In this document: piece after piece, positions 1 to 64,000 of the stretch
Layout of the letters: every line of letters begins with the position of its first letter
How positions within the stretch are numbered: the stretch's first letter is position 1
Assembly (NCBI GenBank): GCA_002479255.1
Contig: DLMJ01000005.1
Location: 8,664-72,663 of the forward strand
DNA length: 64,000 nt
Direction: 5' to 3'
Origin: Candidatus Binatus soli
Lineage (GTDB): Bacteria > Desulfobacterota > Binatia > Binatales > Binataceae
Notes under the pieces: model-generated
Seen by the model: only the letters and a program-made list of their open reading frames with translations
Told to the model about the DNA's origin: nothing
Database searches by the model: none
Position numbers and translations under genes: made by a program

Positions 1-1303
1 ACCGTCAGCCAGAAGTGCCACTTGCCAAGCCGCTCGTCGAGCATGCGGCCGGTGATCTTCGGCCACCAGTAATAGAATGCCGACATGATCGTGAACATCA
101 CGCCGCCGAACAGCACGTAGTGAAAGTGCGCGACGACGAAGTACGAGTCCGTCTGCTGGAGATCGATCGGCGCCGATGCGTGCATGATGCCGCTGAGTCC
201 GCCGACCGTGAACTCGATCAGCATCCCCAGCGCGAAATAGAATGCGGTCGTCATGCGCAGCGAGCCGCCCCAAACAGTCGCGATCCAACTGAAGATCTTC
301 ACCCCGGTCGGGATTGCGATCAGCATCGAAGTGATCGCGAACGCCGAGTCCGCGACCGGGCCCATTCCCGTCGCGAACATATGGTGCCCCCAAACGCCGT
401 ACGACAGGAATGCGATCAGGCAGATCGAATACGCCATCATGGGATAGCCGAACAGCGGCTTGCGCGAGAACGTCGGAATGACTTCCGAGATGATCCCAAA
501 GGCCGGCAGCGCCATGATGTAGACTTCGGGATGACCGAACAGCCAGAACAGGTGCTGCCACAGAATCGGCGTAGCGCCCGCCGATGCGACGTAGAAATGC
601 GTGCCGAAGAAACGATCGAAGAGCAGAAAGATCAGTCCGATCGTGAGCGCCGGAAACGCGATCAGAATCAGGATCGACGTCACCATCAGCGACCACATGA
701 ACATCGGCATACGCATATACGTCATGCCCGGCGCGCGCATCGCGATGATCGTGGTCAGGAAGTTCAGGCCTGTGAGCACCGTCGAAGCGCCTGACACAAG
801 CAGCCCGATCACCCACCAATCGATCGCGAGGCCCGGCGTGAAATACCGCTCGGTCAGGTTCGCGTAACCGAACCATCCCGCATCGGGAAGTCCGCCGCGA
901 ATCCAGCCGAGATGGAGCAAAATTCCCGCGACCAGCGCCAGCCAGAAGCTCGCCGCATTGAGCCGCGGAAACGCGACGTCGCGTGCGCCGATCTGTAGCG
1001 GGATCAGGAAGTTGCCGAAAAATCCGAGCAGCAGCGGCATCACGACCAGGAAGATCATCGTCGTCCCATGCATCGTGAAAAACGCGTTGTAGGTCGCCGC
1101 CGACAGCGCGTGATTGTCGGGACGCCACAGCTGTACGCGAATCGCCATCGCTTCGAATCCGCCGAGCGCCATGAAAAACAGCGCGCTGACGAGGTACATC
1201 ACGGCTACGCGCTTGTGATCGATCGTCGTCAGCCATCCGAGTATCCCGCCACCTTCGAGGTAGCTCGGCTGATCCGCTGGCAATGTTTTCGGCTGGGCAG
1301 CCA
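1..1303 (-). CDS. coxA: cytochrome c oxidase subunit I (heme-copper oxidase, caa3/aa3 type). N-terminal part only; the 3' end of the gene runs off the window
   Basis: Reverse-strand translation gives HMHASAPIDLQQTDSYFVVAHFHYVLFGG...YYWWPKITGRML and upstream GHPEVYI, classic subunit I motifs. Start ATG is the complement of 1301-1303 (MAAQPKTLPADQPSYLEGGGILGWLTTIDHKRVAVMYL). The plus-strand ORF 15-794 is the antisense artefact. Confidence 0.9.
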
Positions 1304-1314
1304 TTCGACGCTCC

Positions 1315-2343
1315 CTATTTCAGACCCTCGAGATACGCGACCAGGGCGTTCATCTTCGGCCCCGGCAGCAGCAGCGCCGGCATGTTTGCGCCCGGCTTGG
1401 TTCCCTGTGGATTCACGATCCACTTCGCGACGTTTTCCGGCGTGTTCTTCAGCACCCCGGCGGCCAGCGTCGTGCGGCTGCCGAAATGCGTCAGGTCAGG
1501 TCCGATATACCCCTTCGAGATGCCCTGGATCATGTGGCAGGTCGTGCACGGACTGTTGGCGAAAACGTTTGCGCCGTTTAACGCCAGCAGATCGGTCGCC
1601 GGAATTGCGGCCGGCCCCGCAAGCTGCGCCCTATCCCATTTCGCGAAATCATCCGGCGAATCGACGAACACTCGAAAGCGCATGTTCGCGTGCGACAGGC
1701 CGCAAAACTCCGCGCATTGTCCCGGATACATTCCCGGCACCGTCGCGACGAATGTCAGCTCGTTGATTTGGCCGGGCACCACGTCGCGTTTGCCGCCGAG
1801 TTGCGGGACCCAGAAGCTATGTATGATGTCGGCCGATGCCAGTAACAGGCGAATCGGCCGGTTGGCGGGAATATGCAGTTCGTTGCCGGTCTTCGCACCG
1901 TCTGGATAGTCAAACTCCCACCACCACTGATGCGCTGCTACTTTGATCTCCAGCGCCCCCGCTGGCGCGACCGCCGGCTGCGAGCGAAAGATCGTACGTA
2001 CCGTCGGCACCGAGATCATCACCAACACCAGCGTGGGTCCAAGCGTCCACGCGATTTCCAGACCCAGGTCGGACGACGCGGTCGATGCTGGCGCGGCTTC
2101 GCCTACTCGAGACGAGAAAACGAACACCGCCAGGATAAACGCGCAGACCACGATCGCCAGGATAATTGCGTCCCACACCGTTACATCGATGTAAAGACTC
2201 TGAATCCACTGTGCCAGGTCCGACTTCGGCGAGAGGGTCGTCATCGGATGGTCCGTCGCTGAGCATCCCGTAATAGCCAGTGCAATAGCTATTTGCATAA
2301 CTATCGTCGCGATCGAATACCTATTTGAACCCCGCCCGATCAT
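1315..2343 (-). CDS. coxB: cytochrome c oxidase subunit II with fused C-terminal cytochrome c domain (caa3-type)
   Basis: Two N-terminal TM helices, CuA region (HSFWVPQLGGKRD...CAEFCGLSHANM), and a C-terminal CxxCH heme motif (CTTCHMIQG). Start overlaps the upstream gene stop. Confidence 0.85.
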   Translation of the reverse strand: MIGRGSNRYSIATIVMQIAIALAITGCSATDHPMTTLSPKSDLAQWIQSLYIDVTVWDAIILAIVVCAFILAVFVFSSRVGEAAPASTASSDLGLEIAWTLGPTLVLVMISVPTVRTIFRSQPAVAPAGALEIKVAAHQWWWEFDYPDGAKTGNELHIPANRPIRLLLASADIIHSFWVPQLGGKRDVVPGQINELTFVATVPGMYPGQCAEFCGLSHANMRFRVFVDSPDDFAKWDRAQLAGPAAIPATDLLALNGANVFANSPCTTCHMIQGISKGYIGPDLTHFGSRTTLAAGVLKNTPENVAKWIVNPQGTKPGANMPALLLPGPKMNALVAYLEGLK

Positions 2344-3560
2344 TCCGCCTCATCTCCAACCGGTTCTCCCGAGGTCGCCGCCTGCGCGACGCGGTTTAGT
2401 CCCGGCACTGCCGAAATGAGAAATGCGCCCAGGAAACCGATCGATATCAGAAATTGCGTGGCGCCAAACGGGATCGCGTCGAGCGACAGCGACGGAACCA
2501 CCAGCACGTAACGCTCGAGCCACATCCCGGCCAGCCCTAGTCCCGCCACCGTGCCGAGAATCACCGGCGTCTTCTTGGCCCGTACGCTCATCAGCGCCGT
2601 AAATGGAATTAGCCAGATCAAAACCAGGCACGCCACCGATAGCGGTGACCACGGCATGTGATGTACCCGGTGAACGATAAAGAAAGTTTCGACCGGTAGA
2701 TCGCCGTACCAGATCACAATGTACTGCGCGAACAGCAGATATATCCAGAACACCGAGAACGCGAAGACCATCTTGCCAAAGTCGTGCATGACGGTGGGAT
2801 TCGTGAACAGGTTGTTCTCGCCCAAACGACCGCGCAGCACGGCTGCTGTAAGAGCCATCGCGGTCAATCCACTCCAGAAACACCCGGCGAAAAAATACCA
2901 GCCGAAAAGTGTGCTGCGCCACACCGGCGCGAGCGACATGACCAAATCGAATGCGATCAGCGAATAGACCGCCGCGAACAGGACCGCAACCAGCGGAGCG
3001 AACACTCGTATCGAGTGTGGCGGCAACTCGATCTCGTCGGTCGCAATCGTCCACGCCCGTGCGCCGTCACTACGCGAGACGCGAATGAACGCGAAGCTCG
3101 CCGCAGCCATCACGCCGAGCCCGATTCCATCACGTGCAAAAAGAAACGGAGTGTTCAGCCACGCAGCCTTCTGCGCTATCGGATGCGTTACCCACGGGAA
3201 AATCAGGCTGCGGCCGAAGTAGAGCCCAAAGAACAGAAAAAATCCCACCCACAGAAATGGCGCGAACGCCTCGCCGAGCCGATACGGCGTCGAACCGCCC
3301 CACTTTGCCTGCGTCAGATAGAACGACGCGGACGCGACCACCGCGCCCTGCGCGACGCCAAGGAAGAACAGCAGGTTGACGAGATAGGCTTCCCATGCGA
3401 TCGTGGCTCCGCCTCGGATCAGCGCCAGCACGAACGCGATCGCGCCGAGCACGATCATGGCGCCCGCCACCGTCTTCATCGTCGTGCCGGCCACCGACTC
3501 GACGGCTCGCGGCTTCATCGCCGCGCGCTCGCGATGCGCCCGTTGAAGATTGATGCTCAT
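2340..3560 (-). CDS. actF: Alternative Complex III subunit ActF-like (NrfD/PsrC-family polytopic membrane protein)
   Basis: About 10 predicted TM helices and a W-L-E-R-Y-V motif shared with ActC, positioned between actD and coxB. No monoheme ActE gene is visible between actD and this gene. Confidence 0.6.
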   Translation of the reverse strand: MSINLQRAHRERAAMKPRAVESVAGTTMKTVAGAMIVLGAIAFVLALIRGGATIAWEAYLVNLLFFLGVAQGAVVASASFYLTQAKWGGSTPYRLGEAFAPFLWVGFFLFFGLYFGRSLIFPWVTHPIAQKAAWLNTPFLFARDGIGLGVMAAASFAFIRVSRSDGARAWTIATDEIELPPHSIRVFAPLVAVLFAAVYSLIAFDLVMSLAPVWRSTLFGWYFFAGCFWSGLTAMALTAAVLRGRLGENNLFTNPTVMHDFGKMVFAFSVFWIYLLFAQYIVIWYGDLPVETFFIVHRVHHMPWSPLSVACLVLIWLIPFTALMSVRAKKTPVILGTVAGLGLAGMWLERYVLVVPSLSLDAIPFGATQFLISIGFLGAFLISAVPGLNRVAQAATSGEPVGDEAE

Positions 3561-4078
3561 CGCGGCTGCGCCTCGTCTTCGCGAACGACTTCTTCCGCGC
3601 CCGATTCCTTCAGCATCGACTCGACACGCGCCGCTTCCGCCTCGTCACATCGAACCACGATCCCAAATCGATCCTCGCCGAAGCGCCCGTCGTACCCCGG
3701 CGCCATCGTGGTCGTGGGCACACCCGACAGCATCAGCACCCCGAAGAAGCCGAAAATTCCGCCCAGCAGGACCATCAACTCGAAGCAAATCACGATGAAT
3801 GGCGGCCACGACAGCAGCGGTCTGCCGCCCGCGTTGAGACGCCACTCGTAAGTTGTTCCAATCGTTATCGCGAGTCCGGTAAGAACGCCCGAAATTCCGC
3901 CCGCCAGCACCAGCCATCGCACCGGGCTCTTCGACCTGCCTATTGCATGTTCGATTTTGTGGCTCGGGATTGGCGAGAACGTATTGAAATCGCCGACCTG
4001 CGCCGCGCGGAGCTCCTCGACCGCTTGCACGCATTGAGTCTCATCCGCAAACGAACTTATGATCGCTATCGTGCTCAT
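3557..4078 (-). CDS. actD: Alternative Complex III subunit ActD-like (DUF3341-type membrane protein)
   Basis: 173 aa, two central TM helices, acidic C-terminus. Sits between actC and actF with 4-bp start/stop overlaps typical of ACIII operons. Confidence 0.6.
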   Translation of the reverse strand: MSTIAIISSFADETQCVQAVEELRAAQVGDFNTFSPIPSHKIEHAIGRSKSPVRWLVLAGGISGVLTGLAITIGTTYEWRLNAGGRPLLSWPPFIVICFELMVLLGGIFGFFGVLMLSGVPTTTMAPGYDGRFGEDRFGIVVRCDEAEAARVESMLKESGAEEVVREDEAQPR

Positions 4079-5433
4079 GCGGCTTTGACTCGATCCATCT
4101 TGAGCGCCTTCCGAAGCCAGACGATTCCTTCTTTAAGTTCCGTCATCGATATGATCGGCAGGAACTTTGCGAAGAGCGAGAACAGCCCGACAAACCACGC
4201 GAAGCTGCCGACCGTGATCATGATTTCTGTGATCGACGGACGGTAGCCGGCCCACTGCGAAGGCTCGATGTTCGCCGTCAGCGAACCCGCGATAATCACG
4301 AAACGCTCGAACCACATCCCGATGTTTACGAAAATTGTGATTATCCAGAGCGCCCTCATGTTGACCCGGATGCGCGGGGAAAATAGCAACAATGGTATTA
4401 CGCAGTTGCACAAGACCATTACCCAGTACATCCAGCCCCACGGCCCGAAGTAGCGCATGTGGAATGTCATCTGCTCGATCGGATCGCCTGTGTACCAGGT
4501 CATAAAGGCTTCCGTGATGTACGCGTACGAGACTACCAGCGAGGTCAGCAGCACGACCTTGGCGAGATTGTCGAAATGCCACTCCGTCAGCAGGTCCTCG
4601 ATGCCCAGCAGCTTGCGCATCGGAATTAGCAGCGTGATAACCATCGCGACGCCGGAAAAAATCGCCCCGGCGACGAAGTATGGTGCGAAGATCGTGCTGT
4701 GCCAGCCCGGATTTATCGCCATCGCGAAATCCCACGACACCACCGAGTGCACCGAAAGCACCAGCGGAGTCGCCAGGCCCGCCATCAGCAAATACGCCAT
4801 TGAGTAATGCCGCCATTGGCGATCCGTACCCTGCCATCCCATGGCGAGCGCCGTGTAGAATTTCTTGCGCCATCCGGTCGCGGCCTCGCGCGCGTTCGCA
4901 ACGTCGGGAATCAGTCCCATCGTCCAGAACAGCGCGCTAATAGTCAGATAGGTACTTACTGCAAAAGCGTCCCATACCAGCGGCGAGCGGAAGTCGGGTT
5001 GTAAGTATCGCTGATTAGGGTATGGCAATAGCCAGTAGAAAAACCAGACGCGGCCAAGATGGATCAGCGGGAACAGTCCCGCCGTCGCGACCGCAAATAT
5101 CGTCATCGTTTCCGCAGCGCGATAAACCGCGGTGCGCCACTTGGTGCGGAACAGGAACAGAATCGCGGAGATCAACGTTCCCGAGTGCGCGATACCGACC
5201 CAGAAGACGAAGTTAGTAATGTAGATTGCCCACATCACGGGCTGGCGAAGTCCCGTCACGCCCAGTCCCGAGTAGATCTGGCGCAACCAGAACCCAGCCG
5301 CGATCGCCACCAGCGTGAAGCAGAATCCGATCCACGCCCAGTATGCGAGGCCGGCCGGCTCCATCACCCGCAGCACGCTGCGGTCAATGTCGCGGTAACT
5401 CGGCTCGACCGGTATCTTCGGCGCCGCTGCCAC
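4075..5433 (-). CDS. actC: Alternative Complex III quinol-oxidising membrane subunit ActC (NrfD/PsrC family)
   Basis: 452 aa polytopic membrane protein with the NrfD-like motif MWFERFVIIAGSL. Directly downstream of the molybdopterin-like ActB, with stop/start overlap. Confidence 0.8.
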   Translation of the reverse strand: MAAAPKIPVEPSYRDIDRSVLRVMEPAGLAYWAWIGFCFTLVAIAAGFWLRQIYSGLGVTGLRQPVMWAIYITNFVFWVGIAHSGTLISAILFLFRTKWRTAVYRAAETMTIFAVATAGLFPLIHLGRVWFFYWLLPYPNQRYLQPDFRSPLVWDAFAVSTYLTISALFWTMGLIPDVANAREAATGWRKKFYTALAMGWQGTDRQWRHYSMAYLLMAGLATPLVLSVHSVVSWDFAMAINPGWHSTIFAPYFVAGAIFSGVAMVITLLIPMRKLLGIEDLLTEWHFDNLAKVVLLTSLVVSYAYITEAFMTWYTGDPIEQMTFHMRYFGPWGWMYWVMVLCNCVIPLLLFSPRIRVNMRALWIITIFVNIGMWFERFVIIAGSLTANIEPSQWAGYRPSITEIMITVGSFAWFVGLFSLFAKFLPIISMTELKEGIVWLRKALKMDRVKAA

Positions 5434-8352
5434 TCAGGCCCCTCCTTTCTCGCGATAGAGATCGCGTAGATACGTGATAGCTGGTTGCGTGTTGAGTTCT
5501 TCCAGCGCGCGATAGTTGCGCAGCTTGTTGTCCTCGCGCCGGCGCATCATCGCGCTCGCGGGCTCGTTGCTGTCGCCAAACGTGATTGCGCGCGTCGGGC
5601 ACGCCTGCTGGCAGGCCGTGACGATCTCGCCGTCGCGCAGCTCGCGATCTTCAGTCCGCGCGTTGAGCTCGGCGAATTGGATTCGCTGCACGCAGAACGT
5701 GCATTTCTCCATCACGCCGGCGCCGCGCACCGTCACGTCGGGATTGAGTTGCAGGTTCAGCGGCGCGGGCCATTCCGGCACGAACCAGTTGAATCGGCGC
5801 ACCTTGTACGGACAGTTGTTTTCGCAATAGCGCGTGCCGACGCATCGATTGTAAACTTGGCCGTTGATCCCTTCTTCGGTGTGATACGACGCAAACACCG
5901 GGCAGACCGGCTCGCACGGCGCGTGATCGCACTGCTGACACAGCATCGGCGCGAGGTAGAGCTGCGGCGCTTGCGCCGCTTCCCCGGCCGGCGGGAAGTA
6001 ACGCTCGATGCGAATCCACGACATGATTCGGCCCCGATCGACCCCGTCCTTGCCTACCGTCGGGACATTGTTCTCCGCGTAGCACGCGGTCACGCACGCG
6101 CTGCATCCGGTGCACGCATTGACGTCGATCGTCATGCCCCATTTGTGCCGGGAATATTTCCAGGGCGGGTACATTTCGTACGGCCCGGTGACTTCTTCGG
6201 CCTCGCTCCTGGGAACCACGCCGCGCGCCAACTGCTCGATACTCATCGCCTCGACGATCGATCGGCCCATCATGTCGCTCTTGCCCAGCGGTGAAACGAG
6301 CGTGCGCGTCTTGCCGGTCGCGCGCGCGGTCGCGGCGGCACTGGCCGCGCCCGCCGCCAATATCGCCCACGCATTTGCGCCGACGTCTTTTGCATAACGG
6401 CCGTACGCGCGGTGCCCCTGTCCCAAAGGAACCGCGATCACACCCGGACGAACAGTGCTCTCCACCAGGACCGGCGCCTCGATCGCGCCGTGCTCCGTTT
6501 TGATCTCGATGACGTCGTCCTTGGCGACGCCGAGTTTGCGCGCCGTCTCGGGATGGATCTCGGCCCAGCTGTCCCACACGATCTGCGTGACCGGCTCGGG
6601 CAATTCCTGCAGCCACGGCTTGTCCGCGCCGCGGCCGTCGTAAAGGAAAATGTGTGGATAGGCGTAAACGGAAAGTTCCGACTGAGCCGCGGCCGGTACG
6701 GGCGCCTTGAACGCAGACGTGTCGAGGCTGAGCGCCGAGAGATGCTGTTCCTCGAACAATCCGCCTTCGCGCCGCACGCTTACCCAGAAATCTTCGGGAT
6801 CCGCGCCGTCTGCCTTGAGAGCCAGCGCCAGCCATTCAGCTTTGACTGCCTCCGCAGCGCTCGCCCACGGAAGTTTCGCGCTCGACGATCCCGCGGCTGC
6901 CGCAAGCAGGATATCGCCGACCGGCTTGCTGTCGAACACCGGCTGCATCACCGGCTGTCCCAGTCCGCGGATTCCCGCGCGCGGCGCCGTGTCACGCCAT
7001 GCTTCGAGCGGATGATGCGCTGGCAGGAGAAGACTCGCCATCGCGGCGGTCTCGTCCGGCACGCCTCCCGCCCACACGACGAACGGAACTTTCTGGATCG
7101 CCTCGGCTACTCGCGCCGACGCGGGCATCGTGAAGACCGGATTTGCGCCCGCGATGAACACCGCATCGATCTTGCCGCCGCGCATCGCGTCAACCGCCGC
7201 GTCCACTTCATCCGGCGTGCTGGTCTCTTCGGCCGGCGAGCCTTCGAGGAACATTACGGTCTTGCCGAAATTGCCGGTGACCGCATTGAGGATCATCGCC
7301 GCAAGATGAGCCGACGAATCGTTCGTGCCCGCGATCGCCAGCGCGCCTTCGGCCCTGCCGAACGTCTCGCCGAGCCTGGTAATGGTTTCCACCGGCACGC
7401 CGGTCCGCGCGCTCGTGGCGACTGGATCGAAATTCTCGACCGCCTTGGTTAGCGCCGCGAGATCGAAGCCCGAGTTCTGCGAAACCCAGCGCTGCTTGAC
7501 GAGAACGTTGAGCACGCTCCACGCAACATCGGCTTCCACGCCCGGAGCAGTCGCAATCCAGTCGTCGCACTTCGACGCCGTCATGCTGAGCCGCGGGCCG
7601 ACGTAAGTGGCGCGGCCAATGGTCAGCGTGCCGCGCCGCTCATGCGGTGTGCGGAACAGCGAGTATTGGCGCGCGAGTTCCACCGGAGATTGCCAGGTCT
7701 CGAGAAAGTCCGCACCGAAGGAAATCAGCACTTCGGCCTGATCGATTCGATACGACGGCAGATCGCGCCGGCCAAAGATCGTTTTCGCCGCAACCCGCGC
7801 CGGTTCCTGGTTGATGGCCTCGTAAAATATCGCGCGCGACGAGCCATAAGCGCCGACAAACGCGAGCGCGATTTTCCTGAAGGTCGGGCCCTGCGGCGAA
7901 CCGAAGAACGCGACGCGATCCTTGCCCCCCTTCGACGCCGCCGCCAGCCTGTCGCCCAGCATTTTGTCCGCTTGGTCCCACGAAACGGTCCGGATCGCAC
8001 CGTCGTCGCCGCGAACCTGCGGATGCGCAAGGCGATCGGGATTGTACAGACCTTGCAGCGCCGCCTGTCCCCGGGCGCACAAAGAACCCTGACCAATCGG
8101 ATCGGCCGGATTTCCCTCCAGCTTGACGACGCGCCCTTCCCGGATTCGCGCCACCACACCGCATCCCGCCGGGCACTCCGAACACGTCGTGGCAAAAAAA
8201 CTCGGCACGCCGGGGACTACGTTCTCATCGGGCACCACGTAAGGGATCAGCTGCCTCGCCGCCGGCTCGCAGCCAGGGATCGCCGCCGCCGCACCCGCAG
8301 TCGCGGCCAGCTTGATGAATGATCGCCTGGATATCGACGGTCCCTCGCGCAT
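5434..8352 (-). CDS. actB: Alternative Complex III subunit ActB (fused molybdopterin-oxidoreductase-like domain plus 4Fe-4S ferredoxin domain, Tat-exported)
   Basis: 972 aa. Twin-arginine signal (SRRSFIKLAATAGAAAAIPG), Cys-rich N-terminal FeS motif (CSECPAGCG), large MopB-like core, and C-terminal multiple CxxCxxCxxxCP ferredoxin motifs (CTGCSACVTAC; CQQCDHAPCEPVCP; CENNCPYKVRRFN; CQQACP). Confidence 0.85.
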   Translation of the reverse strand: MREGPSISRRSFIKLAATAGAAAAIPGCEPAARQLIPYVVPDENVVPGVPSFFATTCSECPAGCGVVARIREGRVVKLEGNPADPIGQGSLCARGQAALQGLYNPDRLAHPQVRGDDGAIRTVSWDQADKMLGDRLAAASKGGKDRVAFFGSPQGPTFRKIALAFVGAYGSSRAIFYEAINQEPARVAAKTIFGRRDLPSYRIDQAEVLISFGADFLETWQSPVELARQYSLFRTPHERRGTLTIGRATYVGPRLSMTASKCDDWIATAPGVEADVAWSVLNVLVKQRWVSQNSGFDLAALTKAVENFDPVATSARTGVPVETITRLGETFGRAEGALAIAGTNDSSAHLAAMILNAVTGNFGKTVMFLEGSPAEETSTPDEVDAAVDAMRGGKIDAVFIAGANPVFTMPASARVAEAIQKVPFVVWAGGVPDETAAMASLLLPAHHPLEAWRDTAPRAGIRGLGQPVMQPVFDSKPVGDILLAAAAGSSSAKLPWASAAEAVKAEWLALALKADGADPEDFWVSVRREGGLFEEQHLSALSLDTSAFKAPVPAAAQSELSVYAYPHIFLYDGRGADKPWLQELPEPVTQIVWDSWAEIHPETARKLGVAKDDVIEIKTEHGAIEAPVLVESTVRPGVIAVPLGQGHRAYGRYAKDVGANAWAILAAGAASAAATARATGKTRTLVSPLGKSDMMGRSIVEAMSIEQLARGVVPRSEAEEVTGPYEMYPPWKYSRHKWGMTIDVNACTGCSACVTACYAENNVPTVGKDGVDRGRIMSWIRIERYFPPAGEAAQAPQLYLAPMLCQQCDHAPCEPVCPVFASYHTEEGINGQVYNRCVGTRYCENNCPYKVRRFNWFVPEWPAPLNLQLNPDVTVRGAGVMEKCTFCVQRIQFAELNARTEDRELRDGEIVTACQQACPTRAITFGDSNEPASAMMRRREDNKLRNYRALEELNTQPAITYLRDLYREKGGA

Positions 8353-8364
8353 CTACTCCCTCAC

Positions 8365-8931
8365 TCAGTGATGACAGCCCACACAGTCGAGCGTCGCTTT
8401 TTTCTCCGTGTGACAGTCCACGCAGAAACCCATGTTGATTTCAAACGCCGGCGCCACGCGATCCATCGTTTCCACCGGGCCGTGACAACTCTGGCATCGC
8501 AGCCCGGCATGAATATGCGGCCGATGCGTGAAGCGCACAAAGTCGGGCAGCGTGTACACGCGATTCCACTGAATCTCGAACGCCGCCGGCGTGTCGTCCG
8601 TCCACGGCCGCGTCACCGGCTGGATTCCGCCTCCCGCAATCCTGTTGCCGTGGCATCCCACGCACTTGGCTACCGCCGGAATGCCCGGTTCAGACGATCG
8701 ACTTGCATAGGCATGGCAATACGAACAGGGAATCTTGTTCACCCCGGCGTGTACTCGATGGCTAAATGGTATCGGCTGAACTATGTCTGCCCGGGGCGCC
8801 CATGGCCGCTGCGACAGCGCGATCACTGCCCCGCCCAGCATCAGCATCGCCAGGGCAAGCGGCAGCACTATCCGATTCATGCTCACGATCAGGCTTGTGA
8901 ATAGTCCGAAAAAGCGCCGCCGCGCCACCAC
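8365..8931 (-). CDS. actA: Alternative Complex III pentaheme cytochrome c subunit ActA
   Basis: 188 aa. N-terminal membrane anchor/signal and five CxxCH motifs (CSYCH, CVGCH, CQSCH, CVDCH, CVGCHH). First gene of the minus-strand operon. Confidence 0.85.
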   Translation of the reverse strand: MVARRRFFGLFTSLIVSMNRIVLPLALAMLMLGGAVIALSQRPWAPRADIVQPIPFSHRVHAGVNKIPCSYCHAYASRSSEPGIPAVAKCVGCHGNRIAGGGIQPVTRPWTDDTPAAFEIQWNRVYTLPDFVRFTHRPHIHAGLRCQSCHGPVETMDRVAPAFEINMGFCVDCHTEKKATLDCVGCHH

Positions 8932-9135
8932 TCAACGGTTAAACTTTCTAACAACACGATCGTTTCCAATCAAGTAGGGTTAATTTTATACGCTGGATTG
9001 GATCGTTTAATAAAGGACGTACCTGTGGATTCCCATTGTGCGAGAACGCCGATTTATTGCGACAAGTAGTTTCGACAGCCCGCAAAGTATGTTACTTACG
9101 ACTAGGTTCTCGTGGTCTGAGGCTGTTTCGACAGG
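8932..9135. promoter_or_regulatory. Divergent lower-GC intergenic region between the ACIII operon and the aminotransferase gene, containing a direct repeat GTTTCGACAG (x2, ~56 bp apart)
   Basis: AT-enriched relative to flanks. Repeat read at ~9073 and ~9128; no promoter consensus was confidently identified. Confidence 0.3.
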
Positions 9136-10304
9136 TGCAAATCAAGACTGCTTCTCGACTGGGCCTTTTACCGCCCTACCTTTTTGCCGAGCTTGACCGC
9201 CTGAAGAAGGAGGTCGCAGGCAAGGGCGTTGACGTTATCAGCCTCTCGATCGGCGACCCCGACCTGCCCACGCCGCGTCACATCGTCGAGGCTCTCAAGC
9301 GCGCCGCCGACGATCCCAAAAATCACCGCTATCCCGACTACGAAGGCTTGCCGCAATTCCGCCGGGCCTCCGCGGATTGGTACCGGCGGCGTTTCGGCGT
9401 CAGCTTCGACCATCAGCGCGAGGTATGCGCTCTGATTGGCTCCAAGGAAGGCATCGCAAACTTCTCGACCGCCGTCGTCGATCCCGGCGACATCGTGCTG
9501 ATTCCCGACCCCGGATACCCGGTGTACTACTCGGGATGCGTCTTCAACGGGGGCGAGCCGTATTTTCTGCCGCTCAGAAAAGAAAACGGATTCGTTCCCG
9601 ATCTCGCCTCGATTCCCGCCGAGGTCTCGCGCCGCGCCCGGATGCTGTGGCTGAACTATCCGAACAATCCAACCGCCGCAACCGTTGACCTATCCTTTTT
9701 CGAAGATGCGGTCAAATTCTGCCTCAAGCACGGCATCATCCTCGCCCACGACAGCGCCTACTCCGAAATTGCCTACGACGGCTATCGAGCTCCGAGCGTT
9801 TTCCAGGCCCAAGGCTCGCGTGAATGTGCAATCGAGTTCCACTCGTTGTCGAAGACCTTTTCGATGACCGGATGGCGCGTCGGCTTCGCGATCGGCAACG
9901 CCCAGCTGATCGGCGCGCTCGGCAAGGTCAAGACCAACATGGATTCCGGCGTTTTCCAGGCGGTGCAGGAAGCCGCGATCGCGGGCCTGGAAGGCGCCGA
10001 CGGCGATAGGCTCGCCGAATATTGCGCAATCTACAGGGAACGCCGCGACCTGCTGGTCGGCTCGCTGCGCGCGCTCGGGCTGGAATGCGAGAAGCCGCGG
10101 GCGACCTTTTACGTCTGGACCAAAGTTCCGCGTGGTTACACCTCGGTTTCATTTACCGAGCGCGTATTGAAGGAAGCCGGCGTCGCAATTACGCCCGGCT
10201 CCGGATTCGGCAAGGGTGGCGAAGGGTACGTTCGCTTCTCGCTTACGGTGTCGAGCGAACGGTTGGCCGAGGCGGTGGACCGATTAAAAGCGCTGCGGTT
10301 TTAA
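9036..10304 (+). CDS. dapL: LL-diaminopimelate aminotransferase-like class I/II aminotransferase. Annotated ORF start is probably too far upstream; conserved sequence begins ~9136 (GTG)
   Basis: PLP-lysine motif SLSKTFSMTGWRVGFAIGN and N-terminal LLPPYLFAELDRLK, typical of the DapL family. Confidence 0.7.
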   Translation: MCENADLLRQVVSTARKVCYLRLGSRGLRLFRQVQIKTASRLGLLPPYLFAELDRLKKEVAGKGVDVISLSIGDPDLPTPRHIVEALKRAADDPKNHRYPDYEGLPQFRRASADWYRRRFGVSFDHQREVCALIGSKEGIANFSTAVVDPGDIVLIPDPGYPVYYSGCVFNGGEPYFLPLRKENGFVPDLASIPAEVSRRARMLWLNYPNNPTAATVDLSFFEDAVKFCLKHGIILAHDSAYSEIAYDGYRAPSVFQAQGSRECAIEFHSLSKTFSMTGWRVGFAIGNAQLIGALGKVKTNMDSGVFQAVQEAAIAGLEGADGDRLAEYCAIYRERRDLLVGSLRALGLECEKPRATFYVWTKVPRGYTSVSFTERVLKEAGVAITPGSGFGKGGEGYVRFSLTVSSERLAEAVDRLKALRF

Positions 10305-10312
10305 CGGCGAGG

Positions 10313-10867
10313 ATGCCCCATCGGGCTTTCATCGGAATAGGCAGTAATCTAGGCGATCGAGCCGCCAATTATCGCGAGGCGATTCAGCGGATCGCTGAGA
10401 TCCCGGACACGAGGATCGTGCGCCAATCCTCGATCTACGAGACCGAACCGATCGGCGATCTCAAGGGCGCGTTTCTAAACGGCGTCGTCGAAGTCGAGAC
10501 CGAGCTCCCCGCAGAAGTTCTGATGCGCCGCCTGCTCGCGCTTGAGCGGATCATGGGCCGCAAGCGCGTCAAGGGACGCAAGCAATCCCGCGGCAAGTAC
10601 CGGCCGCGAATCATCGACCTTGATTTGCTGTTCTTCAACAAGGAAACCATCGATACCCGAATCCTCAAAGTACCCCATCCCCGCCTTCATGAGCGCCGCT
10701 TTGTGCTCGCCCCCATGAGCGAGCTCGCACCCGCGCTGATCCATCCGAAACTCAACGCATCCATTTCCGAGATGCTCGCGGGACTTAAGTCGCCGTTTCG
10801 TGTTACTCTTGCACGAGCGGACCTGTTGAGGCCGCAACCGTCCAAACGCGAGGCATCCACCCGATGA
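10313..10867 (+). CDS. folK: 2-amino-4-hydroxy-6-hydroxymethyldihydropteridine pyrophosphokinase (HPPK)
   Basis: [24 protein letters not shown]...IIDLDLLFF...[19 protein letters not shown], canonical FolK motifs. ATG at 10313; the longer ORF from 10022 is an artefact. Confidence 0.85.
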
Positions 10868-11514
10868 AATATTTTATCGACACCGCAGAGGTCGCCGAGA
10901 TTCGCGAGGCCGCCAGTTGGGGACTCATCGACGGAGTCACCACCAATCCATCCTTGATGGCGAAAACCGGGCGCCCGTATCACGACGTGCTGCGCGAGAT
11001 TTGCGAAATCGTCGACGGACCGATCAGCGCCGAAGTCATCTCGACTGAAGCGTCCGCAATGATCGAGGAGGGCGAAAAGCTCGCCAAGCTCCACAAAAAC
11101 ATCGTCGTGAAGTGCCCGATGATCGTCGAGGGCCTCAAGGCGACCCACGCGCTCGCCAAACGCGGCATCCGCGTCAACGTCACCCTCATCTTCACTCCGC
11201 TCCAGGCGCTCGCGGCGGCCAAAGTCGGCGCCTCGTTTCTGTCGCCGTTCATCGGACGGCTCGATGACATCGGACAGGACGGATTCGCGATCGTCGAGGA
11301 TATGGTGCAGATACTGTCGAACTACGACTATCCGGCCGAGGTGCTGGTCGCGTCGGTGCGCAACACGACCCATCTGCTGCGTGCGGCCGCGGTCGGCGCC
11401 GATATCGCGACAGTGCCGTTCGCAGTACTCAAGCAGACCCTCCATCATCCGCTGACGGATCTCGGGCTCGAGCGCTTCCTCGCCGACTGGCGCAAGACCA
11501 ATCAGAAGATCTGA
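10864..11514 (+). CDS. tal: transaldolase (short form) / fructose-6-phosphate aldolase family
   Basis: [31 protein letters not shown]...VKCPMI...[11 protein letters not shown]; 216 aa, typical type 3B transaldolase. 4-bp overlap with folK. Confidence 0.85.
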
Positions 11515-11679
11515 TTGCTGTTTCCCTCTTCTGTCGGATTCGCGCGACGCGGTTGCAACAAGCGCGGCACGGCTGAACAATCGAACCGGCCCTCCCGCCG
11601 CCGCTGGAAACTGGAATCTTGCACAGGGAGGCCGTAGACTCTATGCACAGGGGCTGGGCCCCTATATGGAAATTCCGGT

Positions 11680-14600
11680 TTGCGTGAGTCAGTCCATAGG
11701 GGGGATATGAACGGTCGCTCCGCCTTCAAGGTTCTGGGACTTGCCGGATTGGTGGCAATCGTGTTCGTCAGCACGCTGGCGCTCTTGGCCGGCGTGACGA
11801 TGCTTCCGGCGGCGACCACCGCCGCGCCGAGCGGCGCGCCGATTGCTCGCACTCTCGTCACGGATCAAATCGACGAGAACAATCTTGCCACGCTCGCGGG
11901 CAATACGCGTCCAGAAGCGACGGCGGCCAACGATCGCGGCCCGGTCGCGGATAGCTTTCCGATGGAGCACCTGTGGCTCCAGTTGCGGCGCCCTCCCGAG
12001 CAGGAACAGACACTCGACAAATATATCGATGGACTTACGGAACCCAAGTCGCCGAATTTCCATCAGTGGCTCACCGCAAAGCAGTTTGGAGAGCGCTACG
12101 GCCTGGCGCAGAAGGACCTGGCGGCGATCACGCGATGGCTCCAATCGCACGGCTTTACCATCAACCTGATCTATCCCAACAACGTGATCGACTTTTCCGG
12201 GACGGCCGGCCAGGTGCGCGAGGCCTTCCATACCGAGATTCACAATCTCGAGGTGAACCGTAAGAAGCACATCGCCAACATGAGCGACCCGCGGATTCCG
12301 GCCGCGCTGGCGCCGGCGGTAGTCGGAGTCGTGTCGCTGAACAACTTCATGCCGCATCCGATGAACAAGCCGCGCGCCGCATATACCTTTTCCGGCTGCG
12401 GCGATATCACAGGGACCGATTGTTGGGCGGTGGTACCCGCGGACTTGGCCACAATCTACAATCTGAATCCGCTTTTCGCGGCGGGTTATTCGGGCCAGGG
12501 ACAGACGATCGTGGTGATCGAGCCCACTGACGCGTACAACACCAACCCGGCCGGAACCGACAACACGGATTGGGATACGTTCCGCACGACCTTTGGCCTC
12601 TCAAGCGCCTACCCCAGCGGCTCTTTCACGCAGGTCCATCCGGCGCCCGGCACTGGCGGCGCCTGTAGCGATCCGGGCGTCGTCGCCAACGCCGAGTTCG
12701 AACCAATCCTGGACGCCGAATGGGCCAGCGCGGCGGCGCCTAATGCGGCCATCGAACTGGCCTCGTGCAAGAATACCACCAACTTCGGAGGTTTAATCGC
12801 CCTGCAAAACATTCTGAGCAACGGCGGCCCGGTCCCTGGGGTCGTCAGTCTCGGCTATGCCTGGTCCGAGGTGCTGGAGGGCGCGTCGGGGAACTCGAAC
12901 ATCAACGGCCTGTACCAGTTGGCGGCGTCGAGGGGCGTGTCGGTTTTCGTTGCGGCCGGAGATGGTGGCGCGGCGATGAGCGATTTCAACGAAGGAAATA
13001 ATGTCGCGCAATACGGGATCACCGTCAGTGCATTTGCCTCCACGCAGTATAATGTAGCCGTGGGGGGCACCGATTTCGGCGATACTTACGCCAACGCCCC
13101 CGCCGGCACATACTGGAGTGCGACGAACAGTTCCGACTATGGCTCAGCGTTATCTTACATCCCGGAAATTCCCTGGAATGACTCATGCGCCAGTGAGCTG
13201 ATCGCCGAGTACCTTTTTGTCAACTACGGTATCGGTGACGATTTCACTTATGGCTCGAACGGCTCCTGCAACAGCTCGATCGCCTCGCAGTACTCCCTCC
13301 TGAACACCTCCGCGGGCAGCGGCGGCCCGAGCGGATGCGCGACCGGGGCGCCATCGACGGGAGGTGTCGTCGGCGGTACCTGCCAAGGGTGGCCGAAGCC
13401 GCCATGGCAATCGGTCTTTGGCAATCCGAGCGACGGCGTGCGGGACATTCCGGACGTCTCACTGTTCGCGGCTGACGGAGTCTGGAACCATTACTACGTG
13501 GTCTGCTGGTCCGACCCGAGCCAGGAAAGCAACGGCGCAGCATCCTGTTCCGCCGCTCCCAGCGAGTGGGCTGGCGGTGGCGGAACCTCGTTCGCCGCGC
13601 CGATTATGGCCGGCATTCAGGCGCTCGTGAATCAGTATACTGCCAGCAGCCAAGGTAATCCGAATGCCACCTACTACTCGCTGGCCCAAACCGAATACGG
13701 CGCAAGCGGCAGCTCGACCTGCAACTCGGCACTCGGCAACGATGTGGCCGGCTCGTGCATCTTTTATGACGTGACCCAAGGTGACATGGACGTGCCATGC
13801 ACGGCGGGCACAAATAACTGTTACGACCCGTCAGGCACCTATGGCGTCCTGTCCACGTCGACTTCGGCGTATCAGCCCGCGTACGGAACGCAACCCGGCT
13901 GGGACTTTGCGACCGGAATCGGGACGGTGAATGCGTACAATCTTGTGAAGGCATTCGGCGCACTGGGCCCGACGCCCACCCCGACACCGACGCCAACGGC
14001 GACTGCGACCAAAACTGCGACCGTCACGCCGACCGCGACCTCGACCGCGACTCAGACCGCGACCCCGACGCCAACCACCACGGCGACGGCAACGGCAACC
14101 AAAACTGCGACCGTCACGCCGACCACAACTGCAACGGCGACAGCCACCGCCACGGCGACGGCGACCAAAACTGCGACCGTCACGCCGACCGCGACCTCGA
14201 CCGCGACTCAGACCGCGACCCCGACGCCAACCACCACGGCGACGGCAACGGCAACCAAAACTGCGACCGTCACGCCGACCACAACTGCAACGGCGACAGC
14301 CACCGCAACTTCAACGGCTACCAATACGGCGACTGCAACCGCCACTCGCACCGCCAGCCCGACCGCGACGCCCACGCCGACCGCAACTTCAACGGCTACC
14401 AAGACGGCGACTGCAACCGTCACGCCGACGGCGACCATGACGGCCACGCCGACACCGACGGCAACCGCGACGGGGGCGACTCCCACGGCCACTCGTACAG
14501 CCACCGCGACGCCGACTCCCACTGCCACTCAAACCCCGACTGCGACGCCGACTCCGACCTCGGCGAAGCTGACCATCAGTCCCCATTCGCTGGCATTCGG

Positions 14601-14916
14601 GAAAACGGTGAAAGTCGGAAATACCAGCGCGCCCAAGACGGTCACGATCACGAACGCGGGTAAGAAGAAAATACGTCTGGCGGTGAGCGTCGAGAGCTGG
14701 AACGCGTGGCCGCCGGTGTTCGCGGTCAAGTCGGAATGCGAAAAAACGCTCGCACCCGGCAAGAGCTGTAAGGTATCGGTGACCTTCACGCCGCCGGACA
14801 CGACGCGGCAGACTGGAAGCCTGATAATTTATGACAACGTGATCGGCTCGCCGCAGTCCGTTTCGCTGGCGGGAACCGGAAAGGCCAAGAAGAAAAAATC
14901 CCTACTGTCCCAATAG
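11680..14916 (+). CDS. secreted S53 (sedolisin/kumamolisin-type) serine-carboxyl peptidase with pro-domain, Thr/Ala/Pro-rich repeat linker and C-terminal beta-sandwich domain. Start may be at 11707
   Basis: N-terminal signal anchor; pro-kumamolisin-like activation domain ([12 protein letters not shown]...); S53 catalytic region with GQTIVVIEP...[18 protein letters not shown] (SGTSxAxP serine motif); long [18 protein letters not shown] linker; C-terminal domain [37 protein letters not shown]...CKVSVTFTP, resembling choice-of-anchor D / ASH-type beta-sandwich modules. Confidence 0.8.
13975..14570 (+). repeat. Low-complexity Thr/Ala/Pro-coding region inside the S53 peptidase gene. It contains a near-perfect 159-bp tandem duplication (unit ~14011-14169, copy 2 ~14170-14328) encoding a 53-aa TA-rich segment
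   Basis: Direct reading: aaaactgcgaccgtcacgccgaccgcgacctcgaccgcgactcagaccgcgaccccgacgccaaccaccacggcgacggcaacggcaaccaaaactgcgaccgtcacgccgaccacaactgcaacggcgacagccaccgc occurs twice in tandem. Confidence 0.8.
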
Positions 14917-14954
14917 CCACTTCCCTGACAGGGAGAGCTATTCGTTAGCGACGC

Positions 14955-16106
14955 TTAGTTCGCCGCTGCCGTGCGCTCGGCAATCAGCCGATCCAGCTCG
15001 GCGCGCAGCTTGGGCAGCACTTCGTCGTAGCCGAAATAACCGATCTTGCGATCTTTCTTCTTGAGATTCACCGTGGTCGGACCGCACCACAACCCAAGGT
15101 CGGCGTCATCGGTCTCGCCCGGCCCGTTAACCCGGCATCCCATCACCGCAATCGTGATCTTGTACTTCTGGGCGTAAGTCGTGAGTTCCTTGACCTGCTG
15201 CGCCAGCTCGACGAACTTCATGTTCTCGACCCGCGAGCACGACGGGCACGAGATGATATTGAGCCCCGTACCGAAATCGGGCACCGAGATGAACCTGCCC
15301 GCCGCGACGTCCTCGATAATCTTGTGCCCTACTATCACTTCCTCGTGCTTGCGCTCGTTGGGCAGCGTGAGCGAGACCCGGATCGTATCGCCGATACCCT
15401 GCGCGAGCAGCTTTTCGAACGCTATCCGGGTCTTGATGATTCCGTCGGGCGGCAACCCCGCCTCCGTGACGCCAAGATGGATCGGCACGTCCGGCCGCCG
15501 CTTCGAGAAGCGCCGATTCGCGTCCATCACCTTGTTGGGATCGGAATCCTTCAGCGACACGACGAAGCGCGTGAAGCCGAGCTCGTCCATCAGCTCGCAA
15601 TGGTACGCCGCCGACTCCACGATCGCGGCCAGTTGATCGCCCGGATACTTGTCCACAAACGCCGGCGCGACCGAGCCGCAGTTCACGCCGATCCGGATCG
15701 CGAGGTTGTTGTCCCGCGCCGCATCGACGATCGATTTCACCTTCTGCTCGATCGTCTTCGACTTTTCCATATGGTGCAAATGGCCCGGGTTGTAGCGAAT
15801 CTTGTCCACGTGCGGCGCAACCCGGCCGGCGATCTTGTAGTTCTCCTGCAAATCGACCGACAGCACGATTCCCTTCGTCTGCGCGCGGATTTCCTTGAGC
15901 GCCGGGATTTCCTTCTCGCTGTCCATCGCGATCCGGACGATTCCCGCGCCTGCCTTCGCCAACTGATGGGCCTGCGCGACTGTTTGATCGACGTCGATCG
16001 TCCGCGTCGCGCACATCGATTGCACCACGACCGGCGCATCGCCGCCGACCTTGGCGCCGCCGATCGTTATCTGCCGTGTCTTCCGATCTTTTCGTGCCTG
16101 ATCCAT
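14955..16106 (-). CDS. ispG: 4-hydroxy-3-methylbut-2-en-1-yl diphosphate synthase (GcpE)
   Basis: [31 protein letters not shown]...RIGVNCGS...ISCPSCSRV...[12 protein letters not shown], canonical IspG motifs. The ORF extends to 16208, but the conserved start is MDQARK (~16106). Confidence 0.85.
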
Positions 16107-16420
16107 TTCCACCGTTTGCTTTCGGCGAGCGCCACGCTTGCTTCTGACAACTATAGCAGACCGTCCGCTCGTATCGATAACAACTGCCCTTCGCGCCTTT
16201 GAGCGCATCGTTCACCGACGCCCCGAGCGCGTTTGCGACCACGAATTTGCGCTATGACTTTTCCCTTGCAATCGGTCAGCGTTCTCATTAAGTTCTTTTT
16301 CCGTCGATAATATTAGACGGAATGAGGAGTTGCATAAGAGATGTTGCTGGCTTCGCCCATCTCTCGCGGCCACTTTTGGACATTCAAGCTCTTCGCTCGG
16401 GGAGGAGAGGAAGCTGAGCA

Positions 16421-16867
16421 ATGAGTACCGTCGTCTCCACAATCGCTGCCGCCGATCTGCGTCCGTTTCCCGACGTTATCCTTCGCAGCCAGTTCTTCGA
16501 GATGGTCGGGGCGCGATCGTTCTCCAGCGAGCAGCGCCTGATGCTCGCGGTGCTGGCTGACGCGATCAACGTCGTGCAGGAATTCAGCGGCTCAAAGAGC
16601 CTGCGCAAACGCAACTCGTTTAACGACGCGTGGAACTGGTTCTTCACCAAGGGCGTCACTTCTCCGTTGTCATTTGACAACGTATGCGACGCGCTCGGCA
16701 TGGACGCCCGGGGCTTGCGATGGCGGCTGTCCGAACTGGTCGCCGGCCGCGGCGGCGGTCCGCTGCGCCTGCGGCTCAAGGAAGCGAGCCGGATCCAACG
16801 CTTGACGGTTAATCGACCGCGCCGGCGCAATCCGCGCAGGATGCACCGCGTCGATCCCGCCCACTAG
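16421..16867 (+). CDS. hypothetical protein (148 aa), no recognisable family
   Basis: ORF with protein-like composition, preceded by a lower-GC divergent intergenic region shared with ispG. No motif recognised. Confidence 0.4.
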   Translation: MSTVVSTIAAADLRPFPDVILRSQFFEMVGARSFSSEQRLMLAVLADAINVVQEFSGSKSLRKRNSFNDAWNWFFTKGVTSPLSFDNVCDALGMDARGLRWRLSELVAGRGGGPLRLRLKEASRIQRLTVNRPRRRNPRRMHRVDPAH

Positions 16868-17004
16868 CAACTAACACTCCGACTCAATCGCCGGATTCAG
16901 GCCGCGGGCCGAGAAGAAAAGAAACAAACGCCGCGCACGGTTTCATTCTTCCGCCGACTCCTGATACCAATTCGACTTCATCCGAACCAAGGGAGACCGA
17001 TGCT

Positions 17005-18216
17005 ATGGACCGTCCGCTTGAGGGCGTCAGAGTCGTCGAAGTTGCGATGTGGGTCGCAGGCCCGTCCACCACCGCCGTGATGGGCGACTGGGGCGCCGAC
17101 GTTATCAAGCTCGAAGACCCGGCCACCGGAGACCCGATTCGCGGCCTCGTTACGCGCACCATGGGCGATCCCAACGCGCGCATCCGTCCGCCGTTTGAAC
17201 TCGACAATCGCAACAAACGCTCGGTCGCCGTTGACTTGCGCCGCCCCGACGGCCACGCCTTCGCGCTCAAGCTGATCGAACACGCCGACGTCTTCGTCAC
17301 CAGCCTGCGCCTCGACGCCATCGAGCGCATGAAACTCGACTACGCGACCCTCTCCGCAAAAAATCCGCGGCTCATCTACGCGTCGATCAACGGCTACGGG
17401 CATCGCGGACCCGATCGCAATCGCCCTGCCTACGACTACGCCGCCGCGTGGGCGCGCTCGGGCCTGATGGCGACGATCGCCGAGCCGGGACAGTCGCCGC
17501 CTGGGCAGCGGCCCGCGATGATCGATCACGCCGTCGGCCTGGGTCTGGCGGGCGCAATCTCAGCCGCCCTGCTCGCACGCGAGCGTAGCGGCCGCGGCCG
17601 CGAGGTCAACATCTCGCTGTTCTCGATGGGCCTGTGGATGAACGCGTCGGATCTTACCATCGGCCTCATGACCGGCTTTTCTCCCCGATCCGAGTCGCGC
17701 ACCCAGCGCATTAATCCGCTGTGGAGTTCCTATCGATGCGCCGACGCGCGATGGATTTACTTCGTGATGATTCAGAGCGATCGCTATTGGCCGGATTTCT
17801 GCCTCGCGCTCGGCAAACCGGATTGGCTGAACGACCCGCGTTTCAAGGATTCAGTCGCGCGCGCGCAAAACTGCGCCGCGCTCACAGACGAAATAGATCG
17901 CGCGATTGCGGCGAGGAGCTGCGACGATTGGGCGCCGATTTTCGATCGCCACAATCTCATCTGGGCCCCTGTGCGCACCGACGCCGAAGTGCTCGACGAT
18001 CCGCAGGCCGAAGCTATCGGCGCTTTCGCCGCCGTGGACCATCCGAATATTCCCGGATGCCGCGTCGTGAACAGCCCCGTCGAGTTTGGCGACTCCCACC
18101 CACTGCCCCATCGTGCGGCCCCCGAACTGGGCCAGCATACCGAGGAAGTCGCGCTTGAAATGGGCCTGACGTGGGACGAGATCGCGCGTCTCAAAGCCTC
18201 CGGCGCCTTGGGTTAG
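17005..18216 (+). CDS. CoA-transferase family III protein (CaiB/BaiF/formyl-CoA transferase family)
   Basis: N-terminal LEGVRVVEVAMWVAGPSTTAVMGDWGADVIKLE and IxSLRLD...Y, typical of family III CoA transferases; 403 aa. Confidence 0.8.
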   Translation: MDRPLEGVRVVEVAMWVAGPSTTAVMGDWGADVIKLEDPATGDPIRGLVTRTMGDPNARIRPPFELDNRNKRSVAVDLRRPDGHAFALKLIEHADVFVTSLRLDAIERMKLDYATLSAKNPRLIYASINGYGHRGPDRNRPAYDYAAAWARSGLMATIAEPGQSPPGQRPAMIDHAVGLGLAGAISAALLARERSGRGREVNISLFSMGLWMNASDLTIGLMTGFSPRSESRTQRINPLWSSYRCADARWIYFVMIQSDRYWPDFCLALGKPDWLNDPRFKDSVARAQNCAALTDEIDRAIAARSCDDWAPIFDRHNLIWAPVRTDAEVLDDPQAEAIGAFAAVDHPNIPGCRVVNSPVEFGDSHPLPHRAAPELGQHTEEVALEMGLTWDEIARLKASGALG

Positions 18217-18317
18217 ATTTCCATCTGTACGATGCACCAAACCCGCTACTGACAGGCGATTTTGAACTTCGTGTGCAATCAAAACGCCATTATAAAACTG
18301 CACTTTCCTGAAAAGGT

Positions 18318-18347
18318 TTGACTCTGATGAACGCGCCTCCGTATGAT
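18318..18347 (+). promoter_or_regulatory. near-consensus sigma70-type promoter (TTGACT - 18 nt - TATGAT) upstream of the 18380 cassette
   Basis: Read directly: ttgact ctgatgaacgcgcctccg tatgat. Followed by a 6-bp inverted repeat cctccg...cggagg overlapping the -10 region and transcript start. Confidence 0.4.
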
Positions 18348-18379
18348 CTTTATCACCTGTCAGCGGAGGTCGCCTGCTC

Positions 18380-18910
18380 GTGCGAATGATTGTTCCTCCT
18401 GTCGCTCATCGCCGCGAAATCGATCGCAACCTCGCCGAATTTTTCCGCGGCCATCGCGCCGCGCATTTCAACCGCGCCATTTCCTCGATGTGCCGATACT
18501 TCAAACTGCGCCGCCCGCGTGTCAAATGGTTCGAGTATATCGATTGGGGCAAGACCGCCGGCCGCACCTACGAAGACGGCCGCATCCATCTCGTGCATCC
18601 CGAAAACTGGAAACGCGGACGCGTCTATTTCAGCGAGCGCCTGTGGATTCAAATGATCTACCACGAGATGGGTCATTTCCTGTTCTGGTCTGACGCCGAG
18701 CGCAAGGCCGACCTGTTCTCGCGCCGGATGGTGACCGGGCTTAAAGTCCCCGGCCGCCGTAGTGCATCGCGCTCGCGCATGCGGGCGGGAATCTCGAGCA
18801 CGCGTCGCGCTGCAAATCGCGTCCGCAAGCGCCGCCCGCGTATTTCGATCGCACGAAAATCGAGGCGCTCTGCGCGGATCGACGCTCGCAAATCTCGCCG
18901 GGTTGCCTGA
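18380..18910 (+). CDS. hypothetical HExxH-motif protein (putative zinc metallopeptidase-like) with an extremely basic Arg/Ser/Lys-rich C-terminal tail
   Basis: Contains IYHEMGHFLFW (HExxH) about 105 aa in. C-terminal ~60 aa are poly-basic (RRSASRSRMRAGISSTRRAANRVRKRRPRISIARKSRRSARIDARKSRR). Its stop overlaps the next start by 1 nt (TGATG). Confidence 0.5.
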   Translation: MRMIVPPVAHRREIDRNLAEFFRGHRAAHFNRAISSMCRYFKLRRPRVKWFEYIDWGKTAGRTYEDGRIHLVHPENWKRGRVYFSERLWIQMIYHEMGHFLFWSDAERKADLFSRRMVTGLKVPGRRSASRSRMRAGISSTRRAANRVRKRRPRISIARKSRRSARIDARKSRRVA

Positions 18911-19461
18911 TGCCGCAAAAGCCCAACGTCGAAAACCGCTGGTGGGTCGAAACCACCTTCAAGAAACCCAAAAAGGCCAAGTCCGAAACTGAGATGCCGC
19001 AGTTGCCGGTCGCGATGGCCTTTTACCAGGTCGCGCGCGATTACGATCAGGATCGCGCCAAGGAAGACCTGACCGACAACAACCTGCGCGTCGCGCGCGA
19101 GGCCAATCCTCCGCAGGGAGATTGGGCCTACGTCGCGATGACCGAGCAGCATGCGCCGCCCAATGTCATCAAGCGCGTCAAGGACGAGTTTCGCCTCCCG
19201 CGCGAGGCGCGCGGCATCGTAATCGATCACGGGCGCGTCGTGCGCCTGCTGATTTGCGGCCCGCAGCTCGAGGACTGGATGATCGACATCACGCTCGGCG
19301 AGGAGCCGTCGGTCGATGCGTACGTATGGTCCGTGATGCATCGCGAGCGAATCTTCCGCCGCGCCGAGGACGCGCTGCGCCAGGCGCGCAAATGGGCCGT
19401 CAACCTGCTCCAGTTCCCTCCCCAGCGCGACGAGCCCTTCCGCGGCTCCCTGCTGGTCTAG
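18910..19461 (+). CDS. hypothetical protein (183 aa) translationally coupled to the HExxH protein
   Basis: Diverse amino-acid composition with W/Y/K/E-rich segments (NRWWVETTFKKPKK...), unlike the R/L/A-rich antisense ORF 18673-19509. No family recognised. Confidence 0.45.
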   Translation: MPQKPNVENRWWVETTFKKPKKAKSETEMPQLPVAMAFYQVARDYDQDRAKEDLTDNNLRVAREANPPQGDWAYVAMTEQHAPPNVIKRVKDEFRLPREARGIVIDHGRVVRLLICGPQLEDWMIDITLGEEPSVDAYVWSVMHRERIFRRAEDALRQARKWAVNLLQFPPQRDEPFRGSLLV

Positions 19462-19523
19462 CCAAGCTTCGCGTTCAGGGTAAGCTCGATTGTGGACTTG
19501 ACCCTCCACCGCTCGGTTGCGCC

Positions 19524-20669
19524 ATGAAATACCTGTCGCTCGTGCTCATAAACCTGACCCGCAACAAGCGGCGCACGATTCTTACCACGCTGTCGATCAC
19601 CGTCTCGGTATTCATCTTCGCGTCCCTGATCAGCCTGCCGGGACTGCTCAACCAGGTCCTGCGCGACCGCGCCAACTCGCTGCGCCTGATCTGTCACAGC
19701 AAGGCGGGCTTCTACTATATGTTGCCCGAAGCGTATCGCCGGCAGATCGAAAAAGTTGCACACGTGGAGGCAGTGGCCGGCTACAGCGTCTTCATGGGAA
19801 CCTACCGCGATCCGAACGAGCAGATCGGCATCCTCGCCACCGACGACGATCATATCCCCGAAATCTTTCCCGATTGGGAAGTCAGCGCGGAAGCCGAACG
19901 CGAATTCAAAAGCATGCGCACCGCAGGCCTCGTCGGAGCCACCTTGATGAAGATTTACGGCTGGAAAGTCGGCGACACGATCATGCTGCGCGGTACGGTG
20001 TATCCGGTCGATCTGCAACTGACAATTGTGGGCGTGCTGAACGAGAAAGCCGCAGGGCCTCAAATTATTTTCAGGCGCGACTACATGGAAGAACTGCTGG
20101 GCAGGCCCGGCACCGCGAACCTGTTCTGGGTGAAAATAGACCGCTCGCAATCGGCGCCCGAGGTGATCGCCGCAATCGATGAAATGTTCGCCAATTCGGC
20201 GCACGAGACGGCCACCGAAACCGAAGTCGCGCTGATCAAGAGCGAGATGGCCGGCAATCTTGCCCTTCTGGTTAATGGCGCAAAATTTCTTGCGGTGATC
20301 GTGATCTTCACGATCGCGCTGGTCGCCGTCAACACGGCTGCGATGGCGGTGCGCGAACGGCGCCACGAGATGGCGGTGATGCGCGCGATTGGATTCACGC
20401 GCAACTCGATCATTGCGCGAATCCTCGTCGAGGGACTGGTCGTCGGCATGGCCGGCGGTGTCCTCGGATGCGCCTTGGCGCTCCTGGGATTCGAACTGTT
20501 GCCGCACGTTTCCGGAGCGCTCGGTCCGCTCGCGCTCTCCCTGACGCTATCGCCGCGAATCGTTGCCTACAGCTTCATGATCGCCGCCCTGATCGGAGCA
20601 GCCAGCGGGTTCATACCTGCGACTCTGGCCACCCGCGGCGACATTTCGACCGAACTCCGCGCCGTGTAA
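19524..20669 (+). CDS. ABC transporter permease, FtsX-like (MacB/LolE family); no ATPase gene adjacent
   Basis: MKYLSLVLINLTRNKRRTILTTLSITVSVFIF N-terminal TM, large periplasmic domain, then C-terminal 3-TM FtsX block (MAVMRAIGFTRNSIIARILVEGLVVGMAGGVLG). ATG at 19524; the longer ORF from 19122 is an upstream artefact. Confidence 0.75.
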   Translation: MKYLSLVLINLTRNKRRTILTTLSITVSVFIFASLISLPGLLNQVLRDRANSLRLICHSKAGFYYMLPEAYRRQIEKVAHVEAVAGYSVFMGTYRDPNEQIGILATDDDHIPEIFPDWEVSAEAEREFKSMRTAGLVGATLMKIYGWKVGDTIMLRGTVYPVDLQLTIVGVLNEKAAGPQIIFRRDYMEELLGRPGTANLFWVKIDRSQSAPEVIAAIDEMFANSAHETATETEVALIKSEMAGNLALLVNGAKFLAVIVIFTIALVAVNTAAMAVRERRHEMAVMRAIGFTRNSIIARILVEGLVVGMAGGVLGCALALLGFELLPHVSGALGPLALSLTLSPRIVAYSFMIAALIGAASGFIPATLATRGDISTELRAV

Positions 20670-20700
20670 GGCCCCTTCGAGGCCGCTCAGCCTCACGGTC

Positions 20701-21945
20701 TTAATCAGGCTGCGATTTACCAGAATCGAGGCAACACTTCTTGTATTTCAGGCCGCTGCCACAGGGGCAAGGGTCGTTCCGCCCTGTTCGAGGAGAGGCT
20801 TCGCCATCCTCGGAGCGCAGATGATCCATGAGCCGTTCCACTGGTACGCCTGACCGCATCAGCGACGCGATCTTCCGCAGGCGTGGGCGGCTATGGGTGA
20901 AAAACTTTTTCAGGCCCGGGCAAAGATAGTTAAGACCCTGTTCGCCGTCGGGTGTCCGGGCAAACCGGTCCTTTGGACACCCGCCATTGCACGACTTCAG
21001 GACCTCGCAATCCCGGCAGTATTGGGGCAGTCCGTCCCGCTTCTTGCGTCCGAATTCGCGCTGCGCCGGGTCCTCCAGTATTTCCACGAGCGGTGTTTCG
21101 AGAATGTTCCCGATGCGGTGCTCCGGATCGACAAAATGATCGCAGGAGTAGAAATCTCCGTTATGCTCGACGACCACGACATCGCCGCAGGTCTCCTTGA
21201 AAATGCACAAAGCATGCTCCACCCCGAGCAAGGGTCTGAGCGCCTCATCGAAGTTCTGGATGGCGATCCGGCCGATATCGTGCCTGAACCACTCGTCGAA
21301 AATCGTGCACAGGAACTCTCCGTAGGCTTCTGCCGGCGCCGTCTCCGCGCTTACCCCGCTCCCGCCTTGCCGCGCGACCAGCGGAAGGAATTGCAGGAAC
21401 TCCACGCCGAGCTCCTTGAAAAAGCGATAAACCGCAGTCGGCTGCCCGACGTTCCCACGATGCACGACGCACAGCACGTCGCATGGAATCCGGTAGCGCT
21501 TCAAGAGCCGGATGGACTGGATCACCCGCTTGTGGGTCGTACCGCCGCCCTTGGTCACGCGATAGCGGTCGTGGAGCGCCTTCGGTCCGTCGATGCTGAT
21601 GCCGACCTGGAAGCGTTCCGCGGCGAGGAAGCGGCACCATTCGTCGTCGATCAGCGTGCCGTTGGTCTGAATGCCATTGAGGATCTGCCGTCCCGCAGGT
21701 CGGTGCTTGCGCTGGAGCTCGACGATTCGGCGGAAATAATCGAGCCCTAGGATGGTCGGCTCGCCGCCGTGCCACTCGAAGAAAATCATGTCCTTAGGGC
21801 AGGCCTCGATGTGCTGGACGATGTAGCGCTCCAGCAGATCATCGGTCATCCGAAGCGATCCGCCGTTCGGATACAGGGCCGACTTGTCGAGGTAATAGCA
21901 GTAGCTACAGTCGAGGTTGCAGACCGCGCCCGCCGGTTTTGCCAT
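20701..21945 (-). CDS. radical SAM/SPASM-domain enzyme of the anaerobic sulfatase-maturating enzyme (anSME/AslB) family with a C-terminal SEC-C zinc-binding motif
   Basis: CNLDCSYCYY (CxxxCxxC radical SAM cluster), GGEPTIL, Cys-rich SPASM-type C-terminal half (CDHF...CRDCEVLKSCNGGCP), and terminal NDPCPCGSGLKYKKCC (SEC-C motif). Confidence 0.8.
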   Translation of the reverse strand: MAKPAGAVCNLDCSYCYYLDKSALYPNGGSLRMTDDLLERYIVQHIEACPKDMIFFEWHGGEPTILGLDYFRRIVELQRKHRPAGRQILNGIQTNGTLIDDEWCRFLAAERFQVGISIDGPKALHDRYRVTKGGGTTHKRVIQSIRLLKRYRIPCDVLCVVHRGNVGQPTAVYRFFKELGVEFLQFLPLVARQGGSGVSAETAPAEAYGEFLCTIFDEWFRHDIGRIAIQNFDEALRPLLGVEHALCIFKETCGDVVVVEHNGDFYSCDHFVDPEHRIGNILETPLVEILEDPAQREFGRKKRDGLPQYCRDCEVLKSCNGGCPKDRFARTPDGEQGLNYLCPGLKKFFTHSRPRLRKIASLMRSGVPVERLMDHLRSEDGEASPRTGRNDPCPCGSGLKYKKCCLDSGKSQPD

Positions 21946-22078
21946 CACCTGGAATTCCCGCGAAGCTGCCACCATTCAGTGATACACTCCCCACCTGGCG
22001 TGAGCTATCAAAAAAGAGGCAGTTGAATCTGCACGTCGGGCGACAAACAGGGACGCGGTAGCGCGCCGATTCTGTCTG

Positions 22079-22498
22079 CTACTTTCTGAACTCGACGGTC
22101 GCCGTCCCTGTCACGAGGCGCTCCGACTCCTCGTTTTCCATCCAGACGTCGATCTCGGTCGTGCGCTCTTCGGGATTCTTGTTCGTGATAAAGCCGTGAA
22201 TCGTGACCGTGTGATCGGGTTGCACCGGCACGCGATAGGTCGTGTTCATCCGCGTCAGCCACGCATTGCTCGAGCCGATCCAGTCCGTCACCAGCTTCGA
22301 GAGCAGTCCGAGGCTCATGTTGCCCGGGATGATCATCCCGGGCAGCCCTTCCTTCCTGGCGGCTTCATCGTCGGTGAAGCGTCCCGCGCCTTCACCCATG
22401 CCCATCGTCCTGGCGTAGGCGCGGCACTGATCCTTGCTCACGAACAGCTCAAGCGGGCCGAGCGTGTCGCCGATATTGATCTCTTCGAAACTATTCAC
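22079..22498 (-). CDS. MaoC-like (R)-specific enoyl-CoA hydratase, hotdog fold
   Basis: 139 aa with hotdog-fold MaoC dehydratase signature (GDTLGPLELFVSKDQCRAYA...GMIIPGNMSLGLLSKLVTDW). Confidence 0.7.
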   Translation of the reverse strand: MNSFEEINIGDTLGPLELFVSKDQCRAYARTMGMGEGAGRFTDDEAARKEGLPGMIIPGNMSLGLLSKLVTDWIGSSNAWLTRMNTTYRVPVQPDHTVTIHGFITNKNPEERTTEIDVWMENEESERLVTGTATVEFRK

Positions 22499-22526
22499 GC
22501 AATTCGACTTCCCGATCCCGATGCGC

Positions 22527-22973
22527 TCAGGGGCGGTTCATGAAGCGATGGTCGATATGGGCCAGCACTTGATCGTTCTGGTTCTTCAGTGTCGAGCGGA
22601 TTACGACGAACACCATCGTGCCCGTCCGTCCCGTTTTCTCGTAGATTTCCTTTACGTGCGAGCTGAGCGTTACCTGGTCGCCTGGCCTTATCGGCGCGAC
22701 GAACTCGACATCCTTGCCGGCGTCGAAGCCGCGCAGTCCGAAGCGCGGAACGTTGTCGAAGAAATGCCGCCCGTTGCGGAACGTCACCGCGAACGACGGC
22801 GGCGCGACGATCCCTCCGTACGGGCCTTTTTTCGCCGCCTCCTCGTCCGTGTATATCGGATTGGTCTCGCCGAGCGCCGCGCAGTACCGTTTTATCTTGT
22901 CGGCCTTGACTTCGACCGGCTCGGTGATTTCGAAGGTCTTGTTGATCAGCGCCGGATCGTAATTCACTGCCAT
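22527..22973 (-). CDS. MaoC-N/FAS1-like hotdog-fold protein, probable partner subunit of the adjacent MaoC hydratase
   Basis: 148 aa; hotdog-fold N-terminal dehydratase-like sequence, arranged in tandem with the MaoC gene as in heteromeric ChsH1/ChsH2-type hydratases. Confidence 0.65.
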   Translation of the reverse strand: MAVNYDPALINKTFEITEPVEVKADKIKRYCAALGETNPIYTDEEAAKKGPYGGIVAPPSFAVTFRNGRHFFDNVPRFGLRGFDAGKDVEFVAPIRPGDQVTLSSHVKEIYEKTGRTGTMVFVVIRSTLKNQNDQVLAHIDHRFMNRP

Positions 22974-23011
22974 CTTGATTTTCTCACTGTCTTGCTATCG
23001 CAGTCGCGGCG

Positions 23012-23695
23012 TTACCTGGATTCCATCGCGACCGCATGCGGCACGGTTTTGCGCCGCGGCCGGAAATCCACCGGCTCGTAATTGCCGGTCTTCAATTCCC
23101 GCACCAGGTCGTCGATCGTCTTGATGTACGCGCTGAATTTTGTCGCGCACAGCCCTATCAGGCTCACCAGATGGCTGTCGGAACCGCCGGTCGCGGCAAA
23201 ACCGTATTTCGCGATCAATTCCGCGCTGCGCTCGTCCTCGCCCTTGCGCGAGCCGCCGTTCAGCGCCTCGACCGCGACCACGTTCTCCAGCGGCGGCCTC
23301 GATTGATAGTGCTCGTAGAGCCCGATATTGGGGCGGCCGGGATGACACGGCACGACAATTCCGCCCATGCGCGCCACTTCATCGATCAAGGTCTGCGCGT
23401 CGAGCCGCACGTCGGCAAAATCGAAGCGCGCCACCATGTCATCGTTCACCCCGAACACGAGCATGTGTCCGTAGTTGGTCTCGACTTCCGACGCGCGCAG
23501 CACCAACGTTCCGAATTTGTCCTCGAGATGGCGGTAGTCGGCGTCGCGATTGAACTGGCGATGCTCGGTCAGGACGATTCCATCGACCGGCCGCTCGGCC
23601 TGACGCAGCTTGATCCAGTTGAGGTACGCCTCTACCGGTGCGCGGCTGTCTTCCGATGCTTCGCTATGCGTGTGCAGATCAAGGATTGTACTCAC
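23012..23695 (-). CDS. PHP-domain (polymerase and histidinol phosphatase) metal-dependent phosphoesterase
   Basis: MSTILDLHTHSEAS...GIVLTEH...CHPGR...GGSDSHL: His/Asp metal-ligand pattern of PHP domains. Confidence 0.7.
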   Translation of the reverse strand: MSTILDLHTHSEASEDSRAPVEAYLNWIKLRQAERPVDGIVLTEHRQFNRDADYRHLEDKFGTLVLRASEVETNYGHMLVFGVNDDMVARFDFADVRLDAQTLIDEVARMGGIVVPCHPGRPNIGLYEHYQSRPPLENVVAVEALNGGSRKGEDERSAELIAKYGFAATGGSDSHLVSLIGLCATKFSAYIKTIDDLVRELKTGNYEPVDFRPRRKTVPHAVAMESR

Positions 23696-23708
23696 CAGGA
23701 TTGAGCCC

Positions 23709-24137
23709 TCACCTCGCCGGGCGAAATTTCGCGAGCGTCACCGCGGGCGTGACGTCCTCGAATACGACCTCGACGGGCATCCCTATTTTAGCCTGTTCCG
23801 GCCGGCAGTCGACAAGGTTGGTGAGCATTTTCACGCCCTCTTCCAACTCGACGTACGCCATGATGTACGGTATCGATTCGCGAAACCCCGGTGCCTGGTT
23901 CTGATACGTCGTGGTGAAGGTATAGACCTTGCCGCGCCCGCTGCATTTTATCCATTGCACCTGCGACGACATGCAATTCGTGCACAGCGCGCGCGGATAG
24001 TAGCGGATGTCGCCGCAAGTTGCGCATTTCTGGATGTAAAGTTCGTGCCGTTGAAGCGCCTCCCACCACGGACGGTTCTCTTCGTCGAGATGCGGGAGCG
24101 GCTTCGAGTATTTTTTCGCTTGCGTCTGTTCCACCAT
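23709..24137 (-). CDS. DUF35 / Zn-ribbon plus OB-fold acyl-CoA-associated protein (ChsH2-C / SCP-x partner family)
   Basis: C4 zinc ribbon (CATCGDIRYYPRALCTNC) followed by an OB-fold-like segment, located immediately upstream of an SCP-x type thiolase. Confidence 0.75.
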   Translation of the reverse strand: MVEQTQAKKYSKPLPHLDEENRPWWEALQRHELYIQKCATCGDIRYYPRALCTNCMSSQVQWIKCSGRGKVYTFTTTYQNQAPGFRESIPYIMAYVELEEGVKMLTNLVDCRPEQAKIGMPVEVVFEDVTPAVTLAKFRPAR

Positions 24138-24158
24138 GATTTATCGTCCGCCCCGAGG

Positions 24159-25322
24159 TTACTGATTGCTGAGGATAAGCGTCGCGCCCGAATGGCGCGT
24201 GCCGAGCGCGCCGCCGGTGCCGTGCGCGAGTGCGATTTCGCAATCCTTGACCTGCCGCGGACCGCATTCGCCGCGCAGTTGCTTGGCCGCCTCGATCACC
24301 AGGAAGATTCCGCGCATCCCCGGATGGTTCGACGACAACCCCCCGCCGTCGGTGTTGATCGGAAATTCGCCGTCGAAGCGCAGCCTTCCGCCCGACACGA
24401 ACGCGCCGCCTTCGCCGCGCTTGCAAAAGCCGAGATTCTCCAGCGTGGCCAGCACGGTGATCGTGAACGAGTCGTAGATCATCGCCATGTCGATGTCCTT
24501 GTGCGCGACGCCCGCGCGCTCGAACGCAAGCCGGCCCGATTGCGCCGCCGCGATTTCCAGAAAATCGCGCTGCCCGCGCGCCGCGTGCCGCACCGTCTCG
24601 CCCGCGCCAAGAATGTAAACCGGCTTCTTCTTCAAATCGCGCGTGCGCTCCGCCGACGTGATCACCAGCGCGCCGCCGCCGTCGCTGATGATGCAACAAT
24701 CCAGCAGATGCAGCGGCGACGAGATGATTCGCGACGCGAGTACGTCTTCCACCGTGATCGGGTCTCGGTACTTCGCGGCCGGATTCATGGACGCATGCAG
24801 CCGCGTCGTGACCGCTATTTCGGCCAGCTGCGCCGAGGTCGTCCCGTAGTCATGCATATGGCGCTGCGCGACCATCGCATACGCCCCGACGGTCGTCGGC
24901 CCGAACGGAATCTCGTACTGGTCGCACGGATCGCCTGCGCCGCCGCGTTCTCCGCCCGTGCCAATCGCAAACCGCGACGAGGCCGCCGTCGAGCCATAGA
25001 CCACCACGCATACGTCGCACAGCCCGGCGTGGATGGCGGCCGCCGCGTGCGCGGTGTGCGCCACGAACGACGACCCGCCGATCGAAGTCGAGTCGACAAA
25101 GTTCGGCGTCAGGTTCAGGTAATCGCAGAAGCCGACGATTCCCATCCCGCTCATCCCCATTCCGGTCGTGCACAGCCCGTTTACGTCCTTGATCGTCAAC
25201 CCGGCGTCGTCCAGCGCGCCACGCAGGCTCTCCGCCATTATCTGAAACAGACTTTTGTCCGGCGCGAAGCGGGTGGGATGCTCGAACACGCCGGCCACTG
25301 CGGTTTTGCGGCTTAAACTCAT
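24159..25322 (-). CDS. thiolase-like protein, SCP-x / Ltp2 / benzoylsuccinyl-CoA thiolase (BbsB)-type (lipid-transfer-protein thiolase)
   Basis: 387 aa thiolase fold with C-terminal GGGLSSNHPGMRG...AHGTGG motifs, lacking the classical catalytic Cys context of biosynthetic thiolases, and paired with DUF35. Confidence 0.75.
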   Translation of the reverse strand: MSLSRKTAVAGVFEHPTRFAPDKSLFQIMAESLRGALDDAGLTIKDVNGLCTTGMGMSGMGIVGFCDYLNLTPNFVDSTSIGGSSFVAHTAHAAAAIHAGLCDVCVVVYGSTAASSRFAIGTGGERGGAGDPCDQYEIPFGPTTVGAYAMVAQRHMHDYGTTSAQLAEIAVTTRLHASMNPAAKYRDPITVEDVLASRIISSPLHLLDCCIISDGGGALVITSAERTRDLKKKPVYILGAGETVRHAARGQRDFLEIAAAQSGRLAFERAGVAHKDIDMAMIYDSFTITVLATLENLGFCKRGEGGAFVSGGRLRFDGEFPINTDGGGLSSNHPGMRGIFLVIEAAKQLRGECGPRQVKDCEIALAHGTGGALGTRHSGATLILSNQ

Positions 25323-25337
25323 CTCGAATTCCTATCT

Positions 25338-26147
25338 TCAGTTAGCCAACGAAAAAACGAACTGTTCGATCGCGGCGTTGTACTCGGGGGGACGCTCGCG
25401 CGGGATATAGTGACCGGCGTCCGCGATAATCTTGCAGGTCGCGCCGCGAATCTTGCCCGCGATAAACTCCGCGTCGGCCGGCGTGGTGCCCTGGTCGTCG
25501 GCGCCGGCAATCACCAGCGCCGGTTTGTCGATCTTTCCGATCGCGTCGCGCAAATCGAGCTGCGAGCAGGCGACGATGTCGGTGTAGCGCACGCGCGGAT
25601 CGGTCTTGATTTGTTCCATCCAGCCTTCGCGGACCACGTCGAAGTTTTCCTTCACCGTGCGGGGCGAATAGCCGTCAGTGTTGAAGGCCTGCGGCGCCCG
25701 GCCCATCGTGATTGCCCGCAATGCCTCGATTCGATCGGCCGTGATGTTGAACTTCGGCGCCGTGCAACTGAGGATCAACGCCTCGACGCGCGCGGCGTGG
25801 CGGATCGCCAGGTCCATCGCAATCGCGCCGCCCATCGAATGCCCCAGTATCACCGCCGCTTTGATCTTCAACATGTCAAGAAAAGCCGCAACGAAGTCGG
25901 CATAGTCCTGAACCGTGCGCAGCCCCTCGACGCCCGCCGAGCGTCCATGCCCGGGCAGATCGAGCGCGATCGGACTGTGCCGGCCGCCGAACGCGTCGAT
26001 CTGGCGATGCCAGGTGTGACCGTTCGAGCCGGCGCCGTGAACGAACAAAATCTTGCGGCCGCGTGAAAAGTCCGGCGCCACGTCGGGCAGCGTCGTAGCG
26101 CCGCTATAGAAGTAGTAGGTCGCGTATCCCCTCACATCGGTGTATTT
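25338..26147 (-). CDS. alpha/beta hydrolase fold protein
   Basis: ILFVHGAGSNGHTWHRQI and nucleophile elbow GHSMGG; conserved start near MAESFAPMPTKYTD (the longer ORF to 26396 is probably over-extended). Confidence 0.7.
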   Translation of the reverse strand, partial: KYTDVRGYATYYFYSGATTLPDVAPDFSRGRKILFVHGAGSNGHTWHRQIDAFGGRHSPIALDLPGHGRSAGVEGLRTVQDYADFVAAFLDMLKIKAAVILGHSMGGAIAMDLAIRHAARVEALILSCTAPKFNITADRIEALRAITMGRAPQAFNTDGYSPRTVKENFDVVREGWMEQIKTDPRVRYTDIVACSQLDLRDAIGKIDKPALVIAGADDQGTTPADAEFIAGKIRGATCKIIADAGHYIPRERPPEYNAAIEQFVFSLAN

Positions 26148-26233
26148 CGTTGGCATCGGCGCGAAACTCTCCGCCATCTGCTTTTGTGGGTTAGCTATTA
26201 GGTTGAGCGCGCGCTTGTCAAACGGCGCCAGAC

Positions 26234-27049
26234 TCAGACATCCCGCCTGCCAAGGATCAGCGGTTCGCGCAGGGTCAAGCTGCGCGACGCGCCCGCCTTG
26301 GCGACTTCCGCCAGCATCGCGTCGGCCTGTTGGCGCTCGCCCTCGGGTATCAATGGCATCCATCTGATGCTGATCCACTCTTCGATATCCGCCCACTGGA
26401 TTGTAAATGGCGCCGCGCGTTCCTCGACGCGCAGACCGGACCTGGCAAACGCCCGCTGGTAGCGATCATCGGGAGCCGCGTCGGCTTGGCGGCGGCCCGC
26501 ACGCTGAAAGATCACGTCGCGATATTCGCGCCATCGGTCCGGACCGACGATCGCGCTCAGCATCTGCCGAAAACCTTCGTCCCGCTGCCCGGTTGCCACC
26601 AGCAACCCGCCGGGCCGCACGCATCGCGCGAACTCCGCCACGACGCCGTCGAGATCCGCAACGAACTGAAGCACGTGGCTTGCGAAAATGAAATCGAACG
26701 ACTCCGGCTTGAACGGCAGCCGTGACACGTCCGCGCAAAGCAGCCGGCATTTCACGCCGACGCGATTGCGCGCGGACAGCAGCATGTCGATCGACAAGTC
26801 GACGCCGGTCACCCCACGAACGCGATTTCCGGGCGCCGCCGCAAACTTCGCGAGATAGGCGCCATTGCCGCATCCGACATCGAGCACGTCGCGCGCATCC
26901 GCGATTTCCCCCGCGATCGTCTCGAGGACGGCGCGGCGCCGATTCCCGTAGTACTCGCCATCGCCATAAGTGGCGGCTAAGCGGCCGAAGTACTCGGCTA
27001 CCGGTAAAGGTCTGCGATGCCCTGAGGTTTCACTTTCGCTGGAGTCCAT
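26234..27049 (-). CDS. class I SAM-dependent methyltransferase
   Basis: SAM-binding motif VLDVGCGNGAYL and downstream acidic loop (CADVSRLPF); probable start at MDSSESETSG (the longer ORF to 27394 is over-extended). Confidence 0.7.
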   Translation of the reverse strand: MDSSESETSGHRRPLPVAEYFGRLAATYGDGEYYGNRRRAVLETIAGEIADARDVLDVGCGNGAYLAKFAAAPGNRVRGVTGVDLSIDMLLSARNRVGVKCRLLCADVSRLPFKPESFDFIFASHVLQFVADLDGVVAEFARCVRPGGLLVATGQRDEGFRQMLSAIVGPDRWREYRDVIFQRAGRRQADAAPDDRYQRAFARSGLRVEERAAPFTIQWADIEEWISIRWMPLIPEGERQQADAMLAEVAKAGASRSLTLREPLILGRRDV

Positions 27050-27150
27050 GTCGCGCCGTCCCTTCTTCCTTCCGTCAGTCCGAGCGGAGCGTGGCCGCTC
27101 GATTTCGCTGAGGATGACAGAAAAGCAGGCGCGCGGAGAAGAGTTTGCCG

Positions 27151-27384
27151 CTACTTTCGTGCCTTGCGGCCTTTGGGTTTGCGCGTGGGCGCGGATTTTT
27201 CGTCGATTGGATCGGCTTGCCCGTGCTCCCAGATTTCGATCGCCGCGCGGCTGAATCGCCACGCACTGCCTACGCGGAAGCCCGGTATTCGTCCTTCGTG
27301 CAGCAAGCGGTAAATCGTAGTTGGATGGACGCGAAGATGCGCCGACAACTCCGAGATGGTCAGAATATCTTTCGAGGATGCCAT
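27151..27384 (-). CDS. excisionase-family helix-turn-helix DNA-binding protein (HTH_17/MerR-like Xis type)
   Basis: MASSKDILTISELSAHLRVHPTTIYRLLHEGRIPGFRVGSAWRFSRAAIEIWEHG, a textbook Xis/AlpA-like HTH. Paralogous to the 53038 and 33127 genes. Confidence 0.7.
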   Translation of the reverse strand: MASSKDILTISELSAHLRVHPTTIYRLLHEGRIPGFRVGSAWRFSRAAIEIWEHGQADPIDEKSAPTRKPKGRKARK

Positions 27385-27681
27385 CGTAAGCCAAGCCCCC
27401 CCCTCGGTGAAATTTATCAATTCCCCCTTAAACGAGAGGTATCGCTTGATGCCGCACAAAAACCCACAATGCAGCCTCTAACCGTGCCACGAATAAGTCA
27501 ATACTGACCATTCGCGCCCGTCAGAGGCTGAGAATCTTGGTAAAGGTGCGTCACATTGCGTTATGGTTAGCGAAAGATGGCTAAAAGAACTCAACGCCTC
27601 ACTTCAAAATCCTGCGGATTACCAGTTTTCCAGGAGAGAAAGACGCTTCATCGACGCGCAACGCGTGATGTGCAAAGAAAA

Positions 27682-27704
27682 GGGGCGGTTCCATAACCGC
27701 CCCT
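27682..27704 (-). terminator. probable rho-independent terminator downstream of gltA (minus strand)
   Basis: Perfect hairpin ggggcggtt-ccat-aaccgcccc followed (on the minus strand) by a T-rich run. Confidence 0.5.
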
Positions 27705-27789
27705 AAAGCATTCGCCATAACAGCGCCACTCGCTACCGGCTCACCATCATCGCCGCCGCGCGACGCTTTTGAAATCATCTAACCTGACG

Positions 27790-29121
27790 TTAGATTGCCT
27801 CGCTAACCGCATCTTCGTGCTGCGTCGGCTTGGGCCGCGACTGTATCGGCGTGTAGTGCCGCGTCGATTCGCCGATATAGACTTGGCGCGGCCGCGCGAT
27901 CTTCTGTTCGGGATCGCGCACCATCTCCGCCCATTGCGCCATCCATCCCGAAGTCCGCGGGATCGCGAACAACACCGGAAACATCGTCATCGGGAAGCCC
28001 ATCGCCTGGTAAATTATTCCCGAATAGAAATCGACGTTGGGATACAACTTGTGCGAGATGAAATAGTCGTCCTGGAGCGCGATCCGTTCGAGCTCTACCG
28101 CTATATCGATCAGCGGATTGCGGCCGGTCACCTCGAACACCTGCTCCGCAAAATGCTTGAGGATTTTCGCGCGCGGATCGTAGTTTTTGTACACTCGATG
28201 CCCAAAGCCCATCAGCCGGCGCTCGCCCTCCTTGACCTTCTTAATCAGCGCGGGAATGGCCGACACTGAACCGATTTCCATAAGCATCCGGATCGCAGCT
28301 TCGTTCGCGCCGCCATGCAGGGGGCCGTAAAGCGCCGAGATAGCAGCGGACGCGCAGGCGTAGGGATCAGGCTGCGAGCTTCCCACCGCGCGCATCGCAT
28401 TGGTGGAGCAGTTCTGCTCGTGATCCGCGTGCAGGATGAAGAGTACGTCGAGCGCGCGCTCGAGCACCGGGTTCGGTTTGTATGTAAGCTCGGTCATTTT
28501 GAACAGCATCGCAAGCAGATTGCCGGTGTAGCTGAGGTCGTTGTCGGGATAGACGTAAGGAAGTCCCCGGGTATGCCGAAAGGCGAACGCCGCCAGGGTC
28601 GGGATCTTGCCGATCAGGCGGCGGGTCTGCAGCCGGCGCGATTCGAGGTCGTGTATAGCGCTGGCGTCGGGATAAAAGGTCGAGAGCGCGCCGACGGTAC
28701 TGAGCAACATTCCCATCGGATGCGAATCGTAGCGGAAGCCCTCCATGAACATCTTGATATTCTCGTGCACCATCGTGTGAATCGTGATGTTGTGTTTCCA
28801 GCGGTCGTAGTGCGCTTGGTCCGGCAGCTCGCCCTTGACGATCAGGTACGCAGTCTCGAGGTAGTTGCTTTTCTCGGCGAGTTCTTCGATCGGATATCCG
28901 CGATAGCGCAGTATCCCCTTGTCGCCGTCGATGTACGTGACGCGGCTGCGGCAGGACGCCGTGTTGCCGAACGACGGATCGTAGGTCATCAGGCCGAAGT
29001 CATCGGCGCCGGTCTTGATTTGACGCAAATCCATCGCGCGAATCACTCCGCCCTCCTCGATCGGTACATCGTATTTCTTGCCGGTCCGATTGTCGGTGAT
29101 TGTCAACGTGTTGTTTGCCAT
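27790..29121 (-). CDS. gltA: citrate synthase (type II, hexameric family)
   Basis: 443 aa with canonical motifs GYRGYPIEEL, LHADHEQNCSTN, MGFGHRVYKNYDPRA, NVDFYSG. Confidence 0.9.
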   Translation of the reverse strand: MANNTLTITDNRTGKKYDVPIEEGGVIRAMDLRQIKTGADDFGLMTYDPSFGNTASCRSRVTYIDGDKGILRYRGYPIEELAEKSNYLETAYLIVKGELPDQAHYDRWKHNITIHTMVHENIKMFMEGFRYDSHPMGMLLSTVGALSTFYPDASAIHDLESRRLQTRRLIGKIPTLAAFAFRHTRGLPYVYPDNDLSYTGNLLAMLFKMTELTYKPNPVLERALDVLFILHADHEQNCSTNAMRAVGSSQPDPYACASAAISALYGPLHGGANEAAIRMLMEIGSVSAIPALIKKVKEGERRLMGFGHRVYKNYDPRAKILKHFAEQVFEVTGRNPLIDIAVELERIALQDDYFISHKLYPNVDFYSGIIYQAMGFPMTMFPVLFAIPRTSGWMAQWAEMVRDPEQKIARPRQVYIGESTRHYTPIQSRPKPTQHEDAVSEAI

Positions 29122-29336
29122 TGATGTTGCCTCAACTGGTTTGTGGCGTTCTGGTTCTTTATATTCCGTTTAAGATACACAAATATATACATAAGAAATA
29201 TAGATATATACAAGTGTGCAGCATTAGTTCTCCAAGGCCGGCGCATGCCCCTTTTAAGCTGCCGGGCGTCTCGCAACCGCCGCCGCGCCATGCCACTGTG
29301 TGCGCTTGCGCGTTGGCTTAAGAGTGCATCGAAAAA
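29122..29336. promoter_or_regulatory. extremely AT-rich divergent intergenic region (gltA <-> dedA) with repeated ATATATAC/TATAC elements
   Basis: Read directly: tatattccgtttaagatacacaaatatatacataagaaatatagatatatacaagtg, roughly 25-30% GC in a ~67% GC genome. Confidence 0.4.
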
Positions 29337-29972
29337 ATGCTCGATAAAATAATCTCCGGACTCTCCGCCTTCATCATCGCGACGATTTCTGCGCTCGGCT
29401 ACGGCGGGGTTGTCCTGATGATGGCGATCGAAAGCGCATGCATCCCGTTGCCCTCCGAAATCATCATGCCGTTCTCGGGCTACCTGGTCGTCACCGGCCG
29501 CTTCGGTTTGCAGATGGTCGCGATAGCGGGGGCGGTCGGATGCCTGCTCGGCTCGTACGTGGCGTATTTCGTCGGCTCCTGGGGCGGCCGCCCTTTCATC
29601 GAGCGTTACGGCCGTTACGTTCTCATCGCTCAGCACGAACTCGAAACCGCCGACCGCTTTTTCGCGCGATGGGGTTCGCACACCGTCTTCTGGAGCCGCA
29701 TGCTGCCGGTAGTGCGCACCTTCATCGCATTTCCCGCGGGCGTATCGCGGATGAAACTCGTCCCGTTCACCATCTACACGCTGATCGGGTCATACATATG
29801 GTGTCTCGCGCTGGCCTACGGCGGGATGAAACTCGGGCAGCACTGGAAGGATCTCGCGCCGTATTTTCATCGCTTCGACGCATTGATCGCGATACTCTTG
29901 ATAGTGGGCGGCGTCGCCCTGATCTATAATCGGGTGAAGGGAATCGCGTCCGCATCGACTTCCGCCAATTGA
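29337..29972 (+). CDS. dedA: DedA/SNARE-associated (TVP38/TMEM64) family membrane protein
   Basis: 211 aa; typical DedA core (GYGGVVLMMAIESACIPLPSEII...RMLPVVRTFIAFPAGVSRM). Confidence 0.8.
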   Translation: MLDKIISGLSAFIIATISALGYGGVVLMMAIESACIPLPSEIIMPFSGYLVVTGRFGLQMVAIAGAVGCLLGSYVAYFVGSWGGRPFIERYGRYVLIAQHELETADRFFARWGSHTVFWSRMLPVVRTFIAFPAGVSRMKLVPFTIYTLIGSYIWCLALAYGGMKLGQHWKDLAPYFHRFDALIAILLIVGGVALIYNRVKGIASASTSAN

Positions 29973-29999
29973 ATCCATCGCGGCCAGGAAAGGAACCAA

Positions 30000-30245
30000 A
30001 TGCCCGCAATAGAACCGCCCGACCCTTCCGAACTCGAGGAAATATTCGCCAGCATCGATCCGACTCCGGTCCGGATGGCTCATGACTACCTGAACGAAGC
30101 CGGCATCGAATCATTCGTCTTTGACGCCGGATCGTCGCGGCTGCTCGGTACGACCGCCGCGGTGCCGACCCGCCTGATGGTTCATCGGGACGCCGCCAAA
30201 GACGCGCGCGACCGCTTAAACGAACTCGGCTTCACGGACAAGTGA
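30000..30245 (+). CDS. small DUF2007-like protein (putative signal-transducing, PII-like fold)
   Basis: 81 aa, acidic, resembles the DUF2007 family; weak assignment. Confidence 0.45.
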   Translation: MPAIEPPDPSELEEIFASIDPTPVRMAHDYLNEAGIESFVFDAGSSRLLGTTAAVPTRLMVHRDAAKDARDRLNELGFTDK

Positions 30246-31840
30246 TCGTACACAACCGGAATCCTGGATGGTGGCAGCGCGCCGTTTTCTACCAGATCTA
30301 TCCGCGCTCGTTTGCCGATTCGAACGGAGACGGTGTCGGCGATCTCGACGGCGTTACCGCGCATCTCGACTATCTCAATGACGGTACGCCGAACTCGCTC
30401 GGCATCGACGCCATCTGGCTGAACCCCATCAATCCGTCGCCGCTCGACGACTGGGGCTACGACATCAGCGACTATTGCGGCATCCACCCGGAACTCGGCG
30501 ATCTCGCCGCCTTCGATCGCCTGGTTGCACAGGCGCATCGCCGCGGGATACGCGTGATCGTCGATCTGGTGCCCAACCATACCTCGAATCAGCATCCATG
30601 GTTCGTCGAGTCGCGCGCGTCGCGCGCCAATCCCAAACGCGACTGGTACATCTGGATTCCCGGCCTGCCGGATCGTCCGCCCAGCAACTGGCAGAGCTAC
30701 TTCGGCGGCGATGCGTGGAAGTACGACCCCGCCACCGCGTCATGGTACCTGCACACGTTCCTCGAGGAGCAGCCCGACCTGAATTATCGAAATCCCCAAG
30801 TGGTCGAGGCAATTCACGACGTCATCCGGTTCTGGCTCGATCGCGGCGCTGACGGTTTTCGCATCGACGTGATCCAGGGGCTCATCAAGGATGACCAGCT
30901 CCGCGACAATCCGGTCCGGGCCGAGCACGACCCCGACATCCCGTGGTACGCGGAGGGCACGCAGGATCCGCTCTACAGTTCGGACCGGCCCGAGGTTCAC
31001 GAAATCATTCGCGGGTTGCGCCGCGTCACCGACAGTTACGAACAGCGGATGATGGTCGGCGAGACGTGGCCGCGCGAGCAGGAACGGCTGGCGGACTATC
31101 TGCGGCCCGACGAACTTCAGCTCGCGTTCAACTTTCGCTTTCTGCTCGCGCACTACGACGCGCGCCGCTTCCGGGCCGCAATCGAGCTGACGGAAAAGAC
31201 CTTCGGACCCGGCGCGTGGCCCACCTGGACGCTCTCGAATCACGATTTCCCGCGCCATATCTCGCGCTACTCGTACGATGGCGACGGTGACGCACGCGCC
31301 CGCGTCGCTGCGGTGATGATCATGGCTTTGCGCGGCACGCCCTTCATTTACTACGGCGAAGAAATCGGGATGCGCGAAGCGGAAATTCCCGCCGGTCGCA
31401 AACTCGATCCGGTCGGACGCGACGGTTGCCGCTCGCCGATGCAATGGAGCGGCGCCCGCAACGGCGGATTCTCCGCGAACGCGAGGACATGGCTGCCGTG
31501 CGGAGACTTCAAGGCGGTCAACGTCGCACGCCAGTTGAACGATCCGCACTCGATGCTCTCGCTCTATCGCCGGCTGATCCAAATCCGCAAATCAACCCCG
31601 GCGCTGACCGAGGGCAGCTATCGCGCCCTGGACAGCGCGCCCGAAGATTGTCTCGTGTTCCATCGCGATACGCCCGCGCAGCACATTGTCGTCGCGCTGA
31701 ATTTCACCGCCGAGCCACGCGAGATCGATTTGCCCGCGGGCAAAATCATTCTGAGCACGATTGCCGCCGGGCGGGCCGAGTCCACGAAATCTCCCCTGCG
31801 GCTGGGCCCAAACGAAGCCGTCATCGTGGAAGCCGGCTGA
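30242..31840 (+). CDS. glycoside hydrolase family 13 alpha-glucosidase / oligo-1,6-glucosidase / trehalose-synthase-like enzyme
   Basis: WWQRAVFYQIYPRSFADSNGDGVGDLDGV..., GIRVIVDLVPNHTS, GADGFRIDV, and YYGEEIGM motifs of GH13 subfamily alpha-glucosidases. Confidence 0.85.
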   Translation: MIVHNRNPGWWQRAVFYQIYPRSFADSNGDGVGDLDGVTAHLDYLNDGTPNSLGIDAIWLNPINPSPLDDWGYDISDYCGIHPELGDLAAFDRLVAQAHRRGIRVIVDLVPNHTSNQHPWFVESRASRANPKRDWYIWIPGLPDRPPSNWQSYFGGDAWKYDPATASWYLHTFLEEQPDLNYRNPQVVEAIHDVIRFWLDRGADGFRIDVIQGLIKDDQLRDNPVRAEHDPDIPWYAEGTQDPLYSSDRPEVHEIIRGLRRVTDSYEQRMMVGETWPREQERLADYLRPDELQLAFNFRFLLAHYDARRFRAAIELTEKTFGPGAWPTWTLSNHDFPRHISRYSYDGDGDARARVAAVMIMALRGTPFIYYGEEIGMREAEIPAGRKLDPVGRDGCRSPMQWSGARNGGFSANARTWLPCGDFKAVNVARQLNDPHSMLSLYRRLIQIRKSTPALTEGSYRALDSAPEDCLVFHRDTPAQHIVVALNFTAEPREIDLPAGKIILSTIAAGRAESTKSPLRLGPNEAVIVEAG

Positions 31841-32012
31841 ACTTTCCAGTTTGCGCGCCGCCACTTCCGTTCATAGGATCACCGCCGATCGGGCAATTTC
31901 TACCATCCGTTGGTACTGTCTCAGTTTGGGACTCGGCTCCGGGTAGGAAGTGGACCTTAGCGCTCATCCGCCCTCGGCGCTATGTTGACCGGAAAACCGC
32001 GTGAGGTGTTCC

Positions 32013-32477
32013 ATGATGCGGATTATCCAAGGCGACCTGAGCGACCAGCGCGTGGTCGATCTCCTGCATATTCACCTGACAACGTTTCCGTCCGGGCCTC
32101 CGGAGAGCGGGCACGCTTTGGACATCACCGGGCTTCAATCTTCTGACATCAGCTTTTGGACGATCTGGGAGGATGAAACGCTCTTGGGATTCGGTGCGCT
32201 GAAGCGGCTCTCGGCCGATCATGGTGAGGTCAAGTCGATGCATACCGCTCAGGCCATGCGGGGAAGGGGAGTGGGAACCGCGATGCTGCGGCACATCATT
32301 GCGACCGCGCGGGTAAGAGGCATGTCCCGCCTTAGCCTCGAGACAGGCACAAAGGATTATTATCGGCCAGCGCGCTCGCTTTACAGGAGCCATGGCTTCG
32401 TGGAGTGTCCGCCGTTCGCCGACTATGTGCTCGACCCGAACAGTGTCTTCATGTCGCTCGACCTGCACGAATCCTGA
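32013..32477 (+). CDS. GNAT family N-acetyltransferase
   Basis: Acetyl-CoA binding motif AMRGRGVGTAMLRHII. ORF begins with GTG at 32001; ATG at 32013. Confidence 0.7.
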   Translation: MMRIIQGDLSDQRVVDLLHIHLTTFPSGPPESGHALDITGLQSSDISFWTIWEDETLLGFGALKRLSADHGEVKSMHTAQAMRGRGVGTAMLRHIIATARVRGMSRLSLETGTKDYYRPARSLYRSHGFVECPPFADYVLDPNSVFMSLDLHES

Positions 32478-32497
32478 TCCGGAGGTCCACTCAGGGC

Positions 32498-32529
32498 GTG
32501 AAAGCCGAATGTGAAACTGAGACACTACC
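32498..32529. repeat. copy 1 of a ~32-bp direct repeat (gtgaaagccgaatgtgaaactgagacactacc)
   Basis: Read directly. Copy 2 at 33293-33324 (ctgaaagccgaatgtgaaactgggacactacc); 30/32 identical, both in the same orientation. Confidence 0.8.
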
Positions 32530-32570
32530 CGTCGTCGCGTTGGCGAGAAGTCGGCTGTGAAGAGGGGCGT

Positions 32571-33092
32571 ATGTCTGAAATTCAAACCAGGCACTTGGTT
32601 CTTCGACAATTCAGAGATTCCGACGTCGACCCGCTATACGAGATTCAAGGCGACCGGGAGTACATGAGGTTCACCTTCTGCGCAGAATCCAGAGCGGTAT
32701 GTGAGACCTGGCTTCGTCGATATGCTGAGAGCCGGCGCGTAAATGGCTTTGCTCCGTGGACGATAGTGCTCCGCTCGGACGATCGTGTGATCGGATGGGG
32801 AGGGCTGAATATCGATCCTAAGGCGCCTGAATGGGGCCCCGAGGTGAGCTACTTCATCCACCCGGCGTATCAAGGTCGAGGATTCGCTACCGAGCTCGTG
32901 CATTGCTCTCTGCAGTACGGGTTCAACGACTTGCAGCTGAAGCGGATCGGCGCATTCGCGATGCCGGAGAACGAAGCCTCCATCAGGGTTCTTACAAAGT
33001 GCGGGTTCAAATTCCTTCGGTACGAACCGGCACTTCGTCGCAACCACTACGAGTTAGGGGCAGAGGAGTGGACACCGCCGACCGAAAATTGA
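32571..33092 (+). CDS. GNAT family N-acetyltransferase (RimJ/RimL-like)
   Basis: HLVLRQFRDSDVDPLYEI...VIGWGGL...QGRGFATELV...AFAMPENEASIRVLTKCGF. Start MSEIQTRH at 32571; the ORF from 32511 would read through repeat copy 1. Confidence 0.75.
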   Translation: MSEIQTRHLVLRQFRDSDVDPLYEIQGDREYMRFTFCAESRAVCETWLRRYAESRRVNGFAPWTIVLRSDDRVIGWGGLNIDPKAPEWGPEVSYFIHPAYQGRGFATELVHCSLQYGFNDLQLKRIGAFAMPENEASIRVLTKCGFKFLRYEPALRRNHYELGAEEWTPPTEN

Positions 33093-33126
33093 CGAAATGC
33101 CTTTAGACTTAAGATTTCCCAGAAAC

Positions 33127-33507
33127 TCACGCCGCCTGTTTCTCGCGCTCGGCGATGAAGCGCTGGATTTCCTCGGCTTTGAATCGGACGTAATGGCCCA
33201 ATCTGATGGATGGAAGAGTGCCAAGTCTCGCTTGCTCTCGGACCCACGATTCGGGGACATCGAATAGCTTCGCGACCTGAGGAGCTCCAGGCCTGAAAGC
33301 CGAATGTGAAACTGGGACACTACCATCCGTGGTGGTTTTGGGACGGATGCTCTCTAGGGGTAGTTTCGTTCCGTCAGAAATTATTTCTGCTGGAAGCGGG
33401 GCTCGCCCGATTTCAGGCGAGCCCAGCGAGTACGGGATATCCTGGCGATTGACCATAGCGTACGCATAGCACGCCAAATCCCGGCGGGGGCAGGCTGAAT
33501 AGTTCAT
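33127..33507 (-). CDS. excisionase-family HTH protein, possibly degenerate. The C-terminal 55 aa are Xis-like; the N-terminal 70 aa are of doubtful coding quality and overlap repeat copy 2
   Basis: C-terminal VAKLFDVPESWVREQARLGTLPSIRLGHYVRFKAEEIQRFIAEREKQ matches the Xis/HTH_17 pattern. No ATG/GTG/TTG start lies close to the HTH; the N-terminal region contains several DNA hairpins. Confidence 0.45.
   Translation of the reverse strand: MNYSACPRRDLACYAYAMVNRQDIPYSLGSPEIGRAPLPAEIISDGTKLPLESIRPKTTTDGSVPVSHSAFRPGAPQVAKLFDVPESWVREQARLGTLPSIRLGHYVRFKAEEIQRFIAEREKQAA
33293..33324. repeat. copy 2 of the ~32-bp direct repeat flanking the second GNAT gene
   Basis: See copy 1. Followed by inverted repeats catccgt...acggatg and gggctcgcc...ggcgagccc. 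Confidence 0.8.
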
Positions 33508-33552
33508 CCCCCAAATCCGGTTAATCGAAACCGAACCAGTGCCAAAAGAAAG

Positions 33553-33580
33553 CGACGGGCCATCGGCCCGCCGCCTTCGA
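33553..33580 (-). terminator. probable rho-independent terminator of glnA
   Basis: cgggccatcggcccg hairpin followed on the minus strand by a T-rich tract (tcgctttcttttgg). Confidence 0.5.
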
Positions 33581-33602
33581 TCTGACGATTGACTATCCCT
33601 GC

Positions 33603-35030
33603 TTACGCGTCGTAGTAGAGCGCGAATTCGTACGGATGCGGCCGCAGGCGAATCGCGCTGACTTCGTTCGCCATCTTGTAATCGATCCAGGTCTCGATCA
33701 GGTCCTCGGTAAAGACATCGCCCTTGAGCAGGAACTCGTGATCCTTCTTCAGGTTGGCCAGTGATTCCTCGAGCGACGCGGGCATGCTCGGCACCTCGGC
33801 CAACTCGGCCGGCGTAAGTGCATAGATGTCCTTGTCGAGCGGCTGGCCCGGATCGAGCCGGCGCTGAATTCCGTCGAGCCCCGCCATCAGCATCGCGGAG
33901 AACGCGAGATACGGATTGCAGGTCGGGTCGGGGAAGCGTACTTCGATTCGCTTGGCCTTCGGCGACGGCGAGTACATCGGGATTCGCACCGAGGCCGAGC
34001 GGTTGCGCGACGAGTACGCCAGGTTGATCGGCGCCTCGAAGCCCGGCACCAGCCGGCGATACGAGTTGGTGCCCGGACAGGTGAAAGCCGCCAGCGTCGG
34101 CGCGTGATGCAGGATGCCCGCGATGTAGTGCATCCCAAGTTCCGACATCCCGGCGTAGCCGTTGCCGGCGAACAGGGGAGTGTCACCCTTCCAGATGCTC
34201 TGATGCGTGTGCATGCCGGTGCCATTGTCGCCGAAGATCGGCTTGGGCATGAAGGTGGCAGTCATCCCATGGCGCACCGCGACGTTCTTGACGATGTATT
34301 TGTACCAGGTCAGCCAGTCGGACATTTTGGTCAGCGTCTGAAAGCGCATGTCGATTTCAGCCTGGCCTGCGGTGGCGACTTCGTGATGCTGTTTCTCGAC
34401 GCGGATACCTACCCGCTCCATCTCGAGCACCATCTCGGTGCGGATGTCCTGCAGGGTGTCCACCGGCGGGACCGGGAAGTAGCCGGCTTTGTTCTTGACC
34501 TTGAAGCCCAGGTTGGCGCCTTCCTTGACCGCGCCCTCGCGCCCGCTGTTCCAGTTACCTTCGTTCGAGTCGATGTAGTAGTAGCTCGAATTCTGCGTGG
34601 TGTCGTAGCGCAGCGAGTCGAAGATAAAAAACTCCGGTTCGGGTCCGAAGTACGCCGAGTCGCCGATGCCGGTGGTCTTCAAATAGGCTTCGGCCTTGCG
34701 CGAGATATTACGCGGGTCGCGTGTGTAGTCGGCGCGGGTGATCGGATCGGAGATGTTGGCGATCATACTCAGCGTGGGATCCTTGGTGAACGGATCCATC
34801 ACCGCCGTATCCGGATCGGGAATCACCAGCATGTCGCTGTTGTCGATCGCCTGCCAGCCGCGAATCGACGACCCGTCGAAGCCGAGGCCCTCGTCGAAGG
34901 GCGCTTCATCCTTGAACTCGGAGATCGGGGCAGTGAAATGCTGCCACGTGCCGAGCAGATCGATGAATTTCACATCGACCATCACCACGCCCTTATCCTT
35001 GATCATTTGCAGAACTTGTTTAGGCGTCAT
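33603..35030 (-). CDS. glnA: glutamine synthetase type I
   Basis: 475 aa; canonical GSI motifs ([47 protein letters not shown]) and adenylylation-site region. Confidence 0.9.
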
Positions 35031-35338
35031 CGAACCCGTAACCCTCCTGGCCGCTTAACGGGGGCGGCATACCCATACTTGTTGGTTGATTGAACGATCT
35101 ATAGAAACCGCGCGCCGTCCGCACCTGCGGACGATGGCATGAGACGCATCAGGAATTACACCGGCCGTCACACCAGACTCATTCGAACGTTACGACCGAC
35201 AACGCTTTCTGTCACGAAAACTCCCTTAATGCAACGCCCATCGAACGGGCGTCTGCCGCACATTCGAGCAGCATCGCACGCCCGATGACTTGCGTTTCGG
35301 TGGAGGATCCAGCATCGGAGCCTCTATTTTTCCGCCCA

Positions 35339-36352
35339 TCAGCCCAACAGTTTGATCATTGCAAAATAAATGCCGAGCATGACCAGCCCCATCGGCACTC
35401 CAATCTTCGCCCACGCGGCGCTCTCGATTCTGAGCGCCCCCGCGCTAACGATGTTGGGGATATTGCCCGGTATCAGCATCCCGCCCGAAACCAGCAGCGC
35501 CAGAATCGCCTCGCGCGCGCGCGCAATGGCCATGCCGTGGACTTCGAGCGCGACCAGGGTCGCATTGTCGAGCGCGGCGGACACGGTATTGACCCAGAAC
35601 AGAAGATCGTTGCTCATTTTGCTGACGTACTCATTCGCAATCGGGCCGTAAGCGCTGCTGATCAGCACCAGGCCCGCGATGAACGCAAACACCTTGGCTG
35701 CTTGAACGAAAATCGCGCTGTAGGATTGGCGTACGTGCGCGCCCGCGGGCGCCTCGTCGTATTCACCGCGGGCAAACCCGCCTGCGACTATCGAACTCAC
35801 AAACACGCCGGGAAATACCCAGGGCGCCAGCAAATGGAACAGCCCGAAGAAGCCCAGATTGAGCGCTCCCGTGGCAAGCGTCGAGAGCGGCTCGCCCAGC
35901 GGCGTCAGCGATGCGCCCAGGCCGATGGCGAAGCATCCCGCAACCGTCACGCGCACCCGCTTGTCGCGTGCGAAATGAAGCAGGCCTATCACCTCGACCA
36001 GCACCAGGGCGGCGACGATCGCGGTGATGACGCTGGAGATAGATGCGATCGCGAAAATCGTCGCGGCGGTCAGTACCGGTCGCGACACTCGCTTGCGCAG
36101 CCGGTTGAAGACCCGGTCGAGCATCCGCCGCATCCATCCGAACAGGAGAGCGGCGACCATCACGGCGACGCTGATAGCGACCGGCTCGTGCAACGCCTCT
36201 GAAATCAACTCCCGCGTGAAGCCGCTCCCAAGCATGGTCGCAAGCACGCCGAGCGCGAGGAAGTAGAGCTCGATATTGTGCTCGATCTTCGCGATGGCGA
36301 GCGGTCCGAACAGGAGCAGGACAAGGATTGCGACGGCAGAAGTGTGATTCAT
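35339..36352 (-). CDS. polytopic membrane protein, DUF1646-like (putative cation transporter family)
   Basis: 337 aa, ~10 TM helices, no soluble domain. Family assignment is from recall only. Confidence 0.45.
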   Translation of the reverse strand: MNHTSAVAILVLLLFGPLAIAKIEHNIELYFLALGVLATMLGSGFTRELISEALHEPVAISVAVMVAALLFGWMRRMLDRVFNRLRKRVSRPVLTAATIFAIASISSVITAIVAALVLVEVIGLLHFARDKRVRVTVAGCFAIGLGASLTPLGEPLSTLATGALNLGFFGLFHLLAPWVFPGVFVSSIVAGGFARGEYDEAPAGAHVRQSYSAIFVQAAKVFAFIAGLVLISSAYGPIANEYVSKMSNDLLFWVNTVSAALDNATLVALEVHGMAIARAREAILALLVSGGMLIPGNIPNIVSAGALRIESAAWAKIGVPMGLVMLGIYFAMIKLLG

Positions 36353-36473
36353 GAGTTGCGCGCGAAAAAACTACTATCACGCATCGATCGCGTGCAATAA
36401 AGAAGCGGCGGGTCCGCTTCTTCGGACCCGCCGCCGGCGCATCGTTGCGCGACTAACTGGTCAGGTTCCTCCC

Positions 36474-38072
36474 TCAGAAGGCGTAAATGATGTTGGCGGC
36501 CAAAGTATCCTGGCCGTGCCACAGATGCTGCTGGCCGGTCACCGGGCTGACGAAATTGTTGTTGGGGAACACGTTCACATCGGAATTGTCATGCCGGTAT
36601 TCCAAGCGAGCGATGAGTCCCGTCACTTGGGGTATCTTGTAGCTCAGCGTCTGGGTAATTTCCCACAACGTCTGGGTAGTCCCGGTACGCGCGCCATCCT
36701 CGTCGTCGAAGAATTCGCCGCGCGTGGCCAATTCCAGCGAAGGGGTACAGTCATAAACCAAGTACTGCGCCAGTCCCTGCCACGTCGCGCTGTGCCCGGC
36801 GGTAAACGGGGTGGCGGTTGCCGGGCCGCTCTGGCTTGCATACAGATACTCGGTCTCAAGCGTGAGATTTGGTATGAACGACGGCTTCCAGGTCGCGATC
36901 GGATCGATCGTTCCCACATTTTCATTGGATTTGTGCAGACCTAAGGGGTTGGGTAGCGAGGGCAGAACATTGGGCCCCCACATGCCGTTGACTACAAAGC
37001 TCAGCGACTTGTCCTTGTTGTTGAGCGTGAGCTGACCCTCATAGTTCGGACCGCCGTTTGTGGTGCTCGCGGGATTATCCCAGCCATTGTTGAGACCGGC
37101 CGCCGCCGACACGTAGTCGTTGAAGGTGTAGCTGGCGCGGATGCCGGTGTGGGCGGTTGGTTCGCCCAGGGTAAACAGCAGGCCGCGACTCTCGTTGTAA
37201 TTCTGGTTGTTGTAAACCGGAACGACCTCGGCGCTCAGCAGCGTTACGAAGCGGCCGGCTTGAAAACTAATGCCCGACCCGATCGGCGCGGTGTAGGTCA
37301 GGTAGTACTGCGTCGGATCGAACCATTGGGCGCCAACGCGCGAGGTGTTCGAGTAGTTTGTAATGGCGGAAATCGAGTTGGCAACCTGCCCGAAGTTGAG
37401 GTCAGTCACGAATCCAACCGTCCCGTCGCGCTCGATATGCAGGTTGCCCTGCGTGAGCTGGAATCCATCCTCGTCCCAGTCGCGAATGTAATTCGTGTTG
37501 CCGTTGGGCTGATTGAAGTTATGCTCGTAGCCCGCATCAACCAGCGCGTGGACGCTGATGCCAAGGTTGTCCGACAGATTCTTCTGGATGGCGGCGATGT
37601 TGGTCTCGGCCAGGCCGACGTGCTGGCCGATGGTGACCGGCGACGCGGAAGCCGCCGGCTGTGCGATGGTCATCGCGGCCTCTATCTTTTTAACCTCGCT
37701 GGTTGTGTCGTCGGTCTGCTTCTGCAGATTGCTCATCTGGCCAGACAGCGCGTCGAGCCGTTGCTGCTCGGGGGTGGGGGTGACGACAGTGGTGGTGGTC
37801 GTCGTCGTGGCCATCTTCATCCTGTGGTGATGATGCGTCGTCGTTGTCGTCGTCGCTGGATCTGCGGTCGATGGATCTGCCGCCCAGGCATTCGTGTTGC
37901 ACAGCAATCCAATCACTGCGACGCCGGCGATTAGGTTGATCCAGGCAGCGACCTTTGTCGTTTTCCTTCTGTTCACTCTTCTCCTTCCTCCTACGATGCG
38001 CGGCCTTAAGCCGCGGCTTCCGGTGCCCGCACGTAGCGGGCTACGGTGATGAACCGGTTGGCTTGGTTTCAA
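36474..38072 (-). CDS. outer-membrane beta-barrel porin-like protein with N-terminal His4/poly-Thr low-complexity segment and coiled-coil. Real start probably internal (signal peptide KTTKVAAWINLIAGVAVIGLLCNTNAWA)
   Basis: Signal peptide; TTTTTHHHHRMKMATTTTTTTVVTPTP; coiled-coil (QQRLDALSGQMSNLQKQTDD); alternating beta-strand pattern; C-terminal aromatic residue (…NIIYAF), typical of OM barrels. Confidence 0.55.
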   Translation of the reverse strand: MKPSQPVHHRSPLRAGTGSRGLRPRIVGGRRRVNRRKTTKVAAWINLIAGVAVIGLLCNTNAWAADPSTADPATTTTTTHHHHRMKMATTTTTTTVVTPTPEQQRLDALSGQMSNLQKQTDDTTSEVKKIEAAMTIAQPAASASPVTIGQHVGLAETNIAAIQKNLSDNLGISVHALVDAGYEHNFNQPNGNTNYIRDWDEDGFQLTQGNLHIERDGTVGFVTDLNFGQVANSISAITNYSNTSRVGAQWFDPTQYYLTYTAPIGSGISFQAGRFVTLLSAEVVPVYNNQNYNESRGLLFTLGEPTAHTGIRASYTFNDYVSAAAGLNNGWDNPASTTNGGPNYEGQLTLNNKDKSLSFVVNGMWGPNVLPSLPNPLGLHKSNENVGTIDPIATWKPSFIPNLTLETEYLYASQSGPATATPFTAGHSATWQGLAQYLVYDCTPSLELATRGEFFDDEDGARTGTTQTLWEITQTLSYKIPQVTGLIARLEYRHDNSDVNVFPNNNFVSPVTGQQHLWHGQDTLAANIIYAF

Positions 38073-38394
38073 GATTCATACCGGAGTAATAATTGAACGA
38101 TGCCGAAAATCCTCAGTATCGGCGATGAGTTTCGGCCGGCGGTAGATGCTGGTGATGCACGTATATGATGCATTTGCCGCATAGTTAATCAGTCCAATGC
38201 TCGAGGGTGAATATCGAAGCTGATCACTTATCCACAGCTCGCAAAGTACGCGTAAACATTTCAGTCTGAACCGGGTTGCAACATGAAAATTGAATTGACC
38301 GAGGCCCAGGACGAGATCGTCAGGCAGGTGCTCCTGCTGTGCGCGAACTTCCCGGACGAATACCGGCGCGAGCGCGTACTAACCTGTGCCGCGC

Positions 38395-38748
38395 ATGCGT
38401 AAAGGCGCGATCATCGTTCTGCTCGGCGCGCTATGCTTCGCGGGCTACGTGTTCTTCGCCTTGGTCGGCGCGGAACCGGTCAAGGTGGCCGAAACTCGCC
38501 TGGTGCGAAGCGGCGGCCAGGTGTTGGTCGAAGGCGAGGTTCGCAATACAGGCGACGACACGGGCCCTCTCCAGGTCGAAGTCCATTATTTCGATCGCGA
38601 CGGCCACTCGATCGGCAAGGATATCGTTTCGGTGGATGGCCTCCGTCGCGGAGCTGCCGTGCGCTTCAAGAGTTCACCGCGTCCCGACGACGGCGTCGCC
38701 GATTTTTCCATTTATCTCAATCACGGGCGAAATCCCTACGGAAATTGA
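38395..38748 (+). CDS. small membrane-anchored hypothetical protein
   Basis: N-terminal TM helix (GAIIVLLGALCFAGYVFFALV) followed by ~90 aa of soluble sequence; no family recognised. Confidence 0.4.
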   Translation: MRKGAIIVLLGALCFAGYVFFALVGAEPVKVAETRLVRSGGQVLVEGEVRNTGDDTGPLQVEVHYFDRDGHSIGKDIVSVDGLRRGAAVRFKSSPRPDDGVADFSIYLNHGRNPYGN

Positions 38749-39028
38749 CAAGAATCGCCCGTGAAAACCATTAATAGTACTTATTCGCAAAATAAGTCCA
38801 TTTTCCAACGGATATTCCTAAGTTCGCGAAGTCTAAACAGTTTGTGAACGACGCTATTTGCAAACGTATGGCGCTGTTGAAGGTGTCCATACAAATCCAC
38901 CGGCAGTCTGTTTGTCTTTAAGTCGTTTTGATGGTACTAACTGTAAGTATCGAATATCACCTTTTTGATGAGGATGCGGTCAAATCACGGACCGCGCCAA
39001 ATCAGCACAAACAAGGGGAATCGGATCA

Positions 39029-39457
39029 ATGGTACGCATCAAGGAACGCAGTTTTGGACAGGTTATTCGTGAGCGCAGACGGCAACTCAACCTCACTCAA
39101 GAGGAAGTAGCCCTTCGCATCAAAATCTCCACGCCATACGTCGGCCACCTGGAATCAGGCAAACGCCATCCTTCCGATAAGATTGTATCGCGCCTGGCGG
39201 AAGTACTCGGACTCGGTCGCCGTGAACTGTTTTTTCTCGCCAATCCTCGCGCGCAGGCGCTGCTGAGTCCCGAGACCGAGTCCGAGGCCGATTCGGCCTG
39301 GGATGATTTCAAGAAGAACGAGCAACTGCGGCGCGTTCACAACATTGCGGGCGACGAGATGGAGGTTCTTTCGCGAGTGGCGTTACTCGGCGACGTGCGT
39401 TCGGCGCGCGACTTCATCTATATCCTGAACACCGTGCGCCACGCAGTCGGAAGATAG
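39029..39457 (+). CDS. XRE-family (Cro/C1-type) helix-turn-helix transcriptional regulator
   Basis: FGQVIRERRRQLNLTQEEVALRIKISTPYVGHLESGKRHPSDKIVSRLAEVLGL, canonical HTH_3. Preceded by a ~270-bp lower-GC region. Confidence 0.7.
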   Translation: MVRIKERSFGQVIRERRRQLNLTQEEVALRIKISTPYVGHLESGKRHPSDKIVSRLAEVLGLGRRELFFLANPRAQALLSPETESEADSAWDDFKKNEQLRRVHNIAGDEMEVLSRVALLGDVRSARDFIYILNTVRHAVGR

Positions 39458-39602
39458 GAAGTATCCGCAGCGCCGATTCGACCTTAAGCGCAACCGATTC
39501 GTTAAAGACGCGAGAGGAGTGCCTCCCGCGTCTTTTTCTTGCGCGCGCCAAAATCGCCGGTCTGGTCAAGATTGCATCGCACAGCCTAAGCTCCACTGCA
39601 TC

Positions 39603-40895
39603 ATGGGCGAGCCTGCACGTGCGCGCGATACCCCGCCTGGAATTCCGCGATGGCCGCAACGCTATACGGTCGTCGCGCTATTCTTTCTCGGCACCGCGCT
39701 TTGCTACATCGATCGCGTCAGCATCTCGGTCGCGATAATCCCGCTCGCCCGCCAATTCGGCTACAACTCCACCGCGCAGGGGCTCGTGCTGTCGGCGGTG
39801 TTCTGGGGATACCTGTGGACGCAGCTCGTCGGTGGATGGATGGCCGATCGATTCGGCGGCCATCGCGTGCTGGCGGCCGGGGTCGCGATCTGGTCGCTGG
39901 CAACCTTCATTACGCCTTTCGCCGCTGCCGCGGCATTTTCCGCGTTGCTCGCGGCTCGCGTGCTGCTCGGGCTGGGCGAGGGGGTGAACTTTCCATCGAT
40001 TCACAGTCTGACTGCTCGCTGGACGTTGCCGTCCGAGCGCGCGCGCGTGTTATCCGTCAACTATAGTGGGATGTACGTGGGGACAGTCGCGGCGCTCAGT
40101 GCAAGTCCGCTGATCATTACGTCTTTCGGATGGCCCGCACTGTTCTATATTTCGGGCGCGCTCGGCGCGGTGTGGGTCGTAGCCTGGATGTACTTGGCCG
40201 CCGACCGGCCTGAGACGTCATCGCGCATCGGCGCCGCCGAACTCGAACTGATCGTGTCGTTGCGCTCGGCAGCGCCGCGCGCGATCCGGGTGCCGTGGGC
40301 GGCAATCGCGCGCGAGAAAGCGGTATGGGCGATCGTCGTCGCGCATTTTTGCAGCAACTTCGGATTTAACATTCTGCTGCTCTGGCTGCCGACCTATCTG
40401 CATCACAGCTTTGGCGTGCCGCTGGAACGCGTCGGCGGGTATTCGATAATTCCATGGATCGCGACATTCTTCGTGATAACTTTCTCGGGCTGGCTGGCCG
40501 ACGCCCTTATCGGGCGCGGCTTCGGCGTCGGGACGGTACGAAAGTCGATGCAGACCACGGCATTTGCGATCGGTGCGATATCGCTGCTGGTAGTGCCCGC
40601 AGCGGGTTCGCCGGCGATGGCGATTGCGCTGCTCACGGTCGCAGCCTCGGCTAACGGCATCAGTTCCGCGGCCTTCGGGGTGAATCACCTGGACGTCGCC
40701 CCGACCTACGCCGGAATCCTGATGGGAATCTCGAACACCATCGCGACCATCCCCGGTATCATCGGCGTCGCCGCAACGGGCCTGATTGTGCAGGCGACCA
40801 GGTCGTTCAGCGCGGTCTTTTTTCTGATCGCGGCAGTCTATGGCCTCGGAATGTTCTTCTACCTGCGATGGGCCAGCGGCGAGCAGATGATCTGA
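39603..40895 (+). CDS. MFS transporter (anion:cation symporter ACS-like)
   Basis: 12-TM MFS topology with the motif GGWMADRFGGHRV between TM2 and TM3. Confidence 0.8.
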   Translation: MGEPARARDTPPGIPRWPQRYTVVALFFLGTALCYIDRVSISVAIIPLARQFGYNSTAQGLVLSAVFWGYLWTQLVGGWMADRFGGHRVLAAGVAIWSLATFITPFAAAAAFSALLAARVLLGLGEGVNFPSIHSLTARWTLPSERARVLSVNYSGMYVGTVAALSASPLIITSFGWPALFYISGALGAVWVVAWMYLAADRPETSSRIGAAELELIVSLRSAAPRAIRVPWAAIAREKAVWAIVVAHFCSNFGFNILLLWLPTYLHHSFGVPLERVGGYSIIPWIATFFVITFSGWLADALIGRGFGVGTVRKSMQTTAFAIGAISLLVVPAAGSPAMAIALLTVAASANGISSAAFGVNHLDVAPTYAGILMGISNTIATIPGIIGVAATGLIVQATRSFSAVFFLIAAVYGLGMFFYLRWASGEQMI

Positions 40896-40985
40896 AGTCT
40901 CGCGCGACGCGGCGCCGGCTTTCCGGTGGCGCGGTGGCCGGGAGCCGGACTATACCGTGAGCACGAACAGGATCGCGAATAATCG

Positions 40986-42260
40986 ATGAGCCAGCCGGGC
41001 AAACTCTCGCCCTACCGATGGATTATCGAGGTCCTGCTGCTGTTGCTGTTGACCGCGCAGTCGCTCGCCTGGCTCGCGCCCGCACCAATACTCCAGGAAA
41101 TAAGGAACGGGCTCAAAATCTCGCTCGGCGATGCGGGCCTGATCATCTCGATCATCGCGCTATGCATCGGCATCTTCTCGCTTTTGGGCGCTGTGGTCGC
41201 CGAGCGGATCGGCGCGCTGCATGCGCTGGTGATCGGAATCTGGTTGCTGGCGATCGGACAGGTCGCCAGCGGCTACGCGCCTAATTTTGCCGCGCTGCTC
41301 GCCTGCCGCGTGCTGGAGGGGATCGGCTACGGGCTCGTGATCGCGCCGCCCGGAACGCTCACGATGCAATGGTTCGGCGAAGGCGAATGGCCGTACATCA
41401 ATATGATCAACTTCGCCTTCAGCTTCGTCGGACTCACCGCCGTGTTCCGCGCGACACCGGCGCTGTTCGCGGCGGTCGGGTCGTGGCGGATGGTCCTGCT
41501 GTGGTACGGCGTCGGATCGGCGGGCGTCGCGCTGTTGTGGACGCTTTTCGGCCGCGAGCATCGCAGCGGAACCAGCGTGTCCGCACCGGGCGCGATCGAA
41601 GCGCCGGCCGAGCGCGGGTCAGCACTGATGGAAGTCGCGAAGATGCGCAACGTGCTCTTGATCGCGGCCGGGCTGTTCGGCGGGATGTGGGTGTTCCAGA
41701 TTTACACCGCGTTTCTCCCCGAGTTCTTCCGCACCTACCGCGGCATGACGCTCTCGCGAGCCTCGCTGATGACGCAGGTGCTGCCGTTCGCCGGCCTGTT
41801 CGCGGCGTTGGGCGGCGGAATCGGCACCGGGATGTCGGGGCTGCGCAAGCCGTTCACATGGCCGATCGCGTTCACAAACCTGGTCGGATGCGCCGGTGCG
41901 ATTGTGCTGCGCGATCCGATGTGGATCAGGCTCTCGCTGGTGCTGGTCGGGATCGGAGCGGCGGGATCGCTCGCCGCGCTCACAACCCTGCTGATGGAAT
42001 TACCCGGCATGAATCCGACGCGGCTGGGAGCCGCAATCGGCTTCGTTTGGGCGATCGGCTACTTCGGCGCGTTCATCTCGCCCTTTCTGGGCGGCGCGCT
42101 CGCGGCGCGGATCGGACTGCGCACCGTGATGCTTGGCTTTCTGGTCTTCCAATTCCTGCCGATCGTGATGTTTTACCTGCTGCCGGAAACCGGGCCGGGC
42201 CGCACGCGTTATGAAATCGCCGCCGCCTCCGCGGCGCCTCATCCGGCGCCCAAGGCCTAG
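40986..42260 (+). CDS. MFS transporter
   Basis: 424 aa, 12 predicted TM helices with MFS-like loop motif (ERIGALHALVIG). Confidence 0.75.
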   Translation: MSQPGKLSPYRWIIEVLLLLLLTAQSLAWLAPAPILQEIRNGLKISLGDAGLIISIIALCIGIFSLLGAVVAERIGALHALVIGIWLLAIGQVASGYAPNFAALLACRVLEGIGYGLVIAPPGTLTMQWFGEGEWPYINMINFAFSFVGLTAVFRATPALFAAVGSWRMVLLWYGVGSAGVALLWTLFGREHRSGTSVSAPGAIEAPAERGSALMEVAKMRNVLLIAAGLFGGMWVFQIYTAFLPEFFRTYRGMTLSRASLMTQVLPFAGLFAALGGGIGTGMSGLRKPFTWPIAFTNLVGCAGAIVLRDPMWIRLSLVLVGIGAAGSLAALTTLLMELPGMNPTRLGAAIGFVWAIGYFGAFISPFLGGALAARIGLRTVMLGFLVFQFLPIVMFYLLPETGPGRTRYEIAAASAAPHPAPKA

Positions 42261-42313
42261 CAGAGTGTTCAAAAACTGATCTCGATCTTTTTCTTAACAC
42301 TGGCTACCCGTGC

Positions 42314-43168
<855 letters not shown>

Positions 43169-43361
43169 CGTTCCTTCCAGGCCTCGAGATGCGGCGCGAG
43201 TTGACCGGCAACGGCCTCTCGATCAGCCGCGGAAATCCTATCGTCACCTCGGCGGCGATTCCATCGCAGACTGGTTTGCCCTATCTGCGATCATAAATCT
43301 AAGATGGCGGCGGGGACCAGGGAAGAACGAAAGACGAAACTCGCCGGCTTGGGGAGCATCG

Positions 43362-44180
43362 ATGGCGGTTATCGCGATCAGTCAGCAGATAGGCAGCAGG
43401 GGCGTCGAACTCGGCGAACTCGCGGCGCGGGAACTCGGTTATCGGTTCCAGACCGGCGAGCAACTAATCGCCGAGACGGCGAAGCGCTTCAACGTGAGCG
43501 CCGAGCAAGTGAAATGGTTTGACGTACACAACCCCCACTTCTGGGAGCGGAAGACCGAGAGCAGCCGTTTCGCCGCGTACTATCGCGCCGTCTTCCTGCA
43601 AGCGGCCGCGCAAGACCGGATCGTCTTCGCAGGACGCGGTTCGGCGCATTTTCTCCCAGAAGGCGGATGCGGCATCAGGGTGCGTACGATGGCTCCGGTG
43701 GCCGAGCGCATCAAACAGGTGGCGAAAGACGAGAACCTCGCAGTGGTGGCGGCCGACAAGCGCGTTCGCGACTTCGACACGGAAGTGAAAGCGCGCACTC
43801 AGAGTCTGTTCGGGCAGGATATAGACTCCCCCGCGATTTACGACCTGGTTATCAACACCGCGCGCCTTTCGCTGAGATCGCACGCGAAAACTCTTGCGGC
43901 GCTCGCGACTCATATCGACAGTGAGGGCAACCCGGAGCGAACGAAAGTGATGCGCGACGCCGCGATCGCTGCTCTGGTCAATGCGGCATTGGTGGCGCAT
44001 CCGAAAATTCGCGACGCGCAGATGTCAGTCAATTGCTCGGCGGGATGCGTGCGCGTGAGCGGTCCGGGACTGGTGCCGCCGTGGGACGATCTCGTGATCG
44101 GAGTCGCGCAAACCATCGAAGGAGTCGCATCGGTCGAGGTCGGCGCCGAAGAAGACCCTGTAACCTTGACGAACAGCTAG
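43362..44180 (+). CDS. cytidylate-kinase-like family P-loop protein with C-terminal BON-like segment
   Basis: MAVIAISQQIGSRGVELGELAARELGY matches the cytidylate kinase-like family (AAA_28-type) N-terminus. ATG at 43362; the longer ORF from 43092 is an artefact. Confidence 0.6.
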   Translation: MAVIAISQQIGSRGVELGELAARELGYRFQTGEQLIAETAKRFNVSAEQVKWFDVHNPHFWERKTESSRFAAYYRAVFLQAAAQDRIVFAGRGSAHFLPEGGCGIRVRTMAPVAERIKQVAKDENLAVVAADKRVRDFDTEVKARTQSLFGQDIDSPAIYDLVINTARLSLRSHAKTLAALATHIDSEGNPERTKVMRDAAIAALVNAALVAHPKIRDAQMSVNCSAGCVRVSGPGLVPPWDDLVIGVAQTIEGVASVEVGAEEDPVTLTNS

Positions 44181-44280
44181 CTGCTGGTCGCGGATGCTCC
44201 TGCATCTGCGGCCCGCGCACTCGATCGCACTTACCCCGCTGCGGCCTGCCATGCTATCTTGGCGCAATCCGTTTCAGCCG

Positions 44281-44742
44281 ATGCGCTCGCTCATCATCTT
44301 CTTCGCCACTGGATTCTATTCCGGTTACTCTCCGATTGCGCCGGGAACCGCAGGCTCGGTGGTCGGGCTGGCGGTAGTATGGCTGGTTTTCGGCCCGCTC
44401 TGGGAGCATTCCCATCCGCTATGTTTGCTGGTCTTCGCGATCGCGTTTGCGATCGCGTGCTGGATTTCCGATCGCGCCGAGAAAATATTCGATCAGCACG
44501 ACGATTCGCGCATCGTGATCGATGAAGTGCTCGGCATGGTCGCCACGATGTTCGGCAATCCGCTTACGGTCGGCTATATGATCATGGGATTCATTCTGTT
44601 TCGAGTGGCCGACGTGATTAAACCGTGGCCGGCGAACCTGATCGATCGCCGCATGCGCAACGGCGCGGGCGTAATGCTGGATGATTTGGTGGCGGCGATT
44701 TATGCGAATATCGTGCTGCAGGTGATCGTGCGCGTGCTCTGA
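44281..44742 (+). CDS. pgpA: phosphatidylglycerophosphatase A
   Basis: FFATGFYSGYSPIAPGTAGS...RIVIDEVLGM...FRVADVIKPWP, PgpA signature. Confidence 0.75.
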   Translation: MRSLIIFFATGFYSGYSPIAPGTAGSVVGLAVVWLVFGPLWEHSHPLCLLVFAIAFAIACWISDRAEKIFDQHDDSRIVIDEVLGMVATMFGNPLTVGYMIMGFILFRVADVIKPWPANLIDRRMRNGAGVMLDDLVAAIYANIVLQVIVRVL

Positions 44743-44768
44743 ACATACGCGCCCGCGAGGAGCTCCCG

Positions 44769-46052
44769 ATGATTCAAAGCGCTGTGATTCTTTCAACCGG
44801 CGACGAAATCACCAGCGGCAAGGTCGTCGATACCAACGCCAACTACCTTTCCGACAAGCTCTCGGAAATTGGAATCGATCTCGTCGCGGTGATTACGGTC
44901 GGCGACGTTCCCGACCGTCTGGAATGGGCATGGCGCACAGCCATCGCGATGGGCGATGTCGTGATCTCGACCGGCGGCATCGGACCGACCGCCGACGACC
45001 TGACCACCGAAACCGTTGCGCGCGTCGCGGGCGTGAAATTGTGGCGCGACGAGGCCACCGTCGAAAACATGAAGCGCTTGTTTGCGGCGATTGGCCGCCC
45101 AATGCCCGACAACAATCTCAAGCAGGCGCTCTTTCCCGACGGTGCGGCGGTCATCCAGAATCCGCTCGGCACGGCGCCCGGCTTCCGGATGCCGGCAACG
45201 ATCGGCGGCCATACCGCGCATCTGATCGTCCTGCCCGGCGTGCCCCGCGAAATGAAACCGATGATGGAAAATACGCTGATACCGTGGATCTCCGCGAATC
45301 GCGGCACCGACAAAGTTTACGCGGTTCGCGTCTTCCAGACCTTCGGGATGAGCGAGTCGGCGCTCGACGAAGCGGTGGCGGGATTGATCAAACCGGAAGA
45401 GGCCAAGGTCTCGTTCCGCGCGAGCTTCCCGCAGATTTCATTGAAGATCAGAGTCGAGGGACAACCCGGCGAAGTCGATCGCAGGGTCGAAGAGCTGTCC
45501 CGGCGGGTGCGCGAGAAAATCTCGCAGTTCGTTTACGCCGAAGGCGATACCTCGATGGAGGAAGTCGTCGGCCGCTTGTTCATAGAAAAGAAATTTACTC
45601 TGGCGGTCGCCGAATCATGCACCGGCGGGCTGATCGGACATCGCATCACCAACGTTCCCGGCTGCTCGCAATACTTCAAGGGTGACCTCGTCACCTATTC
45701 CAACGACGTGAAGTCCGGCGTGCTCGGCGTTTCCGAGGAGACGCTGAAAACGCACGGCGCCGTGAGCGAAGAATGCGTGCGCGAGATGGCGGCCGGCGTT
45801 CGCAAACGCACGGGCGCGAGCGTGTCGGTCGCGACCTCGGGCATCGCGGGCCCCGACGGCGGCACACCGGACAAGCCGGTCGGCACGGTCTGCATCGCGC
45901 TGTCAGCCGACGATCGGAGCTTCACGCGCCGATACCAGTTCCGCGGCACTCGCGACTGGGTGAAACTGATCACCTCGCAAGTCGCGCTCGACTGGTTGCG
46001 GCGCTACGCGCTGGGTCTGCCGATCGCGGATTCCACGCTGTTCCGCCGCTAA
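44769..46052 (+). CDS. cinA: CinA-family protein (MoCF-biosynthesis-like domain plus nicotinamide-nucleotide amidohydrolase PncC domain)
   Basis: AVILSTGDEITSGKVVDTNANYLS N-terminal MoCF-type domain and C-terminal AESCTGGLIGHRITNVPGCSQYF CinA domain. Confidence 0.85.
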   Translation: MIQSAVILSTGDEITSGKVVDTNANYLSDKLSEIGIDLVAVITVGDVPDRLEWAWRTAIAMGDVVISTGGIGPTADDLTTETVARVAGVKLWRDEATVENMKRLFAAIGRPMPDNNLKQALFPDGAAVIQNPLGTAPGFRMPATIGGHTAHLIVLPGVPREMKPMMENTLIPWISANRGTDKVYAVRVFQTFGMSESALDEAVAGLIKPEEAKVSFRASFPQISLKIRVEGQPGEVDRRVEELSRRVREKISQFVYAEGDTSMEEVVGRLFIEKKFTLAVAESCTGGLIGHRITNVPGCSQYFKGDLVTYSNDVKSGVLGVSEETLKTHGAVSEECVREMAAGVRKRTGASVSVATSGIAGPDGGTPDKPVGTVCIALSADDRSFTRRYQFRGTRDWVKLITSQVALDWLRRYALGLPIADSTLFRR

Positions 46053-46088
46053 CGCGCCCGGTATTGATGGCGCGCGCGCATCTCCATT

Positions 46089-46829
46089 TCAGCTCGCGTG
46101 CTTGACGTCGCCGTTGGCGGCCGCGTTGGCTGCGGCCGTGAAAATATCCATCGGCGCCAGCGGCGGCCGGCGCTTGCGCTTCAAGTCCGCCAGTTCGGCC
46201 TGAGCCTTGGCCTCGGCGTTGCGCTGACGGATCGCCTCGAGCTTGTCGCCGAGTTCGGAGCCGGCGATTTCGTGATTGACGCCCGCCTGCGCGAGCATCC
46301 GCTGAATCGACTCGCGCACTTCTTCGAGCGCGCGAACGTCGTCATCGTAGGAAATCTCCTCGAGCGCACGCTGGATTCGTACCCGCGCCTGCGCGTTCTT
46401 CAGCCGTGCGATCATTCGCACCTTTTCGACCTTGAGCTTCTCGATCTCGCCCTTGAACGCGATCAAATTCTTCTTCGCGTCCTCGGCTTCCGAAGTCAGT
46501 TCGCCGAGTTCTTCGCGCAGCCGCGTGCAATCGCCGTCGAGGATGTGTTTGCGCTGAATCAGAATCAGCGCGCATTGATCCTCGTTCATGTCGGCGGCCT
46601 GCCCCGCTTCTTCGTCGACTTCCGCCATCTCGGCGAGCTTTTCACGCAGCTCGCGCTCGAGCTTGTTGCGCATGTAGATGACGCCGGCCGCCGCGGTCTT
46701 GAGCTGGTGATAGCGCCACACCCGATCCGAGATTGCGGACTCGTACACCGCCTCGGGGTCGCGCGCCTCGCGCGCTTTAATCCAGCGGCTGAACTTGCCT
46801 CCGATCAATTTGAATAATCTTGACAGCAC
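46089..46829 (-). CDS. pspA: PspA/IM30/Vipp1 family protein (phage-shock protein A-like)
   Basis: MLSRLFKLIGGKFSRWIKAREARDPEAVYESAI and extended coiled-coil sequence, typical PspA. Confidence 0.8.
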   Translation of the reverse strand: MLSRLFKLIGGKFSRWIKAREARDPEAVYESAISDRVWRYHQLKTAAAGVIYMRNKLERELREKLAEMAEVDEEAGQAADMNEDQCALILIQRKHILDGDCTRLREELGELTSEAEDAKKNLIAFKGEIEKLKVEKVRMIARLKNAQARVRIQRALEEISYDDDVRALEEVRESIQRMLAQAGVNHEIAGSELGDKLEAIRQRNAEAKAQAELADLKRKRRPPLAPMDIFTAAANAAANGDVKHAS

Positions 46830-46889
46830 TTTCGTTCTCCTTTCGGCGCCGAGCGTGATGCGCTCGCGTAGCCGCCTGTTATTAAAGTT

Positions 46890-47372
46890 TCAGATCCAAC
46901 GTCTGACGCGATTCTTGTAAGCGACGTAATCATTGCCGAAGAGGCGCTCCAGCGTTTCCTCCTCGCGCGGAATTACCATCCGATCGATCACCGCATAGAA
47001 CACCGCCGGCGCCAGCAGCATCGCGATCGAACTGAAGAAGATTGCCAGTCCGAACAACGCGGTCGCGACGCCCAGGTACATGGGGTTTCGCGTCCAGCTG
47101 TACGGCGCCTGCGCGACGAACGCGGTCGGCTCGCCATACGGATTCCTGGTCGTCTCGCGGGCCTGAAAAATCGCGGCCGCGAAGCACGACACTCCCACGC
47201 CGGCCGCAACGACCAGCAGGCCGATCACCTGATACCATCCCACCGTGCGCTCTTCGGGCAGGATGAAGTGCAGCACCAGCGTGCCCAGCACCAGCGCGCC
47301 CGCCAGCAGGGGAGGATAAATCTTCGTCGTCGAGAGCACAGTGCCAGGGGACTCAGGTTCGGTGGAGTTCAT
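46890..47372 (-). CDS. isoprenylcysteine carboxyl methyltransferase (ICMT)/phospholipid methyltransferase family membrane protein
   Basis: 160 aa, 4 TM, RNPMYLG and GNDYVAYKNRVRRWI C-terminal motifs characteristic of ICMT/PEMT-like enzymes. Confidence 0.7.
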   Translation of the reverse strand: MNSTEPESPGTVLSTTKIYPPLLAGALVLGTLVLHFILPEERTVGWYQVIGLLVVAAGVGVSCFAAAIFQARETTRNPYGEPTAFVAQAPYSWTRNPMYLGVATALFGLAIFFSSIAMLLAPAVFYAVIDRMVIPREEETLERLFGNDYVAYKNRVRRWI

Positions 47373-47400
47373 CGCTTACCGTCTCCGTATCTGCGCGAAA

Positions 47401-48855
47401 TCAATTCCCGTCACCCTTGGGCGCAAGCCCGATATCCGCGAGTGTGATCCCGAGTTCGCGCATTTTTTGTTGAAAGCTTTGCCGGTACATCCCGGTTCGT
47501 TCCGCGGCGCGCGAGATATTGCCGCCCGTCGCCCGCAGCGCGCGGATGAAAAAATCGCGTTCCCAATCGCCGACGAATTTTTCTTTCGCCTCGCGAAACG
47601 TCAGCGCCGGGTCGCTGCCTTCGCCGGTCGCAGGTGTGTGATTCGACGCGCCCGGCGCGGGCAGACTGGCGTGGTCGCCATCCGGTTCCGAGCCGGCGAA
47701 AAGATCTTCGGCGGTGATCTCGGCGCCTGACGACAGGATCACCGCCTGTTCGATTGCCGCCTTGAGCGAACGCGCGTTGCCTTTCCACGGCGCCTCGACA
47801 CACGCGCGCATCGCCTCCGCCGTAAGCTGCTTCCGGGGCGCGGAGAAACGTTGGCATGCCTCCGCGATGAAGTGCTGGACCATCAGCGGAACGTCTTCGC
47901 GCCGCTCGCGAATCGGCGGCACCCGAATCTCCACCACCTTCAGGCGGTAGTAGAGATCCTCGCGAAACTTTCCCTGCGCGATCATCGCTTCGAGGTCCTG
48001 ATTGGTCGCCGCGATTATCCGCACGTCCACGCTCAGCGGTTGATTCCCGCCGATCCGCTCGAACCGCTGCTCCTGCAGCACGCGCAGCAATTTGGCCTGC
48101 GTCTCGAGCGCCATGTCGCCGATCTCGTCCAGGAACAATGTGCCGCCGTCGGCGGCTTCGAATTTGCCTTCGCGGCGCGCGACGGCGCCGGTAAACGCGC
48201 CCTTTTCGTGGCCGAACAGCTCGCTCTCGACCAGCTCGCGCGAGAACGCCGCGCAATTGACCGGGATAAACGGCTTGCGCGCGCGCGGACTTCGAAAATG
48301 GATCGCGCGTGCAACCAGCTCCTTGCCGGTGCCGGATTCGCCGCGTATCAAAACCGTGACGTCGGTCGGCGCGACCTTGTCGATCGTCTCGAACACGCGC
48401 ATCATCGTGCGCGATCTCCCGACCATATTCTCGAAAACTCCGGTCTCCAGACGCACCTGTTCGAGCAGTTGGCTATGCGCGCGCTTGAGCAGCTGCGTCT
48501 CCATCACCTTGCGCACTTTCAGGCGCAGCTCGTCGTTGTCGAACGGCTTGGGCAGGTAGTCCTCCGCCCCCGCCTTCATCGCTTCGACTGCGATTCGCTG
48601 CGTGCCGAACGCGGTGATCATCAGCACGGCGCACGCGGGATCGAGTTCGCGGACCTGCTTGAGCAATTCAAGCCCGCTCATTCCCTTCATGCTGAGATCG
48701 GTGATGATCACGTGGAACAGGCCGGCCTTGACCTTCTCGAGCGCTTCCTCGCCCGATTCCGCGGTCTCGACTTCGTAGCCCTCCTTGGTGAAGAGCCCCT
48801 TGAGCGCGATGACGATTCCGCGCTCGTCGTCAACTACCAGCAATCGGCCTTTCAA
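47401..48855 (-). CDS. sigma54-dependent two-component response regulator (NtrC family: REC + AAA+ sigma54-interaction + Fis-type HTH)
   Basis: [10 protein letters not shown] receiver, [15 protein letters not shown] Walker A, GAFTGA sigma54-contact motif, C-terminal HTH. Confidence 0.85.
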
Positions 48856-50366
48856 TTGCGCGCCCTCGAGCTCTCGGTGGACGGCGAACCCGATCCCGGC
48901 GGGACGATCGGCGCGTCCACCGCGCCACGACCGTTGTTTCCCGGCGCCGGTTCCACGGCCGTTTCGATCGCCGGCTCGGCGGACGATTCGATCGATGAAT
49001 CGGCGCTGTCGCGCACCGCGTCGCTGAGCGGAATCGCCAGCACGAATTCGGTTCCCTGGCCCACTTTGCTTTGCACCTCGATCGTTCCGCGATGCGCGTC
49101 GATTACTTTTTTCGCGACGCCCAGCCCGAGCCCGGTGCCATTGGTCTTCGACGTGTAGAACGGATTGAAAATCTTGGCGATCTTGTCGTCCGCAATTCCG
49201 CAGCCGTTGTCGCGAATCCTGACCGCGGCCATTCCCGCGCCATTGTTCTGTATCGCGAACTCGAGCCGGCGCTCGCCGCTCGTCGATTCCATCGCGTCGA
49301 TGGCGTTGTCTATGATGTTGGAAAAAACCTGCCGCAGCTTGTCGGCGTCGGCGCGCACGGTCGGACCGCTCAGGTATGCGCGCGACACCGCCACCGAGTT
49401 CGCCTCCAGCTTGCTGCGCATCTGCGTCAGCGCGCCGTCGAGCACCGACGCGAGATTTGCGTTTTCAAACTTGTAGTCTTCTTCTTTCGCGTATTTGAGC
49501 AGATGCGACACGCTGCGCTCGACACGTGCAAGCTCGTCGAGCGCGACCTTCGCGTATTCCACGTTCTCGTGCGAAGTCGGATCCTCGCCCATCTGCTGCA
49601 CCAGGCTCTTCGCCGCCGCGATCGGATTTCGGATTTCGTGGGCAAAGGTCGCGGTCAACTCGTCCAGCGACGCCTGCTTCTCCGTCCGCAGTTGCTCCTT
49701 CTCCTGCAAAACTTCGCGCTGAACTTCGCGTGCGATCGCGGGATCGAAAACCCGCTGATGAACCCATCGCCAGCCGTACACCGCCGCAAAGTGGCTCGCG
49801 ACTCCAAATCCCCAGAAAAGCGCCGGCCACAGGAACCACGGATATCCGCCGAACCCTCCCGTCAGCAGATTGATGATGAACAGGAAGCCGATGACGATGC
49901 CGTACCACATCAGGTGCACGAAGAAACCCGCCTCGGCCTGGGCGCGTTTGTGCGCGCGCTCGTAGGTCTGGCGCTCGGCGTCGTTCTTGAACTGCGGTGG
50001 CGGCGGCAAATCATTGGCGGGATCCAGGCTGACGCCGCCGTATTTCTGCGTCTGCCGATCGAATCGCGCCCGCAGCTTGCGCTCGAATCGCTCGGCCTTG
50101 GCCTCGAACTTGCGCGCCATCTTGGTATCGAAGTCGCGCTTTATTTTGGAATGAAGATCGTTTGCGAAGCGCTCAGCCGACGCCGTCGTCGAAACCTTCG
50201 CGTCTTCCGCCCACTTCGACCAGTCACGGTGCGACCACTTTGACCAGTCGTGCTTCGACCAGTCGTGCTTCGACCAGTCGCCGTATTTCATCCAGCGCAG
50301 ACGGTTCCGCTTTCGATGTTGCACGACGGCGTAAATGATTAACGCTGCTAAAAGGATGCCCCACAT
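48852..50366 (-). CDS. sensor histidine kinase with N-terminal DWSKH repeats and a 2TM-type membrane module
   Basis: H-box [15 protein letters not shown]1/G2 boxes ([24 protein letters not shown]). N-terminal [27 protein letters not shown] repeat and [42 protein letters not shown] 2TM segment. 4-bp overlap with the response regulator gene. Confidence 0.8.
50217..50285 (-). repeat. 15-nt tandem repeat (cgaccagtcgtgctt x3 plus a degenerate copy) encoding the DWSKH repeats of the histidine kinase
   Basis: Read directly: gaccagtcgtgcttcgaccagtcgtgcttcgaccagtcgccg. Confidence 0.7.
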
Positions 50367-50859
50367 TTTGTCTCACCTGGGGCCGGAAATGCCGGTCCGT
50401 GTAATTGACCTATCGTAGTCGTCAGAACTAACACAATCGATGCCATCTGCCAGTCCTGACCTCTAACTGCAAAGCCGATGCCGACGCACGATTGCGCCAA
50501 AAGCCGAGTATTCGTGCGGATTCCAACGATCGCTCGCGCGTGCGTGACGGCTGAGTGCAGTCGCAACGATGCAGTCTCCACGCTGCATCGCGATCCGCGG
50601 GGGCGCCGACTACGTCGTCGTCGGCAGTCCCATCTGGCGCGCTGCCGAGCCGATCCGCGCCGTGCGCGAGATTACCGACGACATCGAGCGTGGGCTGCGC
50701 AACAGTCCCCGGCGCACGTTTGAAATTCTCAATCCCCGTCCCGTGTAGTCCATCTTCGTTCCGCGTCTGTCTTTCCTATTCGAACCAAACTACGATTGCG
50801 CGAAATGCCCGAGCCAATCATTTGAACTTCAAGTCTGAGCCTGCACTCGGAGCCCGTTC

Positions 50860-51687
50860 TTGCTCGAAATCCTCATCTACCTGTTAGCGCTTGCAGTCGG
50901 CGCCGGATTCATCGGCGCGATCTCGGGCCTCGGTGGCGGAGTCTTCATCGTGCCGGGGCTGGTCATCCTGGCGCACATGCCGATGAAGGTTGCCGTCGGC
51001 GCGAGCCTGATCTCCGTCGTCGCGACCAGCGCCGGAGCCAGCGTCGCATTCGTGCGCGACGGATGGACCAATCTGAAAGTCGCGATGGTGCTGGAATGCG
51101 CGACGGTTACCGGCGCCGTGATCGGCGCCTATCTCGCCGGCGTCGTGCCGACCGTGGTGCTCGAATTGCTCTTCGCCGCCATGATGCTCCAGTCGGCATA
51201 CTTCTCGATGACCAGGCGCGGCGACGACATTCTCACCAGGGGCGACCCGCTCGCCGAGCGCCTGGAACTCTCGGGCGAAGTGCCCGACCTCAGCGGCAAC
51301 ACGGTCCACTATGAAGTCGTGAATGTACCCCAGGGCGGCGCGCTCATGGTCGTCGCGGGCCTCATGTCTGGCCTGCTCGGAATTGGGTCGGGCGCGCTCA
51401 AGGTGACGGCGATGGACTACATCATGCACCTGCCGCTCAAGGTTTCGAGCGCGACCAGCAACTTCATGATCGGCGTCACCGCCGGCGCCGGCGCACTCGT
51501 GTTCCTCGCGCGTGGCGACGTTGCCACCACCATCGCAGCCCCGGTGGCGATTGGAGTCACCGCCGGCGCGCTCGCCGGCAGCCGCGTCCTGCCGCATCTC
51601 AGGGTCGAGTCGCTCCGGACCGTATTCGTGATAATTCTTCTGCTGATCGCGGCCGAGATGGGATGGCGCGCATTATCGGGAATCTAA
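50860..51687 (+). CDS. TauE/SafE family sulfite exporter-like membrane protein (DUF81)
   Basis: Two internally repeated 4-TM halves with GxGGG motifs (ISGLGGGVFIVPGL; LGIGSGALKV). Confidence 0.8.
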   Translation: MLEILIYLLALAVGAGFIGAISGLGGGVFIVPGLVILAHMPMKVAVGASLISVVATSAGASVAFVRDGWTNLKVAMVLECATVTGAVIGAYLAGVVPTVVLELLFAAMMLQSAYFSMTRRGDDILTRGDPLAERLELSGEVPDLSGNTVHYEVVNVPQGGALMVVAGLMSGLLGIGSGALKVTAMDYIMHLPLKVSSATSNFMIGVTAGAGALVFLARGDVATTIAAPVAIGVTAGALAGSRVLPHLRVESLRTVFVIILLLIAAEMGWRALSGI

Positions 51688-51690
51688 GCG

Positions 51691-52080
51691 ATGCCGAAAC
51701 ACGAAGAAGACCGGATACTCAGGGAATGGACGCCGATTCTGCTGCGGTCGATTCTCATCGTCGCGATGCTCGTACTCGGCGCCGGACTCGTCCTGACCTA
51801 CACCTTCGCCCCGGACTACTATGTCGAGCGCTACCAGGCGGCGCAGCATGGTCACCTGATCGGCAAGGAAACGATTGGCCGGTTGTTTGACGGGGTCCGG
51901 CAAGGCAATCCGCATGCGGTGCTGACGATCGGGCTGTTCGTGCTGACGCTGGTCCCGCTCGCGCGCGTCGCGTTCTGCTTCGTCCTCTTCATCCGGGAAC
52001 GCGACTACACGTATGTTGCTCTTACGGCCTACGTGCTCGCAGGGTTGATCGTTGGTGTGCTGGTAGGGAATGTCGGTTAG
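51691..52080 (+). CDS. DUF1634-family small membrane protein (commonly paired with TauE/SafE)
   Basis: 129 aa, 3 TM; the gene pairing with DUF81 is a known conserved arrangement. Confidence 0.55.
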   Translation: MPKHEEDRILREWTPILLRSILIVAMLVLGAGLVLTYTFAPDYYVERYQAAQHGHLIGKETIGRLFDGVRQGNPHAVLTIGLFVLTLVPLARVAFCFVLFIRERDYTYVALTAYVLAGLIVGVLVGNVG

Positions 52081-52113
52081 TGATCGATTAGTATTCGGAC
52101 GGAGGATCGCGCA

Positions 52114-52893
52114 ATGGAAATAAAGGGAAAGGTCGGCGTCGTCACCGGCGGCTCATCGGGGATCGGGCGTGCAACGGCACAGCGGTTGGCGAAAGAAGGC
52201 GCCGCGATCGTGGTCGCCGATCTCGACGAAGCCGGCGGCGCCGAAACCGTCAAGCGTATCAAGACCGCCGGCAGCCGTGCCGTTTTTGTGAAGGCAGACG
52301 TCACCAGGATCGAGGACGCTCGCCGGATGCTCGACACCGCGGTCTCCGAGTTCGGCCGCCTCGACATCCTGCACAACAACGCCGGCATCGGCGTGGGCGC
52401 GCCCGGCTTTCCCGAAGCACCGCCTGAGCGATGGCGCCTGGTGATCGAGATCGACCTGCAGGCCGTCATTCTCGGCACCGGCCTCGCGGCTCCGCTGATG
52501 CAAGCGAACGGCGGCGGCGCCATCGTCAACACGGCCTCGATGGCCGGCTTGTATCCGCATCGCCAGGACGTGGTTTATGGCGCGGCCAAGGGCGGCGTTG
52601 TGAACTTCACGCATTCCCTGGCGTTCTGGGAAGCGGAACGGAAAATCCGCGTCAACTGCGTCTGCCCGGGAATCGTCGATACTCCGATGGTGCACAAGGG
52701 ACTCGAGGCGGCCACCAAACTTGGGTTTTTGGCGAGAGCTTGGATACCGGCGAAGATGATTCAGCCCGAGGAAATCGCCGACGCAGTCGTCAGCCTCGTC
52801 CGCGACGATTCGCTGTTCGGATGCGCGCTGGAAATTCGCCCGAGTGGCCGCCAAATCGTCGATCCGCGTCGCGCCCCCGGCTCCCTGAGATAA
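52114..52893 (+). CDS. SDR family NAD(P)-dependent oxidoreductase
   Basis: GKVGVVTGGSSGIGRA cofactor motif, NNAG, and catalytic YGAAK. Confidence 0.85.
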   Translation: MEIKGKVGVVTGGSSGIGRATAQRLAKEGAAIVVADLDEAGGAETVKRIKTAGSRAVFVKADVTRIEDARRMLDTAVSEFGRLDILHNNAGIGVGAPGFPEAPPERWRLVIEIDLQAVILGTGLAAPLMQANGGGAIVNTASMAGLYPHRQDVVYGAAKGGVVNFTHSLAFWEAERKIRVNCVCPGIVDTPMVHKGLEAATKLGFLARAWIPAKMIQPEEIADAVVSLVRDDSLFGCALEIRPSGRQIVDPRRAPGSLR

Positions 52894-53037
52894 AAAAACA
52901 GAGGCGGTCGATGACCGCCTCCGCTGCGAGCTGAATGTAGCGCGCGTCGATTGAAGCGCGACTCTGCGGCGACGGAGACTACTCCGCATTCGCGTCCGGG
53001 CTGCCGCCGGGCGCGCGCGACTCGATGATCTCGCGCG

Positions 53038-53262
53038 TCAGTTCTGGCTGGAGGTGCCGCCGTCCGGAGCCTTCATGTTTCGCTCCAGACACCAACGGTC
53101 GATCACCTCGGCGTTGAAACGCCAATCGGTGCCGATCCGAAAGCCCGGCAGCTCTCCGCGACGAAGCAGCTTGTAGATTGTCGATGGATGCACACGCAGA
53201 TATTCGGACAATTCCTTGACCGTCATCACGCGCGGCAGGTTATACTTGGTTTCATTAGCCAT
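53038..53262 (-). CDS. excisionase-family helix-turn-helix DNA-binding protein
   Basis: MANETKYNLPRVMTVKELSEYLRVHPSTIYKLLRRGELPGFRIGTDWRFNAEVIDRW, closely paralogous to the 27151-27384 product. The longer ORF to 53400 is probably over-extended. Confidence 0.7.
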   Translation of the reverse strand: MANETKYNLPRVMTVKELSEYLRVHPSTIYKLLRRGELPGFRIGTDWRFNAEVIDRWCLERNMKAPDGGTSSQN

Positions 53263-53547
53263 GATACTCCCCGGTAACGTCCCCGTCGGTCGCCTACTCC
53301 CTGGATTTGATGCCTTTTTTCGCATCTCGAATGATTCAATCCGCCCGTTACGCCCACCATGAGCCTGTATGAGAGTCTCAAAATAATCACTGGCGGTCAA
53401 GAGGTGCTTAAGGGGACTTCTGGTACTTTTCGCGTTTCTCTCCTTTATTGTATGTGAAGTCAGCTATTCTTGCAGAGATTTCGATAACAAAATGCTCAGC
53501 TAAGCTCTAAACGATGCCTGTGAGTGCCTTGAAATGAGGTCATAAGC

Positions 53548-54087
53548 ATGCCAAGTACGCGAATTTCAATTTTGCTAATCTTCGCCTGGCTTGGCCTTGC
53601 TCACGCCCAACCAGCCCAAGCCCAAATGAGGCTGACCAGCCCCGCGATCGCTCCCGGAGCCGCAATTGCCGATGACTACGCATGTACTGGCGCCGATCGA
53701 TCCCCCGCGCTCGCATGGAGCGATGCGCCGCAATCAACGAAAACGAAATCATTTGCATTGATCGTCGACGACCCCGACGCTCCCCATGGAACATTTTTTC
53801 ATTGGGTGGCGTACAATATTGCGGCTGGCGAAACTTCGCTGCCGGCAGGCGTGCCGCAAACCGCGGAAATTGCCGGCGGCGGAACAAATGGAATCAACAG
53901 CTTCGAGCATATCGGCTACAATGGACCGTGTCCGCCGCCGGGGAAAATGCATCACTATCGTTTTCATCTCTTCGCGCTGGATTCGACGTTGACTCCCGGC
54001 GACCCGGCGGACGCGGCCGCCGTCCAGTCCGCGATGAGAGGTCACGTCGTCGCGACCGCGGAATTGGTCGGCACATTCGAACGATGA
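53548..54087 (+). CDS. YbhB/YbcL family (PEBP/Raf-kinase-inhibitor-like) secreted protein
   Basis: Signal peptide plus conserved LIVDDPDAPHGTFFHWVAYNI and GYNGPCPPPGKMHHYRFHLFAL motifs. Confidence 0.75.
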   Translation: MPSTRISILLIFAWLGLAHAQPAQAQMRLTSPAIAPGAAIADDYACTGADRSPALAWSDAPQSTKTKSFALIVDDPDAPHGTFFHWVAYNIAAGETSLPAGVPQTAEIAGGGTNGINSFEHIGYNGPCPPPGKMHHYRFHLFALDSTLTPGDPADAAAVQSAMRGHVVATAELVGTFER

Positions 54088-54106
54088 GGTAAAAGCGGAT
54101 TCATCG

Positions 54107-54706
54107 ATGAAGACAGTACTCAAAATCCTGGCTGGAGTGATTGTTCTCGCAGTCGTCGCGATCGTGGGATGGCGTTACTATCAAATACATCGCGCGCGGC
54201 AGGCCGGCCTGCTCACCGAGAACATCGGGCATGACGGCAACGTCTGGAAGGCCGATTTCACCGCGCGCATCCCGGCCCCCGAGCAGACCGTCTTCACCGC
54301 GATTCGCGACGTCGAAAAAATGCACAACGATCAGGTCAAGGCGGTGCGCGTCGTATCCCAGAGCGGAAATAAAAAGACCGTCGATATGGATATCGCGGGA
54401 CCGGGCGGACAAACGATTACCACCGAGCTTGAGTTCGAGTACCTGCCCGACCAGAACAAGATCGCCTATCACACCGTCGACAATCCGCTGCTCGATACTC
54501 AGGCCGTGTACCAACTCGGCGATGAAGGCGCGAGCACGTTCATCGACTACCACGAAACCACGCATCTGCTGCAGTCGTTTCCCGTCCCCGACGGCGTCAT
54601 CAAGCAGGTCATTCGCGGCATCTTCATCGCGCAGCTCGAAACCTTGAAGCGCACCCTCAACATCAAGACCGCCGACGAGACCCCCTCCCGTGACGACGAA
54701 CCCTGA
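54107..54706 (+). CDS. membrane-anchored SRPBCC (START/polyketide-cyclase-like) superfamily protein
   Basis: N-terminal TM helix then ~170 aa with SRPBCC-like alternating pattern; assignment tentative. Confidence 0.45.
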   Translation: MKTVLKILAGVIVLAVVAIVGWRYYQIHRARQAGLLTENIGHDGNVWKADFTARIPAPEQTVFTAIRDVEKMHNDQVKAVRVVSQSGNKKTVDMDIAGPGGQTITTELEFEYLPDQNKIAYHTVDNPLLDTQAVYQLGDEGASTFIDYHETTHLLQSFPVPDGVIKQVIRGIFIAQLETLKRTLNIKTADETPSRDDEP

Positions 54707-54879
54707 CGGCGCCCGCCGTTTCCGCGCGAGCAGTACGATGAACGTAATGACTTGCCGCAGGCAGGCGGAAGGCGCGAAATTGATGACGATCAAAGATACA
54801 GCGCAAATCGAGTGGGACGAGATCCGTAAGATCGACCATTACGCGTTGTCGGTGAAGGATCTCGCAAAATAACACGAAG

Positions 54880-55797
54880 ATGCATTTTCCAGACAGCGTT
54901 GCGCGTGCACTCAAAAAGGCTCTCGTCAATGTATTCTGGACGAAGAAAGACCTTCGCGAATTGTTTAGCCGCTGCGATGTTCCAGCCAATCTGACAAACG
55001 CCCAAGATTGGAACGGATACAAGTTTCACATCATCGATCCCGTCATTGACTCCCTCAACGGATCACCGGACGGGCTTGGACCATTACGCCGAATCCTCGC
55101 CGAAACCCTTCACTACAAAGATGGCAATCACCTTCTGTGGCTCTCGGACGGCCAGAAGCGAAAACGAGAGGCGGAAGATTCGTTGGAGCATCTGAGGGTC
55201 TTGGTCGAAAAGCACGATGCGTCGCTGGAAGCGGAACGTACGAAGCAGGAACAGCGGCGTCGCGAGCAGGACGAGAGAGCTCGAAAGCAATCGTTCTCGG
55301 AGACGCGCGAACATCTAAAGCAGCATTTCTTAACCTTGTATGCCGCGCTCGACCGGCAGCAGAGCGGCTACGGATTAGAAGATCTCCTGTACCAAGTCTT
55401 CGATCTTTTCGAATTGCAGCCGCGCGGGCCATTTCGCCTTGCCGGAGAACAGATCGACGGCGCGTTCGTCCACGAGTCGACCGATTTTTTGCTTGAGGCG
55501 AAGTGGTAGAAGGCCCCTGCAAATCTGGAAGCGCTTCGCGATCTCGATGGCGCAGTCGGGTCAAACCTGGACAATACACTTGGGCTGTTCATTTCGATCC
55601 ATGGGTACACCGGGGAAGCACTCGATCGGTATCGGCAGGGAAATCGGCCGCGAATTGTCTGCATGGACGGCGCTGACCTGATGGCCGTCCTGGAGGGTCA
55701 GATTGATCTCAACGACCTCTTGCGCCGAAAGAAGGCGATCGCCGCGCAACGAGGCGAAGTATTTGCGCCCGTTTCCAAAATAATCCTAGGAGAGATG
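54880..55797 (+). pseudogene. Mrr-like PD-(D/E)xK restriction-endonuclease-domain protein with N-terminal coiled-coil/sensor region, interrupted by an in-frame TAG at 55507-55509
   Basis: Reading through the TAG gives ...GYGLEDLLYQVFDLFELQPRGPFRLAGEQIDGAFVHESTDFLLEAKW*KAPANLEALRDLDGAVGS...LGLFISIHGYTGEALD...RPRIVCMDGADLMAVLEG. This matches the Mrr_cat layout (G..E..v..Lf...G......GDgGIDg.......iQaKry....v...v..l.G........G.liTts.ft..A.......i.LiDG..L), with the stop directly after the E-x-K catalytic motif. Lower GC (~52%) than the flanks. Confidence 0.55.
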
Positions 55798-55800
55798 TAG

Positions 55801-56811
55801 ATGACCGCGGGGAAGATTGCATGTCCGCTCTGCGACTTGAGCCAACCGCTCGCTGCCAGCTCATCTGATCCCGATGGCGATCGCACGGCGGTTCGTTGTC
55901 GGCGATGCGGGGAGTTCTCAATTCCGTCCCGGATTCCTGAAAACTGGGATATAGGACGGATACCTCAGTTTCTGCTTGAGAAGAGAGTCAGACGCTCCGA
56001 TCAGCCGCGCGGCCGCGAGCTCCTACGGAAGTATCTGTCTATCTACAGCCGTGAATGCCAGGAAACCGGCAGGCGGGCTGAATTTCCAGTACCTTTCGAC
56101 CTTTCTGAGATGGAGCTGCTAGCCGAAACCTACGCGCATACGTCTGTTCCAGACCGTGCAGATAGGCTGCTTCGCTTTCTCGCGCGACGGACTGACTACC
56201 CCGGAAAACCCGTAGGGGTAAACGCGTACTACGATTATCCTGTGCCACATGCTATCGAGGCCGAGGAATTCGACTATTATCTGGAATACCTCGCTCACGC
56301 AGGTTGGATCGAACGACCAGCAGGTTTGGACGCAAAGATCTCCGGGCAGGATCCGGAGATAGAGTACGATCGCGAAACCATCGTCACGGTTGAGGGTTGG
56401 AAACGCATCGCTTCGCTCGGCGGCGGTCGTGTCGCTTTCGTCGCCATGTCATTCGCCACGGAACTGGACGACGCCTTTCTCGAAGGTCTCACTCCGGGCA
56501 TATGCGACGCTGGCTACCAGGCATTGCGGGTAGACAAGATCGAGCATAACGAGAAAATTTGCGACCGAATCGTCTCCGAGATTCGAAGAGCCAGGTTTCT
56601 TGTAGCCGACGTGACAAATCAGCGGCCAGGCGTTTATTTCGAGGCCGGATTTGCAATGGGATTGGGCATGCCGGTCATCTGGTGCTGCAGAAAGGACGAT
56701 CTCGCTAACGTCCATTTCGACACTCGGCAGTACAACCACATCGTCTGGGAAACGCCAGCGGAGCTGCGTACCAGACTTCGTGACAGGATTCTCGCCACGC
56801 TTGCGGCCTGA
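55801..56811 (+). CDS. hypothetical protein: N-terminal C4 zinc ribbon, central unknown domain, C-terminal nucleoside 2-deoxyribosyltransferase-like (NDT/Rcl/TIR-related Rossmannoid) domain
   Basis: CPLC...CRRC zinc ribbon. C-terminal RVAFVAMSF...ARFLVADVTNQRPGVYFEAGFAMGLGMPVIWCC follows the NDT-family pattern (strand, then sDlvvA..d......GtafElGyA.alGKPvi) including the catalytic-position Glu. Starts 4 bp after the Mrr-like ORF; low GC. Confidence 0.5.
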   Translation: MTAGKIACPLCDLSQPLAASSSDPDGDRTAVRCRRCGEFSIPSRIPENWDIGRIPQFLLEKRVRRSDQPRGRELLRKYLSIYSRECQETGRRAEFPVPFDLSEMELLAETYAHTSVPDRADRLLRFLARRTDYPGKPVGVNAYYDYPVPHAIEAEEFDYYLEYLAHAGWIERPAGLDAKISGQDPEIEYDRETIVTVEGWKRIASLGGGRVAFVAMSFATELDDAFLEGLTPGICDAGYQALRVDKIEHNEKICDRIVSEIRRARFLVADVTNQRPGVYFEAGFAMGLGMPVIWCCRKDDLANVHFDTRQYNHIVWETPAELRTRLRDRILATLAA

Positions 56812-57131
56812 ATGAATGGTATCCAAGGAATGCAAGACAGCTAGCAGAGATAAGGTCTCCAATTGCGTTGGTGAGCGTGCATTCGGCACTTGAAAAATCC
56901 GTCCGGCATGGGCATCCGAGCACGCTCCATCTCTGGTGCGCGCGACGGCCGCCAGGCCGCCCGCCGCGCAACGCTGCTGGCGCTGCTGCTCCCCGACCCG
57001 TGCGATGAGGACTGTCCGGAAGAGTTCAAGGACACAGTGAGGATCTGTGACCAAAGACGACGCGGTGCGTCAGCGTCGCCCGAGGTACCGACGAGTAGGA
57101 CCTGATTAGTCATGTTCAAGCGACCCATACC

Positions 57132-58427
57132 ATGATCCGCTTCAACGCAGAATTCGTAGCATCCGCGTTCGCTCTCGACGGATGCCCGCGATGGAAGCGC
57201 GCCGAGGTCGCGCTCGCCGGCCGCTCCAACGTGGGCAAGAGTTCCCTGCTCAACGCGCTCGCCGGAGTGAAGGGTCTCGCGCGGACCAGCAAAACCCCCG
57301 GACGCACGCGATGCCTCAACTTCTTCTCGGTCGGCGACACGCTCGCGCTATGCGACCTGCCCGGCTTCGGCTACGCGAAGATGGGTCATGAGGAAGCGGC
57401 CAAAATCGCTTTTATGATGCACGAATACATCCACGAGCGCGTCAATCTCGCCGCCATCGCGATTCTCGTCGATTGCCGCCGCGGTCCTCAGCACGACGAA
57501 CTCGATCTGGCGGCGATGGCCGCGGAGCGCGGCATCGAAGTAATTCCGGTCGCGACCAAGTGTGACAAGCTGCGCCGTTCGGAGCGCGCAGCCGCGCTCA
57601 AACGTTTCGACTCGATGCGCGTGGCGCCGATCTTCTGTTCGGCGACGTCCGGCGAGGGAATCGACGATCTGCGCCGCCGAATCCTTGCCGTCGATCGGAT
57701 GGATGCCGCTGAACCCGGGCCGCATAGCGAATCGAATTCTGCGACTTTCGACGAATGGCTGAAATGGGTTTTCGACCACCCGGTTGCAGAAAACACGTCG
57801 GACGAATGGTGGTGGCAGGAGCCTGACTACGATGAAGGCGGCAGGTGGTTGGACCGGCCGCCGATGCCGGCATTAGCGTTCGTTGCAAAACTCTTCGAGA
57901 ATCCGTTGCAGTACCTGTCTTGTTATAGCGACGCTCAGATCAATCAGGGTCTCGATTTCATTGTCAGTACATCCTGCTCTAAACATTTCCACTGGCTCAT
58001 AGACGGCAGAGTCGATCTTAATCTTCGAAAGCGTTGCATCCGATCAATTGAGGGTCTTTCCCGCGAGTTGTTCGCGCCGAGGTGTTCGGACGATGTCTGC
58101 AAAGGCACGAAGCCACTGGATTACATTTGCTTCATGCTCTGGGATCTTGCGATACACCATGCTTGTCACCGTGAGGATAATCCCGACGGTACTTACTCGG
58201 AGGTCCGCGATCCTGAAATCGACAAGGAATCCGTCAATACGCTCGCCCGCATAATCACAATACCAAGCCTCGCGTGTCAGCAATCGGCTCTGCATGGACT
58301 CGGCCACCTGGTTGACGACGCTTGTCTGGGAGCGAACATTATCCAGAAATATTTGGATGACCATCCAAACCTGCGTAGCGATATTCGGACATACGCGCAG
58401 CGGGCTCTGTTGGGCAAAGTACAGTAA
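57132..58427 (+). CDS. engB: ribosome-biogenesis GTPase EngB/YihA/YsxC fused to a ~230-aa Cys/His-rich C-terminal extension of unknown function
   Basis: N-terminal ~200 aa with GRSNVGKSSLLNAL (G1), KTPGRTR, DLPGFGYAK (G3), TKCDKL (G4), SA (G5). One continuous ORF continues for ~230 aa (…CYSD…CSKHFHW…CIRS…CSDDVC…HHACH…) with markedly lower GC (~52%) than the GTPase part (~66%). Confidence 0.7.
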   Translation: MIRFNAEFVASAFALDGCPRWKRAEVALAGRSNVGKSSLLNALAGVKGLARTSKTPGRTRCLNFFSVGDTLALCDLPGFGYAKMGHEEAAKIAFMMHEYIHERVNLAAIAILVDCRRGPQHDELDLAAMAAERGIEVIPVATKCDKLRRSERAAALKRFDSMRVAPIFCSATSGEGIDDLRRRILAVDRMDAAEPGPHSESNSATFDEWLKWVFDHPVAENTSDEWWWQEPDYDEGGRWLDRPPMPALAFVAKLFENPLQYLSCYSDAQINQGLDFIVSTSCSKHFHWLIDGRVDLNLRKRCIRSIEGLSRELFAPRCSDDVCKGTKPLDYICFMLWDLAIHHACHREDNPDGTYSEVRDPEIDKESVNTLARIITIPSLACQQSALHGLGHLVDDACLGANIIQKYLDDHPNLRSDIRTYAQRALLGKVQ

Positions 58428-58470
58428 GGCTGAAGACCCGAGGCGCTGCCGTCCGGGACGCTGCATCAGG

Positions 58471-59385
58471 ATGAGACCAGAAGTTTCGGTAATTATCCCG
58501 GCTTACAATCGATGCGCGATGCTGCTTGAGGCGATCGATTCCGTGCTCGCCCAATCGACCCCGGCGTTCGAGTTGATCGTCATCGACGACGGCTCGACCG
58601 ATGGGACCGCCGAGCACCTGGCGCGGCTGGCTGAAACGATCCGAATGAAAATTGACCGCATCGATCATCGCGGTCCGGCCGCGGCGCGAAACCGCGGCGT
58701 CGCCATCGCGCGCGCGCCGCTGATCGCATTCCTCGATTCCGACGATCTCTGGTCGCCGACCAAGCTCGAACGCCAGCTCGCGTTCATGCGCGACAACCCC
58801 GGCTGCGCGATCTCGCAAACCAACGAAATCTGGATCCGCAACGGGCGGCGCGTGAATCCCGGCCACCGCCATCGCAAGCGCGCCGGCGATATTTTCATCG
58901 ACTCGCTCCGCACCTGCCTGATTGCCATGTCGTCGGTGATGATACGCACCGATCTTTTCCGCTCATTTGGCGGCTTCGACGAGCTCATGACCGCCGCCGA
59001 AGACTACGATCTATGGCTGCGAATTCTCATCGACCATGAAGCCGGCCTGCTCGACGAACCGCTGGTGACGCGCCGCGGCGGGCATCCCGATCAAACCTCG
59101 GCCACGACTCCTGCCCTCGATCGCTTCCGCATTCTCGCGCTTGCAAAATTGCTCGCGGACGACCGGCTTTCCCCGGCGCGGCGAACTTCGGTGGTCGAAG
59201 TATTGGCCGAAAAATGCCGTATCTACGCGGGCGGCCTTCGGCGACGAGGCAGAATCGACGAGGCGCGACTGTACGAATCGGTCGCTGAACAGGCGCGAGG
59301 CTGGGATACGCGTGCGGCTCCTGAAATCGGATGCACGGTCAAGGCGATGCGATCCATGATTCGCGAAATTCCACATGAATGCTGA
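58471..59385 (+). CDS. family 2 glycosyltransferase
   Basis: VSVIIPAYNRCAMLLEAIDSVLAQS...IVIDDGSTDGT...AFLDSDDLW...AEDYDLWLR, canonical GT-A/GT2 motifs (DxD, ED). ATG at 58471. Confidence 0.8.
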   Translation: MRPEVSVIIPAYNRCAMLLEAIDSVLAQSTPAFELIVIDDGSTDGTAEHLARLAETIRMKIDRIDHRGPAAARNRGVAIARAPLIAFLDSDDLWSPTKLERQLAFMRDNPGCAISQTNEIWIRNGRRVNPGHRHRKRAGDIFIDSLRTCLIAMSSVMIRTDLFRSFGGFDELMTAAEDYDLWLRILIDHEAGLLDEPLVTRRGGHPDQTSATTPALDRFRILALAKLLADDRLSPARRTSVVEVLAEKCRIYAGGLRRRGRIDEARLYESVAEQARGWDTRAAPEIGCTVKAMRSMIREIPHEC

Positions 59386-59911
59386 CGAGATCGACGCGCA
59401 GATTCGGATGCTCGCTGCCGAGCGACGGCTGCCGCCGAGCCATCTTGCGCGATGGCTCGCGATGGACCCGGCGTCGCGTGCCGCGATGCTCGATATCGCG
59501 CGCGTCATCCGCCTGCGGACCGGTCAATTGATGACCGCACTGGAGACGCTTGAGGAAATCGCCGTGCGCGAGCACGTCACAGCCGCCGGCGTTCTCGGCC
59601 GCCCCGAAATCAGGCGCATTGCGGGCGGTCCCGGCTCCGCGCCGTCGCGCGCGAGCGCGCTGCTCGAAGCGCTTCGAACGCTTCGCTACCCCCTCCTTAA
59701 GAAAATGCAGGAGCAGATCCGCTCTGAAGTCTCGGCGCTGAAGCTCCCCCGCGGAATTTCGGTGGTCTTGCCCAAAGAGCTTGGCTCTGATGAGCTCACC
59801 GTTTCGCTTCGGGTGCGAAGCGCCGCCGAACTGGCGCGCCTGCTCGAGGCGCTGGATCGCTCGCGCACGGGACTGACAAGGATTATTGAAATGCTTGGCG
59901 GTAAAAGGTGA
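59375..59911 (+). CDS. hypothetical protein (178 aa)
   Basis: ORF overlapping the GT2 stop by 11 bp, Ala/Arg/Leu-rich helical sequence; no motif recognised. Real coding status uncertain. Confidence 0.35.
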   Translation: MNADEIDAQIRMLAAERRLPPSHLARWLAMDPASRAAMLDIARVIRLRTGQLMTALETLEEIAVREHVTAAGVLGRPEIRRIAGGPGSAPSRASALLEALRTLRYPLLKKMQEQIRSEVSALKLPRGISVVLPKELGSDELTVSLRVRSAAELARLLEALDRSRTGLTRIIEMLGGKR

Positions 59912-59921
59912 AAAGTGAAAA

Positions 59922-61022
59922 ATGAAATTTGACCTCGACGCCGTGCTTGTCGAGCACGGATGCGCCGGCTCTGCGCTGGCGACTCGCATCCTGCGCGCGC
60001 TCCCGCGCCATGTGCCCGTCACGCATGTCGCCGACAACGAAACGCGCGAGGCGACCAGGCCCGCATCCGGCGCGCGCGATCCGTTCGGGGCAGGCAAACG
60101 CCGGATGGTGATCGCGCGGCGCAAGACTCCGTTCCTGATGCCGTGTCACGCAGGCTCCTCCAGGTTCGCCTGCTGCGGATACCTCGTGCTCACGCTCGCA
60201 TCGAACTGCCCGATGGATTGCTCGTACTGCTTTCTGCAGGAATATCTGGCTGACAATCCCGCCTTCCAGGTATATGCGAATTTCACCGATTCATTCGACG
60301 AGCTCGACCGGCTCATCGACAACGCTCGCGGGCGCAGCTTCCGCGTCGGCACCGCTGAGCTGGCGGATTCGCTCGCGTTCGACTCGATTACCTCGATCAG
60401 CCGCGACCTGATCGATTTTTTTGCCTCGCGCGAGAATCTGACGCTCGAGCTCAAGACCAAAACCGACGAAATTGAAAATCTTCTTGGCCGGGACCCGCGC
60501 GGCCGCGTGCTCGTCTCGTGGACCTTGTCGCCGGCCGCCGTCTATCGAAGCTCGGAGCATCTCACCGCCTCGCCCACGGCGCGAATCGCGGCGGCGCGCG
60601 CCGTCCTCGACGCCGGCTACCGCGTGGCGTTCCATCTCGATCCGTTGATCGCATATCCCGGCGCCGAGCGCGATTACCTGCTGCTGATCGACGAGTTGCT
60701 GGACACTATCGCGCCCAAACAAATCTCGTTCATCAGCATGGGCGGTCTGCGGATGACGCCGCGGTTGCGCGGCGCCGCGCGCAGCCGTTTCCCCGGCGAT
60801 CCGATGCTATGCGGCGAGGACGTGCTCGCCGCTGACGGACGGTTTCGGACATTCACCCCGCTGCGCCTCAACCTCTACCGCACGCTTGCCGATCGCTTCC
60901 GAAAAGCGGGCGCGGAAATCCCCGCCTATCTGTGCATGGAAGCGGCCAGCGTCCATGAAAGCGTCTTTGGCGCGGCGCCCTCACGGCCGGCTATAATCGG
61001 CAACCGCCTCGCGCGCGACTGA
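59922..61022 (+). CDS. radical SAM protein of the spore-photoproduct-lyase (SplB)-like DNA repair family
   Basis: CPMDCSYCFLQ radical-SAM cluster motif in the SPL-like context (LTLASNC...YCFLQEYL), 366 aa. Confidence 0.65.
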   Translation: MKFDLDAVLVEHGCAGSALATRILRALPRHVPVTHVADNETREATRPASGARDPFGAGKRRMVIARRKTPFLMPCHAGSSRFACCGYLVLTLASNCPMDCSYCFLQEYLADNPAFQVYANFTDSFDELDRLIDNARGRSFRVGTAELADSLAFDSITSISRDLIDFFASRENLTLELKTKTDEIENLLGRDPRGRVLVSWTLSPAAVYRSSEHLTASPTARIAAARAVLDAGYRVAFHLDPLIAYPGAERDYLLLIDELLDTIAPKQISFISMGGLRMTPRLRGAARSRFPGDPMLCGEDVLAADGRFRTFTPLRLNLYRTLADRFRKAGAEIPAYLCMEAASVHESVFGAAPSRPAIIGNRLARD

Positions 61023-61054
61023 GCACGGGCCGCACACCCGCGGATTCAAAAATA

Positions 61055-61927
61055 ATGCCGACCCGTAAAAAATCTGCAACCCGGCCAAATTCGATCGCGC
61101 CTTCCAACGGACTTCTTCGCGGCTCGCGCGCGGCGATCGATCGGCCCATCGGCGTGTTCGATTCGGGAATCGGCGGACTCACCGTCCTGAAAGCGCTGAC
61201 CGCGGCTCTGCCCAATGAAGATTTCATCTACCTCGGCGACACTGCCCGGCTTCCCTACGGCACGAAATCCAACGAAGTCATCGTCCGCTACTCGAAGGAG
61301 AACACCGGCTTCCTGCTCGCCAAGGGAATCAAGATGCTGGTGGTCGCCTGCAACACGTCCAGCGCGGTCGCGCTCGACGCAATCGCGTCGGACACGATGA
61401 TCCCCGTGATCGGCGTGATCGAGCCGGGCGTGCGCGCCGCCGTCAAGGCTTCGCGCAACGGCAGAATAGGCGTGATCGGCACCGAAGCAACGATCGCGTC
61501 CGGCGCTTACACGCGCGCGATCCAGCGGCTAAGCCCGCGCTCCGAAATCTACACGCGCGCGTGCCCGCTGCTGGTGCCGCTGGCCGAGGAAGGATGGACC
61601 GACAATGCGGTCGCGGAATTGACCGTCGCCCACTACCTCGAGAGTCTCAAACAGAGCGGCATCGACACGCTGCTGCTGGGATGCACCCATTACCCGCTGC
61701 TGCGCGATATGTTCGCGCGAATTCTTGGGCCCCGCGTGAAGATCGTGGACTCCGCGACTGCGACCGCGGCCGACGTGCGCGACCGGCTGCGGATTCTCAA
61801 GCTCGCCCGGCGCACCGGCAAAGGGATTCAGAGTTTCTTCGTGACCGAGACCCCCGATCGTTTCGTCCGCGTCGGTCGCAGATTTCTCGGCCCGCAGGTC
61901 GAATCCGCCGTCCGAATCGAGCGCTAG
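61055..61927 (+). CDS. murI: glutamate racemase (ORF start probably over-extended; conserved core starts ~61145)
   Basis: IGVFDSGIGGLTVLKAL, YLGDTARLPYG, VVACNTSS, GCTHYPLL: canonical MurI motifs. Confidence 0.85.
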   Translation: MPTRKKSATRPNSIAPSNGLLRGSRAAIDRPIGVFDSGIGGLTVLKALTAALPNEDFIYLGDTARLPYGTKSNEVIVRYSKENTGFLLAKGIKMLVVACNTSSAVALDAIASDTMIPVIGVIEPGVRAAVKASRNGRIGVIGTEATIASGAYTRAIQRLSPRSEIYTRACPLLVPLAEEGWTDNAVAELTVAHYLESLKQSGIDTLLLGCTHYPLLRDMFARILGPRVKIVDSATATAADVRDRLRILKLARRTGKGIQSFFVTETPDRFVRVGRRFLGPQVESAVRIER

Positions 61928-62117
61928 TCCGCTCTCCTTACCCTGGTGCAGGGAATGACCCCCTGCCTACCGACCCGATTTCGGGATAAGATGATTTCCA
62001 GCTAAACTTGCGGAGTTGTTTCACTCTTTCACTGTGCCACCGGTCAGACCGCATCGCTCTGGCTCGTCGAGAACCTGATCTCAAAAAAACACTTGCCGCG
62101 AAAATCGCTCATATAAG

Positions 62118-64000
<1,883 letters not shown>

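Follow-up and report, generated by a model that had tools for sequence, protein, structure and literature searches.

A conserved gene pair of the Binatia encoding a putative minimal zincin with a polybasic tail and an α/β partner protein

The locus described here lies in a 64-kb stretch of DNA from Candidatus Binatus soli, referred to below as the window, within which all positions are numbered. It comprises two plus-strand genes, ORF1 (18380-18910, 176 aa, GTG start), which encodes an HEMGH motif and a polybasic tail, and ORF2 (18910-19461, 183 aa), which encodes the partner protein. Both products carry the RefSeq label “hypothetical protein” (WP_428127206.1 and WP_428127208.1). As described in a first-pass annotation of the same DNA, the genes form a promoter-driven, translationally coupled pair: the ORF1 stop codon (TGA, 18908-18910) and the ORF2 start codon (ATG, 18910-18912) have one base in common within the sequence TGATG (18908-18912, plus strand). 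Upstream, on the same strand, are a predicted sigma-70-type promoter at 18318-18347, composed of a -35 hexamer TTGACT (18318-18323), an 18-nt spacer and a -10 hexamer TATGAT (18342-18347), and a Shine-Dalgarno sequence, GGAGG (18365-18369), 10 nt before the GTG start at 18380. An A+T-rich block read from the plus strand, AATCAAAACGCCATTATAAAACT (18277-18299), is found ~20-40 nt 5′ of the -35 hexamer. The minus strand contains an open reading frame of 278 aa (18673-19509) that overlaps both genes. Each of the sequence features listed in the first-pass annotation was recovered at the position given there.

ORF1 and ORF2 are genuine genes, maintained by purifying selection on the plus-strand frame. 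The GC content by codon position is 0.61/0.43/0.73 in the N-terminal domain of ORF1 and 0.68/0.40/0.85 in ORF2, and, in comparison with 17 relatives, 67% of the substitutions in the N-terminal domain, 54% of those in the tail and 61% of those in ORF2 fall at third positions of the plus frame; the persistence of this bias in the tail indicates that the tail is coding. Database searches returned 1397 homologues of ORF1 and 246 of ORF2, with conserved lengths and start codons. The first-pass annotation had left room for the minus-strand ORF to be the conserved one, with the plus-strand frames not being genes. That frame is indeed open, but its composition (0.79/0.46/0.67) mirrors that of ORF2, it has no family match in Pfam, NCBIfam, PHROGs or PADLOC, and selection acts on the plus frame, in which third-position substitutions accumulate and hundreds of homologues are found. 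The minus-strand ORF is thus a mirror artefact, and the chance that it is the real gene is negligible.

The promoter is near consensus, with 10 of 12 hexamer positions matched, and had been called rare in its background. No other site in the window, whichever strand is read, matches 10 or more of the 12 positions, but shuffled sequence yields 1.7 such sites per window, and the hexamer match by itself is not beyond chance. The predicted promoter is taken as real because it is conserved among relatives, not because of its hexamer score. Among 79 Binataceae loci with sufficient upstream sequence, 77 have TTGAC-N(16-19)-TAnnnT located 25-66 nt 5′ of the start (shuffle expectation, 0.44 of 79), with a spacer of exactly 18 nt in 76, and other Binatia have TTGAC[TA]-N17-TATGGT at the equivalent position. 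GGAG(G) precedes the start codon in 72 of the 79 related loci, and the position of the ORF1 start is conserved, with ATG replacing GTG in four distant loci. Farther upstream, a AATCAAACGnCGGTATAAA block, similar to the A+T-rich block of the window, is conserved in place across Binatus loci, a conservation that does not extend to Binataceae outside the genus; the block at 18277-18299 may serve as an UP element or as an operator. The one-base overlap between ORF1 and ORF2 recurs in ~45 of 80 loci, gaps of 4-86 nt being found elsewhere, and in one locus (L047) an FtsX-like gene sits between the two. Together, the predicted promoter and the strong ribosome-binding site suggest abundant expression.

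Structure prediction, proposed in the first-pass annotation as a check, gave a confident model for the N-terminal domain of ORF1, a disordered tail and an α/β core in ORF2. The small HExxH domain and polybasic extension noted at first inspection are both present in ORF1: residues 1-122 (18380-18745, plus strand) form a predicted minimal zincin-like domain, delimited by the AlphaFold2 model and by the invariant residues, and residues 123-176, with the stop codon (18746-18910, plus strand), form the Arg/Ser-rich tail, assigned by pLDDT and charge. Over residues 8-110 the AlphaFold2 pLDDT is mostly 85-95, and the HEMGH motif (residues 95-99; 18662-18676, plus strand) lies inside a predicted helix spanning residues 86-104. 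Lack of conservation of the motif among homologues had been named as grounds for refuting the first-pass reading; HExxH is found in 119 of the 120 listed ORF1 homologues, the remaining one being a fragment that is truncated at its N-terminus. In an alignment of 69 family members that are 25-68% identical, the only invariant residues are H95, E96, H99 and E107, a HExxHx7E pattern. E107 (18698-18700, plus strand), eight residues beyond H99 and at the start of the following helix in the model, is the candidate third metal ligand, D105 being conserved only among close relatives; the ORF1 family alignments contain no conserved His or Cys after H99. As judged from sequence and model, ORF1 is a putative minimal zincin of ~120 aa, and the invariant HExxH pair with a Glu eight residues on implies that it would be a catalytically competent zinc hydrolase.

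The tail comprises 19 Arg, 3 Lys, 9 Ser and 1 acidic residue, with a net charge of +21, has a pLDDT of <50 and contains no Cys or His. Added to the net charge of +12 of the N-terminal domain, it gives ORF1 as a whole a pI of 11.9 and a net charge of +33. A tail is found in all Binataceae homologues, with a length of 40-60 aa (mean 51 aa) and 40% Arg plus Lys, and its sequence diverges fast. In other Binatia the tail of ORF1 is short and weakly basic, and the phage and Verrucomicrobiae-labelled homologues introduced below have none. Since other Binatia retain the pair with a short tail only, the long tail is probably a Binataceae elaboration that lies outside the core module.

ORF2 is an α/β protein found only in Binatia, with 34-40% identity between the Binataceae form and that of a second Binatia clade. 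Its architecture comprises an N-terminus that is predicted to be disordered yet is conserved (RWW and LP.LPVAM), an α/β core at residues 45-170 and a conserved C-terminal peptide (PP.RDEPFRG). The first-pass annotation recognized nothing in this protein, and searches with Pfam, NCBIfam, PHROGs, PADLOC, PDB profiles and Foldseek yielded neither a family nor a significant fold match. Scans of Pfam, NCBIfam and individual family members gave no helix-turn-helix (HTH), other DNA-binding, sigma or anti-sigma domain in ORF2, and the neighbouring genes are likewise without an HTH, in line with the earlier remark that no HTH repressor is adjacent. H107 and C116 are invariant in Binataceae and replaced in the second clade, which makes ORF2 look non-enzymatic and led to the rejection of a catalytic Cys/His pair (DHGR...CGP); a Cys/His/Ser set of the catalytic kind is not conserved in ORF2. 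With a pI of 7.9 and a net charge of +1, ORF2 is not a DNA mimic or acidic chaperone. A resemblance to PsiB was also set aside: Foldseek aligned ORF2 with 3NCT at E = 0.36 (probability 0.77; TM 0.37/0.47), and hhalign of the ORF2 alignment (A7) against F-plasmid PsiB gave 0.15%, so that sequence comparison offers no support.

The pair recurs throughout Binataceae and also farther afield in Binatia. Its synteny is the same in essentially all sampled Binataceae genomes, namely ispG, a hypothetical gene, a CoA-transferase gene, ORF1, ORF2 and an FtsX permease gene, and wherever the Binataceae sequence extends far enough ORF2 lies beside ORF1. In other Binatia the pair is kept in a different neighbourhood, next to Lgt/AhpC/BamA. 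Adjacency in two contexts argues for a functional link between ORF1 and ORF2. Base composition across the pair is normal, and on this ground, together with the synteny, a genomic island was rejected; an Rfam scan of the whole window returned nothing. From these comparisons the pair looks like a vertically inherited chromosomal operon of housekeeping type that belongs to the class Binatia. The first-pass annotation had instead drawn a parallel with toxin-antitoxin, anti-sigma or phage-repressor modules. A small cassette of two overlapping genes with its own promoter would suit a toxin-antitoxin, anti-phage defence or domesticated phage regulatory system, as would the occurrence of zincin family members on phage contigs. 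Against this, the conserved chromosomal synteny argues against a mobile or toxin-antitoxin module, inheritance extends across the class, no integrase, repeat or tRNA was found near the pair, and neither PADLOC defence-system models nor Pfam or PHROGs gave a match, so that such an identity is very improbable. The suggested phage connection holds for the domain family, which has phage members, and not for the Binatia pair, which lies in chromosomal synteny.

The N-terminal domain of ORF1 appears to represent a small undescribed family, whose members fall into 155 clusters (50% identity) in a set of 1.84 billion proteins. A tail-less homologue of a soil lineage, 60-66% identical, lies directly upstream of ileS in all 80 metagenomic loci; this ileS-linked form shows that close zincin homologues exist without ORF2. 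The zincin is a conserved chromosomal gene in an abundant soil lineage labelled Verrucomicrobiae. Tail-less homologues are also present on a few phage contigs, in DNA replication/recombination modules with genes for ERF, a PD-(D/E)XK nuclease, a Holliday-junction resolvase, SSB and a DNA polymerase exonuclease subunit. Five IMG/VR loci carry family members, as found with two sub-alignments, the diverse alignment (A4) being too divergent for pattern scanning of viral contigs, and tblastn of GenBank phages with two family members gave no match. By hhalign, none of 15 neighbours of phage and metagenomic homologues is related to ORF2.

Of the known families that the first-pass annotation put forward for ORF1, SprT proved the nearest, through weak matches, and M78/ImmA (PF06114) matched neither ORF1 nor its homologues. 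ORF1 itself was matched by no Pfam or NCBIfam model at E up to 1, nor by PHROGs or PADLOC. Pfam scans of individual members gave faint SprT-like and Peptidase_M10 matches for ORF1 homologues, and noise for ORF2; SprT-like PF10263 was matched weakly by 16 of 51 ORF1 homologues (best E = 0.013). The sole match in PDB profile searches with alignments A1, A2, A4 and A7 was the Spartan SprT domain (6mdx), obtained with A4 at a non-significant E of 0.12. Comparison of A4 with 13 SprT sequences by hhalign gave a probability of 79% (E = 1.6e-5) over 85 columns, whereas the controls, a reversed alignment and ORF2, gave 0.1-0.2%. When the HExxH helix was removed the probability fell to 2.6%, so the SprT link rests mostly on that helix. 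Foldseek comparison of the confident ORF1 model with PDB and BFVD returned no zincin and no significant match. SprT/Spartan is the nearest known family in these searches, as a tentative affiliation.

Our preferred but tentative proposal, possible though far from certain, is that ORF1 acts as a protease while anchored to a polyanion such as nucleic acid and has a dedicated regulator or adaptor in ORF2. The predicted sigma-70 promoter and strong ribosome-binding site would drive synthesis of two cytoplasmic proteins, of which ORF1, the zincin, would act as a protease. The basic surface of its N-terminal domain and the polybasic tail would keep it attached to a polyanion, for which DNA or RNA is the most probable candidate, in a way that recalls the basic low-complexity stretch of Spartan and the disorder seen in Wss1 and GCNA. 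Translational coupling would provide ORF2 in fixed proportion to ORF1, and ORF2, on binding the protease, would serve as its regulator, adaptor or pseudosubstrate; contact would probably be made through the conserved, disordered peptides at the two ends of ORF2. The location of the phage homologues in DNA replication/recombination modules counts for a tethered protease; the absence of the third His ligand and zinc ribbon or zinc-binding subdomain (ZBD) of SprT/Spartan and of a Foldseek zincin match counts against it. Abundant expression, as suggested by the near-consensus promoter and ribosome-binding site, is atypical of repair proteases and also speaks against the model. Because the long tail is absent from non-Binataceae Binatia and from the ileS-linked homologue, tethering to a polyanion through the tail cannot be the core mechanism of the family.

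Two other readings account for parts of the same evidence. Strict co-inheritance and translational coupling, the highly conserved yet predicted-disordered termini of ORF2 and the lack of a catalytic signature in this protein would fit a protease-substrate switch in which ORF1 has ORF2 as its own substrate, much as ImmA/IrrE-type zincins have a repressor or anti-factor, and stress-induced cleavage in a disordered terminus releases or activates ORF2; however, ORF2 has no HTH, DNA-binding, sigma or anti-sigma domain, ORF1 has no M78/ImmA match, the pair lies outside mobile elements, and close zincin homologues occur without ORF2, which leaves the switch unlikely. Somewhat more doubtful is a ribosome- or RNA-associated peptidase, for which the Arg-rich tail, working like the extension of a ribosomal protein, would dock ORF1 on rRNA, where ORF1, assisted by ORF2 as cofactor, would trim nascent chains or ribosomal proteins. 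The extreme basicity of ORF1, the high expression suggested by the conserved promoter and ribosome-binding site, and the constant position of the tail-less homologue upstream of ileS, a translation gene, are in keeping with this role, as are weak Foldseek matches of ORF2 to the ribosome hibernation factors YfiA/HPF. These matches, with probabilities of ~0.2, are not significant, however; no ribosomal or translation gene adjoins the pair in Binatia, and the phage homologues lie in DNA rather than translation modules.

A broader form of the tethered-protease proposal, which we put forward as a rather unlikely picture, would make the N-terminal domain of ORF1 a new minimal-zincin family (HExxHx7E) common to phage replication modules and two soil lineages, to which Binatia added a partner and Binataceae a tail, yielding a bacterial, partner-regulated and nucleic-acid-tethered counterpart of Spartan/Wss1/GCNA. 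To our knowledge, proteases dedicated to DNA-protein crosslinks are still ill-defined in bacteria. The zincin domain of ORF1 would be among the smallest putative metallopeptidase scaffolds, in a rare yet conserved chromosomal gene of Binatia. If the tailed Binataceae form is nucleic-acid-dependent, the pair would offer a simple two-component bacterial model of protease restraint; if it has another role, ribosome-associated or as a substrate switch, it would still be a class-wide conserved operon of uncultured soil bacteria. In either case the pair is a modest lead for biochemistry rather than a breakthrough.

Among known systems, ORF1 can be compared with several small metallopeptidases. Similar to ImmA/IrrE (M78), ORF1 is a small HExxH protein encoded beside a partner protein, but the pair has no M78 match and no HTH partner and is found off mobile elements. 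The minigluzincins (abylysin/proabylysin, PDB 4JIU) represent a minimal metallopeptidase scaffold that has served as a modelling template for WLM/SprT (PMC4559962). ORF1 shares with them a soluble catalytic scaffold of ~100-120 aa and differs in having its Glu only 8 residues past HExxH; minigluzincin PDB chains gave no sequence match to ORF1 at E up to 10 and no Foldseek match. Bacterial and phage SprT proteins (YggI, PF10263), homologues of which also occur in large phages and on plasmids, have in common with ORF1 the N-terminal helices, the G-x-x-A-G ... I-x-L-x-P strands and the HExxH helix. The differences are that ORF1 falls below every Pfam/NCBIfam threshold and has neither the His ligand of the “PHG.EW” (“HG.E[FW]”) motif nor the C-terminal Cys4 zinc ribbon (cf. 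E. coli YggI).

In overall organization ORF1 is reminiscent of Spartan, Wss1 and GCNA, in which a small HExxH zincin domain is likewise followed by a fast-evolving low-complexity or disordered region. In Spartan the protease domain is followed by a basic, low-complexity stretch that binds DNA (PMC7534798), and all three proteins pair a protease domain of the minigluzincin type with extensive disordered segments (PMC5098910). When the Spartan SprT domain is aligned with the ORF1 family profile, its strand, turn, strand and HExxH helix fall in register. The main differences are the candidate third ligand, a Glu at +8 in ORF1 and a distal His in Spartan; the absence from ORF1 of the zinc-binding subdomain and of SHP, PIP, UBZ and SIM motifs; and the biological setting, the three known enzymes being eukaryotic DNA-protein-crosslink proteases of the SprT/WLM “minigluzincin-like” group, whereas ORF1 is bacterial and is accompanied by a dedicated partner gene.

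ORF1 and ORF2 form a class-wide operon that has so far gone without annotation and has at its core a small, previously undescribed family of zincins. ORF1 (18380–18910, + strand) encodes 176 residues from a GTG start preceded at 10 nt by GGAGG (18365–18369, +), and carries HEMGH at residues 95–99. ORF2 (18910–19461, +) encodes 183 residues, and its ATG has one base in common with the ORF1 TGA in a TGATG overlap (18908–18912, +). The promoter, as read from the sequence, comprises a −35 hexamer TTGACT (18318–18323, +) and a −10 hexamer TATGAT (18342–18347) separated by an 18-nt spacer. All of these features read exactly as described in the first-pass annotation, which was made without database searches. 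An A+T-rich block, AATCAAAACGCCATTATAAAACT (18277–18299), lies a short way upstream of the −35 hexamer, is kept within the genus Binatus, and may be an UP element or operator.

Both ORFs are genuine genes. Taken codon position by codon position, GC content runs 0.61/0.43/0.73 in the ORF1 N-domain (residues 1–122) and 0.68/0.40/0.85 in ORF2, resembling neighbouring bona fide genes, and a minus-strand open frame of 278 residues (18673–19509) displays the mirror pattern, 0.79/0.46/0.67. In 17 collinear relatives, third positions of the + frame take 67% of substitutions in the N-domain, 54% in the tail (residues 123–176), and 61% in ORF2. The alternative, raised in the first-pass annotation, that the minus-strand frame is the true, conserved gene is refuted. 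Homologues at E ≤ 1e-3 number 1397 for ORF1 and 246 for ORF2; their source names, where given, are Candidatus Binatus or Binataceae, save one "Candidatus Acidoferrum" MAG label. WP_428127206.1 and WP_428127208.1 match the two window products exactly, and each is titled "hypothetical protein [Candidatus Binatus soli]".

On neither strand of the 64-kb window does any site but the promoter reach 10 of 12 hexamer matches; shuffled sequence gives ~1.7 such sites, so the match by itself proves nothing. Among 79 homologous loci, TTGAC-N(16-19)-TAnnnT is found upstream of the ORF1 start in 77, versus 0.44 expected from shuffling, with an 18-nt spacer in 76 of the 77. The −35 hexamer is TTGACT in 65 loci, the −10 hexamer is TATGAT in 64, and GGAG(G) precedes the start in 72/79; the promoter-to-start-codon distance ranges from 25 to 66 nt. 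By this comparison, the promoter is phylogenetically footprinted.

When one genome from each GTDB species was scanned, 320 stretches encoding an ORF1 relative emerged, the best 80 of which are nearly all from Binataceae, Binatus, or "delta proteobacterium" MAGs. The recurrent order in these 80 is ispG (−), a 148-residue hypothetical gene, a CoA-transferase gene, ORF1, ORF2, and an FtsX-type permease gene, and ORF2 comes after ORF1 wherever the contig is long enough. The junction is a one-base overlap in ~45 loci and a gap of 4–86 nt in more distant ones. In the window, the 148-residue protein (16421–16867, +) has a basic C terminus and no Pfam match, the CoA-transferase gene occupies 17005–18216, and the permease gene (19524–20669) begins 62 nt after ORF2 with no ABC ATPase gene alongside. 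In most Binataceae, the 148-residue gene keeps this place between ispG and the promoter of ORF1, and it immediately precedes ORF1 in loci that lack the CoA-transferase gene (L007, L031, L052, and L064). An FtsX-like gene, ~47% identical to the window's permease, intervenes between ORF1 and ORF2 in the Binataceae locus L047 (4731–6949, locus-internal) and probably also in L068 (6001–7633).

A second clade of ORF2 relatives, from Binatia outside the Binataceae, comprises 334 proteins of 34–40% identity labelled Candidatus Binatia. Here ORF2 directly follows an ORF1-like gene (L186:3579–4555; L188:3558–4555; L190:3589–4564) in a different neighbourhood of BamA, AhpC, and Lgt (−). TTGAC[TA]-N17-TATGGT lies upstream of the pair in L186 and L188, and a scan for TTGAC[TA]/TATGGT gave no match upstream of the pair in L190. 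The base composition of the pair region is unremarkable, and no mobile-element genes flank the pair. Conserved synteny, the promoter footprint, and the second clade make the pair a class-wide, vertically inherited operon that is separately promoted, translationally coupled, and chromosomal in a non-mobile context.

Several other features were recorded. A radical-SAM/SPASM protein with a C-terminal SEC-C motif (20701–21975, −) has its gene in just a subset of the close Binatus relatives (L001, L003, L005, L009, and L025), which marks that gene as a variable insertion in a region whose synteny is conserved otherwise. A 1078-residue protein (11680–14916, +) combines a pro-kumamolisin (sedolisin) activation domain with C-terminal Ig-like domains (Cep192_D4/HYDIN-VesB-like). 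An Rfam scan of 1–64000, both strands, at gathering threshold gave no RNA family. In one long-read MAG (L025:6001–7083), ORF1 continues into ORF2 as a single 360-residue frame; the probable cause is an indel or a fault of assembly, not a natural fusion. Frameshifts likewise abound in L091 and L092.

The AlphaFold2 model of the ORF1 N-domain (pLDDT mostly 85–95, residues 8–110) comprises helices 8–24 and 27–41, strands 48–51 and 69–72, helix 86–104, which contains HExxH, and helix 106–121; residues 123–175 are predicted to be disordered. In a 69-member alignment (25–68% identity), H95, E96, H99, and E107 alone are invariant, defining HExxHx7E and running against the refuting case named in the first-pass annotation, a non-conserved HExxH, and P6, P46, P74, W89, and A110 are nearly so. 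An active zincin that uses Glu as its third ligand would be expected to show this pattern. D105, considered at first for that role, was dropped, being conserved among close relatives only. The tail contains 19 Arg, 3 Lys, 9 Ser, and 1 acidic residue (net +21), the N-domain has a net charge of +12, and the whole protein has a pI of 11.9. A tail is present in all Binataceae homologues (mean 51 residues, 40% Arg+Lys, <1 acidic residue), and its sequence changes quickly. ORF1 is a catalytically plausible mini-zincin, with a predicted disordered polybasic tail in Binataceae.

An N-domain profile matches only 155 of 1.84 billion representative proteins at E ≤ 1e-3, most of them stand-alone proteins of 115–135 residues; the 69 aligned members come from this set. 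An abundant soil lineage (GC ~0.54; 90%-identity cluster, n = 1073; one NCBI MAG label, Verrucomicrobiae) has a tail-less homologue of 125–129 residues, 59–66% identical to the Binatus N-domain. In 80 metagenome loci (L106–L185; e.g. L140:5001–5381), its gene is always directly upstream of ileS or a related class-I synthetase-like gene, with ORF2 within 5 kb in 0/80. In non-Binataceae Binatia, ORF1 (135–147 residues) ends in R[KR]AA, and its tail is short and only weakly basic. These distributions suggest that the long polybasic tail was elaborated in Binataceae and that ORF2 is a Binatia-wide addition. The mini-zincin also occurs on five IMG/VR contigs, one adjoining a DNA polymerase exonuclease subunit, and on a phage-like contig (L081) with ERF, a PD-(D/E)XK protein, Band_7, a Holliday-junction resolvase (phrog_1770), SSB, dCMP deaminase, and RNR; GenBank phages gave no match, and no PHROGs family covers it. 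Directly after the mini-zincin gene, three IMG/VR phage contigs of AT-rich composition always encode a conserved protein of 91–106 residues (L088:6386–6664, L089:6372–6692, L090:6392–6667; pattern MPYIK..GELNY..LECCKLELYRR..PYED..NGDVY), and a phrog_11528 protein (unknown function) is encoded a few genes upstream.

ORF2 has no family match and no PDB sequence match, in line with the earlier remark that the partner resembled nothing recognised. Its AlphaFold2 model, of moderate confidence, has an α-β-α-β5-α core (residues 45–170, pLDDT 75–88) with ends predicted to be disordered. Invariant across both Binatia clades are R10, W11, W12, Q47, A50, L54, D56, N58, P67, G70, W72, G102, D106, G108, R109, R112, G117, E146, F149, and A155. 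H107 and C116 are invariant in Binataceae and replaced in the second clade, so ORF2, a co-inherited partner, is without a conserved nucleophile or metal set and looks non-enzymatic. Its terminal peptides, predicted to be disordered yet strongly conserved, resemble elements that serve binding or recognition. The best Foldseek match is PsiB (E = 0.36, TM 0.37/0.47), a likeness that comparison with the F-plasmid protein at sequence level does not bear out; several ribosome hibernation factors match with lower probability. A DNA-mimic role is excluded because ORF2 is near neutral (pI 7.9).

In the model that we tentatively favour, which is possible but more doubtful than not, the ORF1 zincin would act as a protease held on a polyanion, be it DNA, RNA, or some other, by its basic surface and tail, and ORF2 would bind to it in the role of regulator, adaptor, or pseudosubstrate. 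The main weaknesses of this model are that the SprT link hangs on the motif helix, that no fold match was found for ORF1, and that the long tail is dispensable for ORF1–ORF2 association. A protease-substrate switch, in which ORF1 would cleave ORF2, is unlikely. A ribosome- or RNA-associated processing peptidase, to be considered beside the hibernation-factor matches and the ileS neighbourhood of a homologue that lacks ORF2 nearby, is decidedly unlikely. The toxin-antitoxin or phage-switch idea of the first-pass annotation is judged wrong: the pair is chromosomal, non-mobile, and class-wide, and a toxin-antitoxin, defence, or phage-regulatory cassette is highly improbable.

The first-pass annotation was partly right in its reading of ORF1, on the zincin and on SprT as nearest relative. 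The window protein has no Pfam or NCBIfam match at E ≤ 1. Weak SprT-like matches are seen in 16/51 homologues (best E = 0.013) and weak Peptidase_M10 matches in 20/51. The best PDB sequence match of the family profile is the human Spartan SprT domain (6mdx, E = 0.12), in an alignment that stays in register between the strand ahead of the G-x-x-G turn and the HExxH helix. Against an SprT alignment of E. coli YggI and 12 plasmid and phage homologues, hhalign gives the ORF1 family 79% probability (E = 1.6e-5, 85 columns), falling to 2.6% without the HExxH helix; controls give 0.1% (reversed alignment) and 0.2% (ORF2). SprT/Spartan/Wss1-type "minigluzincin-like" proteases are the closest known kind, and ORF1 is no more than a candidate member of that family; the distal His ligand and zinc-ribbon/ZBD of SprT/Spartan are absent from ORF1. 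In Spartan, the protease and ZBD are followed by a basic region of low complexity that binds DNA (PMC7534798), and GCNA, Wss1, and Spartan all combine small protease domains with large disordered regions (PMC5098910, PMC4559962). The Binataceae ORF1 architecture, a small zincin domain followed by a predicted disordered region, resembles that of Spartan, Wss1, and GCNA.

Follow-up and report, generated by a model that had tools for sequence, protein, structure and literature searches.

The window, that is, the whole 64-kb stretch of Candidatus Binatus soli DNA analyzed here, carries a block of 1,413 bp (31912-33324) whose neighbours are an alpha-amylase-family gene and glnA, and whose GC content is 55-60% versus 64-66% in the flanking genes. 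The content of the block, as assigned with Pfam, is limited to two GNAT genes and an HTH_17 fragment, and no transposase was found among them. GNAT1 (32013-32477, plus strand) encodes a 154-aa GCN5-related N-acetyltransferase (Acetyltransf_1, E 3.7e-15), a length on which the gene callers agreed, and it matched no NCBIfam equivalog at its cutoff. GNAT2 (32571-33092, plus strand) encodes a 173-aa RimJ/RimL-type N-acetyltransferase (Acetyltransf_3, E 2.7e-34). The third gene, excisionase-like (HTH_17) and located on the minus strand (33127-33285), is truncated at its 5' end and keeps only the last ~54 of ~131 codons. The edge of the native locus is marked by the intrinsic terminator of glnA (33545-33590, minus strand), consisting of a stem (33565-33553) followed by a T run.

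Terminal repeats of the block

A sequence-only reading of this DNA had reported a direct repeat of 32 bp at 32498-32529 and 33293-33324, which proved to be real, with 30/32 identical positions in the same orientation and a similarity that reaches 40 nt (32490-32529 and 33285-33324, 36/40). Its 27-nt core gave two matches in the window at up to three mismatches, with none expected from 100 shuffles, and three sites at up to five mismatches, with none in 200 shuffles. The third site, overlooked in that reading, is an inverted copy (31912-31938) that is 81% complementary to 32503-32529. The three copies correspond to a left terminal inverted repeat (IR) on the plus strand, A (31912-31958, GGTACTGTCTCAGTTT...AGTGGACCT), and two right terminal IRs on the minus strand, B (32483-32529, containing copy 1 of the direct repeat) and C (33285-33324, containing copy 2). 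A and B form an inverted-repeat pair, agreeing at 15/16 positions of the tip and sharing the inner motif GTGGACCT, while A and C agree at 14/16 positions of the tip. The inner ~8 nt of the IR are missing from repeat C, and B and C have exactly the outer 40 nt in common up to the tip, diverging on both sides beyond. No further IR-like sites were detected in the 64-kb window, nor did a sigma-70 promoter scan around the IRs return any promoter.

The 618-bp unit, its host repeat and the insertion site

Left IR A, GNAT1 as cargo, and right IR B make up a unit of 618 bp (31912-32529). The locus L057 carries positions 31911-32523 at 90.6% identity, with a GNAT1 homologue that is 97% identical, between an Abhydrolase_1 (alpha/beta-hydrolase) ORF and the N-terminus of smc. 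The homology starts exactly at the start of A and ends at the tip of B, the flanks of L057 have no match in the window, and the copy is bordered there by its own duplication (AACTTGCT and AACGTGCT, 7/8). Judged from this comparison, the 618-bp A-GNAT1-B unit is a mobile module, the same unit being present at a second, unrelated locus; the window and L057 are the two known insertion sites of the GNAT cassette. The idea of an integrated cassette carrying a GNAT gene thus holds, except that the sequence-only reading had the second GNAT in mind, and the unit recurring elsewhere has the first. The same reading had considered that the repeat might be absent from relatives keeping the GNAT gene, and in L057 the repeat surrounds the GNAT1 homologue.

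The complete block of 1,413 bp is nested in a single copy of a MITE-like repeat, between duplicated target bases. The 5' part of this repeat (33325-33543, minus strand) carries the terminal inverted repeat (TIR) GGCACTGGTTCGGTTT at 33543, where the MITE IR pattern matches, and a short 3' remnant (ACGGATGGTAGAAATTGCCC..., 31887-31911, minus strand) lies on the other side of the block, with the MITE tail missing beyond. An nhmmer model based on 39 copies from Binataceae aligned 33523->33320 of the window with model positions 39-242 (E 8.9e-68) and 31910->31891 with positions 232-251 (E 0.003). MITE homology begins at 33320-33321. Members of this family are ~300 bp long (about 295-345 bp), with 16-nt TIRs (GGyACTGGTTCAGTTT) and no consistent reading frame. 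Exact-pattern matches numbered 38 in nine Binataceae MAGs, with at least seven per MAG in several of them, and 40 copies were found in the related loci compared, each at E <=3.5e-69. Complete MITEs with the same end type are flanked by perfect 8-bp duplications, such as GCTGGCGG in L017 and TAATTTTC in L042. Recognisable terminal repeats are kept in only some copies, and conservation of the internal ~250 nt is unusually high (mean column identity 74%). The ~300-bp host repeat therefore has the features of a MITE, being small and non-coding, with TIRs, a target duplication and many copies per genome, and ~30 clusters of hypothetical proteins in databases result from its spurious translation. 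The conserved ~200 nt downstream of glnA were also considered as a single-copy ncRNA gene, which was rejected given the multiple copies, terminal repeats and 8-bp duplications. The first 16 nt of A and the 3' TIR of the MITE (GGTACTGGTTCAGTTT) are identical at 14/16 positions.

The target duplication lies directly outside the IR tips, with a left copy at 31905-31912 (ATCCGTTG, its last G common with the IR tip) and a right copy at 33325-33332 (ATCCGTGG), assigned by direct reading and by comparison with L046. The two copies agree at 7/8 positions, including a perfect 6-bp part (ATCCGT), and flank A and C, not A and B. The comparison with an empty site that the sequence-only reading had proposed could be made with the sister lineage L046, in which the same MITE copy is uninterrupted at an amylase-MITE-glnA locus (amylase 88% identical) and a single target copy is present. 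Against L046, the left flank of the window aligns up to 31912 and the right flank from 33320, and the reconstructed junction is collinear. This empty site also corrects the proposal that B and C are the cassette borders, as C (33324) is the true right border and the left border is A (31912). The window is homologous to the amylase-pepN spacer of L045 as far as ~31884-31886, and homology to both L045 and L046 resumes at the glnA terminator; the amylase-glnA interval is a rearrangement hot spot, and pepN was lost in the lineage of the window. In both insertions (window and L057), the duplication is imperfect (7/8), and the four to five target bases before it equal the right IR tip (CTACC and CCAC, respectively). 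The flanking identities thus reach 11-14 nt, which a simple staggered-cut model does not predict.

The extra segment and the competing explanations

Beyond the 618-bp module, a further 795 bp comprise GNAT2 as extra cargo, the 5'-truncated excisionase-like gene and the inner-truncated right IR C. At its 3' end, GNAT2 shares 94% identity with the DNA that immediately precedes the GNAT1 homologue of L055; no IR is present there, and the gene order is swapped, with GNAT2 directly upstream of the GNAT1 homologue. The GNAT2-GNAT1 spacer of L055 was tried as a decayed IR and gave an alignment score within the shuffled range, and a metagenome scan for the L055-type GNAT2-GNAT1 junction returned 0 matches. 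As the sequence-only reading had noted, copy 2 lies within the upstream part of a minus-strand ORF (33127-33507) whose C-terminal part is an Xis-type HTH, with residues 76-121 matching HTH_17. Full-length Xis-like homologues align with it over the C-terminus only (94-96% identity), the break falling between SA and PQVAK, and the DNA homology to them (33126-33285) stops at the inner edge of C. The suggestion that a recombination event had truncated an Xis gene was supported as regards the truncation, which falls exactly at the start of C. A full-length homologue sits among Phage_integrase genes, and in L005 and L006 the surroundings of the full-length xis gene contained no IR copies. The xis fragment is cargo and not machinery, because it is absent from the L057 copy. 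A GNAT toxin-antitoxin pair with the HTH gene was also rejected, as the HTH gene has lost its 5' part and comes from a 131-aa family found elsewhere among integrase genes.

The 32-bp repeats are, in our view, very probably two copies of the right terminal IR of a transposase-less mobile insertion cassette (MIC) that was inserted in a MITE. The site is an ordinary mobile-DNA footprint, not a regulatory RNA or an att site; the repeats that had been compared to att-like borders are indeed ends of an integrated mobile cassette, although both are right-end IRs and not attL and attR. A transposase encoded elsewhere in the genome would bind ends of the type GGyAsTG..CAGTTT, which the host MITE family and the cassette have in common, would cut the target with a stagger of ~8 bp, and would move whatever a left and a right IR enclose. 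Two routes could have led to a block with two right IRs: either A and the second right IR C mobilised the intervening DNA, as in a composite transposon, or passenger DNA with one right IR was added beside B. Since neither the window nor the related loci compared yielded a cognate transposase, we only infer mobilisation in trans. In 24/24 long contigs read per GNAT protein, the cassette was at the same locus, so there is no sign of current mobility, and the block in Candidatus Binatus soli is probably a fixed, immobile relic. When JGI metagenomes were scanned by exact pattern for IR copies elsewhere, with the outer flank limited to the bases A/C, there were 0 matches, as with the same IR pattern in viral contigs.

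The second of these routes concerns one step of the cassette explanation and is not an alternative to the transposon reading. It would have the B/C repeat made in place, with A-GNAT1-B inserted into the MITE first and a circular or linear molecule bearing GNAT2, the xis fragment and a single right IR joined later exactly at B, either by Campbell-type recombination through the ~40-bp IR homology or by a conservative addition like that of IS26 translocatable units, which leaves direct-orientation IR copies and the original target duplication outside the whole block. The position of the duplication around A and C agrees with this order of events, as does the existence of A-GNAT1-B alone in L057, and the identity of B and C over the outer 40 nt followed by divergence is what a crossover through the IR predicts. 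In addition, the MITE end GGCACTGGTTCAGT and the 14-bp IR of IS26/IS15-deltaI (GGCACTGTTGCAAA; PMC5328509) agree at 10/14 positions, and both families make 8-bp duplications. However, that resemblance, assessed by eye, is modest, no IS6-type transposase came to light, homologous recombination would have had a short stretch of 40 bp to act on, and an extra deletion is needed because C lacks the inner 8 nt and abuts the truncated gene; moreover, a composite formed elsewhere and moved once via A and C gives the same layout. Formation in place is thus possible but somewhat doubtful. A lower probability is given to the block being a remnant of an integrase-mediated integrative element, with CTACCATCCGT as the att core, the xis fragment as part of a former recombination module and the MITE as attB. 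The 11-nt CTACCATCCGT occurs without mismatch at both 31900-31910 and 33320-33330, a flanking identity of 12 nt is likewise seen in L057, and the Xis-type fragment lies beside the right border and has its full-length homologue among Phage_integrase genes. Nevertheless, a site-specific system should reuse one core, and the flanking identities differ (CTACCATCCGT versus CCACAACkTGCT in L057); no integrase is present in or adjoining the block, the block is bounded by long inverted repeats, with tips that match those of a MITE family making 8-bp duplications, and the xis fragment is missing from the L057 copy, all of which makes such a remnant very unlikely.

Two other explanations, in which the repeat would be functional sequence, are both extremely improbable. 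One of them, already contemplated in the sequence-only reading, takes the 32-mer of copy 2 as the coding sequence of a real, longer Xis-like protein, given that ORF 33127-33507 is uninterrupted and that a 109-aa version of it (P0001) was annotated by JGI on 27 contigs as an excisionase family ORF. However, full-length members of the family (~131 aa) have a different N-terminus, with 75 well-conserved residues unrelated to the ORF of the window; the upstream part of that ORF is MITE DNA, which other spurious ORFs read in different frames, switching after ...PKTTTDG; and the 32-mer recurs in non-coding DNA upstream of GNAT2. The annotated 109-aa "excisionase family" ORF is a chimera of MITE, IR and gene fragment. 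The other sees in the repeat and adjacent hairpins either a small RNA gene or a cis-regulatory RNA leader, riboswitch-like or an attenuator, that has been duplicated. The inverted repeats reported after copy 2 are both present (catccgt at 33324-33330 with acggatg at 33343-33349, and gggctcgcc...ggcgagccc at 33398-33424), B ends 41 nt upstream of the GNAT2 ATG (32571), and the minus-strand fold of 33280-33560 is more stable than that of shuffles (z = -3.0). Against this, the plus-strand fold is ordinary (z = -1.2), C as a leader has no downstream gene on its strand (plus), and the hairpins beside C are MITE sequence and belong to a dispersed repeat. In an RNAalifold analysis and a pair count on 40 MITE copies, there was almost no consensus structure (-5.5 kcal/mol, with a covariation term of -0.46 kcal/mol), the named hairpins were paired in 69.9% of cells versus 69.6% in shuffles, and the catccgt hairpin paired in only 59%, so that the suggested structure and covariation analysis revealed no covariation above shuffles. 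Rfam gave no match at gathering score over the window, nor at E up to 10 over 31700-33700, and ARAGORN found no tRNA or tmRNA at the site, which likewise leaves a tRNA, tmRNA or other small-RNA gene as integration target without a candidate there.

Within the preferred reading of an MIC inserted in a MITE, the long repeat is explained as ordinary transposon anatomy, and the annotation of a 27-contig "excisionase family" ORF of an abundant peat and soil bacterium can be corrected. This MITE family and the cargo cassettes with common ends constitute the first set of non-autonomous mobile elements documented in Candidatus Binatus. No new biological question is raised unless the hinted target preference or the cognate transposase proves unusual. 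Four features fall within ~10 nt in the MITE, namely the GNAT cassette insertion, insertions of one unrelated cassette family in two other genomes (L013 and L018) and the pepN deletion joint; together with the target bases that mimic the IR tip in both insertions, this clustering provides a hint of sequence-directed targeting. The ~300-nt Binataceae repeat may then be more than a MITE, acting as a preferred landing pad that accumulates cassettes, with IR-mimic targeting by a so far unnamed transposase family from this uncultured phylum and perhaps IS26-like addition of passengers, but we consider this broader proposal unlikely.

Comparison with known mobile elements

The block resembles integron cassettes in its small promoter-less cargo genes, which in integrons are often GNATs, with a similar and identically oriented repeat behind each one. 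However, neither RYYYAAC nor GTTRRRY, as expected for attC, was found on either strand within 31890-31975, 32470-32560 and 33270-33345, no integron integrase is present here, and the inverted partner repeat and target duplication of the block are not features of integron cassettes. An origin from the Tn3 family or its TIMEs was suggested by the ~40-nt IRs and the 6-bp duplication and was rejected, as the duplications made by the related MITEs are 8 bp long. The Tn3-type IRs of TIMEs measure 38 bp (GGGG...TAAG), a signature that the cassette IRs presumably lack. The likeness to TIMEs lies in the occurrence of miniature and cargo-carrying elements with common IRs (PMC4133298), here the MITE and the GNAT cassette with tips agreeing at 14/16 positions, and DNA that lies between miniature IR elements can be moved by them as a mosaic non-autonomous transposon (PMC4133298). 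In contrast, TIMEs make 5-6-bp duplications, the related MITEs here 8-bp ones, and the IR sequences differ in type.

Pseudo-compound transposons of the IS26/IS6 type are similar in that end repeats in direct orientation bracket passenger DNA and 8-bp duplications are made, and the first 7 nt of the IS15-deltaI IR are identical to the MITE end, GGCACTG (PMC5328509). The repeats here are, however, bare IRs of ~40-47 nt and not whole IS copies, the IR identity is only 10/14 (by eye) and no IS6-type transposase was seen; the match is a resemblance and not a membership. The closest parallel is with mic elements, defined as IR-bracketed, with no transposase nearby and usually with a target duplication (PMC3913671). 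As in MIC231 of Bacillus cereus and the qnrD and qnrS2 mic elements, passenger gene(s) lie between two imperfect IRs with no transposase inside or nearby, and a target-site duplication, a size of ~0.6-1.5 kb and a presumed mobilisation in trans by the transposase of a related IS are further points in common. The cassette differs from MIC231 in its IRs, which show no sequence relationship to those of IS231 (IS4 family), and also in its host, an uncultured Binatota lineage, in its extra right IR and extra cargo, and in being nested in a MITE. The cassette nonetheless has the imperfect IRs, the absence of a transposase inside or adjacent, and the (imperfect) target duplication of an MIC, together with an empty site and a second locus.

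Copies of the repeat and the genes between them

The 32-bp direct repeat described in the sequence-only reading (32498-32529 and 33293-33324, 30/32 identical, same orientation) is real, and its explanation is ordinary: the copies are the right ends of a non-autonomous GNAT cassette bounded by inverted repeats (IRs), which has one right end too many and lies inside a MITE in Candidatus Binatus soli. The similarity reaches 40 nt (32490-32529 and 33285-33324, 36/40), and a 27-nt core has two occurrences at up to three mismatches, with none in 100 shuffles. A third, inverted copy, missed in that reading, was detected by a repeat finder at 31912-31938, upstream of GNAT1 and 81% complementary to 32503-32529; at up to five mismatches, the 64-kb window has exactly these three sites, and 200 shuffles gave none. 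A is the inverted copy, starting at 31912 and pointing right; B and C both point left, with their tips at 32529 and 33324. A and B are alike at 15 of 16 tip positions and carry the same motif further in (GTGGACCT, positions ~40-47); C resembles B only over the outer 40 nt, beyond which an xis fragment begins.

The forward strand encodes two acetyltransferases, GNAT1 (32013-32477, Pfam Acetyltransf_1) and GNAT2 (32571-33092, Pfam Acetyltransf_3), neither of which reached an NCBIfam equivalog cutoff. After them comes a minus-strand ORF (33127-33507) whose match to HTH_17 is confined to residues 76-121. On either side of the block lie an alpha-amylase-family gene (30242-31840, +) and glnA (33603-35030, -), the latter with an intrinsic terminator at 33565-33553; the block has 55-60% GC, its neighbouring genes 64-66%. 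The window matches an ENA contig at 100% identity, and the amylase matches, also at 100%, a protein assigned by NCBI to Candidatus Binatus soli. Elsewhere in the window, ARAGORN called an 89-nt tRNA-Gln (anticodon ctg) at 24503-24591 (-), within long ORFs of both strands, which is probably a false positive because the Rfam gathering scan found no tRNA anywhere in the window.

The excisionase-like ORF is indeed degenerate, as had been proposed. Its homologues (~131 aa) possess a conserved N-terminal region of 75 residues and a C-terminal HTH, and the window copy aligns with them only at its end, over ~52-54 residues (94-96% identity), breaking between SA and PQVAK. DNA homology to two full-length genes spans 33126-33285, so the truncation point is the inner edge of C and only the C-terminal part is kept. 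A 14-kb contig carries a full-length homologue with integrase genes around it; the family belongs to integrative mobile elements. The 109-aa "excisionase family DNA binding protein" annotated by JGI at 33127-33456 (-) and present on 27 contigs (P0001) is a chimeric ORF in which the C-terminal third of an Xis-like gene is joined to right-IR and MITE DNA; other gene callers left it uncalled.

The host repeat and its hairpins

Several "hypothetical proteins", one of them located between topA and trmFO in another organism, match only the upstream part of ORF 33127-33507. The matching ORFs have ...CYAYAMVNRQD...PKTTTDG in common and then continue in different frames, so the conservation is at the DNA level. 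A conserved-core pattern gave 38 matches among Binataceae MAGs, several genomes each containing seven copies or more, and the aligned copies delimit an element of ~300 nt. Where a copy has kept both of its ends, these are terminal inverted repeats (GGCACTGGTTCAGTTT ... AAACTGAACCAGTACC) flanked by perfect 8-bp duplications of the target (GCTGGCGG at L017, TAATTTTC at L042). About 30 "hypothetical protein" clusters of public protein databases (P0026, P0031, P0039, and others; loci L007-L044) are the MITE core translated in varying frames. Upstream of many cores (L010, L011, L012, L014, L020, L021, L027, L039, L043, L044) lies a second shared module, with a REP-like palindrome (GCAGGGGTCAGCCCCTGC) and ...CGCGCAGGTGATTCTTCCTTCGTT replacing the terminal inverted repeat, so the repeat family is modular.

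The hairpins formerly assigned to a possible regulatory or riboswitch-like leader are MITE sequence. ARAGORN reported nothing at the repeat site, and neither did Rfam, at the gathering score over the whole window or at E up to 10 over 31700-33700. RNAalifold on 40 MITE copies yielded hardly any shared fold (-5.5 kcal/mol; covariation term -0.46), the named hairpins being paired in 69.9% of cells versus 69.6% in shuffles, and the catccgt/acggatg hairpin in only 59%, so that the suggested structure and covariation check gave no support. What lies here is a MITE-like repeat and not an RNA gene; these results, together with those on the Xis-like gene, exclude the leader. That the 32-mer is part of a longer real protein's coding sequence is likewise excluded by the Xis-like gene truncation, by homologues that differ N-terminally of the HTH, and by MITE conservation at the DNA level.

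Insertion, second site, and the extra segment

A MITE profile built from copies other than that of the window assigned 33523->33320 to model positions 39-242 (E 9e-68) and 31910->31891 to 232-251 (E 0.003), which means that the MITE is split, with 11 nt present on both sides. BLAST homology to the MITE begins exactly at 33320-33321. In L046, a sister lineage whose amylase is 88% identical, the same MITE copy is present at this locus without interruption; the left flank of the window aligns with it up to 31912 and the right flank from 33320, and the reconstructed empty site is collinear through the junction. The insertion borders are A and C, mutually inverted, and the bases just beyond their tips are ATCCGTTG (31905-31912) and ATCCGTGG (33325-33332), a 7/8 duplication of a target that is single in L046. 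The proposal of a small integrated cassette with att-like borders was thus correct as to the cassette, but its borders are A and C rather than the two direct repeats, and the att reading is unlikely. The A tip (GGTACTGTCTCAGTTT) is 14/16 identical to the MITE 3' terminal repeat; cassette and MITE therefore have an end type in common and probably a transposase too. No transposase was found in the window or the compared loci.

The closest non-identical GNAT1 homologue (97% aa) is on contig L057, which matches window 31911-32523, exactly A to B, at 90.6% DNA identity. Its flanks, an alpha/beta-hydrolase ORF and the smc N-terminus, have no match in the window or any compared locus, and the unit has its own duplication (AACTTGCT / AACGTGCT). 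A-GNAT1-B (618 bp) is the mobile module.

The right target duplication of the window lies after C, not B, so the 795-bp segment from B tip to C tip (GNAT2, xis fragment, and C) either moved between A and C or was added later at B. A and C could have mobilised the whole interval, an ability documented for miniature IR elements (PMC4133298); alternatively, the segment could have joined at B via IR homology or IS26-like conservative addition. At L055, a GNAT2 homologue is immediately followed by a GNAT1 homologue (87% aa), and the spacer contains neither an IR nor an IR-like sequence, so the cargo probably derives from a GNAT2-GNAT1 gene pair whose order was permuted in the window.

At each of the two insertions, the right IR tip recurs in the 4-5 target bases that precede the duplication (CTACC; CCAC), giving flanking identities of 11-14 nt, which may reflect target preference. 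An integrase-type att site is unlikely, as these identities differ from the window to L057, no integrase is present, and the L057 copy lacks the xis fragment. An integron attC was rejected, with no core sites.

History of the locus and comparison with known elements

In L045 (amylase 92% identical) and L047, pepN (M1 aminopeptidase) lies between the amylase gene and glnA, accompanied in L047 by an M48 peptidase, with no MITE or GNAT genes; homology to the window ends at the pepN start codon and resumes just past the MITE 5' terminal repeat. The likely order of events is that the MITE inserted beside the glnA terminator, that deletion of pepN and the MITE 3' tail produced the state common to L046 and the window, and that the cassette entered afterwards, in the Binatus soli lineage. 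Candidatus Binatus soli has lost pepN at this locus (31841-33545). Exact GNAT1 and GNAT2 proteins occur in ~200 blocks of the sequence collection, and 24/24 long contigs read for each represent the same locus as the window, so the block appears fixed, with no sign of current mobility. L046 also carries ~1 kb of extra DNA (6893-7913) between the MITE 5' end and the glnA terminator, with 164-aa retropepsin-like and 80-aa ORFs, bracketed by a ~30-nt direct repeat (ATCGAAACCGATCCGGCGCGCGC...AAAAGG).

Two MITE copies in different MAGs (L013:880-1470; L018:2437 onward) host a different nested cassette, with terminal repeats GGGAkTATATmC.TAACGCAATTTGG and a ~9-bp duplication (GAATTGCyC), inserted only ~10 nt from where the GNAT cassette entered; as cargo, the L013 copy carries a 120-aa protein that looks secreted, contains YGNQTY repeats, and matches no Pfam family. 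The MITE 3' truncation that accompanies the pepN deletion relative to L045 (window 31887-31891; L046 6661; model position ~251) coincides with these insertions, which suggests a fragile or preferred MITE site. The IR-like target bases and this crowding of independent events into ~10 nt of the MITE (GNAT cassette, L013/L018 cassette, pepN deletion joint) are the only unusual hints. A ~300-nt element at L011:3970-4270 (ends GGCACTGGAAACTG... / ...CAAACTGAACCAGTACC), with a small ORF within an AT-rich patch, may be another small cargo cassette of the same end family.

Mobile insertion cassettes (mic) have been described as IR-bracketed elements lacking a transposase and producing a target duplication (PMC3913671), and the GNAT cassette, through its second site at L057 and its empty site, fits this description.

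Follow-up and report, generated by a model that had tools for sequence, protein, structure and literature searches.

A low-GC stretch of Candidatus Binatus soli DNA very probably combines a genus-wide gene block, a decayed Hma defence locus and an engB fusion

The Hma defence system, with its components HmaA, HmaB and HmaC, is credited to Payne et al. (2021, as cited in PMC11232893); additional defence genes occur as insertions between the hma genes (PMC11232893). Hma systems have also been described as DUF499-centred "type-1 BREX-related (BR)" systems with auxiliary REase or PD-(D/E)xK effectors (PMC12839542). The main text of that work contains no occurrence of "deoxyribosyltransferase", "NDT" or "TIR", and the NDT-like accessory gene described below goes unmentioned in it. 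NDT domains have been proposed as Abi-type effectors in their own right (Anantharaman et al., 2013, PMC3710099). A 64,000-nucleotide stretch of Candidatus Binatus soli DNA (hereafter the window; positions are counted from its first letter, and genes lie on its forward strand unless stated) carries a segment collinear with, and 78-87% identical at the nucleotide level to, the hmaA 3' end, accessory genes and hmaB 5' end of Hma loci from other metagenomes. Unlike those loci, it retains about 43 codons of hmaA, about 80 frameshifted codons of hmaB and no hmaC, and none of the three is functional. The low-GC stretch in which it lies, 53263-58440, very probably consists of three unrelated things side by side: a genus-wide block, a decayed Hma locus and an engB fusion.

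The original prediction read the whole of this stretch as one acquired islet, bounded by an excisionase-family HTH gene and possibly inserted near the 3' end of engB. The dip in composition is real. The interval has a GC content of 0.567 (56.7%) versus a window mean of 0.609 (60.9%), lower than any other 5.2-kb stretch of the window (rank 1 of 589 same-size sliding windows, about 3 SD under the mean), and its tetranucleotide distance (z = 2.9) is reached by none of 242 background windows. The size of the dip had been exaggerated, however, as a fall from ~66% to ~50-58%: the flanking genes have a GC of 0.62-0.65, and only a 285-bp spacer (0.474) and the C-terminal part of engB (0.52) come near 50%. 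Codon usage is likewise atypical. Measured against a background GC3 of 0.776 +/- 0.035 (35 genes), four genes are 4-5 SD low, namely PEBP (-5.0 SD), the Mrr-like (-4.3) and NDT-like (-4.9) genes and the ORF234 part of engB (-5.3); SRPBCC and the engB core are native-like (-0.2 SD each). Elsewhere in the window, GC is 0.56-0.58 at 27-30 kb and 0.53 at 38-39 kb.

What do close relatives carry at this position? In all six Candidatus Binatus genomes compared (L003, L006, L009, L011, L012 and L014), HTH_17, the AT-rich spacer, PEBP, SRPBCC, engB and the "engB C-terminal half" are present in the same order and with the same low GC. Searches by tblastn with 14 window proteins recover the order HTH17-PEBP-SRPBCC-...-EngB-ORF234-GT2-p178-SPL-MurI in every one of them, and gene by gene the GC and GC3 of the orthologues agree with the window values. 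In blastn the window matches L003 at 88-90% and L006 at ~80% nucleotide identity, with only 54712-57130 unmatched, and tblastn detects neither an Mrr-like nor an NDT-like gene in any of the six. By these comparisons the species-specific part is only about 54745-57131. The predicted horizontal acquisition thus holds for the Mrr-like/NDT-like pair and its spacers; it fails for the remaining genes, which relatives share in the same place and with the same GC.

A single islet, mobilised with the aid of the Xis-like HTH gene and placed at the 3' end of engB or within it, would share with integrase-mobilised islands an "excisionase family" HTH gene at one edge and an atypical composition, and both the GC minimum and the four low-GC3 genes speak for it. 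Unlike such islands, the region yields no integrase, flanking direct repeats or att repeats, and the nearest tRNA is at least 24.5 kb away, absences that had been correctly noted. The interval has no Rfam match either, and core synteny takes in most of the supposed island, HTH gene included. The reading is hardly credible, and the synteny in six relatives refutes it.

The HTH_17 gene (53038-53262, reverse strand; 74 aa; PF12728, 1.2e-15) scores 55 bits against TIGR01764 (cutoff 28.8), with MAD1 under its own cutoff. All Binatus relatives encode its product in the same place with 93-97% amino acid identity, the highest conservation of the region, and on this evidence the gene is a conserved chromosomal one outside any island. 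The AT-rich divergent intergenic region between HTH_17 and PEBP (53263-53547) is conserved in the genus, with a GC of 0.44-0.48 in five relatives, a mean column identity of 82% and long invariant blocks including GATGC-N8-GCATC. Covariation supporting an RNA structure is absent from it, and it is probably a promoter/operator region. Downstream lie a PEBP/YbhB-family gene with an N-terminal signal-peptide-like segment (53548-54087; PF01161, 2.5e-39; TIGR00481, 112 bits) and an SRPBCC (Polyketide_cyc2) gene with an N-terminal hydrophobic helix (54107-54706; PF10604, 2.3e-6). These profile matches, like those to NDT-like and EngB GTPase domains below, bear out the predicted gene content. PEBP has a GC3 of 0.60 in the window and 0.53-0.64 in relatives, with dN/dS of 0.23-0.32; SRPBCC has a native GC3 of 0.77 and 81-88% amino acid identity in relatives. 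Judged from sequence, HTH_17, spacer, PEBP and SRPBCC form a genus-wide block whose unusual composition is of long standing and stable. The low GC3 of PEBP and ORF234 would fit an ancient transfer.

Normal gene-to-gene variance in codon usage, together with an AT-rich promoter region, could also produce such a dip with no horizontal transfer at all. The nearly as low stretches elsewhere in the window and the genus-wide stability of low GC in PEBP and ORF234 agree with this improbable explanation. Against it, the Mrr/NDT segment is foreign, as it is lacking in relatives and shares 78-87% identity with Hma loci elsewhere, and ORF234 occurs patchily across several phyla, adjoining engB only in Binatus. 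For 54745-57042 the explanation is refuted by the absence from relatives and the identity to Hma loci.

By alignment, the species-specific segment at ~54745-57131 derives from the interior of an Hma (helicase-methylase-ATPase) locus. A complete hmaA-mrr-ndt-hmaB-hmaC locus is present in L098, and PADLOC models match HmaA (9e-171, L089), HmaB (2e-109, L089) and HmaC (1.9e-92). Window positions 54748-57030 align to L098 with 78.5% identity over 2289 bp, from the end of hmaA through the two accessory genes into the beginning of hmaB. L181, in which the hmaA tail and hmaB start are intact, is 86.8% identical over 2099 bp; hmaC has no match anywhere in the window. On the left, alignment with relatives shows that the SRPBCC-DUF309 spacer and first two DUF309 codons (ATG AAC) occupy 54707-54743, which contains the left deletion junction: the spacer and "ACGATGAAC" are conserved in L006, L009, L011, L012 and L014, and the sequence then switches to hmaA at an ACG microhomology. 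The hmaA remnant (54744-54872) holds the last ~43 of ~1128 codons, the end of the NOV_C nuclease domain, and matches residues 1085-1128 of L098 HmaA in tblastn (64% identity, E 1.8e-12; L091 HmaA, 2.4e-10). DUF309 start and hmaA tail together make a chimeric 44-codon ORF at 54738-54872. On the right, the 5' remnant of hmaB, a DUF1156 adenine methyltransferase gene (56816-57042), is spread over three reading frames and cut near codon 75-83 of ~1003; in tblastn it matches residues 3-42 and 59-83 of L098 and L089 HmaB at 56-70% identity (E 7.6e-14 and 3.8e-15). A supposed small Cys-rich ORF at 56890-57105 is a frameshifted part of this fragment. The 89-bp spacer from there to the engB start (57043-57131), within which the right deletion junction lies, has no significant similarity to any of the compared loci.

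Alternatively, Hma may never have been complete in this lineage, a pre-truncated fragment or an accessory cassette with bits of its neighbours having been imported into the DUF309-engB gap by illegitimate or homologous recombination. No Binatus genome compared has an intact Hma locus at the site, so that decay in place is inferred rather than seen; moreover, a 95%-identical pair exists elsewhere without a called hmaA, and the left junction offers only 3 nt of microhomology, which fits deletion and illegitimate insertion alike. On the other hand, the fragment is strictly collinear with complete loci, including the hmaA stop and hmaB start, the DUF309 body is missing, as a simple deletion would explain, and the hmaB stub has several frameshifts and would therefore have spent time decaying in place. 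Import of an already incomplete locus is accordingly unlikely.

The first accessory gene encodes an Mrr-type PD-(D/E)xK nuclease (54880-55800; 306 codons). The original prediction recognized the Mrr-type homology and overlooked a TAG codon in frame at 55507-55509, which immediately follows the D...EAK motif and lies inside the catalytic domain. Intact homologues (L089, L181 and P0185) have Q at this position, P0185 being 100% identical to the Q-restored translation. As with other Mrr/Mrr_cat REases, intact homologues contain the D...EAK motif and exceed the PF04471 gathering score (the 320-aa L089 protein: Mrr_cat, 24.5 bits against 21, residues 203-283). They differ in a distinct N-terminal domain, whose resemblance to EAD1 is sub-threshold (E 0.003-0.014), and in the stretch after it, which is charged over ~50 residues (aa ~91-137, as judged from the sequence); the window copy differs further in being cut within the catalytic domain. 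A conspecific strain, L182, carries this locus in a 99.6%-identical form that reads CAG in place of TAG; within the relic the two differ only at 55507 and 55353, and in L182 the accessory pair is fully intact though hmaA and hmaB are already truncated. The comparison makes the gene a pseudogene in the window strain through a single CAG->TAG change. The window's EngB and SRPBCC each have entries in about 200 of the collection's blocks, and among the 24 contigs read for each the amber allele is present in all (24/24 and 24/24); the intact allele was found on only two contigs.

The second accessory gene (55801-56811) is intact and encodes a 336-aa protein with a four-Cys zinc ribbon, a helical middle domain and a C-terminal NDT/TIR-like domain (flavodoxin-fold, N-glycosidase-like). 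PF05014 is matched at 27.6 bits (3.5e-6), just missing the gathering score of 28.8, and the PADLOC "Effector TIR" model at 9.4e-10. Residues C8/C11/C33/C36, D255, D270 and E281 are invariant among 43 homologues, and an AF2 model (pLDDT 86) gives weak Foldseek matches (E ~1e-3) to SPARTA TIR, DNPH1, NDT and BcmB. The protein resembles single-protein Abi-type effectors, in which a variable N-terminal sensor domain precedes a nucleoside 2-deoxyribosyltransferase or TIR-like domain (PMC3710099), in its architecture, in the conserved acidic residue of its "YFEAGFA" motif and in the defence-locus contexts of its family; unlike theirs, its N-terminal domain matches no named Abi N-terminal domain. It may be a stand-alone effector of the abortive-infection type, with a predicted sensor N-terminus and a nucleotide/NAD N-glycosidase C-terminus.

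Could the pair be an autonomous two-gene defence or toxin module, selected independently of Hma, with the amber codon a strain-level loss or phase-like polymorphism? The dN/dS values of 0.055 (nuclease) and 0.089 (NDT-like, versus L181), with no excess of window-specific changes in either gene, would suit such a module, as would the intact pair in L182. The 95%-identical nuclease of P0186 is accompanied by an NDT-like gene and follows SnoaL/ACAD-like genes, where no full hmaA is called, so the pair may also move about or be maintained independently of Hma; NDT-like members at greater distance (<=42% identity) do not adjoin Hma genes. Yet the nuclease is knocked out on all the EngB and SRPBCC contigs read, no PADLOC system model covers the pair, the NDT-like gene of the closest subclade always lies between hmaA and hmaB, and the low dN/dS may mostly predate the truncation. 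Autonomy is therefore possible, if rather doubtful.

The engB/ysxC GTPase core (57132-57697) comprises the first ~189 of 431 codons and, as predicted, looks native (GC3 0.77). Its residues 6-184 match the equivalog TIGR03598 of EngB/YsxC/YihA ribosome-biogenesis GTPases at 183.5 bits (cutoff 124.45), and its position and sequence are conserved in relatives (81-89% amino acid identity). Such proteins are ~200 aa long, and 199 aa in relatives where unfused; the window protein differs in carrying an alpha-solenoid domain fused in frame. The predicted insertion near the 3' end of engB does not exist, the extension being a conserved downstream gene. The two genes are separate in L003, L006 and L014, with an ATGA stop/start overlap that has been rewritten into a linker at the window's junction (57698-57746), where a net 5-nt deletion brings both into one frame. 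L009 and L011 are fused with the same 5-nt gap, and L012 independently, via a different 11-nt deletion. The ORF234 moiety (57747-58427) is a conserved all-alpha solenoid with the motif SALHGLGH, encoded in some relatives by a separate gene of 224-234 aa. All 64 homologues stand alone (167-313 aa, mostly 190-240 aa), and 294 genome matches are scattered patchily over many phyla. Its AF2 model (pLDDT 88) is helical, with weak ARM/HEAT matches, its GC3 is 0.59 (0.59-0.68 in relatives) and its dN/dS 0.12-0.25. Comparison with the unfused relatives resolves the 431-aa EngB into a normal 199-aa engB and this gene, joined in frame.

In the favoured reading of a genus-wide block, a decayed Hma locus and an engB fusion, the original locus would have been a five-gene Hma subtype, with a core of HmaA (SNF2-nuclease helicase), HmaB (DUF1156 methylase) and HmaC (DUF499 ATPase) and a pair of accessory effector genes separating hmaA from hmaB. 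It most likely occupied the DUF309-engB gap, in which L011 has different cargo (DUF309 and 1.5 kb of different ORFs ahead of engB). As the alignment shows, one deletion brought DUF309 codon 2 up against hmaA codon ~1087 at the ACG microhomology. A second removed hmaC and hmaB past codon ~80, the hmaB truncation being plain from the sequence, and the hmaB stub then gained its frameshifts. The two accessory genes would have been kept intact by purifying selection; in the window strain, as comparison with L182 shows, a C->T change turned nuclease Gln210 into an amber codon. A small junction deletion joined engB and ORF234 in frame, with no insertion into engB. Made up of genus-conserved genes, a 2.3-kb Hma leftover and an engB fusion, the stretch is for the most part a product of ordinary genome decay, in which one or two details are of modest interest.

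The lower-GC interval at 53263-58440 was first read as a single horizontally acquired islet, bounded by an excisionase-like gene and inserted near the 3' end of engB. It is instead a composite of ordinary processes: genes shared across the genus, the relic of a defence locus in a cargo hotspot, and a gene fusion made by a small deletion. Of the original prediction, the compositional signal survives in part and so does the foreign origin of one gene pair, while the single islet, its Xis boundary and the engB insertion do not. GC content of the interval is 56.7% against a window mean of 60.9%, the lowest among 589 same-size sliding windows and about 3 SD under the mean. Its tetranucleotide profile is likewise the most deviant (z = 2.9) and is matched by none of the 242 background windows. 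A dip of about 4 points is genuine, although not the fall from 66% to 50-58% originally described. By GC3 the interval is heterogeneous. Against a background of 0.776 +/- 0.035 (n = 35 genes), values 4-5 SD low were obtained for PEBP (0.60), the Mrr-like nuclease gene (0.63), the gene for the NDT-like Zn-ribbon protein (0.61) and the C-terminal part of "engB" (0.59); SRPBCC and the engB core (both 0.77) are native-like.

Gene order was taken from the loci of EngB C-terminal homologues and from six species-level Candidatus Binatus relatives in the genome collection. It is kept as SDR, a variable segment, HTH_17 (minus strand), PEBP, SRPBCC, DUF309 or other content, engB, ORF234 (a conserved alpha-solenoid gene), GT2, p178, SPL and MurI. 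HTH_17, PEBP, SRPBCC, engB and ORF234 all occur in the relatives at the same locus, and only 54712-57130 is without a DNA counterpart in the relatives L003 (88-90% identical) or L006 (~80%). Orthologue composition in the relatives equals that in the window, with GC of 0.56-0.58 for HTH_17 and 0.44-0.48 for the HTH_17-PEBP spacer, and GC3 of 0.53-0.64 for PEBP and 0.59-0.68 for ORF234. The same genes in the same place with the same GC rule out one islet spanning the whole interval, the Mrr/NDT segment excepted; the genus-wide genes have an atypical codon usage that is stable. The assembly collection lists the identical 431-aa EngB in 202 blocks, and two contigs that carry it (L001, L002) are identical to the window, so the sequence belongs to a common uncultured organism rather than to a faulty assembly. 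Samples that contain the species include ERZ27249757, JGI 3300037993 and JGI 3300070354.

The gene at the left edge, HTH_17 (53038-53262), does match excisionase-type domain models (PF12728, 1.2e-15; TIGR01764, 55 bits), as expected of the Xis of an integrative element. It is, however, the best-conserved gene of the region, with 93-97% amino acid identity in all relatives, it has a conserved divergent promoter region, and no integrase accompanies it, so the islet loses its Xis boundary. The AT-rich divergent spacer between HTH_17 and PEBP (285 bp, 53263-53547) is 82% identical over six species and includes long invariant blocks. It contains the palindrome GATGC-N8-GCATC, also without variation, along with GTCTCAAAAT, GGTCAAG and other blocks. 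No covarying RNA structure was found in this leader, the RNAalifold covariation term being positive (penalising) with almost no compensatory pairs, and for this reason the conserved blocks are presumed to be where the HTH_17 protein acts, as operators or promoter elements. The region is less likely to form a structured RNA than to bind a regulatory protein or serve as a promoter. Judged by its conservation, HTH_17 behaves as a core regulator-type gene beside its putative target promoter rather than as an island excisionase. A PADLOC identity as mad1 was also rejected, since the NCBIfam MAD1 match is under the model cutoff and the gene is core.

No integrase domain was found in any of 10 ORFs scanned between 52114 and 59911. 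The only tRNA gene in the window is a Gln gene at 24503-24591, leaving none within 24.5 kb, and tRNA/tmRNA and Rfam searches returned nothing relevant. Searches for direct and inverted repeats at 53270/58430 and 54712/57130 gave short chance matches only. The lack of integrase, tRNA and flanking direct repeats remarked on at the outset is thus confirmed, also by a repeat search at the borders then drawn. An integrase-type genomic island is rejected, there being no integrase, att site or repeats and the interval as first drawn being present in relatives apart from 54712-57130. Elsewhere in the window, a paralogous HTH_17 gene (27229-27366, minus strand; 54% identity to the 53038-53262 protein) sits in another lower-GC patch (27-30 kb, GC 0.56-0.58), and the lowest-GC 500-bp stretch of the whole sequence (0.474) begins at 38751, in a patch at 38501-39250.

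If most of the interval belongs to the genus, what is the segment between SRPBCC and engB? Positions 54748-57030 align with 6948-9229 of L098 (78.5% identity, 2289 bp), and 54739-56836 align with L181 (86.8% identity), both metagenome loci of Hma, the anti-phage system of HmaA helicase-nuclease, HmaB DUF1156 methylase and HmaC DUF499 ATPase also termed "type-1 BREX-related" (BR). L098 is the complete five-gene form, with hmaA, an Mrr_cat gene (306 aa), an NDT-like gene (339 aa), hmaB and hmaC beside Qat genes; PADLOC matches in loci of the closest NDT-like subclade are 9e-171 for HmaA, 2e-109 for HmaB and 1.9e-92 for the downstream DUF499 protein as HmaC (L098). Collinearity with the complete loci extends across gene boundaries and marks the segment as descended from an Hma locus. 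The suspicion that the Mrr/NDT pair is foreign was well placed, the pair being absent from the relatives and 78.5-86.8% identical in nucleotide sequence to Hma loci.

The Hma core itself is reduced to fragments. HmaA of Hma systems is a protein of ~1100 aa joining an SNF2-family helicase to a C-terminal NOV_C/PD-(D/E)xK nuclease, whereas the window retains only the last ~43 codons (54744-54872); tblastn places residues 1085-1128 of L098 HmaA at 54738-54869 (1.8e-12), and the same query gave no further match in the 64-kb window. HmaB is usually a DUF1156 N6-adenine methyltransferase of ~1000 aa, but here only residues ~1-83 are recognisable, in three frames at 56816-57042; tblastn places residues 3-42 and 59-75/83 in different frames at 56823-57066 (7.6e-14 and 3.8e-15). 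For HmaC, the DUF499 AAA+ ATPase, the L098 protein gave no tblastn match at E <= 0.01 in the whole window. The small "Cys-rich" ORF at 56890-57105, initially counted as a gene, contains LLALLLPDPCDEDCPEEFK, the N-terminal motif of HmaB, and is pseudogene debris of hmaB. On its left side the segment keeps the spacer between SRPBCC and DUF309 plus the first codons of DUF309 (ATG AAC), and passes at an ACG microhomology into hmaA codon ~1087. The junction yields a chimeric 44-codon ORF, which is also pseudogene debris; no DUF309 remnants were found beyond the start codon region inside the insert, nor in the 551-bp spacer of L003. The most economical history would have an Hma locus inserted between DUF309 and engB, one deletion running from DUF309 into hmaA, a second from hmaB through hmaC, and frameshifts then building up in the hmaB stub. 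Other defence genes inserted between hma genes, and auxiliary PD-(D/E)xK effectors in "type-1 BREX-related" systems, have been reported (PMC11232893, PMC12839542). No description of an Hma subtype with an NDT-like accessory gene was found in the Hma/type-1 BR literature examined, which makes it a small lead.

DUF309 abuts engB in four relatives. In L011 (MFD05580.bin.2.15) unrelated ORFs spanning 1.5 kb separate it from engB (5842-7412), and L003, the closest relative, lacks DUF309 and has 551 bp of non-coding, repeat-rich DNA between SRPBCC and engB (8854-9404). The differing content of this gap in L011, L003 and others identifies a variable cargo site just upstream of engB. Neither ORF of the L011 cargo (216 and 173 aa) matches Pfam, NCBIfam or PADLOC; the 173-aa one shows by eye an R-x4-H ('RDWIAHRN') HEPN-like motif. 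In the L003 gap a 'GTCATTCT(A)GAGCG..AGCGAAGAATCCCG' element is present twice, along with short hairpins, and these resemble small MITE/REP-type repeats. A second variable hotspot separates SDR from the HTH_17 3' end, occupying ~145-150 bp in the window (52894-53037) and 1-5.3 kb in relatives (L003 6203-7185, L006 2226-7358, L009 1483-5371, L012 2176-5367). In L006 it carries HigB/HTH toxin-antitoxin genes, DUF1330, two luciferase-like monooxygenases and TetR, and in L003 two small ORFs.

The Mrr-like reading frame (54880-55800) is interrupted by an in-frame TAG at 55507-55509, directly after the EAK of the nuclease motif. The original gene identifications hold overall, having overlooked this codon and admitted the "Cys-rich ORF". 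Full-length homologues match Mrr_cat (PF04471) at 24.5 bits against a gathering score of 21 over residues 203-283, and the window nuclease stops at codon 210, inside the catalytic domain, leaving the PD-(D/E)xK domain incomplete. Homologues have Gln at the amber position (EAKWQK), and putting Q back into the window translation gives a sequence 100% identical to that of the database protein P0185. Its source, L182, is a conspecific strain 99.6% identical over 16.9 kb at the same locus. Within the relic L182 differs from the window only at 55353 and 55507, the latter being C in L182 and T in the window. Because L182 has the intact codon together with the same truncated hmaA and hmaB borders, the nonsense mutation is a recent polymorphism that postdates loss of the Hma core. 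The TAG allele was present on all contigs examined of the widely sampled window genotype. An assembly error is rejected, as the same 209-aa product occurs on independent contigs from several samples and the CAG allele in a separate strain. Between the window and L181, dN/dS is 0.055 for the nuclease and 0.089 for the NDT-like gene, with no excess of window-specific substitutions in either. SNP density between the window and L182 (46879-63800) is 6-14 per kb left of ~54430 and 0-0.9 per kb from there to 63800, a step which suggests that recombination or a sweep recently left a boundary within SRPBCC or beside it.

The NDT-like family is large (>3800 matches). The member encoded here combines a 4-Cys ribbon, invariant among the homologues aligned, with a helical central domain and a predicted flavodoxin-like domain at the C-terminus; D255, D270 and E281 are invariant in 43 sequences. 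It scores 27.6 bits against PF05014 (gathering score 28.8), a domain listed in precomputed annotation for many homologues, and matches the PADLOC TIR effector model at 9.4e-10. Its AlphaFold (AF2) model (pLDDT 86) aligned in Foldseek with DNPH1, NDT and the CMP N-glycosidase BcmB (TM 0.6-0.7 on ~130 residues, E ~1e-3), and SPARTA TIR domains were also matched (E ~1e-3). PMC3710099 discusses Abi-type architectures in which a sensor N-terminus is joined to an NDT/TIR effector, and from this analogy we infer that the protein, once triggered, would cleave the N-glycosidic bond of a nucleotide, NAD+ or DNA. Members of the closest subclade (>=49% identity) are encoded without exception between a ~1130-aa SNF2 helicase with a NOV_C nuclease domain and a ~1000-aa DUF1156 protein. 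Constant linkage to Hma is true of that subclade only: hma genes were present at 4 of 80 metagenome loci and, where the flank was at least 1.5 kb, hmaA lay upstream in 3 of 35 and hmaB downstream in 3 of 37. The pair may be autonomous, since a counterpart at 95% identity exists elsewhere with no hmaA called beside it (protein records only) and distant family members sit outside Hma loci. No PADLOC system corresponds to the pair, which drew a generic TIR-effector match and a weak PDC-S02 match only. In P0190/P0089 (12,970-bp contig) and P0191/P0087 (12,232-bp contig) the nucleases are 85-89% identical to that of the window and the NDT-like partners only 49-50%; if these pairings, made from equal contig sizes alone, hold, the two accessory genes appear to be shuffled independently.

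At the right-hand end, residues 6-184 of the 431-aa EngB match the YsxC/EngB equivalog TIGR03598 (183.5 bits, cutoff 124.45), although EngB/YsxC is usually a single domain of ~200 aa. Residues ~206-431 are homologous to standalone proteins of 224-234 aa; all homologues of this half are standalone (167-313 aa, mostly 190-240), the named ones being from Candidatus Binatus. In L003, L006 and L014 engB encodes 199 aa, in line with the length suggested as normal, and its stop codon TGA shares bases with the start codon ATG of the following gene (ATGA). The supposed insertion near the engB 3' end is accordingly the downstream gene, ORF234, which these three relatives keep separate. In the window, L009 and L011 the overlap has been rewritten with the same net 5-nt loss, giving fusions of 418-431 aa, and L012 is fused via a different 11-nt deletion that kept the TPEV N-terminus of ORF234. 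The differing deletions imply at least two independent fusion events, and comparison of the junctions identifies the 431-aa EngB as a gene fusion made by small deletion, with no island put into engB.

Purifying selection acts on ORF234 (dN/dS 0.12-0.25). Its divergence, at both kinds of site, is about double that of its flanks, and the relative that matches it best differs from one part of the gene to another. It is sporadic across many phyla (294 genome matches) and adjoins engB in Binatus only; clustering of neighbours at 74 loci from other phyla revealed no conserved one. It belongs to no family in Pfam, NCBIfam or PADLOC, and its model, an all-alpha solenoid, drew only generic ARM/HEAT matches in Foldseek (E >= 0.01, high rmsd). 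Coupling to engB with repeated fusion is the only functional hint for it. Further arrangements, with examples at L024 8001-9338, L042 8001-10397 and L087 8001-9328, are tandem paralogues in some Dongiaceae and other genomes and, in several Verrucomicrobia, a family member adjoining xerC/topA/dprA-like genes.

Two broader readings, which we judge jointly to be rather improbable, are that the Mrr-like and NDT-like genes together make up an autonomous anti-phage (abortive-infection) module of two genes that has yet to be named, and that the SALHGLGH alpha-solenoid family of ORF234 is a functional partner of the essential ribosome-assembly GTPase EngB. If the first were true, the pair would normally ride in Hma loci as a backup effector layer and would work orphaned after loss of the core; the second would concern a gene that some Binatus lineages couple to engB in translation and that others have joined to it, in at least two independent events. 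For annotation, the Xis-like gene is a core regulator-type gene and not a mobility gene, and the 209-aa "Mrr-like" product is a nonsense-truncated nuclease. The region is a fresh example of already known kinds of things. It records a hotspot for defence genes just upstream of engB in Candidatus Binatus, and probably shows the stepwise decay of an Hma locus, in which two deletions were followed by frameshifts and these by a nonsense mutation that is polymorphic in the population. The recurrent EngB-ORF234 fusions are a further small lead, giving a hint of what an uncharacterised family, present in many phyla, may do.

Follow-up and report, generated by a model that had tools for sequence, protein, structure and literature searches.

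A probable remnant of a decayed Hma island that retains two accessory genes, one of them interrupted by a premature stop codon

The 64-kb stretch of DNA analysed here (hereafter, the window) harbors two genes that lie end to end on the forward strand. Gene 1 (54880..55800, + strand) comprises 306 codons for a Mrr-type PD-(D/E)xK nuclease; it is now a pseudogene, with a premature TAG at codon 210 (55507..55509, + strand). Gene 2 (55801..56811, + strand) is intact and encodes a 336-aa protein composed of a C4 zinc ribbon, a helical middle region, and a DNPH1/NDT/TIR-like domain. The pair is bordered by two relics on the same strand: the 3′ end of hmaA (54738..54872; the last 44 codons and the stop), a gene for a SNF2 helicase with a C-terminal NOV_C nuclease, and a degenerate 5′ end of hmaB (56817..57045; ~75 codons), which specifies a DUF1156 N6-adenine methyltransferase. 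A preliminary description of this locus placed a 4-bp gap between the two genes. In fact, no base separates them (0 bp): gene 1 ends with its stop codon at 55798–55800, directly before the ATG of gene 2 at 55801, and the same abutting arrangement was present in every pair seen (the window and loci L001, L005, L009, L175, and L179).

The GC content of the pair is 55.7%, vs. 60.9% for the window, and it is one of the three lowest-GC 2-kb stretches therein. The low-GC islet reported earlier is thus real; the figures given for it (52% in a background of 67%) did not hold. The GC3 values of the pair (61–63%, vs. 77–79% in neighboring genes) support the view that both genes are foreign in composition. 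The remaining low-GC spots of the window are not islands; they correspond to a porin gene and a citrate synthase gene. A tRNA gene was considered as an integration site and rejected, as the sole tRNA of the window (24503–24591) is far from the locus. Scanning 54000–57400 for promoters and terminators yielded no more candidates than did shuffled sequence.

To what family does the product of gene 1 belong? Its residues 190–269 match Mrr_cat (PF04471) with an E-value of 2.5e-5 and a score of 24.8 bits (cut-off, 21), and 88 of the 90 members of its family match as well. The protein has the catalytic D...(D/E)-x-K constellation and the restriction-endonuclease fold; the residues in question, D193 (codon at 55456–8), E206 (55495–7), and K208 (55501–3), are invariant or nearly so in the family. 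The earlier assignment to the Mrr-type nucleases is therefore sound. In the model of the protein, an N-terminal helical bundle (residues 1–77) is followed by a long helix (91–155) and the nuclease core (159–306); the 65-residue helix fits the N-terminal coiled coil that had been described. The product may have served as an auxiliary or back-up nuclease. Other searches were less informative: the gene-1 family profile had no match in the PDB at an E-value of 1 or better, no NCBIfam model matched the product of either gene, and PADLOC contained no whole-protein model for that of gene 1 (a weak match, 0.006, was to PDC-S02).

The N-terminal domain resembles EAD1 (PF19955), but the score lies below the Pfam cut-off (18.3 vs. 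24.2 bits; E = 0.003), and only 11 of the 90 family members match at an E-value of 0.01 or better (the best being 5.5e-4). The hallmark of the EADs, Death-like adaptors of NTP-dependent conflict systems, is a paired copy, the second one residing on a neighboring core component (PMC7159879). A profile of residues 1–88 retrieved only gene-1 orthologues from the open reading frames of 14 Hma loci and the window. An EAD-type paired adaptor was therefore rejected for gene 1.

The position and context of the in-frame stop (...DFLLEAKW*KAP...) are exactly as first described. It falls two codons past K208, and the frame stays open for 96 codons beyond it. The ancestral codon is CAG (Gln), which is carried by L008, L009, and L001, and Gln is the family consensus at this position; the change is thus a single C>T. 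Because close relatives carry this ordinary CAG, recoding of the TAG was rejected. The interruption deprives the protein of residues 210–306, among them two strands of the modeled core (234–239 and 259–263). With no uninterrupted frame through its nuclease core, the gene 1 product of the window is almost certainly dead.

When did this lesion arise? The L008 contig is 99.57% identical to the window over 19 kb, with 83 differing positions. Only two of these bases are within gene 1, and gene 2 is identical; L008 encodes an intact, otherwise identical 306-aa gene 1 protein (P0121). Comparing the window with L009, which has the same orphaned junction, gave a dN/dS of 0.04 for gene 1; with L179 as the reference, gene 1 gave 0.055 and gene 2 gave 0.089. 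Gene 1 values to relatives span 0.04–0.06. Purifying selection acted on gene 1 up to the recent lesion, and these data indicate that one base changed very recently, as opposed to long-standing decay, in agreement with the preliminary description. Two further orphaned copies bear independent lesions in gene 1: L009 (CAVRNO010000003.1) has a 2-bp deletion, and L095 has lost the catalytic core through an in-frame deletion of 135 bp. In all, three of five orphaned copies are damaged, vs. none of the copies examined inside Hma loci, a small sample. With three independent lesions in orphaned copies, gene 1 may, as suggested earlier, have encoded a toxic effector whose silencing was necessary.

The product of gene 2 has a different architecture. 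Four conserved cysteines (C8, C11, C33, and C36; 55822–55908) form the zinc ribbon. A helical region (residues ~56–206) follows, and the C-terminal portion (~208–336; 56422–56808) is a DNPH1/NDT/TIR-like Rossmannoid domain in which E281 (56641–56643) aligns with the catalytic Glu nucleophile of Rcl/DNPH1. Nuc_deoxyrib_tr (PF05014) scored 27.6 bits on the protein (E = 3.5e-6), slightly under its cut-off of 28.8; among the 98 members of the family, 96 have a match to this profile at an E-value of 0.01 or better. The family profile also matches Rcl/DNPH1 in the PDB (E = 6e-4). Taken together, these results uphold the earlier call of a zinc ribbon fused to an NDT/Rcl/TIR-related domain. The Pfam search returned no TIR or DUF4062 match; PADLOC had no whole-protein model, and a partial match (9e-10) was to its 'Effector TIR'. 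The family is characterized by an invariant HFDTRQYNH motif that is specific to it, exceeds 3,800 clusters when grouped at 90% identity, and is spread patchily over many phyla and archaea; some sources name its members 'nucleoside 2-deoxyribosyltransferase'. By analogy, gene 2 may encode a self-contained sensor and N-glycosidase that cleaves a nucleotide or NAD+ upon infection. There is precedent for an NDT-like defense effector that depletes adenine derivatives (10.1101/2023.08.16.553469).

The identity of the flanking relics was established by tblastn. Residues 1085–1128 of the 1128-aa HmaA of L001 match 54738–54869 (64% identity; E = 1.8e-12), inside a 60-aa ORF (54690–54872) that was called as a gene by JGI in L008. 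On the other side, residues 3–42 of the HmaB of L001 match 56823–56942, and residues 59–75 match 56992–57042 in another frame (summed E = 7.6e-14); one inserted nucleotide and an in-frame stop interrupt this relic. DNA alignments confirmed both relics, with intact L001 for hmaA and with L001, L175, and L179 for hmaB. The L001 queries are themselves clear members of their families in PADLOC (HmaA, 2e-166; HmaB, 1e-118; HmaC, 1e-92), and full-length HmaA is present in L001 and L175. With the HmaC of L001 as the query, nothing better than E = 2.8 was found in the whole 64-kb window. No functional HmaA, HmaB, or HmaC is encoded there. Because the stubs of hmaA and hmaB flank the pair, we conclude that it belongs to the variable region of Hma, also known as a Type-1 BREX-related system, a context that the preliminary description had missed.

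How are the two genes arranged in their relatives? The order hmaA – gene 1 – gene 2 – hmaB – hmaC is intact in L001–L004 and L175 and is kept up to the contig ends in L005–L007 and L179. Hma genes occur in 13 of the 13 loci that have both flanking sequence and a gene-1 relative of at least 55% identity. The proposed association of the pair with defense is supported. The suggested link to nucleotide signaling found no support, because neither a cyclase nor any other enzyme that makes a signal lies close by. CD-NTase, SLOG, SAVED, and STING families were matched by neither protein, and none was annotated in the ±10-kb gene table (gene calls of L008, which is syntenic with the window here). The Pfam table of those L008 calls likewise contains no retron reverse transcriptase, and no reverse transcriptase family is among those listed for 139 immediate neighbors of gene-2 relatives. 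These neighbors, assessed with Pfam and PADLOC, are heterogeneous and include defense and housekeeping genes.

We thus favor, with a probability of about 0.7, the interpretation that 54738–57045 is the remainder of an Hma island that was acquired horizontally and of which only two accessory genes survive. It is built on the observed anatomy of the locus, the flanking relics, the neighborhood statistics, the folds, and the ancestral codon. The island would have arrived with the HmaA helicase-nuclease, the HmaB DUF1156 methylase, and the HmaC DUF499 ATPase; hmaC and almost the whole of hmaA and of hmaB would then have been deleted. The surviving cargo, genes 1 and 2, is located between hmaA and hmaB in intact relatives. 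Gene 1, a predicted DNA endonuclease with a coiled-coil stalk and a small helical N-terminal domain, is a regular resident just 3′ of hmaA; gene 2 occupies the slot after it in some loci only and, elsewhere, is mostly a solitary gene. The CAG-to-TAG change in the window strain cuts the nuclease core two codons after the E-x-K. The two proteins would presumably act in defense, on DNA and on a nucleotide or NAD+, respectively, and may interact. That both flanking deletions spare the pair, together with the low dN/dS of orphaned copies, hints that it has value of its own and is more than passive debris. Because the orphaned pair also occurs in the context of P0122, an already truncated fragment may have been transferred instead of decaying in place.

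Could the pair instead be a dedicated, autonomous two-gene system, in which a nuclease effector works with an NDT/TIR-like enzyme of signaling or depletion, Hma being one landing site among others? The abutment of the genes in every pair accords with this notion. So does the recurrence of their adjacency with gene-2 alleles that are 92, 79, 75, ~50, and 45% identical, as do the persistence of the pair after Hma loss with a gene 1 dN/dS of 0.04 and its occurrence, orphaned, between different flanks at least once more (on the P0122 contig). Broader co-occurrence nevertheless speaks against a conserved, self-contained system of the kind first proposed. Gene 1 was lacking from 79 of 80 genome loci with gene-2 relatives, and the exception, L009, is the syntenic Binataceae locus. 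When the ORFs within ±6 kb of these 80 loci were clustered, no conserved partner of gene 2 emerged, the largest neighbor family occurring in only six. Gene-1 relatives of 55–65% identity adjoin hmaB with gene 2 absent (e.g., L093, L096, L098, L099, and L102), and among 21 more distant relatives (≤54% identity, at least 5 kb of flank), none had gene 2 and no common partner was found. Moreover, the slot that abuts gene 1 may hold an NDT-like gene, a GGACT/AIG2-like gene (L177/178), another gene such as that for a second Mrr_cat protein (L089), or nothing. We therefore deem a dedicated two-gene system unlikely. A further proposal, which we also regard as unlikely, is that within one Hma clade, gene 1 and the abutting gene could form an autonomous module of constant nuclease and swappable partner that works after Hma loss, its nuclease being costly enough for repeated knock-out. 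Gene 1 would then consist of a Death/EAD-like adaptor, a coiled coil, and a Mrr nuclease, and the partner would be NDT-like, GGACT-like, or other. Separately, according to the same proposal, the zinc-ribbon/NDT-like family could be a single-gene system against phages, as yet unrecognized, that acts by cleaving a nucleotide or NAD+.

Two more prosaic explanations were also weighed. The TAG might stem from an error in sequencing or assembly, or from a minority variant that entered the consensus, with gene 1 intact in the organism; only a single base is involved, and the nearest relative, L008, has CAG and an otherwise identical protein. Yet the 83 differences to L008 indicate that the window is an independent haplotype, not the same assembly, C>T is the commonest real mutation, and independent lesions have befallen the orphaned copies in L009 and L095. 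An error here is accordingly rather doubtful. It is very improbable that the two are ordinary housekeeping genes that happen to be neighbors, one for a deoxyribosyltransferase of nucleoside salvage and the other for a generic Mrr restriction enzyme of Type IV. The names given to some gene-2 relatives and the generic nature of the matched Pfam families lean that way, but gene 2 has a zinc ribbon and ~150 residues that are absent from salvage NDTs, its distribution is patchy, GC3 is foreign in both genes, and both lie inside the Hma loci of relatives.

Under the favored interpretation, a decayed Hma island, the pair is a relic of a known system with two uncharacterized accessory effectors and not a new kind of system. 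The locus illustrates how a multi-gene defense island decays and that accessory cargo can outlast the core. It also extends the known occupants of the Hma variable region by two, an NDT/DNPH1-like enzyme and a specific Mrr-like family whose coiled coil forms a stalk. The very large, scattered, and uncharacterized zinc-ribbon/NDT-like family is a reasonable candidate for a single-gene defense protein that degrades nucleotides or NAD+. In orphaned copies, the nuclease has been knocked out repeatedly and independently, which makes a case for asking if accessory nucleases turn into a burden after loss of the parent system, methylase included.

The placement of the pair between hmaA and hmaB coincides with a published insertion hotspot of Hma/Type-1 BREX-related systems (PADLOC; PMC11232893; PMC12839542). 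Defense-gene insertions occur in 66.5% of hma loci (PMC11232893), and PD-(D/E)xK nucleases are the auxiliary effectors most often encountered within Type-1 BREX-related loci (PMC12839542); the terms NDT, deoxyribosyltransferase, Mrr, and EAD do not occur in the latter report. Relative to Mrr and other Type IV restriction endonucleases (PF04471; AF1548, PDB 1y88), gene 1 has its helical N-terminal domain and 65-residue coiled coil where E. coli Mrr carries a winged-helix DNA-binding domain, and the copy of gene 1 in the window is truncated by the stop codon. CBASS, Thoeris, and Pycsar differ from the locus, which has no signal-producing cyclase or TIR with a signal-binding effector. DNPH1/Rcl, MilB/BcmB, and the nucleoside 2-deoxyribosyltransferases (PF05014) are single-domain metabolic proteins, whereas gene 2 adds the zinc ribbon, the helical domain, and HFDTRQYNH. 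With the NDT-like effector of the type II retron (Ec86/Eco1) and the TIR-like NADases (ThsB, SPARTA TIR-APAZ, and DUF4062 'Swarozyc'), gene 2 shares a Rossmannoid N-glycosidase domain (predicted in gene 2), a catalytic Glu, and a fused nucleic-acid-binding or sensor region; those proteins deplete nucleotides or NAD+ in defense, as gene 2 presumably does. Unlike the retron, Argonaute, and Thoeris effectors, gene 2 has no reverse transcriptase, Argonaute, or ThsA partner, and its sensor precedes its enzyme, the reverse of the order in the retron effector.

We conclude that this region is what remains of a known defence system, still carrying two uncharacterised accessory effectors, of which one was freshly inactivated. 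Its main value lies in a large, unstudied zinc-ribbon/NDT-like protein family and in cargo genes that have outlived their defence island. Reading of 54400–57400 and translation of 54880–55800 bore out the first gene (gene 1; 54880–55800, plus strand) as a frame of 306 codons with one interruption, a TAG at 55507–55509 (DFLLEAKW-stop-KAPANLE); its terminal stop is also TAG (55798–55800). Gene 2 (55801–56811, plus strand; 336 aa) begins with an ATG at 55801. Because this ATG directly follows the gene-1 stop, the genes abut with a gap of 0 bp, not the 4 bp reported in the preliminary description. The low-GC patch described there is a real anomaly, but a smaller one: the pair has 55.7% GC vs. 60.9% for the whole window, instead of 52% vs. 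67% (the standard deviation across 2-kb windows is 2.2%). The gene-pair stretch ranks in the three lowest-GC 2-kb windows, and the GC3 of the pair is 61–63%, compared with 77–79% in the adjoining genes.

In seven metagenome contigs (L001–L007), close homologues of both proteins are encoded side by side, with a SNF2/NOV_C helicase of 1128 aa on one side and a DUF1156 protein on the other; L001 and L002 encode a DUF499 protein after the DUF1156 protein. PADLOC identified the helicase, DUF1156 and DUF499 proteins as HmaA (2e-166), HmaB (1e-118) and HmaC (1e-92), respectively, of the anti-phage system Hma. These relatives' proteins were used as queries against the window. HmaA matched 54738–54869 (residues 1085–1128, E = 1.8e-12), and HmaB matched 56823–56942 and 56992–57042 in two frames (residues 3–42 and 59–75, summed E = 7.6e-14); HmaC had no match in the window. 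DNA alignments upheld both stubs, the hmaB stub having a 1-nt insertion and an in-frame stop. Since the stubs flank the pair, we regard the pair as the part left over from the middle of an Hma island, a context that had previously been missed. Hma is a published system and hotspot, with inserted defence genes in 66.5% of hma loci (PMC11232893). A 2026 survey renamed it the Type-1 BREX-related system and reported PD-(D/E)xK nucleases as the most frequent type of auxiliary effector in these loci; neither NDT nor deoxyribosyltransferase occurs in that paper (PMC12839542). The JGI annotation of L008 (a contig near-identical to the window) treats the 60-aa ORF at window 54690–54872 as a gene, but it is not an independent gene: the hmaA relic makes up its final 44 codons.

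With the premature stop read as Gln, gene 1 matched Pfam Mrr_cat at 24.8 bits, over the curated cut-off of 21; the same model matched 88 of 90 family members, among which D193 and E206 are invariant and K208 is nearly so. The assignment as an Mrr-like nuclease therefore stands. The AlphaFold model (pLDDT 93) comprises a helical bundle (1–77), a single 65-residue helix (91–155) and an alpha/beta nuclease core. We infer a DNA endonuclease on a coiled-coil stalk, probably oligomeric and probably gated via its N-terminal bundle, that would likely serve Hma as an auxiliary or back-up nuclease. An EAD1 identity for its N-terminal domain would be attractive, given that EADs are adaptors joined to effectors (PMC7159879). 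However, the EAD1 model hit gene 1 weakly (18.3 bits, cut-off 24.2), with weak matches in 11 of the 90 family members, and no neighbouring protein contains a second copy of the gene-1 N-terminal domain; an EAD1 identity was therefore rejected on both the score and the missing second copy.

The zinc-ribbon and NDT-like assignments of gene 2 were likewise sustained. Four cysteines (C8, C11, C33 and C36) are conserved, and Nuc_deoxyrib_tr, which scored 27.6 bits against gene 2 itself (cut-off 28.8), matched 96 of 98 relatives. Foldseek ranked DNPH1/Rcl first, and a family profile run against the PDB found Rcl (E = 6e-4), with E281 aligned to the catalytic Glu; the PADLOC “Effector TIR” model matched in part (9.4e-10). 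Most likely, the protein is an N-glycosidase that would destroy a nucleotide or NAD+, linked to a zinc-ribbon/helical region that serves as a sensor or binds nucleic acid. DNPH1 and MilB work on hydroxymethylated pyrimidine nucleotides; on that basis, one may speculate that phage-specific modified nucleotides are a substrate. An N-glycosidase that destroys a nucleotide or NAD+ has precedents in the NDT-like effector of retron Ec86, which acts by depleting adenine derivatives (10.1101/2023.08.16.553469), and in TIR-like NADases, DUF4062 among them (10.64898/2026.05.01.722283).

The interpretation in the preliminary description was thus borne out in part: its domain calls held, but the pair is not a co-inherited two-gene system. 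Gene 1 was lacking from 79 of 80 genome loci retrieved for the gene-2 family (Binatota, Planctomycetota, Acidobacteriota, Nitrospirota, Desulfobacterota, Chloroflexota, archaea and others); the one locus with an adjacent gene-1 relative was L009, from a Candidatus Binataceae MAG. Clustering of all nearby ORFs in the 80 loci yielded no conserved gene-2 partner, the largest neighbour family occurring in at most six. The 139 immediate neighbours were mixed: DUF559, Type I R-M S subunits, MADS mad3/mad5, Schlafen-like proteins, OLD-type ATPases and transposases, and also ArgJ, a tRNA synthetase and carbamoyl-phosphate synthase. On the gene-1 side, all 13 loci with at least 55% identity and usable flanks contained Hma genes, gene 1 usually standing directly after hmaA. 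Its downstream neighbour may be hmaB itself, with gene 2 absent (L093, L096, L098, L099 and L102), a GGACT/AIG2-like gene (L177 and L178), another Mrr_cat gene (L089) or, in L180 (2–8886, a decaying Hma locus with hmaA and hmaB each split into two ORFs), a 99-aa gene-2 remnant that joins residues 1–75 to about 283–335. Among 21 distant gene-1 relatives (at most 54% identity, at least 5 kb of flank), two had any Hma-like gene, none had gene 2, and no partner was common. Adjacency of the two genes is confined to gene-1 copies of roughly at least 74% identity, and the gene-2 allele of that clade varies between 92% and about 45% identity. The arrangement is best described as an accessory nuclease that stays constant, with a variable slot behind it, in the Hma hotspot.

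The 180-aa GGACT/AIG2-like gene, which abuts gene 1, replaces the NDT-like gene at L177 5681–7153 and L178 6781–8253. Compared with L001, HmaA and HmaC of these loci are 93–94% identical, gene 1 76% and HmaB 66%; the locus is a recombination mosaic at its centre. In L180, a DUF433/PIN toxin-antitoxin pair lies ahead of hmaC.

As had been proposed, the premature stop is a recent point change or an error. L008 shares gene order with the window and is 99.57% identical over 44879–64000 (82 mismatches, one gap); its gene-1 product, P0121, is intact (306 aa) and has Gln at residue 210. L008 and the window share an identical gene 2, and their gene-1 copies differ at only two bases, a synonymous one at 55353 and C>T at 55507. 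L009 and L001 also have CAG at this site. The nonsense change is thus either one very recent transition or an error. The truncated 209-aa product would be missing half of the nuclease core and is expected to be inactive.

L009 is syntenic with window 47265–64000 (85–94% nucleotide identity), so the window very likely originates from a Binataceae genome. L009 has the same left junction as the window, where the 44-codon hmaA stub comes after the end of a Polyketide_cyc2 gene; its hmaB stub before engB is shorter than the window's. The simplest reading is one ancestral truncation behind both. Between the two, gene 1 has a dN of 0.026 and a dS of 0.65; this dN/dS of 0.04 since the shared truncation indicates that strong purifying selection on gene 1 continued in the absence of Hma. 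In the comparison with L179, where a long 3' part of hmaA and the start of hmaB are present, gene 1 has a dN/dS of 0.055 and gene 2 one of 0.089. Gene 2 of L009 (10001–11160) is only 52% identical in protein to that of the window (compared with 55801–56951); no alignment is possible across the first ~600 nt, and the remainder is 70.6% identical. Because gene 1 and the flanks stay at 85–91%, the comparison suggests that recombination replaced the L009 allele once the island had been truncated.

Three orphaned gene-1 copies bear different, independent lesions: the TAG at 55507–55509 in the window, a 2-bp deletion at ~9470 in L009 that shifts the frame in the coiled-coil region (possibly an assembly error), and a 135-bp in-frame deletion at ~1000 in L095 that removes 45 codons, including D...E-x-K. 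The copies in L008 and on the P0122 contig are intact. Lesions were absent from all gene-1 copies examined inside Hma loci; the copies compared are few and not independent of one another. Hypothetically, the nuclease might become a liability once Hma is gone. The P0122 contig (JGI sample 3300067032, 4326 bp) encodes an intact, 95% identical gene 1 and then a 334-aa NDT-like gene; the pair lies behind SnoaL-like and acyl-CoA-dehydrogenase-fragment genes, without hmaA, a second orphaned context known from gene calls.

Beside the relic, an EngB/YihA-like GTPase gene (57132–58427) encodes 431 aa, of which Pfam covers residues 22–183 only; the C-terminal ~240 residues had no family match. This C-terminal part is encoded by a low-GC (~52%) segment at 57697–58470 that L009 lacks, its alignment jumping from 57697 to 58470, and the segment could represent a second insertion that was joined in frame to engB. 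An HTH_17 (excisionase-type) gene on the minus strand (53038–53600), about 1.3 kb upstream of the relic, adjoins the most AT-rich stretch of that part of the window (47% GC at 53200–53599); since L009 also has an HTH_17 gene, it is not recent.
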